DNA of 58,361 nucleotides from Macrostomum lignano (lineage: Eukaryota), in assembly GCA_002269645.1 (NCBI GenBank), contig NIVC01004143.1, positions 1 through 58,361 on the forward strand, read 5' to 3'. Within the stretch, counting starts at the first letter, position 1. Every line of letters starts with the position of its first letter. Of this stretch, positions 1-58,361 are shown piece by piece. The notes beneath the pieces are model-generated. The model was not told the origin of the DNA. It ran no database searches and worked only from the letters and a program-made list of their open reading frames with translations. Position numbers and translations under genes: made by a program.

Positions 1-630
1 AAACGAACGCAATGTGTTTGTGATCGAAGCGGAGTTTTTGGTCATGCTAAAATATGCTATTTTGTTATTGCTGAGAAAATTGCATTTTTGACGTCACCTG
101 TATTGATTAGTACAGTGAATTTGATGAAATAAATTGCATTACTCAGCTGTAATTCATGATTAGGTTTCATAGCTGCAATGGACCAAATTGATGCTTGTTG
201 GACCAAATTAAATACTGCTGTGCCAGCCTTGCTACCATAGCCAAAAATCAATTAGTTCAGTAAGCAAATCTTTGAATAAATTCAGTGTGTAAGCGCAAAT
301 AGGTTGGAAAAGTTATAAGGAACTTAATAGCTATACACCAGATTAGAGAGACCAATCGTTTCTCTGAAACTCGTACCTTGTAATTAACAAAATTACTGGT
401 AGGAAATCAATGTTTCGTATACAGTAGTTTCTGTCTGTACCCTTTTTGTTTCAAATTCAATGAAAAATTGCTGAGCAGTATCTAGCGGAGAAAATCGCCA
501 AACACCAGAAGCTCTTTGGACAGCCAAGGAGTAAATCAGGGTAGACAATAGAGAGGCAAAGTAGAGATTTACTTCAACTGAACAAAAACAAATCAAAGTG
601 CTCTAAAATTCTTAAGTTTTTATTCTTCAG

Positions 631-1460
631 GTCCGCAAAGTCGTCACGAAATCTCCACAGAGTTGGGCATCTGCAAATTCATATCTCCAACCAGTGATGT
701 CAAAGTCACATTTGAGTCGCCAGACGCATCCACGCACGTGTGCAGAGCATTCGACTCTAAAGGCCAGCAGCTGACAATTACTGCGCTGAAAAATCCAACA
801 TGCGATGTGGCTGACAATGTGCTGAGGTCCCAGTGGCTGTGCTCAAACTGCAGCAGCTCAGCCAATGTGTCTGTAATCTGTCAGGCTGATCAGCATCAAG
901 TTAGAAAGCTTATCAAAACACGCTGTCCCTACGTGTATGAGAGTAAGTTGTTTATCATTTATCTACGAAATAGTTATTGAACATTCTTTGAATAGTAAAA
1001 TGAAGCCTTCTATGATCAAACTTTCAGATTTTTGGCTGTTAGTCGTGTTATTGACCGAGATAATTGTATTAATCATATTGATATCCCTTGCAATCCTGAT
1101 CTACTACGAGAAGGTAAGCTTGACATGAAATCTTAATGTAAATAGTAAGATTGAGAGTCAAAGGTCTGTAATAAGAGGCAGTAGTCTTCATGTTATCTGC
1201 AAGGCATCAAACTGAGCAAGATTTTGTTTTAAAAAGAGCTATATATCGAACTGAATCCCATCCAAAATAAATTTAGAAAAAATTAATTCCGAAAAATTAT
1301 TTGATAACTTTGATAAACGGCCACACTTAAAAGTTCCAGAGTTGTGCTCATCCTCCTAACCAACCCAGCGATCCTCCAGCCGAGCTGAGAATGCAGCGAG
1401 CTGCTCAAAGCGTCTACGTGGATGACATGGTAGCCATGACAACCAATAGGACTGACAACG
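631..1460 (+). CDS. Receptor paralog D (partial): Cys-rich extracellular exon, TM exon and first cytoplasmic exon; upstream exons not found in the window
   Basis: Exon 631-942 (ttcttcag acceptor, 312 nt, phase 1-1, PQSRHEISTELGIC...WLCSNCSSSANVSVIC) closely matches the translation of gene B exon 5. A 31-nt GT-AG intron (943-973) follows. Exon 974-1113 encodes a hydrophobic helix (FWLLVVLLTEIIVLIILISLAILIYYEK) ending at gtaagc. An exon from 1340 (SCAHPPNQPSDPP...) follows; its 3' end is uncertain. Confidence 0.75.
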
Positions 1461-1744
1461 TTTCGCCGCCTCGGTCAGTTTACGTTAGCGATTGAGGAAG
1501 CGCTTGATTCTGTATTCGGCAATAACTATAAGTAACTATATGGAGCGTAACTATTTGGAGCTAACGTCGCCAGAGAATCATCGTGACCATTTTAAACACG
1601 AATATATTCTCGCTCCATCTCAATAACTTGATAACTCGCAAAAACATATCCAGGATTTCGAAATTATAAATTATAGAATGGTCATCAAATAAAACCAAGA
1701 GCTGTGAACTATGGTTGATTATAAATTATTATATTTTCATATTA

Positions 1745-1905
1745 AATTTGGTTCGGGTTTTGGTACTGGGTTCGGATATTGGTACAGGATTTTGGTTTTG
1801 ATACTGGATTTGGGTTTTGGAACTGGGTTTGGGTTTAGTACCGGGTTTGGGTTTTGCCCGGGTTCGATGTTCGAGGTAGGTGGGATGCTTGGTTCAGGTT
1901 CGGCG
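1745..1905. repeat. Degenerate 6-bp-period G/T-rich repeat (GGTTT/GGGTTC)
   Basis: Runs such as ggttcgggttttggtactgggttcgg and gggtttgggtttagtaccgggtttgggttttg. Confidence 0.7.
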
Positions 1906-2539
1906 CTAAGATATCAGGAGAAAAAATGAAAACACGAAGACCCCTAACTTGCTACTACTCGAACTATCAATAATTCTACCACTTAGAACATTCGATTTCA
2001 TCCTGATTCAGGTATTTTCCCTAAAATAGCCAGGTTTTTCACGTCATAATTGGTCATCTGAAACTCTGGTTGTTGAGGCTCGGTGACTGCATGGGCTTTG
2101 AGTTATATGTTTTGAGTTACATTTAACATCGTTCACTGATTTTCGCTACTCTTTCCTCCTAAGTTACATATGTGCATTAGTTAGCCAAATATTTAATTCA
2201 AGTCTCTCAGATTTTGAGAAATGTACAGTTAGGCACTTGAATTTAAAAATGTAATAATTTTATCATAAAAGTAGAAATGAGGATCTGGAGTCGTACTTTA
2301 AAACAGAAAAATCGAATGAAAAGAAATACAATGCTCAGACGAGTGTAGGCATTTCGAGTTTGAGTGAATTAATCGGAATGAGATGCTTACTAAAAGGTGT
2401 TTAAAAACAGCCCATAAAAGTACAGAGCTCTTAGATTACGAGTAATTTAAAGACTAAGTATTCCATTTTGCTGATTTTTATTTCACTTGCGCTGTGGGGG
2501 ATTCTTGAAAACGCAAAAGACAGCTACGAATTCGATTTA

Positions 2540-3446
2540 CAGCAGAACTACCAAGAGGGGGGGATCCCCCCCGACAACTTTTTTGCTGCGCCGGAACGGA
2601 GCAACGCAGCAGGCACACGAAATTCAAGAACACGGGCCAACTATTTGTTGCGCACCTTCTCAAACAAGAATCAAGTCGCCAGCCCTCTGGAACGTCGAGA
2701 TAATCAACGATTTTTCTAGGAAGTCCGATTTTTCCCATAAGCGCCAGTGTATTCAGTTCACCCCTGTGCGCCAATCAGCACTGCGCCTCAGTGCAGCCTT
2801 GCCAAGCCTCCAAATTTCACCAGCACGTCGACCACATGTGTCTGCATCAGCTCTAGCTTCGTTGGTCACTGGCCTTCACCCAGGCGGAGCTTCTAGACCT
2901 TCAACAGGTGGCACCAGGTGACTATGGACACCGAAAAAATGAATTTAAAAATTGTTTTAGCAACTTTTGTTAATTCTACTTGATCTTGAGTCCATATAGA
3001 AAAGTTGATAATTTTTTGTCATTTTTTCTCTTGGCGAAAATTCGGTTCAATTTACGGTTCAATTAACTAATTACGTCATCACGTCTCACGTTTGAGAGTC
3101 TAGCTGAAAATGACCAGGTGTTAATGTTAGCCCATTATTAATGCTTGATCAGCGAAACTAGAGAAATTCGCATCAGGGTGTCCATAGTCACCTGGTGCCA
3201 CCTGTTGAAGGTCTAGAAGCTCCGCCTGGGTGAAGGCCAGTGACCAACGAAGCCAGAGCTGATGCAGACGCATGTGATCGACGTGCTGGTGAAATTGCTG
3301 ATTGGCGCACAGGGGTGAACTGAATACACTAGCGCTTATGGGAAAAATCCGACCTTCTAGCAGAATCGTCGAATATCTCGACGTTCCGGACGGCTGGCGA
3401 CTTGATTATTGTTTGAGAAGGTGCGCAACAAAGAGTTGGCTTACTG
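2540..3446. mobile_element. Non-autonomous foldback DNA transposon, copy 1 (long inverted arms around an AT-rich spacer)
   Basis: Left arm 2540-2932 and right arm ~3143-3446 are inverted copies sharing the core CCTTCAACAGGTGGCACCAGGTGACTATGGACACC. Flanks are TTTA at 2536-2539 and TTAA at 3447-3450. Termini are CAGCAG.../...TTACTG. Confidence 0.75.
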
Positions 3447-3539
3447 TTAAAGCATTCATATGCACGTAGTTTAATAAATTACTAAATTTTATCATGCATG
3501 TAAATATTTCCTCAAAACATTGTAGATTTTAATTTAGAA

Positions 3540-6500
3540 TTACATGCTTCCAATTACAAAGCTTCTACGAGCTAGAACACAGTCACAATGTTGGTTAATA
3601 ACTATTCTTTCTTCAGTATCAAATACCATCCTTAATAATCATCAAATATTCCGTGACTTCACTTTCTGGCCGCTGTTCGTTAGAATTTGGTTCAGCTGTT
3701 GAAGGCATGAGCGAAGCGTAGGTGCAGCTGTTTCCTTCCTGAAGTATTATTATATATCGGATATCTGACTGAAGCTGAAGTAGTTTTAAACTAAATTTGT
3801 CTTACAAATCCGTAAATTTTTATTGGGAAAACTGCCACTATAAGTTGTATATAAGCGACTATTTTACTTCGGTAAATACTTGAGTTGCGATATTAAAAAA
3901 AATAATTGATGGCAGTTATGCATTACTAGCGTGTAAATAATTATATTTACCTGCTGTAGTCCCAAACTATGCCGAGCTGCTTCTTTTATTGAAAGCAATA
4001 CATGTAAAATCACTGTTTGTTACTTTTTTCAATACAAATGTCTTTTCATCTGATGCATCACTGTATACAGAGAATCGAAGAAAAATATTTACAACTCAAT
4101 CCTGTGTCTGATCTTTTTGACTTAGGATATTTAAAAATCTTTTTTTGACTTTGAACCATGGGGAAATTACTAGTTAATATGAATTTCAGACACTTTCGCA
4201 GACAGTTTAATTGAGCACGAAGATGCTTTCTCAATGGATTTTTTACTCTGACTGACCTGATAGTTGTCATTAGACTTTGGAAGTTCAACCATGCAAATAG
4301 CAGAATTTGGATGCAAATTTTCATGCCTCACCGCCACTCCGTTGTCAGGCGTTGGTGGTTCTTCATTTGAAACTTTCTCAGTTGAGTGTCTGGAAAAAGC
4401 AATTGAAACATTTTTTATGTAAGGGTGGAGTAATGCGTAGTAGGTTCCATTCATTGAAAGACTTATACAATGATACAATTATGTTTTAGCAATCCAATAA
4501 ATTTTATTTTCTCGCAGTATTCCAACAGCTTTAGAGCTGATAAATTAACACACATGGACATTGGTTCCGGTACAAGGCTCCCTGGAGGAGACTTTTCGAA
4601 CGAAACGTTTTCGAATATTTTCCGTCAATTTGTGGCCGAGTTCTTTGATGTCGCGCAAGTCCTTCCTTCACATTGCTGACACACGGAGAAATGCTTTATG
4701 TGTGAATTGAACTCAATTTGGAAGCGAAAAGTCAAAGAACAAAATCAAGGCTAAAAATTGTTGTTCAGATCTAAATGGGAACTTGACTGTGCTCTACGAA
4801 GAGGCTTCCCCAAAGGGGATAAATGTGGAAAAAGGCGATTTCCTGCGAACTTCTGGCTCTAAAATGGATGCGGTGGCAGATTGCGCCTGATTCTTTATCG
4901 AATCTTACGACTAGACCAAATGTGTTAATTTTTACATCCTCAACTTTATAGGCAACGTTGATGTGAATTCATGTAAATATTTTTTCTCGTGATAAATTTA
5001 TAAAAATTATTTTAATAGCTATTATAAATTTTATGCATGCAAGGTTTAATAGATTGACTCTAAAAACAGGTATTTTGGCTTGGATTAGCTGCCCACATCG
5101 AAATAGTTTGATTTACATGCAGGTACTGTCACACTAATTATAATTTCATTATATAGCTATATATCTCAATCCATATGCATGGCTAACAATTATATTCAAT
5201 CAGTGCCTGAATAAGACTAAAAGCGGTCGACCGACAAATACACGTAGCACGTAGAAGGATAGGGTACCTCGCTTCTCCCTTCTTTCTTAGAAACACTCAT
5301 AACAAATAGCTCAGTATCATTAGCTCGGTAGCTAAATCTAATAGCCATCAGTAACTATATGATAGCAAATTCTATTTAGACATGAAATCGCAAACGTGTT
5401 TGATTTCAGTCTAGTCCGAATAAAAGCTTCCTATTTTACGCAATATATCATTTTTAGCTGCCTGTTGATATTGCCTAATTAAAGATTCAATTTACTCGAG
5501 CAATAAACTTTAAGTTGTCTAACTTAGTGAATGAAAACCTAAGTTTTTTATTGGATTCTTTTAATAGCTCTTTTAATAGTTCTTAAAAAGCTACAAAACT
5601 GGTATATAGACAGTTTGACTCACACAAATACAAATACGTTCTGTATTTCTCAGCAAGGACTACTAGACTAGATGTTCCAGTGGTCCTTGTTTCTCAGAAG
5701 CTAGAAAATTGTTTCTTGACCAATAATCTTGTTGTTCATTGAACGACACATAAACAAGTCGTTCTAGCAAATTACTATATATATGTGTAGCATAAATTAC
5801 TCACCTTACAGTTGCTAGCTTTCGTTCAAGCGTTTGATGGCTTCCAATAGCCTGTTGGAAATATTTTAATATTTTGTTATTTAAATTAATAATTCTGTAC
5901 TTTAATTGCTGCGTAGGCGCATGGATTGTACATAAGGAAAGACACAAAAGATCAGAAAAGTTGCATATTAATACCATTTTTCTACAAGCAAATATCGCTC
6001 CTGCGACAACAGCTATTAACAGAATCGAGGAAACTGCCATCAATATGTATATGTAGAACTGAGTAAGTTCAGGTGAGGATGGCCTTTGAAGCTCTTTAGT
6101 TTCCTTAGCTGAAAAGTATAAATGAATTAATTTTTATGGGTACTGTAATGCCTAGCCAAAATGATAAAATGAATCAAGTCTGGTGTGTCTAATCTTAATG
6201 GACTAATTTCAATGAGAACTGGACAACTCACAAGCAACTGATAGATAGCCAGAGCTGACAACAACTCCACCAACACTGCACGCATAGACTCCATAATCTT
6301 CCTCATTCACAGAGTCGATTACATAGGTCTCATTTCCAGTTGCAAGTGTCCGGTTAGTGCTCAAGTGTATTAATTTGATACTTGCCAAACTATCAATGCA
6401 ACTCACATTGCATCTCACCTTGGCACTGGTATTCGAGCTTATATTAGACGGCGGTGCTATGTCAAAGGTAACTGAAAGAATAAATAAATGTATTTTATGG

Positions 6501-7413
6501 CTAATGAAAAAGAGTAAAAAGTATGTAATCTTAACTCACTATCGATCGAGATATACTTATAGGCCAAAATACTAAAAGCCATGCTCTCAATTGCGTTGGT
6601 TTTGTTGTTCCACGCAGGCTTGCGAAGCAGTACTGTTTTGGCCTGAATTTTTTTGAGGGAATTGCTTGGTATATAAGTGTGTTAAGTTATTAACACACCT
6701 TTACTGAATTATAGACTGATAAGCTCACCTCCTGGACACTGGAACAGTTCACTTGAATTGCAGTTGGCTTAGAAGATCCACAGAAAGTCCAATATTTCTT
6801 GTTAGTCTCAAATACTGAGCTCATATTTCTGGAGTTGCACTTTTCAGAACCAAATCCAATTGTTTCTGTTGTTGTCCAAACTTCAATTCTCTCTGCTAGC
6901 TGGCTTTCGCTTGTAATTGCTGCATTTTGGGGATACCACTTTACTTGCATATTAAAATTAAATATTATCATAAAATCAATAACCATAATATATGAATAGA
7001 TATACTCACGTGAGATAACAAACCCATCTGTCCAAACAGTACTTCTAAGCTGGACGGCCAACCAGTGATAGCCTTTGTCAGCGGCTGAGCCTTCGTCAGC
7101 TGATTTGAAGGCCCCGTCCAACTGACTTCCCCCAATCCCACAAATAAACGGGCCTTTAGTGTACTCTTTGAAACTCGATGACTGCCAGGTCTTTTCTCCT
7201 GCACCAGTAGTTACAAATTCAGTACCTAGTAGTAATTTAAAATATGTAATGCATGTAAGCATTCAAAACTGTGATAGAATTTATTATTGACTATTGAGAC
7301 ATTTACGAAAATTTCTGTTACTTACATTCAAATGCAGACTCCGCAAAATATTGGAGCAGGCAAGTTGCCATAAAAATGTAAATTAAAGCAGATATCAGTG
7401 CGGAATTAATCAT
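3540..7413 (-). CDS. Receptor paralog A: signal peptide + discoidin/F5-8C-like domain + Ig domain + TM + cytoplasmic tail with ITIM/ITSM-like tyrosine motifs (10 exons, 439 aa)
   Basis: GT-AG exons 7413-7326, 7225-7010, 6943-6729, 6642-6540, 6471-6232, 6108-5975, 5851-5805, 4389-4257, 3738-3627 and 3571-3540 join in compatible phases to 1320 nt with no internal stop. Signal peptide MINSALISALIYIFMATCLL. Discoidin-like motifs WQSSS, YHWLAVQL and KPAW. Ig hallmark C...DYGVYAC. TM YIYILMAVSSILLIAVVAGAIFAC. Tail contains TYASL and TEYLMI. Additional small tail exons cannot be excluded. Confidence 0.8.
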
Positions 7414-8476
7414 ACTCAATAAAAGTATCTTTAAAGCTTACGCTTGTAAGACTGCAATCGCTGAACTAAATTTCGTCACTCTGCAATGAACGTTAATGAT
7501 ATTGCTTTTCATTCGCGAATATTCAGAATATTTATACCAACCTGCAGCGCAGCTGACGCTCATTTCCTAGCCAAATTTGTTTTGGCAAAGCGTTTGAAAC
7601 CAACTAGTTTACATTATTAGTGTGCATTTGGACATTTTGGACACTTACCATAATCTGCTTGAAGGGCTATCATTAAATTGTAAATTCATCTTTGACTATT
7701 TAAAGAACCCTGTTTACCTCGTGTTCCGTTCGGTTTATAAATCTTTAGCTATTTACGTAGATCTTTCAGGTCTAGGTGGTTCTGTCTCGGCCGTTTCGAT
7801 TATATTCTGGAAGCCCCTCACTTCAATAATAATAGCTAATTTCACGAATTATTGTCTTTAACGATGCTGTAATATACTGGATCTCTGGTCAGTGAAATTC
7901 AGCGTTTTGTAAGCTCACCTCCGCTGTGTGCAACAATTTCAAAACTCCAGCTACAAGTAAACAATAGTTGCAATATTCTGGTAACAGCTGCATCATTATA
8001 TGGTCACGAAGCGATGTATCGCGTATGTGAGAAATCGCTTACCGAAAATTTTAAAATTGAAAAAGACCCCCTGTCGTGTGGCTGCTATATTCTCCGAGGC
8101 GCTGGACGAGAAGACGATCAGTAGTTAGCAGCCTAAAATAGTTAGAGTACGAACTAAATCTAGTGCACAATATGTTGACTTGGTTCCTGTTGAATCTGGT
8201 TTTAGGCGACGACAGATGCCATCCTGCAATCCAGCACAAAGACGTAAACTTTGACGGACCTATTTGATCATCAAATTGATGTGGTGCACCATTCAGTTAA
8301 AAACATTGTTATCAATCCTTTTAGCTTTGATGAATGATCATTGTGCAACCTACGAGTAATACCGATTTAAGCTGGGATCAGAACGACATAACGACAACAA
8401 ACGTCTAGCGTGCATTCAGAATAGAAATCGTTCGTAATCATTTTCTTCTCGGTGTTGAGCTGTGAGACACGACTTC

Positions 8477-9795
8477 CTGTCTCTGTCTCCATCCCTGTCC
8501 CCCTTGTCCCTGTCTCTGACCCATGGTTTTTTCCTGTCCTTGTTTCTGACCCATGTTCCTGTCCCTGTCTCTGACCCATGTTCCTGTCCCTGTCTCTGAC
8601 CCATGTTCCTGTCCCTGTCTCTGACCCATGTTCCTGTCCCTGTCTCTGACCCATGTCCCTGTTCCTGTCTCTGACCCATGTCTCTGTCCCCCTTGTCCCT
8701 GTCTCTGATCCATGTCTCTGTCCCCCTTGTCCCTGTCTCTGACCCATGTCCCTGTCCCCCTTGTCCCTGTCTGTGACCCATGGTTTTTTCCTGTCCTTGT
8801 TTCTGACCCATGTTCCTGTCCCTGTCTCTGACCCATGTTCCTGTCCCTGTCTCTGACCCATGTTCCTGTCCCTGTCTCTGACCCATGTTCCTGTCCCTGT
8901 CTCTGACCCATGTTCCTGTCCCTGTCTCTGACCCATGTCCCTGTTCCTGTCTCTGACCCATGTCTCTGTCCCCCTTGTCCCTGTCTCTGATCCATGTCTC
9001 TGTCCCCTTGTCCCTGTCTCTGACCCATGTCTCTGTCCCCCTTGTCCCTGTCTCTGACCCATGGTTTTTTCCTGTCCTTGTTTCTGACCAATGTTCCTGT
9101 CCCTGTCTCTGACCCATGTTCCTGTCCCTGTCTCTGACCCATGTCTCTGTCCCCCTTGTCCCTGTCTCTGACCCATGTCTCTGTCCCCCTTGTCCCTGTC
9201 TCTGATCCATGTCTCTGTCCCCCTTGTCCCTGTCTCTGACCCATGGTTTTTTCCTGTCCTTGTTTCTGACCAATGTTCCTGTCCCTGTCTCTGACCCATG
9301 TTCCTGTCCCTGTCTCTGACCCATGTCTCTGTCCCCCTTGTCCCTGTCTCTGATCCATGTCTCTGTCCCCCTTGTCCCTGTCTCTGATCCATGTCTCTGT
9401 CCCCCTTGTCCTTGTCTCTGATCCATGTCTCTGTCCCCCTTGTCCCTGTCTCTGATCCATGTCTCTGTCCCCCTTGTCCCTGTCTCTGACCCATGGTTTT
9501 TTCCTGTTCTTGTTTCTGACCAATGTTCCTGTCCCTGTCTCTGACCCATGTTCCTGTCCCTGTCTCTGACCCATGTCCCTGTTCCTGTCTCTGACCCATG
9601 TCCCTGTTCCTGTCTCTGACCCATGTCTCTGTCCCCCTTGTCCCTGTCTCTGATCCATGTCTCTGTCCCCCTTGTCCCTGTCTCTGATCCATGTCTCTGT
9701 CCCCTTTGTCCCTATCTCTGACCCATGGCTTTTTTCTGTCCCTGTCTATGACCCATGTCCTTGTTCGTGTTCCTATCCCTGACCCCATCTCTATC
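8477..9795. repeat. Complex minisatellite of ~25-34 bp variant units with core CCCTGTCTCTGACCCATG
   Basis: Direct reading of tandem units such as TTCCTGTCCCTGTCTCTGACCCATG interleaved with longer variants. It accounts for the repetitive GSETGTGTWVRDRD ORFs. Confidence 0.95.
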
Positions 9796-10503
9796 CCTGT
9801 CGGTGTCCCGACTTATGTCCCCAAAAGTCGATGTATGAAGACCTACATCGACCCAGGATCCTCTTCCAGACTGAATTCTAGTTTTAAACATGTATCTACC
9901 GGCATGTAACCTTGGGAAGCGCTTGAAATAAATATATGCATTTGTGCATTTATACTTACAATGTAGCACCTGAATTAATTTATTTGAAGATCATTCGATT
10001 GAATGCTAATTTTAGCAAGAATCCTAGCAAGAAAGTGTAAATTGTTTAAAACATACTCCCTAGTATGTTCCACTCGCATTGCTCATCTTTAAGTGGTTAG
10101 CGCGAATTTTTCTGTATTTTTTTTGGTTGTCTTTATGGAATCAAAGATGGGTTTTTGAGATGAGATGTTCTCACAATTTTAGTTAGGGAATAATCCCATA
10201 AATGTAGCGTTGATTGATAGATGAAATACATGTGTACATACAGGAAAACCAGCATGTATTCAAACTAACAAATTCAAACACGCAGAAATTCTTATGAATA
10301 TACTGTATACTTTCAAAAAATAACAAGAAAAAAACTCATGGAAAATTTTGAACAGTGCGTTAACGAATGAGTAGGCCGTTTTTAACACTTAGCCAATATA
10401 AACAAATATGGACAATTCACGTATCGGAAAAAAGTTGTTAAGGCGAAAATTTCTTCGAAGAAAGCATAAAAATGTGAGTCACAACAAGTTTTGCTATGAA
10501 TAC

Positions 10504-13500
10504 CTACATGGAGTGTTGATTACTTTCTAAAGATATGGAGTAATTTAGTACATGTAATTCTGTATGATTATACCTAGTAGTACTCCGTAGACGTGTCCAT
10601 GAAAACAGAACAATTATCATTCAGATTGCTGTTCAATACCATCGGAGATGATCTCCAAGTATTCGGTGGCATCGCTATTGACCCGACTGCTCTGCGACAA
10701 CTCCATCATCTGTTCGTCGGGGTTAACCGTATCATAGCAGCACTCGCTCGTTATCTGTCTCTGAAGTGGTGATTGACAAATTCAACAAGTAGTGGTAGCA
10801 ACGTTCGATTTTATGGCATACGACCGATGGCCACTAGAAATTGCCGTTGTTTTTGCTTAGAGAAATAATATAGACTTATTCAATTTACATAATTACTACT
10901 TGCTCGAGTACTAACGCGAGGAACATTCGGAAGAGATTATTTCAAGACTGTGACTCACGCACAGCAGTGAAAACAAATCGAGTTTTTTCGATTTGCTCCT
11001 ATTTGAATAACTTCTATATATGGTACGAGCTCGTAAGCCATGACCTCAAATGTCCTCGCGCTTAAAAATCTGTTCTGCTCAGAAACTAAACTCCTGGCTT
11101 AACTATCAACTTGGTTAGCTCAACTATCAAGCCAACTCGAAGCAAACACATGCTACGAGTTTCATGTGATTCATGTAGTTTCGTGTGATTTTCGTAATAT
11201 CGAAATGTAAGAAAGCGTCCATTAGGCGCTTTAAAAAGTCGAATTTTCGTCTCAAAAAATCATATTTTTAAGAGACAAATTGCGCTTTTAACAGTAGGAA
11301 TGCCAAGCCATTTTTCCGCCCGTCAAACAACCAAGGTGGGGATTTTCCTTTTTTCATATAGAATCCCTCCCTGACAATTTCTTTTGCTGCGCCAAAACGA
11401 AGCAACGCAGGCACACGAAATTCAAGAACACGGGCTAAGTTTTTGTTGCACGTACACCTTATCAAACAAGAACCAATTCTTCAGCCCTCTGAACCGTCGA
11501 GATATTCGACGATTCTGCCAGAAGGTCAGATTTTTCCCATAAGCGCTAGTGTATTCAGTACACCCCTGTGCGCCAATCAGCACTATGCCTTAGTGCAGCC
11601 TTGCCAAGTCTCCAAATTTCATCAGCACGTCGACCACATGCGTCTGCATCAGCTCTGGCTTCGTTGGTTACTGGCTTCTGGACCTACAGCAGGTGGCACC
11701 AGGTGACTATGGACACCCTTGTTGCGAATTTCTCTAGTTTCGCTGATCAAGCCTCAACTGCTGAGCATCCTCGGCGTAGATGTGCATAGCTTTGATATGA
11801 GGATATATTTCAGCGTTGAGAATCGTACTTTCGCAAACAACTATAGAAAGATAGATCAGCACAGGCCAATCATAACTGAGGCTTTTAAGAAAAGATAAAA
11901 AATGAAATGTTGTTATGGTTTCGCTCTTTTACTCAAAATATAAAAAGTCGCTTCTCCAATCATCCGCAGACTCACCCGGAAGAGTTCAGAACTATTGCTA
12001 TCCTCATTAACTTCTGCTTCCAGCACCGATATGCTGGGCTGGGTGACATCGGTTGTGGTTGCTGCCACGGCTTTCTGCTGAGGCGCATCGCAGTTCAAAG
12101 CGGCCATTGGATGAGAAGAGACCGCTGGGGGTTCATCTTTGTTGCTTTGAGGCTGGCTGCAGAACTGATGGTTTGTAAAAACAAAAATTAGCTCAAGGTA
12201 ATTGTTGCATCAATACCAATCTTGCTCTTTTGCTTGGAGCTTTGTACTATGCAATACTTACCTTCTTGCGAGCAAAGACGAATAAAGCGGATGCCAATAT
12301 TAACAAAATAAAAACAACTGTCAGGACTATTACCAGCGGCCAAGGTTCTAAAATAGTTTTTTTAACCGAAGATTCAAATCGTATTACTTGACGCCAATGT
12401 CTGTCCAGTATTGCCATTTACTTTTGCTAAAAAAACTTACTATTTTTTGGGCATTCTGTGCCAATAGTTGTTTTAGCTTGATGCCGATTAGCATCGCAGA
12501 TTACAGACACATTGGCTGAGCTGCTGCAGTTTGAGCACAGCCACTGGGACCTCAGCAAATTGTCAGCCACGTCGCAGGTTGGATTTTTCACGGCTCTAAT
12601 TGTCAGCTGCTGGCCTTTAGAGTCGAATGCTCTGCACAAGTGCTTGGATGCGTCTGGAGACTCAAAGGTGACTTTGACATCAGCTCTTGGAGTTGCTGCA
12701 TTGCAGATGCCCAACTCTGTGGAGATTTTGTATCGACTTTGCGGACCTGAAAGTACGAAGTCATTCTGATTTCTGATTTGTGTGCATCTACCAAACTGAA
12801 ATCCATTTCAAATCAGATCGAAAAATTAAATTTTTTTCATCTTAACTAGAAATATCTCAATGCTTATATGCCAACATGCCTTCTCATATTAGAGCAAGCA
12901 TACACAATTTAACTCACCCTCAAAGTCGATGCGATTAAGCCACATGTTCACAAAGTTCATGCACTGATGGTAGCTATTTGTCAGATTCGCAACGAACTTT
13001 CTAAGCAGCAACATGCGGACCTGAAAGTTTACAAAATTTTAGTAGTCACACTTTTAAGTGTCAACACTAATGTTCTAAATATAAAATCTATAAATCATTG
13101 TAAGTGACCCATCAAATTGCTGGAATGTACTTACTGTTCGGTCGCATTTTACAGTCAAGTGTTCTCCTTTATCTATTTTTGATTTTGTTTTACCGCAGTA
13201 GCTCCAAGCCGACGGTTTTGAATTGAAAACCGAACTGATTTGCCGAGAGCCGCAGTGCTCAGACCCGAGCTGGCTGCTCAGGTCCGACTGTGAGGCAAAG
13301 AGCTCAACGTCTGCTGCACGGAACTCTACTGAATATCCTGGTACATCTGAAATTTTTTTGATTCCATTTTTTCATGACATAGTAGACTTGGTGCCTTCGC
13401 AGAATATATATTCGCAAAAATACATAAATTTGGCAGCAGAAACTCCCTCACCTCTACTTTCGACAGTGACAGACCGAATTCTTTCACTTTGATTCAGCAA

Positions 13501-13835
13501 AAGGACAAACCAATGGTATCCGTCAACTGCAGAAGAGTTGCGATCTCCGGAGTGAATGAAGTCCCACTGTCCCGTCCTGATTTCTGATCGAGTGTAAAAG
13601 CACCTTGATGTACTAGTATAAGAGCTCGTATAGTGAGATGACTGCCATGAGCTGGCGATCGCTTTGCGCGTGACTTGGAGTCGGCCTGAAGCATCAAAAT
13701 TATTGCTGTTTTTTTTAAATGAAAAATTATCAAAAACATCTCAACTTATTTCTTTAACTTACACAGTCCCGAAGTCGCGGCAATCAGACTTTCAATTACC
13801 GATGCAACAAGCAGAACGCAGGCCAGAAGCTTCAT
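10504..13835 (-). CDS. Receptor paralog B: signal peptide + discoidin/F5-8C-like domain + Cys-rich (possibly Ig-like) domain + TM + tail with ITIM/ITSM-like motifs (9 exons, 461 aa)
   Basis: Exons 13835-13763, 13685-13452, 13346-13135, 13020-12918, 12746-12441, 12386-12262, 12164-11976, 10760-10640 and 10526-10504 sum to 1386 nt in compatible phases. Signal peptide MKLLACVLLVASVIESLIA. Motifs SSWQSS and YHWFVLLLNQSERIRSVTVESR. TM WPLVIVLTVVFILLILASALFVFARKK. Tail contains CYDTV and TEYLEI. The exon 6 acceptor (AAG) and the terminal exon are the least certain parts. Confidence 0.8.
11292..11760 (+). mobile_element. Single arm of the foldback transposon family, in an intron of gene B
   Basis: TTAA at 11288-11291 is followed by CAGTAGGAATGCCAAGCCATTTTTCC, nearly the same terminus as 15988. 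The body matches 2560-2932 and 16000-16430. No second arm was seen. Confidence 0.75.
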
Positions 13836-14829
13836 GACGCTTCAACTGTACCTGAAAATTTCACTGCGTGAAGCTGCAGGGCGCGTTTGTTTTAGAGAAA
13901 TGTGACCATAATAAAGCTTCGTTGGCTGCTTAATCATATTGCTGTGTGGGGGAGGGGGTGCCGGAAGTCCAACTAAAGTCTTTCAACTGCATGGTCAGTG
14001 TTTGTCCAGCATTAGCAATGCTTTCCAATTTTACAAGCAAATTGGCTGCTTTAAACGTTGAATTTGTAATAATTAAACTGAAGTGAAGATGTGTAGAACT
14101 TGGATAGGGCAAAATCTTAATGGAACGTTTGAAGCATTTCGACATTAACCCGTCACATGTGAGCCACTGTAGGTGGCGCTAAAGGGGCGTTGGAAGCATG
14201 GTCTTATGTTGCTAAGTTTAAACTCTTCATTTAGTTGGGAGTCTCACAGGAACACACAGGAACTCCTATGTATATCGCCGACACCTACATGCGCACAAGT
14301 TTATGGCATGTGTTCAAAATTAAAGCATTGCAAACCATCATCATAATACATATATATATATATATAAATCATCATTTATGTCTAAAGCATCAATATTTGA
14401 AGCTAAATTTAAATGGAAAAGTGTTTTGCTGCTGCCTGGTGATTACGAGCTATAAGTATCAACCTGAATCTATTTTCTCATAGATTCAGATTGTTCAGAT
14501 GTTCGATTCTATTTTAATTGGAAAGTTTTCACAGTTCTGACTTCTAAATGGCTTAGATTTATCAGTATTTACTAGTGAAAAGAAATTCCGTGTGCATAGC
14601 GCAGATCAGCCTGAAACTGTATGTATCTGTGGCAACAGTACCATTTTGTTGTGCCGAAAAAGGAATGCATCGGCGTAAGCGCGCTGTCAATCATTGGCAC
14701 ACGCAGGCAAATGACAGCAGTTAAAGCTAGTAAAGCAATGCTCGATTTTATAGTTGCAATAAAGAAATAAAAAATGAAAAAATAGCATGACAACAGTCAG
14801 TCGGTGACAAATAACAGTTCCGTATAGGA

Positions 14830-15690
14830 GGCGGGTAACTGCCACGGCTTACGCTGCCCCCTCTTTCTCTCTCTGCACCGCATGCCCCGGTGTCGCCCCA
14901 GCCTGCGAAGGAGGGCGAAAGTGGCCTGCGCATCCGCCAGGAGGTCGGCTAGGCGTGCCCCGTCGCCTCTAGGGCAGTCGAGCAGTAAATGCTGCTCGTT
15001 GTCACGATCCCCGCAGTCCGCGGCACAGATCGGAGTCGGACAGACTCAGTCGGTGGCGGGTGGCGTCGGCCAGGGTGTTGCAGCCGGCCCTAAACTGACG
15101 AAGGAAAACGTTCAGTCTCCTGGGGAGGTCCGGCAGCCGCGGCCAGGGTGCACTGCGGCGTAGGTGCAAGCTAGCTGTAATGAGCGGTATGTCTAGTTCT
15201 TCCTGTTCTGCATTAGTCGTCTTCGCCGCCTCATCCGCTCTCTCGTTCAACTATATTCTAACTATGTTGACGTCGGCGCTGTTAATCAGACTTCATATAT
15301 TTGAAACAAGTCTGCTGCCGCTGCTGGGGCCCGCCAAGATGCTCTGGAGGTCTTGGAACGCCTGCAAAGCGAGCGAGAAATAGCCTGGAGCTCTGCCTGT
15401 GTTCTGCTGCAGAAATCTTCTGCCGCGTCGGAGATGATGCGGCCCCAAGCTTGAGTAATGACGAGGGCAGCGCTAGTTCCGTTAGTGGTGGCTACCAGCG
15501 ACCAAGCCGTCTGTCCATGCATTGACTGGGTATAAGCCGCGTTTCTCCAGGTATTTCATCGCTGCCGTGCTGCGGAGACCAGGGATATGATTACGGCTGC
15601 ACTGGAGTGCCAGATTTAGGTCGAAGCTGGCTGTCCTCTGTACCGTTCATGACGGCGCTTAGTCACGTTGGTCCCGCACTTTCTCTCTCC
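14830..15690 (-). mobile_element. Degenerate 3' fragment of an RNase H-bearing non-LTR retrotransposon
   Basis: Frameshifted minus-strand translation gives RNase H motifs WTDG...CSRTQAELQAI and NERADEAAK, then LPRRLNVFLRQFRAG and a CCHC knuckle C-R-x-D-C-G-D-R-D-N-E-Q-H-L-L-L-D-C-P. Confidence 0.75.
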
Positions 15691-15716
15691 CTCGCAGGCT
15701 CGGTGGTGTTACGGCC

Positions 15717-15855
15717 CTTTGTCTCTCTCTCTCTATCTCTCTCTCACCTCTCTCCTCTCTCTCTCTCTCTCCTCTCCTCTCTCTCCTCTCGCTCCTCTCT
15801 CTCCTCTCTCACTTCTCTCTCCTCTCTCACTTCTCTCTCCTTTCTCTCTGTCTTC
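15717..15855. repeat. Imperfect (CT)n microsatellite
   Basis: ctctctctctatctctctctcacctctctcc... run. Confidence 0.9.
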
Positions 15856-15987
15856 TTTCTAATTAGCTGCGTTGCTTATCGTGTAAATTGATAGCTCATT
15901 TTATTACAGATCTAATTTCTGTCGCTGTCTACTACCAAATATAGGGGCTGGCAGCTGGCGGCTGGCAGGTAAATACGAGCGTATTAA

Positions 15988-17275
15988 CAGTAGGAATACC
16001 AAGCCATTTTTCCGCCCGTCGAACTACCAAGAGGTGGACAATATTTTTTGGTGCGCCAGAACGGAGCAACGCCGGCTCACGAAGTTCGAGAACACGGGCT
16101 AACTTTTTTTTGCGCACCTTCTCAAACAAGAATCAAGTCGCCAGCCCTTCGGACCGTCGAGATATTCGACGATTCTGCCAGAAGGTCGGATTTTTCCCAT
16201 AAGTGCTAGTGTATTCAGTACACCCCTGTGCGCCAATCAGCACTGCGCCTCAGTGCAGCCTTGCCAAGCCTCCAAATTTCATCAGCACGTCGACCAAATG
16301 TGTCTGCATCAGCTCTGACTTCGTTGGTTACTGGCCTTCACCCAGACGGAGCTTCTAGACCTTCAACAGGTGGCACCAGGTGACTATGAACACCTTGATG
16401 CGAATTTCTCTAGTTTCACCGATCAAGCCTCGACAGTGGGCACGAATCAACCGCCAGACATCCTCAGCTAGTCAGTCAAGCATTCAGCCATCACCCCGAC
16501 GCCGTCGGCACCTTCAACAGGTGGCACCAGGGGAGTAAGGACACCTGAGCGTGATTTTACATTTCTGAAGCTCTCAGAATTTTTAAAGCACGGACATTGC
16601 TATAGTTAAGCTTGAACTCATGTTGCTGTATATTTATATTATTATTACACATACTTTTATGCATACGAGCTACATACATATTTTATTCGAGAAGCTGTTT
16701 AGTTTATTCAACTATAATATTGAACCCAATTTTTATGCAGAAAGGGTTATGCTTTTAAGAAGCCAGTAAATTCAATCGGTTTTTTCATCTTTTAATGATT
16801 CAGAAATGTTAAGAGCATGATGAAAAATCACGCTCAGGTGTCCTTACTCCCCTGGTGCCACCCGTTGAAGGTGCCGACGGCGTCGGGGTGATGGCTAAAT
16901 GCTTAGGAGACTAGCTGAAGGTGTCCGGCAGTTGAGGCTCTGACCAACGAAGTCAGAGCTGATGCAGACACATTTGGTCGACGTGCTGATGAAATTTGGA
17001 GGCTTGGCAAGGCTGCACTGAGGCGCAGTGCTGATTGGCGCACAGGGGTGTACTGAATACACTAGCGCTTATGGGAAAAATCCGACCTTCTGGCAGAATC
17101 GTCGAATATCTCGACGGTCCGAAGGGCTGGCGACTTGATTCTTGTTTGAGAAGGTTCGCAACAAAAAGTTAGCCCGTGTTCTTGAACTTCGTGTGCCTGC
17201 GTTGCTCCGTTCCGGTGCAGCAAAAAATATTGTCAGGGGGGGGGGGGAATTCCCCCCCTCTTGGTAGTTCTACTA
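15988..17275. mobile_element. Non-autonomous foldback DNA transposon, copy 3, with TTAA on both flanks
   Basis: TTAA at 15984-15987 and 17276-17279. Termini CAGTAGGAATACC and (reverse complement) TAGTAGAACTACC. Arms 15988-16558 and 16823-17275 are inverted copies around a ~260-bp AT-rich spacer. Confidence 0.8.
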
Positions 17276-17594
17276 TTAATTATCTTTATTAACCGATACT
17301 GACCCTACTTTCAAATGTAACCATATGTATGAGTTTTAAGCACATAAAAATAACGAGACAAGTACAACCGATCAGTCTATGCTGGTGTGTTGCTCTGGCA
17401 CGAGTTAAAGCTGCATCGAAAGAGTTCTGGTTTGTTATAGTTTACTCGTATATTATTTTAGGCGATATGTGAAGAAGAGAAAAAATAAATACAAGAAGCC
17501 AGTTGATAAACATTTTCAACGTATCGCGAGATTACATCGCGTGTGTAAGCTTATTTTTTCGGTACCAATATAAAAACCTCAGGGCAGTTGGTGT

Positions 17595-18861
<1,267 letters not shown>

Positions 18862-19633
18862 CTCCGTCTTTCGCTATTGGCTTTTCTATCAATTCAACAG
18901 TCAGTGAAAATATGATCTGAATATGTAATACGCCGAATGACTTTAAGAACCATTTTATTGAAAATAAAAGCATCATACAATATCAAATAAGATAAAAAAT
19001 GGATAGCCTTTAAGAGCAGAGTAATAATTAATTGAATTTAGCCCGTTTAAAGTAATAAAAATACAATTTTAAACAAAAAATATATATAGCACATAAAACA
19101 TATTAGAGTTGATTTTCGATTTTGTTTTTATACGAGCCAGAAGAGATTTCAACTTCAGGCTTCAACTCCCTTCATAAGCTCCAGATTAACAAGTTGACAA
19201 TTATTTTTTCTAATTGTAGCAGATGCCTAAAAGGACAGAATGTACTGAAAATGGCGAAAAAAAGTAAAAATTTATCTTTAAAGCAGCGAACTATCTTACC
19301 ACAGCGATGGGCTCGGCCGAAGTTTCAACCTTCACAGGAGGTCTGAGCTGGCTCACCTCCGGTGTACTGCTGTCAGCCAGCTCTGCGGCAACCCATAAGC
19401 TGGACTGATCTTGGCTTGGTTTGCAATATCGCTGAAATGCAGTTTTGAAATTTGTAAAAAATGCTGACAAAAGGTGTTTAACACACAGGTATATTAATAC
19501 AAATAGGCCTTTAACAACTTACCTTCTTAATAAACGCTCCTGTAACTAAAAACATTGTTGCTGCCAAAAGTATAAAGAGTGGAAGAGCCAGGGCCTTGAA
19601 GAGCATTAAAATTGCTGAAAAATTGTGTAAAGC

Positions 19634-19792
19634 ATCTGGTTTGTGAATCGTCGTATTTGTGAAGCATCGGATTTGTGAATCATCGGATTTGTGAAGCATT
19701 GGATTTGTGAAGCATTGGATTTGTGAAGCATCGTATTTGTGAAGCATCGGATTTGTGGATCGTCTGGTTTGTGAAGCATCGGATTTGTGAAA
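19634..19792. repeat. 16-bp tandem repeat (GTGAAGCATCGGATTT), about 10 copies, in intron 5 of gene C
   Basis: Direct reading. Confidence 0.9.
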
Positions 19793-20840
19793 CAACAATC
19801 AAAACTTGTTTCTTTGATCTCATTTAATGCAGAGTGCTGTTGAAAACCTAAAAACGACACTCACTAAACTTAGGCATCCATGTCCGACACAGAGGCTGTT
19901 GGAAGGATGCAGATGCTATTGTCTGGTTATTCCATACGACAGAACAGTTCACTGTCAGCTTTGCAGGGTTGCCGCAGTTCTGACAGCTCCAAATCGACTT
20001 GATTGAATTTGCTCGAGCATCGCATACAGACTCGCCAAGCTTCTGCATCAGTGAGATTCTGTTGCCAAATCGATTCCAAAGTTTACAACTGTGCTTCGTT
20101 CTCGACGCTAAACTCGGCGATTCGAAAGTGAATTTCGAAAAATTACCATATTTTTCTTGACATTCTTCAGCGTCGGTTGAGATTTTTAGTCTAGCAGGGG
20201 CTTCTGAAATTGACCGTGATGCAATGAGAATTGCGAAAAAACTTCATTTATAACAGGAAGACTTACCAGTGACATCCACACGATTGAGCCATAGGCTACT
20301 GAAGCTCATGCATTGTCTTTGCAACTCGACCTCTTCTGCACTTTCTAAGTAGCATTGTTTTTACCTTGAGAATATGAATTATGCACTGGTTGTTAATTGG
20401 CAGGTATTCATCTTTTAAGTTGTCATTTGTGAATTGTTAAAATGATCTTACACTCCGCTGTCTGCAATAAACTGTTAGCATCTCGCCAAGCGACACAGTT
20501 GGCTTTGTAATCCCACAGAGGTTCCAGTCGTAGCCGGCAGCTCGTGTCCGATCAAATATCCAACTAATATTGCTTGTGTTGCAGCGGTCATTGCCGAAAT
20601 GAAAATTAGATTCACTTGTCCAAATTTCGATGTTTGCTGCTCGACTTTTGATGGCTTCTTCCATTCTTGAATTCCACGAATCTGTTCGATTTTTAGCTGC
20701 AATTTTTAACGTTAGCAAGCGAGCTTTGAAGAGTGCTACTATGCTATTTGCATAAATTATTTTGTGATTCTTTTAGACAGGGTCTTTAGACATACCTCTA
20801 CCTTCTATTGTAACCGAATTGATTAATTCTGTCTTATGTA

Positions 20841-22594
20841 CGAGGGATGTTCCATAAGTACTTATACTTTTGCATGCTGCTCAGGAACTACGCAACCAAT
20901 CATTGTAAGTTTTATGTCGCTGGAAAGCGGCTTTACTCATCTTTATTCTGTCGCCAAAATCATTTCGTTCTGTCAACTATGTCAAAAGTTACAACAAAAA
21001 ACGTAGTCAAAGGTCACCCATAGACTTACAAGAAATTTAAAGAGCAACAACTACAATGGCAAGCATGAAAACAGAGGCGCGTTGTTGATGACAGAAAGTT
21101 TGACTTCTTTGTCACTCATCCTCAGTCGGTACCGACACCTTCTCAACGTAGTTTCCACCGGAGTTGATGCACTTGGTCCACCTGTTAAAAATGCTTTTGA
21201 TGGCTTCTGCGTACAGCTGTCGGGGGATGACATACAGCAGAATTCTGCGGACTTCCTCCTCGATCTGGTTCCTGGTCTCGTACACGCGTCCTTTCAGATG
21301 GCGCTTCAACTCTGGAAATAAAGCAAAGTCTGCTGGTGCCAGGTCTGGAGAGTAAGGAGGGTGAGGTAGAAGATGGAGCTTCAGCTTGCTGATTGCCTCG
21401 ACTGTCTTTTGTGCTGTATGAGGCCTTGCATTGTCATGATGAAGAATGAAAGGTCTGGGATTTTCACGACGCTTGTTCTGGATGTCATGATGCAGCTTTG
21501 TTAGCGTTTCAACGTAGCGCTCAGAGTTTATTGTAGTGTTTGGCTCCAAAAACTCGACAGTTAGAGGACCATTGCAGTCGAAAAACAGAGACAGCATGAT
21601 CTTCTTTCCATGTGCGTCCCTTTGAGCTTTTACCGGAGGATCAGAGCCCTTCAGCATCCAGACCTGGGAATCACGTTTCGTTGGTGGATCAAAATGGGGA
21701 ATCCAGGTTTCATCTCCAGTGACTATCATTCGATGGAAGAGATCCCAACCACCGTATTCTTCCATCATCCGAATATTGGCCTGACAAATCTGCTGCCTCT
21801 GCAGTCTCAAGTCCGAGGTGAGTAGGCGTGGCACCCAACGAGCAGTCAGCTTGACAAAGTCCATGCGCGACAAGCAGCGATGCACAGTTGTGCTCGGCGT
21901 GTCCAGTCTATCTGCAATCTGTCGAATCGTTAGCCGACAATCTTCGTCCAGCAGATCAAGAATTCGATCGGTGAGAGCATCAGAGCCTGATGTGCAGGGG
22001 CGGCCCGACCTCGGCAAATCAGCAACATTGGTCCTTCCTGCTTCGAACTGCTCAACCCAGTTGTAGACGGTCATCCTGCTCACCGCATTAGCTCCATGAA
22101 TGTTGCATAAATCCGCATAAATCTCTGATCGCTTTTTTCCGAGTTTCCAGAGGGTAAAAATTGCAGCGCGCTGTCCTTCCCTTGAGTTCACATCCATGGT
22201 GATGCAGCAGCAGCCAAGGTGGTGAAACTTTACAAGATTAAGATGCTGTGATCTTAAGATTAAGATGCTGTGAAAGCTTAGGCCAGTATTTTCCATAGAC
22301 GAAAAGGGTGTGGCATTCGCTTATGAAGCAAAAAAGAATGCATTATGTAGAATCCGAAATAACTCTGCGTGCTGAACTTTGAAGTTTTGATTTTGAAAAT
22401 TTCTTGTAAGTCTATGGGTGACCTTTGACTACGTTTTTTGTTGTAACTTTTGACATAGTTGACAGAACGAAATGATTTTGGCGACAGATTAAAGATGAGT
22501 AAAGCCGCTTTCCAGCGACATAAAACTTAAAATGATTGGTTGCGTAGTTCCTGAGCAGCATGCAAAAGTATAAGTACTTATGGAACATCCCTCG
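20841..22594 (-). mobile_element. Mariner (DD34D) DNA transposon, 1754 bp, with 198-bp terminal inverted repeats and a TA duplication
   Basis: TIRs at 20841-21038 and 22397-22594 (two mismatches seen). TA at 20839-20840 and 22595-22596. Terminus CGAGGG. Confidence 0.95.
21112..22296 (-). CDS. Mariner transposase, apparently intact
   Basis: HTH region, WVPRLL linker, TGDETW, HHDNARPH and YSPDLAPADF. There are 34 residues between the second and third catalytic Asp. The true start may be the M of MDVNSRE (~22199). Confidence 0.95.
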   Translation of the reverse strand: MENTGLSFHSILILRSQHLNLVKFHHLGCCCITMDVNSREGQRAAIFTLWKLGKKRSEIYADLCNIHGANAVSRMTVYNWVEQFEAGRTNVADLPRSGRPCTSGSDALTDRILDLLDEDCRLTIRQIADRLDTPSTTVHRCLSRMDFVKLTARWVPRLLTSDLRLQRQQICQANIRMMEEYGGWDLFHRMIVTGDETWIPHFDPPTKRDSQVWMLKGSDPPVKAQRDAHGKKIMLSLFFDCNGPLTVEFLEPNTTINSERYVETLTKLHHDIQNKRRENPRPFILHHDNARPHTAQKTVEAISKLKLHLLPHPPYSPDLAPADFALFPELKRHLKGRVYETRNQIEEEVRRILLYVIPRQLYAEAIKSIFNRWTKCINSGGNYVEKVSVPTEDE

Positions 22595-23299
22595 TAGCTT
22601 GATGGCAAACCATAAGTATCCTTGATCAGCAAGCGACTTGTTCTCAAGTGTGTGGAAATACAGAAAGGGCAGCTTATCTTCATGTTGATTGCCCAATTTG
22701 AAGCACGCCGATCCCAGCTGGCTGGAGTAGTAGCTGCTTGATTGCCAAGAGTCAGCAATAGACGATCTGGTGATGCGAAGGCTGCCTAAAAAGTGTTTGA
22801 GGAACTGTTTTTAATCAAGGCGGGAGTCGCCGAAATTGAGCTTGCTTTTCGCTTGGGCTGGCACACCGGAGATGTCAAGATCGGTTTTGCTAATCGGAAA
22901 TTATCGAGAAATTTTGTGCAGATAGTAAGGTTTCTCCGCCTATCTTGCCAAGCTTGTGACTAAATAAAGTTTTGAAAAGGCAGAGCGTCTACTCTTTATT
23001 CAGTAGCTTGTTTGTGCAATGTCACTTAAATTTAACAGCCTAGCTATGGGGCTGAGGCACCCTTTTTCTCTCTTGCACTCGCTATATGCACACGAACTGG
23101 AATTTGGTTTTTCAAATTTTCCTGCAATCTTCAGTAATAAAATTCATTTATTTTAAACAATTTCTAGTATGGAGTCAGTATATGAAGCCGGTAAAACAAA
23201 ATGAAGATGCTACGATGCTACTCGTAATTTAACGGATATGATGTAGAAAGCTGAAAGATATTGTTGCATTTAATAAGCTAGTTTAAGAACTTTTTTTAT

Positions 23300-23545
23300 T
23301 GTCTGGGCCGCAAAAATGCTGAATTCACTAAGAAAGCAGTGCCCGTGAAGGTCAAGATGAAGTCCTTTCTGTTAAGATTCAGAAGGACACTTCTGCGATG
23401 TCGTCTGGAGGGATGGCACTCGGGAGACGCCTAGTAACGCCTGGAGAGCGTCAGTAATGACCTTGCTGGAGATTCGGGACCCGGGGGGGGGGTCAGGAAT
23501 CAGGACCCGGGAGCTGGAGCTTCCTACATCTTGGCCGGAGAATCA
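23300..23545 (-). mobile_element. Short degenerate LINE ORF2 C-terminal remnant in intron 1 of gene C
   Basis: Frameshifted translation RRSVLLNLNRKDF..LTFTGHCFL resembles the L..R..I..LTGH segment also seen at 50790-50900. Confidence 0.45.
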
Positions 23546-26500
23546 GCCAATTTGTTGCCTCCCTGTTGTGCGGTATAAAATAACATTACTACTGAAACAA
23601 TGCAGTATAGAACTCACATTCACCGATCTGAGCTGATTCACCTCTGGTTGATGCTAGAAAAATGATAATGAACGAAATTATTATCACCATGATCAACATG
23701 TATCGCTCAATGGAACTGACTCTGTAATTATTGAAATTCCATTGAAATTTATAGCAGCTAAGTCAATTTTGCCTTTATTTATCTCAACAACCGCTGGTCT
23801 GAATTCAGCCTCAAGCTTTACTAAATTTGTCTATAAATCTCTATAGCAATCGACAGATTTATAACGACAAGATCAACTAACGTATAGTTAACAAAGTTTA
23901 CTTTCAATTATTTTAGTCGCTTGTTGCCTCGGTATCTTAACGTTAAAACTCAGTTCAAGGCATTATTAAACTCCTTAATTAGTTGCGTTGGAAGCTGAGA
24001 ATATTCATTTGTTACTAATAATAATATGATAAATATTACTCGTAGAACTGGTGCAAACTTTGTCAGTCTGTTTAACCCATTATCGAGTTTGTATCTACAG
24101 CTTTACAGTGTATGAATAATAAACGTGTACAGTACTTGCATTCTAAATAAATACTTTGCACATGCGTTAATTTAATTTCAGCTTTCAACAGAAAAATAAA
24201 GTTTTTTTGTAACATGGATATTAATGTGACAATTTCTATGATCCGCCACAGATTTAAAAATGCTTTGATAATTAATATAACAGTTAGAAATCTGAAGTTT
24301 TGAAAATTATGAAATGCACAGACGCAGTGAAGGGAGGCAGAAAATCACAATGGAACCCCCAGATAGATATTAGAAGGGCAAACAGAAACAGCATTAAGAC
24401 AATTAATCAACTGTCAAGTCAGATATGAATGACCGAATCTAATAAAGCTTCTTTCCATTCCAGTAAGTATAGCAACACCCCGCCGCAGGTGTTTCTCAAA
24501 TGTGGCGCTCAAACCGGCCGGGAGAAGCGAAGCGAGGAGAGGCCCGACTTATCCAACGAAGTCAAAAAAACGATCGGCCCTTGGCACGCGGCAGAATCTG
24601 GCGAACACTTAAGGAGAATCAGACGGCCCGCCCACTGCACGGAATCCTATTCAACCTGGAGGCGATATCAACCCCAAGAAGCTTGACAACCGAGGGAGAG
24701 AGCAGACGGTAATATCAAGTTAATCAACCATGGACAGGGTTACGAGAAATGAAAACTAAGCTCTTTTTCTGTAATCTCTCTATCCCAAATTTTATCCAAC
24801 GCAACACAGACTTACAAAACCCTGAATGATCTCTAACCCACACACTTAACAACCTACTGGAACTAACTAAATTCGTGTACACCACTAGAGGACTGAGTCC
24901 CAGATTTTCTATTGCTTAAACCCCCGCCGTTGCTAACCACGCGAAGACATCCCACCGGCGGGGGTGGGTAAAAATGCCAATGTGTATAAAATAGATACCC
25001 ACAGGCACTGCTCAGTTTCGGATCTAGTAACCTGCTCTGTTTATATTGGTTTCTGGGTTTTCCAGTTGGCGCAAATCCAAGTCTTAAACTTCTCATCTGT
25101 CTTAAGAGCTATTGAAGGCGAGATATTTCGAGTGACATAATTATTTCAGCCTGAGTACTTGGAGATCCCGTCAGTTTATACGGTTTTCTCTGACTGCCTG
25201 ATACAGTAATTAAGGAGCTGTAAGAACTGCATGTGACGGTGGACTTTGTGGAAAATTTCATTGTTTTTATTATCTTTTTTACTATACATGTGCTTATATA
25301 AATTTTCATTTGTCAGTGATGTGCTTAAGTATTTTATTGTACACTCACGCACCCCCAATCCTGCACCTCTAATCATGTACGTTGCTATCGATAACTCAGC
25401 GCCTTTCGCCCTTCGCTTGACTAATGCATAATTTATACTACTTTTAGTTTTAATGTTATACTTTGACAAATAAAAGCATTACTCTGGTCACACGTTCATT
25501 AGAATATAAACTTTATGTAAAAACATTTTATTGCTTAAATTTGCGTGTACATGTACGATGAAATTTGTTGTGGCATGCAGCACACGTTTTACCCACCGAT
25601 TTCCAAAGACAGTCACGTGCTACTGCAGAGTCATACATATGCACTGTATATGAAATGTTTATTCTTTACTTTAATACTGTACTCCTTGTATGATTTACGA
25701 CGTGATTTACGACGAACAAAAAGATTAAAATATAAAAACGTTGTGAAAGTGCAAAAACCCGTCAAATGTACTTTTAAAGTGCATTTCAAATATTTGAAAA
25801 AAATGGCAGTATATAGATAATTGCGCCAAAGCCAATCTTAGGCAAATCTTAATTTAGACCCCAGGCACAATATTTATGCATTCCACTTAGATAAGATTAA
25901 TAACAGCCAATTGGGGTTTTTGATTCCTTTATTAAGTGTTCATGTGAAATTGTGTCTAATGGCCTTTTGGTGAATTAATCAGTAAAAAGAAATGAGGTCG
26001 GGGACCCCGGTAATAAAAAGAATCATTTAAATGCGCTCGTCTTTTATCACTTTAAAAAAAAAGCCAAAATTTTGATTTAATTTTTATATGAAAAATTTTT
26101 TATATGATCTTATCTTTAAAAAACAAGAGCAAAATTTATTTAACATTTTTTTGTTTTAAACACCCGATATTTAACGGGCATTTGAAGCATCTTTTAGTTA
26201 TCTTGTCACGCACGCACGCATGCACTCTAATAATTCTGGGTGGTGTACACTGTAGGCATAATTTATAGCTTCTAGGTAACTTTCACCTAGAATTTTGCGA
26301 CCTCACTTTCACAGGGTACTGTCCAGTTCATTAAGACACAAGTCGAACCCTTGACAACTTTAGTAGCATTCAAGTTCTATAACTGTCATCGATTTTATCG
26401 CTTACCTAAATTGGTAATTGTACTAATTGCTAACATAAATAAAATTTACAAGTACATTGTGATCTGTGCCTATTATATTTATTAAATAAAATAGGCCTTG

Positions 26501-27882
26501 CCCTGCCTGCCACTTAGCTTAGAATTTTTCTAATAAAAATTTGAGAGACTTAACAGCTCTATATTTATTGCTGGAGGAAATGGACTTGGGTTTCCAAAGT
26601 AAGTATCTACCTTGGGACTGGGGTCTTATTCTTGTTAAGTCTTAGAACTATGTTTGTGCCCTAAGGCTAAAGGCTAAACCAAAAGTGTAATATATGGTTT
26701 TTTCTTTGCATTTTTAAATCTTAGGTATAAAATAAGCCAAGTCTACTATTTATCTAATATTAAAAAGAATATAATAATTAATATTTATAATAACATAGAT
26801 ACTATGGCCTATGCTATTTAAAAATGGTCTAAAATCTCTTATGAAGTTTATGTAATACAATCTTATTTGTAGTTCTAATTAGGTTTGAAAAACATATATG
26901 CATGCATGCCCAACACCTGTCTAACCTATCCAAACTAGATCCAGGTGAAATGGCCACTGGCCAAGGTAAGTTGCTAAATCAAAAATGTGAAAAACAAAAA
27001 AATTGGGGGGGAAAGAAGAAGAAAAAGGAAAAAAAGAAAGAGGAAAGAGAGAGGGGAAAGAGAGAGAAGAAAAGAGAAAAAGGCAAGAAAAGTCATAGGC
27101 CCTATACAAAATAAGGCCTAAAAACTAAGTTGCAATTATATATAGGTAAGTCACAAATTTGGACAAATCTAAGTTGCATTAGATAGGTGAAATTTTAAGG
27201 CTTGGCATATATGTTTGAAAATTAATGACCTTTAAAAAATTACAAATTAAAGGCATTTAAAGACAAAGCCATTTACTCAAGCCTTGTCCATAGTCAAGAA
27301 TGTGGCCTTAGCAGGTATAGGACAGTTTAGTAATAGACAAGTTGATAACAGACAATTCAGTAACATTATAGAAAATTTAATAATAAAGGCTTAAAAATTC
27401 AATAACAAGATTTTATTTTGAGAGTAACATTATTAATTGCACAAAATTCTATATCTCTGGCCTAATTGGCCAAATTTTGTCACTTTATCTGTCATAGATA
27501 TTGTTAAACAATATTATTTTGTTTAAAAAATATTCTAATCTCCATGATATACAATATTTAATAGCATTCAAATTTTTCACAAATGTATATACATGAATGA
27601 AGTTTCTTCCATTTGAAATAAAGAAAACAAACCCAAGGCATTAGGAACAACTAAAAGTCTAAGCATCTTTTATAGTTTGTGTTGCAAAGAGTTGTGTTCA
27701 AAGAGTAAATCTAATTAAGTTAGCACACATCAATTGTTTTCTGATAGAGAACAATATAACAAAAAGCATATTTTATCTGCTATATAGGCCTATATTATAT
27801 AGATAAGACAAGTTAAGACAATAGCAGCATATATGTGCAGTTTCCCCTAATTTGCATTGGCCATATAATTTACTTTTTGACT

Positions 27883-27987
27883 AAAAATGCAAACCATCTA
27901 TGAAAAAACCATAAAGCAAAAATTAACACAAATTTGGTTAAATAGCAAAAATAATTATGACTATATTATTAAGGCTAAATGCCTCAT
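27883..27987 (+). repeat. ~105-bp dispersed direct repeat, copy 1
   Basis: AAAAATGCAAACCATCTATGAAAAAACCATAAAGCAAAAATTAACAC...GCCTCAT recurs at 31661-31765 with a few substitutions. Confidence 0.85.
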
Positions 27988-28163
27988 AATACGAGTATAA
28001 TTAATATTACACTTATATTCTTTGGTAGGGAGGCATTTTTGTGATTTGCAAGTTCTGCAAATATGAATAGCAGTACATAGAAACATCAATAGAAAGTATA
28101 CATATGCAATTACCTTCATTTCAATTGGCTGTATGACTTACTTTTTTACAAATATTAAACTTA

Positions 28164-28184
28164 TCTCTACCTATAAAAATCAAA

Positions 28185-28217
<33 letters not shown>

Positions 28218-28860
28218 CTGTCTGTGTGTGGACAATTTTGATTGCTATGGACTCCCAAACCGCTCAACCAAATTACACCAAACTTTACACCCACCCTAAA
28301 AACACTACGGAGAATGTCTTAGGCTACCTTTTAATTTCCTAGACTCAAGTCTTCCTACCTAAAAGTACAAAAAACTGCTCAAAATGCGCGATTTTTTCAC
28401 TAAATCCTCCATAGCGCCGCTCGACTTCTACCGATTCTCTTCAAATTTGACACAGGCAATTTTAAACTATTTTGACACAATCGTGTAAAATTTCAAATCT
28501 CAAAGTTAATCCTGAAAGCCGCTGTGCACTTTTAAAGTTAGGCTGTTTTTTTCAGCGTAGCAACCACCCCAACCTCCGCCCGCCTGCCTCTCTTTCCGAT
28601 ACCGTTCTGGGCCCAGATGTGTAAAAGGGTTTCAAAATTGACTAACTTTCAGCTGCCATAAGTTTGCTTCACATAAAGCAATTGACTTCAAACTTGACAC
28701 AATTCTTCATTGACCCATTCACTATCTAAATATAAAGTTTCAACTCTGTAACTCAATTGAAAAAAAAACTGTAAGCATGTGAAGTTTGTCTGCTTTTTCT
28801 GTTGTTTGTGCCACTCACTCACTCATTCCCCCAGAGCGAGACAAAGGGTCAGGCGATAAG
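28164..28860 (+). mobile_element. Probable non-autonomous Helitron/HINE-like element
   Basis: An A|TCTCTACCTATAAAAATC start, a (TG)n/(TCTG) tract, then GCTATGGACTCCCAAACCGCTCAACCAAATT-type sequence, a layout typical of Helitron-N elements. The 3' CTRR end and hairpin were not located, so the end coordinate is approximate. Confidence 0.4.
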
Positions 28861-29414
28861 ACTGAATGTACATAGCAAATGTACAGTGTTTTGGAATAAC
28901 TTTATTTATAGCCTTCTCTGCACCCCGAGAGTGGAGAGGCTACGTTTAGCCATGACAGTTTAGTGAGAAATTCTAACCACAGCCCTCCCCTCTGTATTGG
29001 CAAACTCTGCAGCAGTTTAACAGTGGATGGCAAATCAAGGCAATCCAGCATGGTTTGTAAAAGCGAAAGATTTATGAAAAGGCGATGCAATGCAATAAAA
29101 CCCTACTAAATTAGTCACAGTCACACCATGGAGATTTTAAGTTTCTCTTAAAAGTACTTTGAAATTGAAATGGCCTCCTAAAAATGTGTATTTCCTTGGT
29201 TGTTAGACTGATGCAGACTGCAGTGGAGCTGAAGATACAAAAATTCTTTTCAGGGCTTGCAAATTGGCAAGAAAGATGACATATCAAAGCATGAGAACAG
29301 CCATGAGAGTACTACGTCCCACAAACTGGCTTTCCAAGCAGGAATGGGCAGACTTTTACCTCTAAGTCCAGAAAAGAATCCAGCTTATGGCTGAGGGGCA
29401 GTTGAGAGTGGGGA

Positions 29415-30236
29415 GAAGAAGGAATAGACTATTCGAAAAGAGAGGAGAGGTGAGAGAGGGAATAAGAGATAAGATAAAAGATAATAGGAGAGATGAAGGA
29501 GTGAGGACGATGAGAGGAGAGAGTAGAGAGGAGCGAGTAGAGAGGAAAGAGTAGAGAGGAGCGAGTAGAGAGAAGAGAGTAGAAGAGCGAGTAGAGGGGC
29601 GAGTAGAGAGGAGAGAGTAGAGGAGCGAGTAGATAGGAGAGAGTAGACAGTAGAGTAGATAGGAGAGAGTAGACAGTAGAATAGCGAGTGGAGAGGAGAG
29701 TGTAGAGGAGCGAGTAGAGAGGAGTTAGTAAAGAGGAGAAAGGAGAGATAAGAGAGAGAATGGAAGAGAGAAGAGATAAAGTTGTACAGATGAGAGAGGT
29801 GTAAGGAGAGATGAGAAATGAGAGATGAGAGATAAAGGAGGAGAGTGGAGAGAGAAGAGACGAGACATGGAGAGAGTATATAGAAGAGGGAAGAGAAGAG
29901 AAGAGAAGAGAAAAAAGGAGAAAGGAAAGTGAGGAGACAAAAGAGGTGAAAGAAAAGAGTACAGAGGACAAAATGAGAGAACATTAAGACAGTAAAGATG
30001 ACAGATGAAAGAGGGGGGATGAGCTGAGAGCAGAGACGAAAATGAACAGACGAGAGATAGGAGAATAGAGAGAACAGAAGAGAGATAAGAGAGAAGAGAT
30101 TACAGAGACGAGAGGAGAGACAAAGGGAGAGAGAAGTGAGTGAGGCGAGAGGAGAGAAAAGAGGAGAATGGAGGGGGGAAGCAGAGAGAGAGGGGGGAAG
30201 CAGAGAGAGAGGGGGGAAGCAGGAGAGAGAGGGGAA

Positions 30237-30317
<81 letters not shown>

Positions 30318-31020
30318 AAAGCAGAGAGAGAGGGGGGAAGCAGAGAGAGAGAGGGGGGAAGCAGAGAGAGAGGGGGAAGCAGAGAGAAATGAAAATAGAT
30401 AAAAGAGAAGAGAGAGAAGAGAAAGGAGAGATCAGAGAGCAAATAAAGACAAGAGAGAAGAGAGGTGAAGGAAAAGATGAGAGAATTGAGTGCGAGGAGA
30501 GGAAAGAGAAAAGAGATGAGATAAGAGAGATGAAAAAGAAGAGAAATGAGGGAAGAGACGAGAGAAGAGGGGAGAGAGGAAAAAGAGAAAAGAGGAGAGG
30601 AGAGAGAGCTCAGAGAGGAGAGAAGGGGGGAGCAAAGAGAGAGAGAGGGGGGGGAAGCAGAGAGAGAGAGAGGGGGGAGAAGCAGAGAGAGAGGGGGGAA
30701 GCAGAGAGAGATGGGGAAGCAGAGAGAATTGAAAATAGATAAAAGAGAAGAGAGAGAAGAGAAAGGAGAGATCAGAGAGCAAATAAAGACGAGAGAGAAG
30801 AGAGGTGAAGGAAAAGATGAGAGAAGAGTGCGAGGAGAGGAAAGAGAAAAGAGATGAGATAAGAGATGAAAAAGAAGAGAAATGAGGGAAGAGACGAGAG
30901 AAGAGGGGAGAGAGGAGAGAGGAAAAAAAGAAGAGAGGAGAGGAGAGAGAGCTCAGAGAGGAGAGACAAGGGACGAGAGAGAAGAGAGGAAACAGAAGAG
31001 AAGATAGAAGTTTCAAAGGA
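29415..31020. repeat. GA-rich low-complexity region with a pure (GA)n core (~30238-30310) and an internal duplication
   Basis: Almost exclusively purines on the + strand. The block around 30390-30600 recurs around 30730-30950. Confidence 0.95.
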
Positions 31021-31097
31021 TCCAAGGGACGTAGGGAGAGTCAGAGGCAGAGGCCAGAGTTTGCCAATACATGTTTTAGAGTCAGACAGACATTAAT

Positions 31098-31371
31098 CAT
31101 ACATGCGCAACCCCCCTGATTTACACTGGCCATGCGACTTACTTTTTGACCAAAAATGCGACTTACCTGTGACAGAAATCCTATAGCAACATTAACGCAA
31201 TTCTGGGTAAACGGCAGGAGTAACTATGACTGTCTTATAAGGGCTAAATGCCTCGTCAAATTAGTACTACGTCTGTATTCTTTGGGGTGGGCATTTTTGC
31301 GACTTACCCCTGGTCCACCACAATTTACGGTGGCCAGATCGGCCAGGTCGGCCAGCAGTTGCGCATGTATG
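31098..31371. mobile_element. 274-bp MITE with 14-bp TIR (hAT- or P-like)
   Basis: CATACATGCGCAAC at 31098-31111 and its reverse complement at 31358-31371. CATTAAT flanks both sides (31091-31097, 31372-31378). Internal TGCGACTTAC motif occurs three times. Confidence 0.85.
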
Positions 31372-31660
31372 CATTAATTGCCTATTTAAAGTAAAAGCAC
31401 CCCTAGCCAACAATATCAATGTTTGCCTCACATCCTAATTGTACGCGAATGTACTCCATTTTGTTTACCTTTATCCTACTAACTAACTATTAACAAGTTT
31501 TTGTTTCAGTATGGGCTCAGATTTCAGAATACATGCAAAAGTAGTTCCGGGGATTGGAATTCCCCGGGTTCAAATTCCGCGGGTTTCAACAGCTTGTATA
31601 TAATATAAACCTTGATCAAAGTAACTCTAGGTGAATAGCAAGAGTAACTAGGTGAATAGC

Positions 31661-31765
31661 AAAAATGCAAACCATCTATGAAAAAACCATAAAGCAAAAA
31701 TTAACACAATTTTGGTTAAATAGCAAAAATAACTATGACTATTTTATTAAGCCTAAATGCCTCAT
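31661..31765 (+). repeat. ~105-bp dispersed direct repeat, copy 2
   Basis: Matches 27883-27987. Confidence 0.85.
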
Positions 31766-32153
31766 TATCTAAATTAGTAATACCAATTTTTGGGTAGGCC
31801 TAGGCATTTTACCTTTCTTAGCTAAACATTTGCCAGTTAGCCAGATTGGCTAAATGTTGTGCATATATAATCAATAGTATAAAAATACCTTTTTCTATTG
31901 TATCATAAGTGATATATTGTATCACTTCTAACTAAAGGGCCTTGCAGTTTAAGTTTTACCATTAACATTATATCAACATAGCATTGATTTTTAAATTAGA
32001 GTAGATAAAATACAATATTTTGTTTAAATGGAAATGAGTATAAATGGAGACTCCAATATTATTTATTTATCATTTAATCTATTAGAACTTAGTGATATAA
32101 TCATCTTGGCATCTCATTTATGAAATTTGGTCAAATTGTTAAAACATAGTGTA

Positions 32154-35100
32154 TGTTTGGGAGGTAGATTAGTAGCATTGATTTTCTTTCCAATTCCACT
32201 GCGTGATTTAATGTACGTGTTTATTATTCAATTTTCTATGTACGCTGATTTAGCCCAGGCCCATCTCACCCACCCCCCTCCACGCTGGCTGATTCTGACT
32301 GACTGCAATAAATATATCATCGAGAGGGCTTATTAGCCCTGTGTACGGTTTACGCTTTTCGTTTTGTTAGCGTCTCGCTTGAGCCTCAGCTCCAAAATAG
32401 TTATTGGCGGACCATCGGTCTTTTCATTTCTACAGTACATTTTGGTAGCAGAGCGTGGTTGGACAAGCCTAACTTACCACTGACGTGGCAAGCAATAGAA
32501 CCCTACTGTGAAACGAAGGACCAGGATGGACAGTGACGACGCCAATGAGCAGCAGCAGCAGGAAGCCCAAGACGATGCCGGCGCCCTACGTTTAGAGAAG
32601 CTGCGCTTCGAGAAATCCCGAAAAAAAGCAGCGTTCACTCGTTGCAAAAACAAGCTGTCTTGGCTGTTAAAGACGCACGCCTCTGATGACGAAGTGCAAG
32701 TTGCCTGTGACGCTCTGTCAGACCTGCAAGATCTGGTCAGCGCCATCCAGGAAGAACTGCATGAAGGCTACGCCGACGCCAAGGACAACGAGAGGCGACA
32801 GCGCCTACTAGACGAAATGGAGGAGACGGAGCGCGACTACCAAGCTGCCATGCAGCGCGTCGAAAGCGCCAGAAACCGGAGATTGCAGCGCGCCAAAGAA
32901 GCTCCTCCTGCCGCGAGCTCAAGCGGTGAGAACGCTGCGGGTGACCAAGAAGAAGCAGCTGGTGAGTTACACAAACTTTCTGGCAGTGCTGCGTCCAGCA
33001 AAGGATCCAACCCGAAGGAGCTTTCAAAGGATTTGTGGAAGATGCTGAAGCGTGTTGAAATCCCAACGTTTAGTGGAGAAAAGCAGAAGTATGAAAACTG
33101 GAAGGCAGCCTTTGTTGCGTGCATCGACAGCGCCCCTGCAACACCAGAATTCAAGTTGCTGCAGCTTAGGCAGTACCTCAGCGGTGAAGCTTTGAAGGTT
33201 ATAGAACATCTAGGACACTCTGCTGCGGCATATGAAGCTGCAAAAGAGAGATTAGAGAGAGAATTTGGTGGACAGCGTAGGCAACTTGCTCTGCACTTGG
33301 AAGAGCTGGACAGCTTCCCGATCGTGCGAAATGGAAACGCCAAGGATCTGAAAAGCTTTGCTAATCTACTGGATGTGGCTGTCGTTAACCTTGAGGATGC
33401 GGGTAAAGAGGCAGAGCTTCAAGATGGGATGTTGTATGTGAGGCTGCAGAAAAAGTTGCCTGAGCAGATGGTTGCCAGCTACCGGAGGTGGATCTTTGAG
33501 CAGCGGAAGCCGGAGAGTGTTAGAAATCTGAGAATTTGGGTGCTGCAAGAAGCAGAGTTTCAGACTGAAGCGTCAGAGATTGTGCAGGGCGTTGCCACCA
33601 TGCAGCAGGAGCGTCAAAAGCGAGAGCAGCGACCAAAGACTTTCGTTACTACGGACAGTGACAAGAAGGTACAGCGAAAGATTTGCATTGTTTGTCAAGG
33701 TGATCACGAGCTGTGGTCCTGCAGTGAGTTCAAGGAGCTTCCGGTGGAAAAACGCTGGGACGCGGCGCAGAGCTCGAAGTGTTGTTTCCGGTGCTTGGGC
33801 CAAGGACATCTTGGCAGCCAATGTCGGCGTGGTCGTCTGTGCGGCATCAGCAGCTGCACAAAGTTCCATCATCGCCTGCTTCATGCAGAAAAAGTGTTGG
33901 CCAAGTCTGGTGAAGCGAAGCAGACTGCATCCAAGGACGCTAAATCCGCTTCCAGTTCAGGAAAGACTGGACCGGTGACGCTTCTGTCGGCTGGTGAAAC
34001 GGCAATCTCGCTACGAACGGTACCTGTAGTCCTACGGAACGGGTCCCGGAAGCTGAAGGTGAATGCCTTGCTCGACGATGCCAGTACCAGGAGCTACGTC
34101 AACATCGGGATAGCAGAAGCGCTTGGAGTGCATGGAGCGCTCGAAAAGGTGAAAGTCGGAGTCATCAATGGCCAAACAGAGACCTTCATGACAGCCCCAG
34201 TCTGCTTTAGCTTGGAAAGTCTGGATGGTCAGACCAGCTCAATGATCGTCGCCTTCACCGCTGATCACGTGACTGGGTCCCTCAAAGGCGTCGACTGGCA
34301 CGAAGAAGCGCAGCAGTGGCCTCATCTGAGAAATGTGCCGTTTCCGAAGCTGTGTGAGCCTGCAGTAGTGGACTTGCTGATTGGTGCTGATCACCCGGAT
34401 CTTCACGTGTCTCTCAAAGAAATCGTCGGACAGCCGCTGGAGCCAAAGGCGCGCCTGACTCCCCTGGGTTGGACGTGCATCGGTCGCACAGAGCAGGACA
34501 ATTCTGAGATGCAGAACGCCCATTTTGCTGCCACTTTCTTCAGCTGCGATTCCGAATCTGGTCAGGTGGCTAAGATCCTGCGGCAGTTTTGGGAGATCGA
34601 GAACGTCTCAGAAGGTGCCAATCGAAGTCCGCTGACCGCCGATGAGGAGAGAGCCGTCCAGCAAGCCAAGTCGTCGCTAAAGTACACGAAGGGCCGTTAC
34701 CAGATCGGGATTCCATGGAAAAAGGATCGGCTGGCTCCAGCAGGCACTTTCTCAATGGCCTTGAAGCGACTAAAGAACACCGAACAGCGGCTGATTAAGG
34801 ATATGAACGTCTGCAAGCAGTATCAGGAGATCCTTGAAAAGTATGAACAGCAAGGTTATATCCGAAAAGTGTCGCAAGCTGAGACTGAAGGCCGCTGTTT
34901 CCTGCCGCACTTCCCAGTGCTGCGGCCAGACAAGGCTACGACAAAAGTGCGAATAGTCTTTGATGCATCGGCTGCCAGATTGAACGACCAGATCCTCCAG
35001 GGCCCCAAACTGCAGAGGGATTTGGTTGACGTGCTGCTTCGGTTCCGCCGACACCCGATTGCGATCGCATGCGACGTAGCGGAAATGTATCTCCAGATCG

Positions 35101-37206
35101 AGATGGACCGAAGGACAGGCCGCTGCACAGTTTCCTTTGGCGGGACGCCGATCCTTCAAAGCAGCCGGATGTCTACGAGTTCAACAGAGTGGTGTTCGGC
35201 GTCACCAGCTCTCCGTTCTTGGCACAGTTCGTTACCCGCTGCCATGCTGAAAAGTCAAAAGGTGAGCTTCCAGAGGCGGCCGAGACAGTACTGCACTCTA
35301 CCTATATGGATGACAGCCTGGACTCTGCGCCCACCGAGGCAGCCGCCTGCAGGCTGTACGATCAACTCAGTGAGCTCTGGAGGCGCGCCGGCATGCACGC
35401 GCGCAAGTGGGTCTCGAACTCGAGAGCTGTGCTCGATAGAATCCCACCTGAAGACCGTGCAGCAGAAGTTACCTTGGACAGCAAAGAACTACCAAGCACC
35501 AAGACACTGGGTGTCACGTGGCAGAGTGAGCAGGACGAATTTACCTTTAAAGATGAAAACGAGTCGTGTCAGGTGACCACAAAAAGAGGTCTGCTGAAGA
35601 AGCTAGCGAGCGTCTTCGATCCACTTGGACTGATCTCCCCGTTTGTCGTGCAGGCGAAAATTCTGATGCAGGAGCTTTGGCAGTCAATCTGGTCAATTCT
35701 GAGGGAGACGGACGTCACCGATGAGGAGCTGCTAAGCGCGTTTGCTGGAGCAGAGGCACTTCTGAATTCAAGGCCGCTGACGTACCAGACGGCGCATCCG
35801 AGTGATGATGTGCCGCTGACGCCGAATCACTTCCTTATCGGGCAAGTCGGCGGGAAGTTTGCACCGGAGGTCGACGCTGCCATCGCCCGCAGTCCTTCAA
35901 GAAGATGGCGTCACGTCCAGCAGCTGGTGTCGCAGATCTGGCGCCGGTGGTTGCGCGAGTGGCTGCCGGGACTCGCACCGCGGAGCAAGTGGCGCCGCGA
36001 GCTGCCTGACCTACAACCTGGAGACGTGGCGCTGCTGGTGAGCCCGGACTCGCCTCGGGGTCACTGGCCGCTGGCTCGCGTGCTGGAGGTCATGCGCGGT
36101 TCGGACGGTCACGTGAGAGTCGCCTCAATCAGAGTCGGTGATCGCACAATGACGAGACCAATAACAAAGTTGTGTCCAATATCTGCAGGTTAGTTTGCGA
36201 ACCTTTGCTAGAGAATTAGACTTTGTCAGGTTTCGCAATTTTTCTGATGAGTTGTTCAATTTTCCTGTTTGTTGCATTGTTCGTAAAGTCTTCTTTCCCT
36301 TTCATGCTAATAGGAATCACCCTGTTTTTGCCGTCTTAACCCAATTTTCGCTTTCAGTGTTCAACGCGATTAACATTCATTATTTAGCTATTTATTTTCT
36401 TGCGTGAATTTTTGCTGAATAGCAGTTGTTACGGTTTAGTGAATTTGTCGGCAAGTTTGTCTTTTGCGTTTTTTGAGTTTTTTACGAGCGATGTTTGCAT
36501 TATTTGAGCTCTACTTAATATTGCTTGATTTTCTGCGCTTAGAAGTACCATAGTTTATGCGCCAGTTCCGACCTTTTGATAGCCCAATGCTTACAATTGT
36601 TGTTTCAGTTTTTGTTTCAGTTGCGTTTGGTGGCGGAAGTCTGCGTTCGTGTTCAATTTTGAAATTTTATATGATAGCTGACGTACTTCTGCAAAATTTT
36701 CGATTGTCATCTACGATCTGCGTACTTATCTTCACCTTTTGCTCTAATTTTCTACCATTCACAATGTCGCCATCAATGTTTCATGCAACGTTGTTTTTTT
36801 GCTTTTTGAGTTCGATTTTGTATCACGCATCGTTTTCGAATATTTTCCTATTACCGTATTCGTTTTCATTGTTTCATCCCTCGAATAGTTTTTGTCATTG
36901 TTATGCCAAGGTGGGGGGTATGTTTGGGAGGTAGATTAGTAGCATTGATTTTCTTTCCAATTCCACTGCGTGATTTAATGTACGTGTTTATTATTCAATT
37001 TTCTATGTACGCTGATTTAGCCCAGGCCCATCTCACCCACCCCCCTCCACGCTGGCTGATTCTGACTGACTGCAATAAATATATCATCGAGAGGGCTTAT
37101 TAGCCCTGTGTACGGTTTACGCTTTTCGTTTTGTTAGCGTCTCGCTTGAGCCTCAGCTCCAAAATAGTTATTGGCGGACCATCGGTCTTTTCATTTCTAC
37201 AGTACA
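32154..37206 (+). mobile_element. Bel/Pao LTR retrotransposon, 5053 bp, internally deleted
   Basis: 286-bp LTRs TG...CA at 32154-32439 and 36921-37206. GTGTA target duplication at 32149-32153 and 37207-37211. PBS TGGTAGCAGAGCG at 32443 (tRNA-Met-like). Polypurine tract before the 3' LTR. Confidence 0.97.
32508..36193 (+). CDS. Bel/Pao gag-pol polyprotein (frameshift at ~35107, in-frame deletion at ~35683)
   Basis: Gag with three Cys/His knuckles (CIVC...H...C, CFRC...H...C, CGISSC...HH), protease LLDDAS, RT motifs VRIVFDAS and YMDD, SVFDPLG, and integrase C-terminus LNSRPL...PLTPNHFL...RPITKLCP. Confidence 0.93.
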
Positions 37207-38151
37207 GTGTATTTTTGTATGTTTTAATGTCAAATTTAATAGTTTTTATAGTAATATAACTTTCCCATAGAGCTCTATGAGCATTTAGCTCCAAAATACT
37301 CGCTTTTAATATAGAGTTATATTAGCAAAAAATAAAACACTAACAAGGGTACAAGGCATATGCTATTCTCAATACCATTGTGACATTTTTTTTACTTTTT
37401 ATAGTGTATCTAGTAGACCCCTTAGTCTATTTATTATTATACCCTTTTAGTTTATCAGACCTCCATTGGCCTATCTATTAGACCCTTTTCCCACAATAAA
37501 GCTACAAATAATTTAATCTTAGAAGACCTTTAATTAAATATACAATTAAAGGTCATACAAATCAAAGGTATTATCATATAGTTGGCTATCTTCATAAAAT
37601 TCTACAAATATAAAAGAATGATACAATTTTGTTATAAAAGACCTTAATAAATTTACAATCTTTAAAATTATAATGATAATGCAAAAGTTGACTTAGGAAT
37701 AATACACTGTTGGCCATAAATATGTAATTACTAACCAACTTTGGGGCTGGTCTAGCTAGTATGAGCTATAAATTATGATAGACTATGGGTAACTATTGAA
37801 AGTAATGACTTTTTAACATTTTTAAGCAGTGTACAAAGGTTATTATGTTGTTTTTTAAAAGTTCCAAAACTTTGTTGCTTAGACCTAGTAGGTAATCTTA
37901 GTGTCATACTTTAAACATCATTCAAAAGCATTTATTGTGCTCATTTTATAGTGAACATGTAAAAAAAAATGATGCCAAAGTAAGTCTTAGTGATGCCACA
38001 ATAACTAACAAATAGGACCTTAATGTCCTAAAAAATAAGCAAATATTGGAAATATAAAATGTAAAATTAAAATGATGACAATTGCAGTTAATTCTTCAAT
38101 CTATCTTTCTCTCAATACCCAACCCTTGATTTTTTAAAATTTAATACCTAG

Positions 38152-41100
38152 AAGCCTGCGCAGAATTGAAACGCATCCGCGAGGAAGGTGTTCGCGACTC
38201 GGAACGCGTTGTTGACTTGTGGTGCGACTGCGTTTCCCGTTACACCAATCGGCTTGGCGATGAGAGTGAGTTCGAAGGCTTTAGCTCTTCAATTTGTATT
38301 GCATGATATTTTGCTGGCAGAAACTGCCAAATCTAGGTGAGAAACAGTCAACTCTAGATGAGAAACAGTCAACTCTAGGTGAGAAACAGTCAACTCTAGA
38401 TAAGAAACAGTCAACTCTAGGTGAGAAACAGCCACATCTAGGTGAGAAACAGTCAACTCTAGGTGAGAAACAGCCACATCTAGGTGAGAAACAGTCAACT
38501 CTAGATGAGAAACAGCCACATCTAGGTGAGAAACAGTCAACTCTAGGTGAGAAACAGTCAACTCTAGATGAGAAACAGTCAACTCTAGATGAAAAACAGT
38601 CAACTCTAGATGAGAAACAGTCAACTCTAGATGAGAAACAGTCAACTCTAGGTGAGAAACAGTCAACTCTAGGTGAGAAACAGCCACATCTAGGTGAGAA
38701 ACAGTCAACTCTAGGTGAGAAACAGCCACATCTAGGTGAGAAACAGTCAACTCTAGATGAGAAACAGTCAACTCTAGATGAAAAACAGTCAACTCTAGAT
38801 GAGAAACAGTCAACTCTAGGTGAGAAACAGTCAACTCTAGGTGAGAAACAGCCACATCTAGGTGAGAAACAGTCAACTCTAGGTGAGAAACAGCCACATC
38901 TAGGTGAGAAACAGTCAACTCTAGGTGAGAAACAGTCAACTCTAGATAAGAAACAGTCAACTCTAGGTGAGAAACAGCCACATCTAGGTGAGAAACAGTC
39001 AACTCTAGATGAGAAACAGTCAACTCTAGGTGAGAAACAGTCAACTCTAGGTGAGAAACAGTCAACTCTAGATAAGAAACAGTCAACTCTAGATGAGAAA
39101 CAGTCAACTCTAGGTGAGAAACAGTCAACTCTAGATAAGAAACAGTCAACTCTAGATGAGAAACAGTCAACTCTAGATGAGAAACAGTCAACTCTAGATG
39201 AGAAACAGTCAACTCTAGGTGAGAAACAGTCAACTCTAGATAAGAAACAGTCAACTCTAGGTGAGAAACAGCCACATCTAGGTGAGAAACAGTCAACTCT
39301 AGATGAGAAACAGTCAACTCTAGGTGAGAAACAGTCAACTCTAGATGAGAAACAGTCAACTCTAGATGAGAAACAGCCACATCTAGGTGAGAAACAGCCA
39401 CATCTAGATAAGAAACAGTCAAATCTAGATGAGAAACAGCCACATATAGATAAGAAACAGCCACATCTAGGTGAGAAACAGCCACATCTAGGTGAGAAAC
39501 AGTCAACTCTAGATGAGAAACAGTCAACTCTAGGTGAGAAACAGCCACATCTAGGTGAGAAACAGCCACATCTAGGTGAGAAACAGTCAACTCTAGATGA
39601 GAAACAGTCAACTCTAGGTGAGAAACAGTCAACTCTAGATGAGAAACAGTCAACTCTAGATGAGAAACAGTCAACTCTAGATGAGAAACAGCCACATCTA
39701 GGTGAGAAACAGCCACATCTAGATAAGAAACAGTCAAATCTAGATGAGAAACAGCCACATATAGATAAGAAACAGCCACATCTAGGTGAGAAACAGTCAA
39801 CTCTAGGTGAGAAACAGTCAACTCTAGATGAGAAACAGTCAACTCTAGATGAGAAACAGCCACATCTAGGTGAGAAACAGTCAACTCTAGGTGAGAAACA
39901 GTCAACTCTAGATGAGAAACAGTCAACTCTAGGTGAGAAACAGCCACATCTAGGTGAGAAACAGCCACATCTAGGTGAGAAACAGTCAACTCTAGATGAG
40001 AAACAGTCAACTCTAGATGAGAAACAGTCAACTCTAGATGAGAAACAGTCAACTCTAGATGAGAAACAGTCAACTCTAGGTGAGAAACAGCCACATCTAG
40101 GTGAGACAGTCAACTCTAAATGAGAAACAGTCAACTCTAGATGAGAAACAGTCAACTCTAGGTGAGAAACAGCCACATCTAGGTGAGAAACAGCCACATC
40201 TAGGTGAGAAACAGTCAACTCTAGATGAGAAACAGTCAACTCTAGGTGAGAAACAGTCAACTCTAGATGAGAAACAGTCAACTCTAGATGAGAAACAGTC
40301 AACTCTAGGTGAGAAACAGCCACATCTAGGTGAGAAACAGTCAACTCTAGATGAGAAACAGTCAACTCTAGGTGAGAAACAGTCAACTCTAGATGAGAAA
40401 CAGTCAACTCTAGATGAGAAACAGTCAACTCTAGATGAGAAACAGCCACATCTAGGTGAGAAACAGCCACATCTAGATAAGAAACAGTCAAATCTAGATG
40501 AGAAACAGCCACATATAGATAAGAAACAGCCACATCTAGGTAAGAAACAGTCAACTCACCCCCAAATCGCAGAGTGGGCTCTATACGAGCAGGTGTTCAT
40601 CTCAGCCCTCGACTGCGGCCGTTTAGAAGCCGCTGACGCCTGTCTAGTCCAGCTCTCACGCCAGTTCCCCAATAGCCAACGGATCCGACGTTACGAAGCC
40701 ATGCGGCTAGAAGCCGAAGACAATCTAGATGCCGCCACCGAGATCTATAAGAAAATGTCCGAGACTGACAAATTAGATTCGCTGTCTCGCAAACGATTAG
40801 TTGCCGTGCTTAAAGCTAGGGGTCGATCTGTTGAAGCTATTAAAGAGCTTACCAGCTATTTGAAGGTGAAATTCTACCTTTAATTTGGTCACTATTTACT
40901 CATTTTTAGTTCGCTTCTGCCAACTACCAGTCTATCTATCATCCGAATCTACTAATCTATCTACCAACTGAATCTGCTACTACATCTTTTCTAAATCTAC
41001 CAGTATATCTACCAGGAGAATCTATCAATCTATCTACCAATCTATCTACTAGTAAAATTTACCAATCTATCTACCATCTGAATCTACTAATCCAAATCTA

Positions 41101-41952
41101 CCAATTTATCTACTATCAGAATCTACCAATTTATCTACCATAATCATCCACCAATCTATCTACCATCAGAATCCACCAATCTATCTACCATCAGAATCCA
41201 CCAATCTATCTACCATCAGAATCTAACCAATCCAAATCTACCAATCTATCTACCATTAGAACCTACCCATCCATATTTTCTCTGAATCTACCATTAGAAC
41301 CTACCCATCCATCTTCTATCTAAATCTACCATTAGAACCTACCCATCCATCTTCTATCTAAATCTACCAATCTATCTACCTCTATCTATCCACTACAGGA
41401 CTTCTGCACGGATTTCGAAGCCTGGCTGGAGCTATCCGAGCTCTACCTGAACGAATGCGACTACAAAAAGGCCGCGTTCTGCATGGAAGAGCTGATCCTG
41501 AGCAATCCTCACCACCATCTGTACCATCAGCGCTACGCCGAAATCAAATACACTGAAGGCACTACAGAATCGATGGAGTTAGCTAAAAGCTATTTCGCCC
41601 AAGCTGTTCGACTGAATCCAAACAACATGCGAGCCCTGTTTGGGTTGCTGTTGGCCGCCGGTAATTGCGCCAGTTCCACCAATAAATCTTCCACTTCTGC
41701 CTCGCGCAGAGAGAGTGCCAGACTGGCACAATGGCGGCTGCTCAGGTTGCCGAGCGGTATCGAGCTGCTGGATCGAAAGCTGCTAAATTTACTACTTCTA
41801 ACAGTAGTAATAGTAGTGACGCTGCTAGCAGTGATGTAGCTACGCTGGCTTTGCAATTGAGCCTCTGCTGCTCTCCAACAGCCGCTGCTGGCGATGCTAG
41901 TTCGCCTAGTCAAGGCCAACAGCAGCCTGCGTCCAATCCGCCAATGTTGTGA
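38152..41952 (+). CDS. EMC2: ER membrane protein complex subunit 2 (TPR protein TTC35); first short exon not identified
   Basis: Exons 38152-38265, 40573-40865 and 41399-41952 join in phase. The translation LKRIREEGVRDSE...LGDEKWALYEQV...RRQ/SRQFPNS...EAWLELSELY...KAAFCMEEL...LYHQRYAE...NMRALFGL matches EMC2 as I recall it. There is an apparent 1-bp deletion at ~41733. Confidence 0.92.
38329..40557. repeat. 21-bp minisatellite (CTAG[G/A]TGAGAAACAGTCAACT / ...CAGCCACAT), about 105 copies, filling an EMC2 intron
   Basis: Direct reading. It lies within intron 38266-40572 and accounts for the LGEKQST and VSHLELT ORFs. Confidence 0.97.
40920..41392. repeat. Degenerate TCTACCAATCTATC-type repeat filling the next EMC2 intron
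   Basis: Direct reading. Confidence 0.85.
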
Positions 41953-42091
41953 TTGCCCTGTTCTTCATTTTGACTGGATGCGCTCTGGCTAAAACTTTTT
42001 CACTTTATTAATTTGTATTATTTCGAAGCTTTTAAAATGTTAGCTAATTATTGTAGCGTCAGCCTAAATATGAGTTTCAGTTCTCTTTTTT

Positions 42092-45000
42092 AGATCCCAG
42101 TCCCAGAGTCCCAGATTTGTGTACCTCCAGATCCCAATCCTAGAATCCCAGATTGTGTGTTTTCCTTCCAGATCCCAATCCCAGAGTCCCAAATTGTGTA
42201 CTTCCTTCCAGATCCCAATCCCAGAGTCCCAAATTGTGTACTTCCTTTCAGATCCCAATCCCAAGTCCCAGATGGTGTACTTCCTTCCAGATCCCAATCC
42301 CAGAGTCCCAGATGGTGTACTTCCTTCCAGATCCCAATCCCAAGTCCCAGATGGTGTACTTCCTTCCAGATCCCAATCCCAGAGTCCCAAATTGTGTACT
42401 TCCTTCCAGATCCCAATCCCAAGTCCCAGATGGTGTACTTCCTTCCAGATCCCAATCCCAGAGTCCCAGATGGTGTACTTCCTTCCAGATCCCAATCCCA
42501 AGTCCCAGATGGTGTACTTCCTTCCAGATCCCAATCCCAAGTCCCAAATTGTGTACTTCCTTCCAGATCCCAATCCCAGAGTCCCAGATGGTGTACTTCC
42601 TTCCAGATCCCAATCCCAAGTCCCAGATGGTGTACTTCCTTCCAGATCCCAATCCCAAGTCCCAGATGGTGTACTTCCTTCCAGATCCCAATCCCAAGTC
42701 CCAGATGGTGTACTTCCTTCTAGATCCCAATCCCAAGTCTCAGATGGTGTACTTCCTTCCAGATCCCAATCCCAGAGTCCCAGATTGTGTGTTTCCTTCC
42801 AGATCCCAATCCCAGAGTCCCAGATTGTGTGTTTCCTTCCAGATCCCAATCCCAGAGTCCCAAATTGAGTACTTCCTTCCAGATCCCAATCCCAGAGTCC
42901 CAAATTGTGTACTTCCTTCCAGATCCCAATCCCAGAGTCCCAAATTGTGTACTTCCTTTCAGATCCCAATCCTTGAATCCCAGATTTGTGTTTTCCTTCC
43001 AGATCCCAATCCCAGAGTCCCAGATTGTGTACTTCCTTCCAGATCCCAATCCCAAGTCCCAGATGGTGTACTTCCTTCCAGATCCCAATCCCAGAGTCCC
43101 AAATTATGTACTTCCTTCCAGATCCCAATCCCAGAGTCCCAAATTGTGTACTTCCTTCCAGATCCCAATCCCAGAGTCCCAAATTGTGTACTTCCTTCCA
43201 GATCCCAATCCCAGAGTCCCAAATTGTGTACTTCCTTCCAGATCCCAATCCCAGAGTCCCAGATGGTGTACTTCCTTCCAGATCCCAATCCCAAGTCCCA
43301 GATGGTGTACTTCCTTCCAGATCCCAATCCCAGAGTCCCAGATTGTGTACTTCCTTCCAGATCCCAATCCCAGAGTCCCAGATTGTGTACTTCCTTCCAG
43401 ATCCCAATCCCAGAGTCCCAGATTGTGTACTTCCTTCCAGATCCCAATCCCAGAGTCCCAAATTGTGTACTTCCTTCCAGATCCCAATCCCAGAGTCCCA
43501 AATTGTGTACTTTCTTCCAGATCCCAATCCCAGAGTCCCAAATTGTGTACTTCCTTCCAGATCCCAATCCCAGAGTCCCAAATTGTGTACTTCCTTCCGG
43601 ATCCCAATCCCAGAGTCCCAAATTGTGTACTTCCTTCCAGATCCCAATCCCAGAGTCCCAGATGGTGTACTTCCTTCCAGATCCCAATCCCAAGTCCCAG
43701 ATGGTGTACTTCCTTCCAGATCCCAATCCCAAGTCCCAGATGGTGTACTTCCTTCCAGATCCCAATCCCAAGTCCCAGATGGTGTACTTCCTTCCAGATC
43801 CCAATCCCAGAGTCCCAAATTGTGTACTTCCTTCCAGATCCCAATCCCAGAGTCCCAGATGGTGTACTTCCTTCCAGATCCCAATCCCAAGTCCCAGATG
43901 GTGTACTTCCTTCCAGATCCCAATCCCAGAGTCCCAGATTGTGTACTTCCTTCCAGATCCCAATCCCAGAGTCCCAGATTGTGTACTTCCTTCCAGATCC
44001 CAATCCCAGAGTCCCAGATTGTGTACTTCCTTCCAGATCCCAATCCCAGAGTCCCAAATTGTGTACTTCCTTCCAGATCCCAATCCCAGAGTCCCAGATT
44101 GTGTACTTCCTTCCAGATCCCAATCCCAGAGTCCCAAATTGTGTACTTCCTTCCAGATCCCAATCCCAAGTCCCAAATTGTGTACTTCCTTCCAGATCCC
44201 AATCCCAAGTCCCAGATTGTTTACTTCCTTCCAGATCCCAATCCCAGAGTCCCAAATTGTGTAATTCCTTCCAGATCCCAATTCTAGAGTCCCAAATTGT
44301 GTAATTCCTTCCAGATCCCAATTCTAGAGTCCCAAATTGTGTAATTCCTTCCAGATCCCAATTCTAGAGTCCCAAATTGTGTACTTCCTTCCAGATCCCA
44401 ATTCTAGAGTCCCAAATTGTGTACTTCCTTCCAGATCCCAATCCCAGAGTCCCAGATTGTGTACTTCCTTCCAGATCCCAATCCCAGAGTCCCAGATTGT
44501 GTACTTCCTTCCAGATCCCAATCCCAGAGTCCCAGATTGTGTACTTCCTTCCAGATCCCAATCCCAGAGTCCTAAATTGTGTAATTCCTTCCAGATCCCA
44601 ATTCTAGAGTCCCAAATTGTGTACTTCCTTCCAGATCCCAATCCCAGAGTCCCAAATTGTGTACTTCCTTCCAGATCCCAATCCCAAGTCCCAAATTGTG
44701 TACTTCCTTCCAGATCCCAATCCCAAGTCCCAGATTGTTTACTTCCTTCCAGATCCCAATCCCAGAGTCCCAAATTGTGTAATTCCTTCCAGATCCCAAT
44801 TCTAGAGTCCCAAATTGTGTAATTCCTTCCAGATCCCAATTCTAGAGTCCCAAATTGTGTACTTCCTTCCAGATCCCAATTCTAGAGTCCCAAATTGTGT
44901 ACTTCCTTCCAGATCCCAATCCCAGAGTCCCAGATTGTGTACTTCCTTCCAGATCCCAATCCCAGAGTCCCAGATTGTGTACTTCCTTCCAGATCCCAAT

Positions 45001-45160
45001 CCCAGAGTCCCAGATTGTGTACTTCCTTCCAGATCCCAATCCCAGAGTCCCAAATTGTGTAATTCCTTCCAGATCCCAATTCTAGAGTCCCAAATTGTGT
45101 ACTTCCTTCCAGATCCCAATCCCAGAGTCCCAGATTGTGTACTTCCTTCCAGATCCTAAT
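42092..45160. repeat. 40/38-bp minisatellite (CCCAGAGTCCCAAATTGTGTACTTCCTTCCAGATCCCAAT), ~3 kb, just downstream of the EMC2 stop
   Basis: Direct reading. It accounts for the many overlapping GLWDWDLEG and SQSQSP ORFs. Confidence 0.97.
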
Positions 45161-45959
45161 GCTAGAGTTTAAGCGTTGTGTTTGCGGATCGTTAGGGTTC
45201 CCAAAAATTAATTCCTATGCGTGCACTTCATTGTCTGTTTCTTAAATGGAAATCCAAATGCATAATGAAGGTTATTTGGAGTCTGTCATTTAAAATATTT
45301 TGTCAATTTTTTTCTACTGCTGCACCACGCTCATGCTTCGGAAGTTATTAAATGTAATTTGTGCGGTAAAGAGCAAACTTTTGAATTGATATATATGGTA
45401 CTGCTTATGTACTGTTTTGGTTTTGTTTTGTTTCAATGTTGTTTCTATTCAGGTGAAAAATATATAAATGAATACATCTGGTTCTCTCCCACAAATTTGA
45501 TGTCGTCGTCTGTCGTTTGGTGCTTTTGTTATTTGAGAACTCGGCTCAAGTCGACCGAGTCTTTTAGAGACAGAACTAGCTGCAAGTAAGAAAATGAGTT
45601 TTTGTTCTGAGATCTTGCCTAAGCTACCTCGTATATTGACAATAGCTATTTTCAAGTCTGCATAGACTGGCTTCGTAAAAAGAACGTAACTAAGAGTCAC
45701 TCAAACTTATAGCATTGAGTAGCTCTTGTCGTCCGTAGTGTTTGAACTTGTCTGACTTTGCTGCCCTAGCTTGCAGTAGCTCAAAAAGTTTGCAATATGC
45801 AAACGAGCTACGAGCCATGATGCTGTGCCTTTTGCCTGTTTCCTTGCTTTGTGTAGACTTACGCTATGGAACATTGTGCCTTAAAATGAAACTGTATATA
45901 ACGTCTTTATTGTGCGGCACCAAAATGAAAAACTGTTTACAGTGACGTCTTTTTGTGTG

Positions 45960-47505
45960 CCACTACAAGCGCCTTGATTTTTTGGCGCTAAACTGATTAC
46001 AAGCGCCTTGATTTTTTGGCGCTAAACTGAGCACAAGCGCTTTTCTATGCTTGGCGCCAAACTGAACACGAGCGCCTTTCTATGCTTAGCGCCAAACTGA
46101 ACACGAGCGCCTTTCTATGCTTAGCGCCAAACTGAACACGAGCGCCTTTCTATGCTTGGCGCCAAACTGAACACTAGCGCCTTTCTATGCTTAGCGCCAA
46201 ACTGAACACTAGCGCCTTTCTATGCTTAGCGCCAAACTGAACACGAGCGCCTTTCTATGCTTGGCGCCAAACTGAACACGAGCTGAGCACAAGAGCCTTG
46301 ATTCTATTTGGCGCCAAACTGAGCACAAGAGCCTTGATTTTATTTGGCGCCAAACTGAGCACAAGAGCCTTGATTCTATTTGGCGTCAAACTGAGCAAAA
46401 GAGCCTTGATTTTATTTGGCGCCCAACTGAGCACAAGAGCTTTGATTTTATTTGGCGCCAAACTGGGCGGAAGCGCCTTGATTTTATTTGGCAATAAACT
46501 GGGCACCAAAGTTTTGTTTTCCTTGGCGCCAAACTGAGCACAAGAGCCTTGATTTTATTTGGCGCCAAACTGGGCGCAAGCGCCTTGATTTTATTTGGCA
46601 CCAAACTGAGCACAAGAGCCTTGATTTTATTTGGCGCCAAACTGAGCACAAGAGCCTTGATTCTATTTGGCGTCAAACTGAGCAAAAGAGCCTTGATTTT
46701 ATTTGGCGCCCAACTGAGCACAAGAGCTTTGATTTTATTTGGCGCCAAACTGGGCGGAAGCGCCTTGATTTTATTTGGCAATAAACTGGGCACCAAAGTT
46801 TTGTTTTCCTTGGCGCCAAACTGAGCACAAGAGCCTTGATTTTATTTGGCGCCAAACTGGGCGCAAGCGCCTTGATTCTATTTGGCGTCAAACTGAGCAA
46901 AAGAGCCTTGATTTTATTTGGCGCCCAACTGAGCACAAGAGCTTTGATTTTATTTGGCGCCAAACTGGGCGGAAGCGCCTTGATTTTATTTGGCGCCCAA
47001 CTGAGCACAAGAGCTTTGATTTTATTTGGCGCCAAACTGGGCGGAAGCGCCTTGATTTTATTTGGCAATAAACTGGGCACCAAAGTTTTGTTTTCCTTGG
47101 CGCCAAACTGAGCACAAGAGCCTTGATTTTATTTGGCGCCAAACTGGGCGCAAGCGCCTTGATTCTATTTGGCGTCAAAGTGAGCAAAAGAGCCTTGATT
47201 TTATTTGGCGCCCAACTGAGCACAAGAGCTTTGATTTTATTTGGCGCCAAACTGGGCGGAAGCGCCTTGATTTTATTTGGCAATAAACTGGGCACCAAAG
47301 TTTTGTTTTCCTTGGCGCCAAACTGAGCACAAGAGCCTTGATTTTATTTGGCGCCAAACTGGGCGCAAGCGCCTTGATTTTATTTGGCACCAAACTGAGC
47401 GCAAGCGCCTTGATTTTATTTGGCACTAAAGTTTTGTTTTCCTTGGCGCCAAACTGAGCACAAGCATCTTGTTTTTATTTGGTGCTAAACTTAGCTATCT
47501 GGCGC
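45960..47505. repeat. 35/36-bp satellite built on the palindrome TTGGCGCCAA, with ~287-bp higher-order repeats
   Basis: A 35-bp subarray at ~46020-46280 is followed by 36-bp units. Marker variants recur at 287-bp spacing (near-identical ORFs start at 46386/46673 and 46488/46775). Confidence 0.93.
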
Positions 47506-48809
47506 CAAATAAAACACTTGATATTTTTAAGTGGCGCAGAATTCCACGACTTGTACCGTCTCGCTCGCTATTAAAGGCGCTTTGTATCTCATATTTTTAT
47601 ATATGTTCATTTAAATTATCGAACAGTATGCATTGCTGCTTGGCTAGGCGCTGATCAAACCCTTTCTGGATCTTCTAGTAACAACGTGCACCGACAAACC
47701 AGCTAATCAGGGCTTAGGCTATTGGCTGGTTTATTATGCATGTTAGAAGGGAATGGAAATTAAGTAAAAAAAACATGCATTGCTTCAAATTGCGTGGCCC
47801 GCTTCTAAGCCGGGAGGCTCGCGCCTGCAGTATTGTATGCTTGGTTGCCTGACTGGCAGAGGGGTCTAGCGATGCTGAAAGACAACATCTCTGTTATACA
47901 GGCTAGAGTGTACTTTTTTAACCCAGTGTCCCTCCGTATCTCCTGCCCTAATGCTGTTATCACTGTGTGCCATCTGCATCGCGGGCATTCCACTCGGCTT
48001 CACTTTCTCTTCTTTTCTTTTGCTTTCCAGCGCTTTCGCCTCCGCCCAGCGGGGGAATCGGTTCTTCTTGTTTAGATCGATAAAACAATGCTCGTTGCTT
48101 ATCTCTAGTGCAGGTGCCGCTGTCTTGAGACTGGAAATTCAACCAACCCTCCACCCCATGAGCCCAGCCCCTAAGGCCGCGCTTTTCATCGAGTCTGTGA
48201 AGTGATGACAGTTCTCTTGAGAGATAATGAAAGGGGAATACTCGGAGCTGTGGGCTTAGTTCAGACATCTGCATGAGGGATGTTTCGTAGATTTTACAGG
48301 TCACAGGCTACAAGCAAGATAATTTCACAAGGCTTCGAGCTACAATTGTAGATTTCATCCAAAAAAGCTGGCAAGTTTACAAGCTTGTAGCTATTCTTTG
48401 TAATCGTCTATGGTTAAAAAACATCCACGTCGTCTGATAACTGCTGGCTCAAAGATGACTCTTTAACTTGCCAGCCACTAAACTAAAAAATTAATGTCCA
48501 GCAACCTATACGAGCTAAAATGGCTGCGAATGTCTGTGCGATCAATTCTTATTCCGTACTTTTATTTCAAAGTGTTACTCGTACTTCAGTGTTTCAAGCT
48601 CTATGGCGATGGAAATTTAAGTAACCTCTGCGAAAATATTGATGGGTTGTATCACCGCTTGTAGCTATCCATAATCCGTTCCTTGAAGGAAGCCCCCAAA
48701 TTGAAAACGGAAACTCAATACAAGATTTACGATCGAACTGAAAGCCAGGCTGAACTTAAACTTAGATCTTTTCTGTATGAATGAAACCAAACTATGTATT
48801 ATTAGAGGA

Positions 48810-48975
48810 TTAAGGATGAGGGTCGCCGATGCCTCCACTGCGAACCTGCCGACTACTGGCGGGGACTGGGCGCACCCCCAAGGTTAATCCTTGTGCTCTT
48901 TTACCTTGGAGTTGCGATAGGGGCTTCGCGGCCTATTCGCGGCGCCTGCGCCCCCGTCAGTAGTAAGTAAGTAAG
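48810..48975 (+). mobile_element. Possible 3' end of a non-LTR retroelement with a (TAAG)n tail
   Basis: A GC-rich stretch ends in CAGTAGTAAGTAAGTAAG. No diagnostic coding motif. Confidence 0.3.
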
Positions 48976-50559
48976 GCCTACACTTAAGTGATGCAGATAC
49001 GGGGGATAGGTGACCAGCCCCCAAGGCACAGAGTGTACATGCCTGACGATTAGAAAGTCTAGGTCGCTGTACGAGCCGCTGTACGAGGTCTATGAGTGCG
49101 TGCCTGCGTACAGTATTGGCGCGCTTCAGGAGTCGGCGGAATATGCGAATTTGCCGTCAGCGCTGGTTGTAGTACGACGTCGTCGAAGGCTGCCTACAGC
49201 CCTCTTGCAGTTTTTATTATATGCTCGTATTTATAAAGGCTACAGTCGAACTGCAGCTAACGAGAAGGCAATTTGTTATGCGCGCATTAGGCAAGTATGT
49301 GGACGTGAAATTGAACCCAACAATATTGACGCGAGAGCCAGCTTCTTTAAGTATAGCGTTGGAGTTAAAGTACGCAAAATCTGATGGAGAGTCGACTCAC
49401 AAGCAATGACAATATTCACTCTGCATGCCGATATTTTATACGAGTACGTTTGGTTGCTTCTTCGAGTACGAGCATAAGATGATTAATTAATTTCCGGCAA
49501 GCCATCTGCAAGCCGAGTACGAAAGAAAGTGCTCTGCTTGTGTCCGTGCATGGGCGTCGGATGTGGGTTAATGATGAAATATTATTTCTTTTTTTCGCTA
49601 TCACAGATGGTTTTTTCCAGCTTCCAATCGTTCCCGTTTGTGTTTGTGTAGCACCAAGCAGCTGTGGTTAATGGTAAACTAGAACCTTATAGCATAGGGA
49701 GTGAACGACCCCGTTCAGCAGTCCATCTCCCGCAATATCCTTGCCTGTCAACCGGCAAAGAAGCCACGGGCGGTCCGTAGTATCTAAAAAACATCGCGTG
49801 GCTTGCATGCATTATCTATGCCGACACTACACGCAGACTGTGTGTAGCGCCTATCTAGCAGTAACTTTTGCTACACAGGCATACGCTTTTATAGAGACAT
49901 AGGGGAAAGGGGGGCAGTGCTACGCCCAGTGACACGCCGCGAGGGTGTATGGTTGACTGCCGATAGGAGGTACATGAATTTATAACGACAAGCCGAATGC
50001 GGCTGGGACCGCGGGGGAGAGAAAGAAATGCGAATATATTGAATCGGGTTGAAGCGACGAAAAAGTGCTTTTCCATTCCCGGAGCATTTTTTCCGCAAAG
50101 TTATATAGGTTGGCCTATAGGGCTTTCCTACGTTGGAAAGTATCCAACGCCTCTTCTAAAAGCGTTACACAGTCGTTCCAACAAAGCTGTCTTCTATAGG
50201 CTGGGTTTTTTCACCCCCACCCGTTCCGAGTCCCGAATTCTTGATCCGTCAGCTATATAGGCGATCGTCACGAGGGAGGTCGCCATCGCTAAAAAACCAT
50301 CGGGGAGGGGGGGAAAGAGTTTGGGTTGGGATAGATGGGAACGCTTAGAATTTGATCCCCTGAGACTTGAGCAGCGTCTCAGCCTGCAGATGAAGCCGCC
50401 CTGCCCAGTTCTCTCCAAAAGCATTCGGTTCCAATATCTTTCTAGGTTGAATTTCTGCCTCCCAAGCCGCACGCCTGCGCCCAATCCTTCAAGCTATCGC
50501 TGATTAAATTAGGCCCGTTGGTTTCACCGAGCGCCGGCCATGGACGAATTTCTAAAACG

Positions 50560-51085
50560 GCGACCCCGAGCTAGTAGTCTGTCAAATTTACTATTCAGTG
50601 ATGGGACCGTTTTGTCACATGTTTCCCTTGAGTTCATGAATCTTACCGCATGGGAGAAATCGTTCGATGTATTGATGGTTTTTTTTCAACTTTCTTATTC
50701 AGTTTTTAAGTAACTAAGTAAATGCACGACATTTACAGATGAAGTACTTCGTCTTCGTCTCAACACTGGAGAAGCAGAATGTGCATTCCTTACTGAAGGT
50801 AGCGATGTCTGGCAAAACAGCCATGGCCTGAGAGGTCCATGGTCACCGCCCTGATGTCCCTGCGGTTGAATCCAAACAGGGCCCTGCGCAGGACGGAGGA
50901 AAGACAGGGAACAGCCGCGCGGGTTTTCCGGCAGTCGGGGACGCTAGCCCACCTCTCCCTGTGCTTGGATGCCACCCACTGGTTAATTTGAGTGGGGACA
51001 ATGATGGTGGGGGTGGGGTCCACGGGCAGAGGGGACCAGTAAATGACCCGGTCGAGCCAGCCTTGGGTGGCCAGAGTGCCCGAGG
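50560..51085 (-). mobile_element. Degenerate LINE ORF2 C-terminal fragment (R1/LOA-like)
   Basis: Frameshifted translation [11 protein letters not shown]..., [37 protein letters not shown], then ECTFC...E...YFIC.C (decayed CCHC). Confidence 0.7.
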
Positions 51086-51406
51086 ATCCACCTTAATGAC
51101 ACCTGTACTTATAGTAAGTAGTCTTATGTTCATTAAGTTGGCGCTTCAATAACTGAGTAAACTGTCTGAAAAAGCTTGTTATTAGTGAGAACTAGCAAAC
51201 GGACCAACCAAATCGACCCACAGTTCCTATGCGCATTAAAGAGCTCATAGCCAATCAGAATGCATTCTGTACTAATTCACTACGTATATATCTATCCTAG
51301 AAAGGAATGAGCCTCAGAGTGCATGCATACCAGCTCTTGGTCTATTGGCACACAGAATTCTATAAGCGTCTTATCGGTCATCTTAGCTACTTACCGAACA
51401 CCCCGT

Positions 51407-54400
51407 ATGACGTCGACACCGCCGCCGACAATGTCAGACGAAGCCGCAGCCTCAGAGTCTGCCGTCTCCGCCGTATCAGCCGAGGCCGCAGCCGTGGCCT
51501 CGGCGCTTCAGTCGCTCGGACTGCCGTCGCTGCTGCTGCGCCTCTTGCGCTCGATGTCTACCCGTCGTAGGCACCGGCTGAGGTGGCGAGTTCGAGCCGA
51601 GCCAGACGGCGGCGTCAAGCTCGAGCTCGAGTGGCCGGCGGCCCCAGTTGCGCCGGTCTCGCGACGTCGTCAATTCAATCGAGGCAGCAGTCGTCGGCAG
51701 AGGCAGATTAGGGAGGGTGCGGCTGGAGCTGCGGCAACTGCTGGCAGCTTCTCGGACAATGGCATGCGCAGGTATGCGGAGCCGCATGAGTTTCATATCA
51801 GTCCTCTCGTACCGCAGCACAATAAAATTTGGTGCAGGCAGTGTTAGCGTCTTCCCGATCTGCTGCCCCTACCGGAACCTCCCAGCGCCAAAATAAAAAT
51901 TGCAAAGCTGCTAGTACCCGTGCGCAAGATTTTTATCGGCAGAACATGCGAGTCAATGCAGTTGCTTCCTATTGATGCTTAGCGACGGCGCACAATTAAC
52001 TTTTCGGGTTGCTCATATAGTAGGGCACTTCATGGGAATATTGTGCATGGTGTGTCTGAGATTGCATCTACTATTTATAATAAGTAAATAGCCGGCCCAC
52101 ACTCAATATTTACGTTCTTATGCATTCCACTGGACGGGGCCGTAGCTTAGTGGTCCTATGTGCCAGCGGCCCAGGCTCGACTCCAAGTGTAGTCAACATA
52201 AATTTAGGGCTAAATTGGAATCTCTGCTTGGCTCTGCTCGCGCAATTAACGGTCCTGAGAGCCAACCCTCAGGGCACAGTGAAATGTACATGCCTAACGA
52301 TAAATAAAGTACACTCTTGTGTGAGAGTGTGCCTGCTCAGGGGAGCAATGCCTCTCGCCGGTTGTGTGACAATGTCACTTTAAATGCGCCAGGGTCCACA
52401 GGGGCCCGTGCTATAGAATACTCTTAACTCCTAAATCCTTAAGAGTGTCCTAACTCCTAGCTCCTAAGCTGGCTTTTCTGTGCTATAGAATCAAGAGTAA
52501 ACTTTAAGAGCTAGGAGGCTCCTTAAGGACGTTAGGAGACTCCTGGGTGAATTTAGGAGAACTCATTAAGGTCCGCTGCATGCTATAGAATTAGGAGAGG
52601 AAGTCTAGGAGCTAGGAGTTGGCTTTTAGGAGTGATTCTAGGAACGCGTGTCCTATAGAATGAGAAAATTTCGCTCCTAACTCTTAACTCCTAAGCAAGA
52701 GTTCAAGGGCCAATTTTCACTCTTAGACAAGCTAGGATTCTAATGTTTTCGGACAGCGAATCGGATTCTGATGAGGAAGGAGTCAATGATAAACAAATGA
52801 TATTTTTTGAGCAATTTGCATTTTCACTCCTGAGATTCAATCCTTAAGGAGCGTAAAGTTAGGATTGTGATATAGCACACAATTCTCTATCATCCTTAAA
52901 CGATTGCGCAACACTCCTTGAACACACCCCCACTCCTAGGCTGCACTCCTTGCAAGAACTCCTAGCTCCTAACTCTTAACTCCTGAAATCTATAGCGCAC
53001 AAAATTCAATCACTCCTTGTCAAGAGTACTCTTGAGTCCTAGCTCCTAACTCCTAACTGCTGATTCTATAGTACGGGCCCCTGAGCCCCTGCCTTTAAGA
53101 AAAACCTACCTCACTGGAGCCTCTAAATCATACTCTACACATTTCAAGTTGTGTCAAAATATCTTCACCACCCATTACCGATGCCCGCCAATTCTAATTC
53201 AGGCCGAACAGCAACAGCTACAGCAACAAATCAACGCAAACTCCTTTAGCTTGGCTTCACTGTCACGGCTGCTGCTGCCTGCAACTACCCGGCGTTCATC
53301 ACTACAGTGAACAGCAGCAGCAGCAGCTGCACTGTAATGCAGAACGGAGAGACATGCCGCTAGAAGCTCTCACATTCAAACGCAGCCGCTCCGTGGAATG
53401 CGACTTAAGAGCTTCGTTGAGTCCGGGAGAGCAGTCACCGCAGATGCTGTCCCACCTGCAGCATCAGCCGCCGCCGCCGCCACCAACTTCAGCTACGTTG
53501 TCTTCGCAGGCCTCTTGCACTTTCGCCTCATCAAGCTGTTATCGCGAAGCCGCCATGGCTGCTGCTACTGCCGCAGCCGCAGCAGCCGCGGCCGCCGCGG
53601 CCAACGCCGTATCGTCCGTGACTTCACCGACACAGCCGCGTCGATCCGTCACCTTCCACGGCGGCTCAAGAAACTGTCAACAGCAGCATCACCACCATCA
53701 TCATCACAATCAGAACCAGCATCAGCAGGTTCTTCAACAGTGTCAGCATCAGTTGCTGTGCCAGCATCAGCATCGATGCCCATTCGATAACGACTGCAGC
53801 TACGCTGACAGAAGCGGAGGCCGAGCTCGCAGTCGAAGCAGCAGTGGCGGCGGTTTTGGAGCACGTTTGCTGCGCGAAGTTCGGTCTCGCGTAGGCGCGG
53901 CCGCTGCCGCCGGCCGACGCACTGGAGCCACAGTGGTGAGCGGCAAGTACTTTCGCAGCCTCTCCTACTGGTGCGGCAGCGGCGGTATCGGCGGCAGCGG
54001 CGGCAGAAGACGCGGCGGCCATCGCAGCGGCGTGAGCGGCAGCGAAGACGATGATGAGGCCGATATGAACAATTTCGGGCCGCCGCTGAGTGCATTCACT
54101 GAAGTCCGCAAGCCGGAGCCGCCAAGGAAGCCAGCTCGGCACCCGGTGATGGCGTCACCGCCACCACCACCGCCGCCGCCAATGTCGCATCGTCGGCCTC
54201 CGATGATGTCGACGACCCACCGGCCTCGAAGCTTGGACCAGGCCTTCCAAGAGGACAACCAGCTGATGCAGCCTCCTGTGCCGATGCCGCCGCCGCCGCC
54301 GCTGCCACAGCGACCGAAAGCTCGTACGCTGAACCATTGGGACTACATCAGTGGCGGCGGTAGCGGCAATGGCGGTGGAGGCAGCGGAACCGGTGGCAGT

Positions 54401-54436
54401 GGAAGTGGCACCGGCGGTCATATGACCTTTGTCTGA
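51407..54436 (+). CDS. Two-exon gene of unknown function (~532 aa), largely low-complexity, with KSTQT and C-terminal MTFV motifs
   Basis: Exon 1 51407-51771 ends at AG|GTATGC in phase 2. Exon 2 53203-54436 starts after TTCTAATTCAG in phase 2 and is bounded upstream by an in-frame TAA. Total 1599 nt, open. CCAAT and TATA-like sequences lie ~120-150 bp upstream. The splice join is inferred. Confidence 0.65.
52136..52316 (+). mobile_element. tRNA-derived SINE
   Basis: Starts GGGGCCGTAGCTTAGTGGT (A box) with GGCTCGACTCC (B-box-like) and ends ATAAATAAAG. Its 3' part resembles 49010-49066. Confidence 0.65.
52399..53083. mobile_element. 685-bp MITE, probably PIF/Harbinger-like
   Basis: TIR CAGGGGCCCGT(G/A)CTATAGAAT at both ends. 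Many internal ACTCCTA/TAGGAG and CTATAGAAT subterminal motifs in inverted orientation. The TSD is ambiguous (CAG/CTG). Confidence 0.8.
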
Positions 54437-56641
54437 TCCCAATTCATCTGATCGCTTGGCTAGCTGCATTCCTAGTTTTTTGGTTGGGGCAGGGGGTTTT
54501 GTCACTCAAAAGACGATTTTAATCGACTTAAAGCGACTCTACGAGCTTGTCTACGACACAAATTTATTTTCTTTCACTATAAGCGCCGTTAAGACATGCA
54601 CTATTTTTTTCTTTGACAAACATTGTTAGTTGTAAGTCAGCTTTGTTCGTTCTGCTACTCGTGTCGAATCGTTTCCTAATTTTTTCTCTGCTTTTGTTTT
54701 CCTTCGCCTTCCTTATAGACAAACAGCTTTGGGCATTATTATGGCTATGCAGAAGTTGAAGAATACGAGAAACAACAAAAAGGACTATGGATTATGGGAC
54801 TCAATTGCATCCATCGCTGACTTTGATTCGGCTTAGCGGAGCGCATTTATGACTTAGTGAACGGTTGGTCATGGTTTCCATGTGATTGGTTTATAGTTGG
54901 TCAAAAGTTAGCCAACCGATATCGTTCGGGTGTTTTTGCTTCTTCTGTAGTTCTAACATAATGTGAGAATTGCGTAGATTATCAAGAGTTCAGGGTACCG
55001 CAATTTAGACCTTTGAAGTTGCATGCATAAGAGACTTGCAATAACTGTAAACGGCTAGTATAGAGTCAATCAAAGATTTCATTGAGACTCTTATTTGGAG
55101 TGTGATGTTTTTAGGCTGGTAAAAATGAGTTTTTTAACATCGCCCTTTACTTCGACTACCTCCGACTGCATGACTAATTTCCTTTGCTCCGCTTTTGAGT
55201 GAATTTTTGTGTAGCATCAGTTGGGCAGGGGACTGACTGACAGACGGCTACGTAAGTTATTGATTTAGTAAACTTTTCTCCCAGTGTTAAATCTCTATTT
55301 GCCAGTCCGCAACAGTAAACCAGCTCGCACTGATAATCAGACTGCAAATCAGTGCTGGACGTCGCTTCTAAAATGGCATCGATTTTCTTATTTGGCTACC
55401 ATGCAGTCTATCAGAGCTTTCAGCCGTAGCTATATCTCCTGTATATCGCCTCAGGCCATGCCCCGAAATTCCGCATGTCACTCATCCGAGAGCTTCCCAC
55501 ACTCCCTCTGAAGCAAAGCGCTTTTTAAACTGCATGGCTCCAACGCCAACAGCTCTTGTACATGTACGCCCGCGACGCCTTCACTGCGTGATGAAAAGTC
55601 CAATTAACGCCACGGTTTCTCCACGGATTCCCTTGCTTCGGACGAGCAGAAATTCTGCTGAGGGGGATGGGTCAGCTGGAGTGGGAGATTCGGCTGACAG
55701 ATAGTTCAAGTGTAAAACGTATGCAACACACGCGGTAGCTTAGTGTTGACGGGCAGTTTCTGTCAGTGAATGGCTTAGTTGATGTGCTGACAGAAAAAAG
55801 TATAGAATTGTTTAGACTTGATCGGTTAGTTCAAGTATAAAGTCCTAAAGCTATTAAACAAGAAAAGCGCGAAAACACGACTGCATGGAAGTGAATTTAA
55901 ATTAAAAGACTTATTTTAATATTTTTATATCAGCAGTAACAGTTTTTCGAACAAGAACAGATCTACTTATTTGATATAGTATCTTTCTTATATTGTTTTT
56001 ATTACTCGACAGGTGCATATATAATAACGAGAGAGTTAAGAAACTATTTAAAGTTTTGTCAACAATATCTCTGTAGAAAGTGCTAAGATTAAAGTGAAAC
56101 AATTAAACAAAGTTAATTTGCAAGTAACGCCTCAATTGGTCACGCTCAGTCAGAAAAGAGCTTATAAGTAGTAAGAATAGAGGTAAAAAGCTTACAATGT
56201 CCCAGAAAAGTATGGGAGTGTGACTAGAAGGTATAATATTGCACTTGGACACAGGATAATTCAATTTTTTGAGACAACGCTTAGAAGTTCGTTACATTTT
56301 TGCACTTTCTCTTTTTTTCAGGCCATCTGTTTCCTGTAAAATCAATTAAAAGTTTAGCGAAAAATTCCTAAATCTATTCTGTTTAATTTTTTGTTTGTTT
56401 ATAGACTTCGTTCTTTCGATTTGTCCATCTAAAGTTTTGTACATAAATAAATTTTTTTCTAATCACATACTCCAAATTCAACCACAAGAATAGATACGAC
56501 GTAGAAAACAAAGAGAAGTATGTGCGGGTAATAAATGTTTGGTGCACTATAAAATAATAATAAAATAGTAAACAATGACTTATATAATAGTTTTTAAATA
56601 TCACGACGTATTTGACGGCTGTAAAAGTTGTTCGAACTTCG

Positions 56642-58361
56642 TCACATAACATCGCACAACAGAGCCACGCCTCGAATGACCCAATGATCGGCTGGCTGGC
56701 TTGTCCTCAGTTTGATGGCGGCCACGTACGTTAGGTCCGTGCGCCGCGGCTTCTTATAGATCGGGCACACGTACAGCTTCTCATCCTTAGTAGGCCCGTT
56801 GATGGCGTAGATGTGCACCACCGGTAACTGCTCGTTGAGAATCTTCGCCCGAGCCTCAGTCAGGCGGTTGTTCCTGCGGTCCCAGCCGGCGCCCTCGAGG
56901 AACAGACCGTGGACGTAGACGCCCTCAGTCGGTGGACTGTGCACGTCGGCTAGAAGCATTTTAGTGACATCGTTGTGCAGCAGGACGCTGTCCAGAGCCC
57001 AGCCCTTGTGGGCCCGCGTCACCTCCTGGCGCATGGCGGTCAGGAAGCCCTGCGGGTTGAAGAAGCCGGTCATCCAGAAGCAGTTGGGCCGGCCGCCGAA
57101 CACCCAGGTGTGGAATTGCTGGTTCCGGTTGATCAGCTCGGTGAACCAGAAGCCGAGGGCTGACGAGTCCCAGGAGATCTTGCTCCACACCTGCGGTATC
57201 TTGGCGTCGTACATGGAGTCCAGAGCGTCGCGCAGATTCTCATTCATGATGATGGTGCCGTCGATGGCCAGTTTGAGGTCGGTGAGCGTGGTCCTCACTG
57301 CCGAGATGACGCGCTGCATGCGATCCACCTCCTGTCTGAGGAAGATGTTCATCGGTTGTAGCGGGCCCATCTTTTGCAATCTTTCGCGCACTTCGAACGG
57401 CACGTAGTCACCGGGCAGCTTCTCCAGCAGGTCCTCGGCCTGCTTGTACACCACCGACTCGCGCGTCTCGCCGGAGCCTCCGCCGGAATCCTTCGGCTGG
57501 ATGCTGAGGATGCAGTCCAGGATGGTCTTGGTGGTGCGGCCCTGGTAGCTGATGTCAGCGTTGGCGTGCAGACCGAACACCTGCGGTGTGTCGTAGCCAG
57601 GCAGGTTCTGGATGTACTCGATGTATTCGTTCAACCTAGCAAACTTCGGTATGCTGTAGCCCTTGTAGAACTCGAAAGTTGGCTCAAACATTTTCTCAGA
57701 GAACCAGACCTTGCAAAACGTGTTTAGCAAGACCTTGTCGTAGTCATCCGTCACCCTGCCACCATACTGGATCTCGCTAAGCATGTATCTCACGGTGTTC
57801 CAGTTCACGCCCTTCTTCAGGTCCATGTCGTCCAGGTGGTTCTGCACAAACTGGATGCTGGCGTTCAAATCGGCGGTGTTGAACTCGTAGGGGATGTTCC
57901 AGCCGATGGGGCCGAACTTCCTGCGTTCCTGGACTACCGTGTGCAGGAAGGCAACGCCGTAGAGCATCGGGCGCCACTGCGGCATGTTGCTGATGTCCAG
58001 GAAGTCCTGCGTGAAGCTCGTGAAGGTTCGCTTTAGACCCGCCTTCACGCCCTGGGGTGGCTCGTTTGTAAACTGATGGACTGCTGGAGGAAGGAAATCG
58101 GAAACTTGGGGTGCACCTCGCAGGTGACCCACAAGCTAAAGTCTTCGTGCACTGTCTCGGCTTCAACTAGTTGATCCATCACTTCCATGAGGTAATCCAG
58201 GGATAAATGACAGTTCTGAAGTAGAACCCAGCCTCCATTCTGCAGGCTATTAGACATGAGCCGTCTAGCATGTATCTCCTGTCCCTGGCCCATAGAGATG
58301 GCCTTGCACTCCTTTTTGTGCTTCTTGGCAGCAGTTCAATGCTCGTAGTGGGGTCCGAACC
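56642..58361 (-). CDS. DNAH5: Axonemal dynein heavy chain, outer-arm gamma type (DNAH5/DNAH8-like), AAA6 and C-terminal domain; continues beyond the window
   Basis: [56 protein letters not shown] and terminal [14 protein letters not shown]...[12 protein letters not shown]. Apparent 1-bp deletions at ~58074 and ~58329. DNAH5 and DNAH8 cannot be distinguished here. Confidence 0.93.

What the first reader, a model, noticed from the sequence alone, without database searches (positions are those of the whole stretch)
3627..10760. Conserved tail exon with paired ITIM-like and ITSM-like tyrosine motifs in genes A and B
Seen: exon 3738-3627 encodes EGNSCTYASL...EVTEYLMIIKD and exon 10760-10640 encodes RQITSECCYDTV...DATEYLEIISD. 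Both are phase 0 to 1, with tyrosines 24 and 25 residues apart, while the rest of the tails is unalignable. Established: TxYxx[I/V] is the ITSM consensus, and ITIM-ITSM pairs about 23-25 residues apart (PD-1, PECAM-1) engage the tandem SH2 domains of SHP-1/SHP-2. Inference: these are inhibitory receptors signalling through an SHP2/Corkscrew-type phosphatase. The first motif deviates from the strict ITIM consensus at the -2 position.
Basis: partly seen in the sequence, partly recalled or inferred. Interest (0 to 1): 0.82.

Follow-up and report, generated by a model that had tools for sequence, protein, structure and literature searches.

The report
Flatworm receptor tails with paired tyrosine motifs
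Two neighbouring genes of the flatworm Macrostomum lignano, and a distant third paralog, encode membrane receptors whose last coding exon carries a conserved pair of tyrosine motifs like the inhibitory ITIM/ITSM tails of vertebrate immune receptors; the sequence pattern is real, but the signalling function is untested.

Summary
The two peptides, their cag acceptors and the tyrosine spacings (24 and 25) are as described. The window is Macrostomum lignano DNA. Genes A and B belong to a family found almost only in this species. They are type I membrane proteins with a signal peptide, a discoidin/CBM32-like sandwich domain, a second sandwich domain, a TM helix and a disordered tail.

The motif pair is not chance. 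It occurs only twice in all six frames of the window. A divergent third paralog (A0A1I8H6B9) ends ...CSYLSV...TVYLEIVADAN*. The tail exon (38-40% identity) is at least as conserved as the folded ectodomain (27-35%).

Corrections:
- The exon is most likely the terminal coding exon (...KDGI*, ...SDGIEQQSE*), not phase 0 to 1. The only model using that "donor" is a chimeric B-A fusion.
- The exon follows one or two other cytoplasmic exons, not the TM exon.
- The earlier tail shares a short SNxxEPP motif.
- Other paralogs (Z, C, BOX15_Mlig021334g1) lack the pair.

The distal motif fits ITSM (TxYxx[IV]). The proximal motif is CxYxx[LV] and fails ITIM at -2. Recruitment of a tandem-SH2 phosphatase (SHP2/Corkscrew type) is plausible but untested, and YxxPhi sorting is the main rival. 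It is a putative new variant of a known signalling module in a new phylum.

The parts
3619..7413 (-). Gene A, my 9-exon model, phase-consistent throughout. Exons: e1 7413-7326 (signal peptide MINSALISALIYIFMATCLLQYFAESAFE), e2 7225-7010, e3 6943-6729, e4 6642-6540 (N-terminal sandwich domain), e5 6471-6232 (Ig-like), e6 6108-5975 (TM), e7 5851-5805, e8 4389-4332, e9 3738-3619 (tail plus stop).
   Evidence: Three-frame reading with canonical GT/AG sites and matching phases. UniRef model A0A1I8G0L0 covers e2, e5-e8. e3 and e4 are homologous to gene B exons.
3619..3738 (-). Gene A tail exon, the terminal coding exon: EGNSCTYASLMPSTAEPNSNEQRPESEVTEYLMIIKDGI*. Stop TGA at 3621-3619. ATTAAA poly(A)-like signals at 3533 and 3475.
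   Evidence: It is in frame with e8, whose donor is GCG|GTGAGG at phase 0.
3709..3726 (-). Gene A proximal motif CTYASL (ITIM-like, Cys at -2, Tyr codon 3720-3718).
   Evidence: It shares YASL with the BTLA ITIM IVYASL (PMC8631942).
3637..3654 (-). Gene A distal motif TEYLMI (fits the ITSM consensus TxYxx[VI]).
5975..6108 (-). Gene A TM exon (…FYIYILMAVSSILLIAVVAGAIFACRKM). No charged residue in the TM. Ends in phase 0.
4332..4389 (-). Gene A cytoplasmic exon e8 (R)HSTEKVSNEEPPTPDNGVA, carrying the shared SNxxEPP motif. It is preceded by e7 at 5851-5805 (AIGSHQTLERKLATV).
10617..13835 (-). Gene B, 8 exons, matching UniRef A0A1I8J1S8. Exons: e1 13835-13763, e2 13685-13453, e3 13347-13132, e4 about 13017-12916, e5 about 12744-12441, e6 TM 12347-12262, e7 12164-11976, e8 10754(10760)-10617.
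   Evidence: Exact mapping of P0002 onto the window. Splice sites read.
10617..10760 (-). Gene B tail exon, the terminal coding exon: (RQ)ITSECCYDTVNPDEQMMELSQSSRVNSDATEYLEIISDGIEQQSE*. Tandem acceptors at 10760 and 10754. Stop at 10619-10617.
10725..10742 (-). Gene B proximal motif CCYDTV (ITIM-like, Cys at -2).
10650..10667 (-). Gene B distal motif TEYLEI (fits the ITSM consensus).
11976..12347 (-). Gene B TM exon 12347-12262 (PWPLVIVLTVVFILLILASALFVFARKK, uncharged) and cytoplasmic exon e7 12164-11976 (FCSQPQSNKDEPPAV…SELFR).
582..1495 (+). Gene Z (paralog, 5' part off-window). It has a Cys-rich domain exon, a TM exon 1028-1113 with Glu in the TM (FWLLVVLLTEIIVL…), and a terminal exon 1340-1495: SCAHPPNQPSDPPAELRMQRAAQSVYVDDMVAMTTNRTDNVSPPRSVYVSD*. 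It lacks the CxYxxPhi/TxYLxI pair.
   Evidence: (P0004).
19300..22810 (-). Gene C (paralog). TM exon 19614-19523, then a cytoplasmic exon at about 19432-19300 (RYCKPSQDQ…AEPIAV). No Tyr-pair exon was found. A mariner transposase sits in an intron.

Best explanation
Genes A and B are tandem paralogs of a Macrostomum-restricted family of type I transmembrane receptors. Each has a signal peptide, a roughly 180-aa discoidin/CBM32-like beta-sandwich, a second beta-sandwich (Ig-like in A, Cys-rich in B), one TM helix and a disordered 75-110-aa tail.

The flagged exons are the last coding exons. They encode a conserved bipartite tyrosine module, C-x-Y-x-x-[LV]-x-P ... S-[ED]-x-T-x-Y-L-x-I-[IV]-x-D, with the tyrosines 24-26 residues apart.

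Most likely mechanism (inferred, not shown): ligand-driven clustering lets a Src-family kinase phosphorylate both tyrosines. The doubly phosphorylated tail then docks bivalently onto a tandem-SH2 effector, most plausibly the SHP2/Corkscrew-type phosphatase, which dampens local tyrosine-kinase signalling.

My sub-confidences:
- real, constrained, terminal coding exon: about 0.9
- phosphotyrosine/SH2 docking module: about 0.6
- SHP2-type phosphatase specifically: about 0.4
For: Sequence and structure:
- Translations and splice sites are confirmed.
- Exon chains for A and B are fully phase-consistent.
- An existing model of B includes the exon as its terminal exon.
- AF2 predicts a confident N-terminal sandwich, a TM helix at 312-339 and a disordered tail.
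- Foldseek matches are to CBM32, galactose oxidase N-domain and DDR1 discoidin, and to Fab/PD-L1-like two-sandwich folds.

Conservation:
- The strict motif pair occurs only at these two places in the six-frame window.
- The third paralog P0008 (E 8e-12 to the family profile) ends ...CSYLSVDPNAEPADNSDRNSDTASDCTVYLEIVADAN*, and P0017 carries the same tail.
- Used as a query, the P0008 tail picks the A and B exons as the top 2 of about 5,800 windows.
- Tail-exon identity is 38-40%, against 27-35% for the folded N-terminal domain.
- There are synonymous differences inside TEYLxII.
- Invariant columns are C, Y, P, S, T, Y, L and I. My inference: conservation of the -2 residues (Cys, Thr) is expected for SHP/SAP-type SH2 recognition, not for AP-2 YxxPhi binding.

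Context from papers:
- Tandem ITIM/ITSM motifs bind the tandem SH2 of SHP1/2 bivalently, and the BTLA ITIM is IVYASL (PMC8631942).
- An invertebrate ITIM (Draper-II) binds Corkscrew (PMC8092387).
- M. lignano transcripts annotated as PTPN11 homologues exist (PMC5946080).
Against: - There is no experimental or RNA-level evidence here. No transcript-derived protein for A or B is in the searched collections.
- The gene A junction e8 to e9 is my model only.
- The proximal motif fails the ITIM consensus at -2 (Cys).
- Both motifs are also generic YxxPhi sorting signals.
- Several paralogs lack the pair (Z, C, P0007).
- In the P0003 locus the proximal half is deleted, and the annotated acceptor puts TEYLDI out of frame.
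- I did not verify the presence and domain structure of an M. lignano SHP2 orthologue by sequence.
Confidence: 0.5

Rival explanations
1. The two motifs are tyrosine-based sorting signals (YxxPhi). They bind the mu subunits of AP-2 or other AP complexes and drive endocytosis or lysosomal targeting of the receptor, with no phosphotyrosine signalling.
For: All copies fit Yxx[LVI]: YASL, YDTV, YLSV, YLMI, YLEI. The distal motif lies 6-13 residues from the C-terminus in an acidic context, as in many sorting signals (my knowledge). The tail is disordered.
Against: AP binding does not explain three things (inference). These are the invariant Cys and Thr at -2, the invariant Leu at +1 of the distal motif, and the fixed 24-26-residue spacing across paralogs that are otherwise only about 38% identical. 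One YxxPhi would suffice for sorting.
Confidence: 0.25
2. One reading: the exons are internal (phase 0 to 1) and are followed by further coding exons, so the motifs are not at the C-terminus.
For: GATG|GTATT is identical in A and B. GTATT donors exist in this gene (TM exon of A). One database model (A0A1I8J690) uses this donor.
Against: - That model is a topologically implausible fusion into gene A's Ig exon that skips A's N-terminal domain.
- Stops follow 2 and 8 codons after the conserved Asp.
- Nothing downstream is conserved between A and B at protein or DNA level.
- The P0008 model ends 5 residues after the motif.
- The P0003 locus has no GT at that position and runs to a stop.
Confidence: 0.08
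3. The pair is an activating, ITAM-like or hemITAM-like module that recruits a Syk/Shark-type tandem-SH2 kinase rather than a phosphatase.
For: There are two YxxL/I/V motifs in one tail. Syk/Shark-type kinases and ITAM receptors exist in invertebrates (PMC9546547; PMC8092387).
Against: The ITAM consensus needs 6-9 (up to 12) residues between the two Yxx[LI] motifs (PMC9546547). Here 20-22 residues intervene. The distal motif has the ITSM-defining Thr at -2.
Confidence: 0.07
4. Chance resemblance or a non-functional relic: the motifs are neutral leftovers in fast-evolving, possibly unexpressed genes.
For: Short motifs are common: 778 Yxx[LIV] and 26 TxYxx[IV] occur in the six-frame window. No transcript-derived proteins for A or B were found. 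Some paralogs have lost the pair.
Against: The pair occurs only in the two homologous exons. It is conserved in a third divergent lineage. The exon is more conserved than the ectodomain. The ORFs are intact over 8-9 exons with canonical splice sites.
Confidence: 0.05

Closest known systems
Vertebrate tandem ITIM-ITSM inhibitory receptors (PD-1, BTLA, PECAM-1)
   Same: They are type I receptors with a disordered tail carrying a proximal Yxx[LV] motif and a distal TxYxx[IV] motif about 23-26 residues apart near the C-terminus. Gene A's CTYASL / TEYLMI resembles the BTLA ITIM IVYASL (PMC8631942). It also resembles the ITSMs TEYATI (PD-1) and TEYASI (BTLA); neither attribution was read from a paper here: TEYATI was a term that returned PD-1 reviews which I did not read, and TEYASI is from my memory only, with no occurrence in the library. 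This arrangement binds the tandem SH2 of SHP1/2 bivalently.
   Different: There is no homology of the ectodomains or tails, so the resemblance is convergent short motifs. Position -2 of the proximal motif is Cys, not S/I/V/L. The animals belong to a different phylum with no lymphocytes. Binding and function are untested.
Drosophila Draper-II / Corkscrew
   Same: It is an invertebrate receptor isoform whose ITIM recruits the SHP2 orthologue Corkscrew to terminate signalling (PMC8092387). This shows that the ITIM-SHP2 logic operates outside vertebrates.
   Different: Draper is an EGF-repeat engulfment receptor conserved across animals. Its ITIM arises by alternative splicing and is single, not a tandem with an ITSM. 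It is not homologous to the present family.
Clustered invertebrate recognition-receptor families with ITIM/ITAM tails (Hydractinia Alr, Botryllus fester family)
   Same: These are tandem arrays of fast-diverging, lineage-restricted type I receptors. Only some members carry ITIM or ITAM motifs, and the genome encodes SHP homologues (PMC9546547; PMC12582321, listed).
   Different: They have different ectodomain folds (V-set Ig/Fn3-like versus a discoidin-like sandwich plus a second sandwich) and belong to different phyla. Their role in allorecognition is genetically established, whereas nothing is known about the function of the Macrostomum family.
Paired inhibitory/activating receptor families (KIR, LILR, SIRP, CD300)
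   Same: Within one gene cluster, members with ITIM-type tails have uncharged TMs. Members that have lost the tail motifs have an ionisable TM residue. In this family those residues are Glu in Z, Lys in P0003, Lys in C and His in P0007. The rule for the vertebrate families is from my own knowledge.
   Different: The pattern rests on 3 versus 4 genes. No adaptor partner (DAP12/FcRgamma-like) is known in flatworms. The residues could equally be incidental.

Membership tests
ITSM (immunoreceptor tyrosine-based switch motif) | Sequence TxYxx[V/I] in the cytoplasmic tail of a membrane receptor | tested here: met
   TEYLMI (A), TEYLEI (B), TVYLEI (P0008, P0017), and TEYLDI in the P0003 locus. A TM helix and a cytoplasmic tail are predicted.
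ITSM (immunoreceptor tyrosine-based switch motif) | Phosphorylation-dependent binding of SH2 proteins (SHP2 C-SH2, SAP family) | not testable with these tools
   Needs biochemistry.
ITIM (immunoreceptor tyrosine-based inhibitory motif) | [S/I/V/L] at position -2 of xYxx[I/V/L] (definition as in PMC9546547) | tested here: not met
   Cys is at -2 in all three lineages: CTYASL, CCYDTV, CSYLSV. Cys is isosteric with the allowed Ser, but it is outside the consensus.
ITIM (immunoreceptor tyrosine-based inhibitory motif) | [I/V/L] at +3 of the tyrosine | tested here: met
   L, V, V.
Tandem ITIM/ITSM module that engages the tandem SH2 of SHP1/2 | Two motifs in one tail at a spacing comparable to PD-1, BTLA and PECAM-1 (about 23-25 residues between tyrosines) | tested here: met
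Spacings are 24 (A), 25 (B) and 26 (P0008). Bivalent binding is documented in PMC8631942.
Tandem ITIM/ITSM module that engages the tandem SH2 of SHP1/2 | The host encodes an SHP2/Corkscrew-type phosphatase with two SH2 domains | not tested
   Only indirect evidence: M. lignano transcripts annotated as homologues of human PTPN11 are listed in PMC5946080.
ITAM | Yxx[I/L]-x(6-9)-Yxx[L/I] (PMC9546547) | tested here: not met
   20-22 residues lie between the two four-residue motifs.
YxxPhi tyrosine-based sorting signal | Y-x-x-bulky hydrophobic residue in a cytoplasmic tail | tested here: met
   All motifs fit. Binding to AP complexes is not testable here.
Immunoglobulin superfamily (gene A second ectodomain) | Pfam Ig-family match above the gathering threshold | tested here: inconclusive
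   Ig_2 E=2.9e-4, 21.4 bits, against a cut-off of 27. Ig_3 and ig are also below cut-off. The exon is phase 1-1 with a C...YxC pattern, as is typical of Ig exons.
Galactose-binding-domain-like fold (discoidin / F5/8 type C / CBM32) for the N-terminal domain | Sequence or structural match to the fold | tested here: inconclusive
   No Pfam match. The AF2 domain has pLDDT 80-93. Foldseek matches: CBM32 2xqx TMt 0.55, rmsd 4.4 over 147 columns, E 8e-3; galactose oxidase and DDR1 discoidin at E about 1e-3 to 5e-3.

The most novel reading that the evidence does not exclude
The cluster is a flatworm paired inhibitory/activating receptor family that evolved convergently with KIR, LILR and SIRP. The ancestral members (A, B, P0008) keep an uncharged TM and a terminal exon with a CxYxxPhi + TxYLxI phosphatase-docking tandem. 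Derived members have lost that exon and acquired an ionisable TM residue that could pair with a signalling adaptor.

The losses take different forms:
- P0003 has the proximal half deleted, and its distal TEYLDI is shifted out of frame by a 5-nt acceptor choice.
- Z has an earlier stop.
- C has no tail exon.
Probability: 0.15. Interest if true: 0.8.

Novelty: new variant of a known kind. Interest (0 to 1): 0.5.

Why it matters
Inhibitory receptors that signal through ITIM/ITSM tandems and SHP phosphatases are central to vertebrate immune regulation. Outside vertebrates they are documented only sporadically (Draper-II in flies, Alr in Hydractinia, the fester family in Botryllus).

My literature searches found no such receptor described in flatworms. 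A conserved tandem module in a lineage-specific, tandemly duplicated receptor family would have two uses:
- It would give a testable entry point into cell-surface recognition and negative signalling in Platyhelminthes. M. lignano is a regeneration and stem-cell model with transgenesis (my own knowledge).
- It would add a case of convergent assembly of the same short-motif logic on an unrelated ectodomain.

As it stands this is a sequence-based prediction.

Tried and rejected
- A tail-only profile (A5) searched against the 5.8-billion-protein index returned 1 candidate and no hit. The word prefilter is too coarse for a 45-column profile, so this is uninformative.
- Metagenome scans with the tail pattern and with an N-terminal-domain pattern gave no confirmed relatives.
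- A genomic look-up of P0008 found nothing on record, so its exon structure could not be checked.
- The first AF2 run with 4 sequences gave pLDDT 39 and was unusable. My spliced gene A draft was not accepted by the representative search.
- Pfam gave nothing for the N-terminal or Cys-rich domains.
- No third tail exon was found in the window for gene C.
- A possible decayed tail exon downstream of gene Z's stop (1591-1692 +, FKHEYILAPSQ*LDNSQKHIQDFEIINYRMVIK*) scores 45 against tail A. The window background tops out at about 40, and it scores only 17-19 against B and P0008. I rejected it as unproven.
- No conserved exon was found downstream of the tail exons.
- No canonical AATAAA or ATTAAA was found within 540 nt downstream of B's stop.
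- Literature searches for M. lignano plus ITIM, and for flatworm SHP2/Syk, gave nothing specific.
- P0014, an unnamed 1,015-aa protein with repeated TM/tyrosine-rich tails, matched only the TM and juxtamembrane part of the profile. I disregarded it as compositional.

Full report
**1. Observation**

- Both stretches are preceded by a cag acceptor and begin in phase 0.
- The tyrosines are at exon residues 7 and 31 in A and 9 and 34 in B, so they are 24 and 25 residues apart.
- In a translated search of the whole window, each exon is the other's best non-self hit (36% over 36 aa, E about 0.007). No third copy appears.
- The pattern Yxx[LIV]...TxYxx[IV], without intervening stops, occurs exactly twice in the 116,718 residues of the six-frame translation. 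Both occurrences are these exons. The single motifs are common: 778 Yxx[LIV] and 26 TxYxx[IV].
- At the DNA level, conservation peaks over TEYLxIIxDGI with synonymous differences (GAATAT/GAATAC, ATTATT/ATCATC). This indicates selection on the protein.

**2. Organism and genes**

The window is eukaryotic, with microsatellites, transposons and short exons.

A search with a spliced draft of gene A returned one protein, Macrostomum lignano A0A1I8G0L0. It is built from this very locus. A draft of gene B returned A0A1I8J1S8, which maps exactly to the window. It also returned the paralog BOX15_Mlig021334g1 and two models of a + strand paralog at the window start, which I call gene Z.

By reading all frames and splice phases I derived complete models.
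- Gene A has 9 exons (7413 to 3619) and gene B has 8 exons (13835 to 10617).
- In both, the order is signal peptide, three exons of an N-terminal domain, a second ectodomain exon, a TM exon ending in phase 0, cytoplasmic exons, then the tail exon.
- A third paralog, gene C (22810 to about 19300), has a mariner transposase in an intron.

**3. Exon structure: corrections**

- The tail exons are not spliced directly to the TM exons.
  - In B the chain is TM (…FVFARKK) to e7 (FCSQPQSNKDEPPAV…SELFR) to the tail.
  - In A the chain is TM (…FACRKM) to AIGSHQTLERKLATV to (R)HSTEKVSNEEPPTPDNGVA to the tail.
  - All junctions are in frame.
- The claimed phase-1 donor (G|GTATT) is most likely coding sequence. 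Read-through gives …KDGI* in A and …SDGIEQQSE* in B.
- The database model of B ends exactly there. It uses a tandem acceptor 6 nt downstream (ELFR|ITSECC).
- The only model that uses the donor, A0A1I8J690, jumps from …EIISD into gene A's Ig exon and skips A's N-terminal domain. It is a chimeric B-A prediction.
- Nothing downstream of the two exons is conserved between A and B at protein or DNA level.
- The membrane-proximal tail is not wholly unalignable. A short SNxx[ED]PP-type motif recurs.

**4. Conservation across the family**

An exhaustive profile search of 1.84 billion representative proteins found only 17 hits. All named hits are M. lignano. One orphan comes from a metagenome. The family is therefore lineage-restricted in the available data.

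The divergent member A0A1I8H6B9 (P0008, E 8e-12) ends …SCEPECSYLSVDPNAEPADNSDRNSDTASDCTVYLEIVADAN*. This has the same Cys-x-Tyr-x-x-Val, the same Thr-x-Tyr-Leu-x-Ile, a spacing of 26, and a terminal position. A0A1I8JLC6 carries the same tail.
- The four-sequence tail alignment has invariant C, Y, P, S, T, Y, L and I.
- Tail-exon identity is 38-40% in all three pairings, against 27-35% for the folded N-terminal domain.
- When the P0008 tail is slid against all six-frame windows, the A and B exons are its two best hits.

The pair is not universal.
- Gene Z ends QSVYVDD…RSVYVSD* in a single terminal exon.
- Gene C has no such exon.
- P0007 ends …SEYENSEYKLENATGIYIL*.
- In the genomic locus of BOX15_Mlig021334g1 (L001), the proximal half is deleted. 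Two acceptors 5 nt apart give either the annotated KA* or an in-frame SRRLNGDVTEYLDIVSIGVVRQPK*.

**5. What the proteins are**

Pfam recognises nothing in the N-terminal or Cys-rich domains. It gives only sub-threshold Ig hits for gene A's phase 1-1 exon.

With a 16-sequence alignment, AlphaFold2 gives three features:
- a confident N-terminal beta-sandwich (pLDDT 80-93)
- a TM helix at residues 312-339
- a disordered tail (pLDDT about 30)

Foldseek matches are weak.
- They point to the galactose-binding-domain-like fold: CBM32, the galactose oxidase N-domain and DDR1 discoidin.
- They also point to two-sandwich, Fab/PD-L1-like arrangements.

**6. Mechanism**

Shown: the architecture, the position of the motifs in a disordered C-terminal tail, and their conservation.

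Inferred: phosphorylation of both tyrosines and bivalent docking of a tandem-SH2 effector.

The arguments for an SH2 reading over plain YxxPhi sorting are the invariant -2 residues (Cys, Thr), the invariant +1 Leu of the distal motif, and the fixed spacing. AP-2 binding would not require any of these.

The distal motif meets the ITSM consensus. The proximal motif fails ITIM only at -2, where Cys is isosteric with the permitted Ser.

Supporting context from papers:
- Tandem ITIM/ITSM motifs bind the tandem SH2 domains of SHP1/2 in a bivalent, parallel mode. At least 32 human receptors have such tandems, and the BTLA ITIM is IVYASL (PMC8631942).
- The fly Draper-II ITIM recruits Corkscrew (PMC8092387).
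- M. lignano transcripts annotated as PTPN11 homologues exist (PMC5946080).

None of this tests binding.

**7. Comparison and novelty**

This is not homologous to any vertebrate ITIM receptor. It is a convergent use of the same short-motif logic on a new ectodomain in a new phylum.

The nearest parallels are clustered, lineage-specific invertebrate receptor families in which some members carry ITIM or ITAM motifs. Examples are Hydractinia Alr (PMC9546547) and the Botryllus fester family (PMC12582321, listed). I found no paper on such motifs in M. lignano.

I rate it a new variant of a known kind. It is of moderate interest and entirely predictive.

**8. The most novel reading not excluded**

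The three pair-bearing members have uncharged TMs. The pair-lacking members each carry an ionisable TM residue:
- Z: Glu
- BOX15_Mlig021334g1: Lys
- C: Lys
- P0007: His

Together with the out-of-frame TEYLDI relic, this resembles how activating KIR- or SIRP-type receptors derive from inhibitory ones. The sample is tiny (3 versus 4), so I give this reading a probability of 0.15.

Noticed in passing
Window TM exons: A 6108-5975(-), B 12347-12262(-), Z 1028-1113(+), C 19614-19523(-); also P0003, P0007, P0008: Members with the Tyr-pair tail (A, B, P0008) have uncharged TM helices. Members without it have an ionisable TM residue: Z Glu, P0003 Lys, C Lys near the outer edge, P0007 His. This is reminiscent of paired inhibitory/activating receptor families. 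The split is 3 versus 4 with complete separation.
   Followed up: partly
L001:11973-12134 (NCBI GCA_002269645.1, NIVC01003065.1): In the paralog BOX15_Mlig021334g1 the intron before the tail is only about 85 nt and the proximal CxYxxPhi half is missing. Tandem acceptors 5 nt apart (tcgcag|AGCAG|AAGG) give either the annotated KA* or an in-frame SRRLNGDVTEYLDIVSIGVVRQPK*.
   Followed up: partly
Window 10640(-) joined to 6471(-): UniRef A0A1I8J690 (598 aa) is a chimeric gene model that fuses gene B's tail (…EIISD) to gene A's Ig exon. UniRef A0A1I8G0L0 (gene A) lacks the signal-peptide exon and exons e3 and e4, and stops before the tail exon. A0A1I8JLC6 and A0A1I8G181 are also fused or read-through models.
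   Followed up: yes
Window 1340-1495(+): Gene Z's terminal exon has its own pair of tyrosines 22 residues apart in a repeated SVYV[DS]D context (QSVYVDD … RSVYVSD*). It is neither YxxPhi nor ITIM/ITSM, and its meaning is unknown.
   Followed up: no
Window 1591-1692(+): Downstream of gene Z's stop, one frame reads FKHEYILAPSQ*LDNSQKHIQDFEIINYRMVIK*. It weakly resembles tail exon A (score 45 against a background of about 40) but not B or P0008. It may be a decayed tail exon, but this is unproven.
   Followed up: partly
Window 22320-21115(-): An intact-looking 402-aa Mos1/mariner-type transposase ORF (HTH_48, Transposase_1, DDE_3) lies inside an intron of gene C.
   Followed up: partly
Window 2435-2918(+), 3405-3130(-), 11362-11786(+), 15945-16315(+), 17168-16956(-): These are five copies of an interspersed repeat, which translates as …SRQP.GTSRYSTILPEGRIFPISASVFS.PLCANQ…. 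One copy sits just downstream of tail exon A and one sits in the intron upstream of tail exon B.
   Followed up: no
Window 8370-9812, 17473-18982, 38000-40880, 42067-45214, 46241-47474: There are long microsatellite and minisatellite arrays with strong strand composition skew. One separates gene B from gene A and one lies downstream of gene C.
   Followed up: no
Window 32499-36190(+): A Pao/BEL-type LTR retrotransposon gag-pol region (DUF1759, Peptidase_A17, RVT_1, DUF5641), read as two overlapping ORFs.
   Followed up: partly
Window 40101-41836(+) and 58335-56645(-): Flanking housekeeping genes: EMC2 (TPR_EMC2) exons, the first fused in frame to a minisatellite-derived repeat, and the C-terminal exons of a dynein heavy chain (AAA_lid_11, Dynein_C).
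   Followed up: partly
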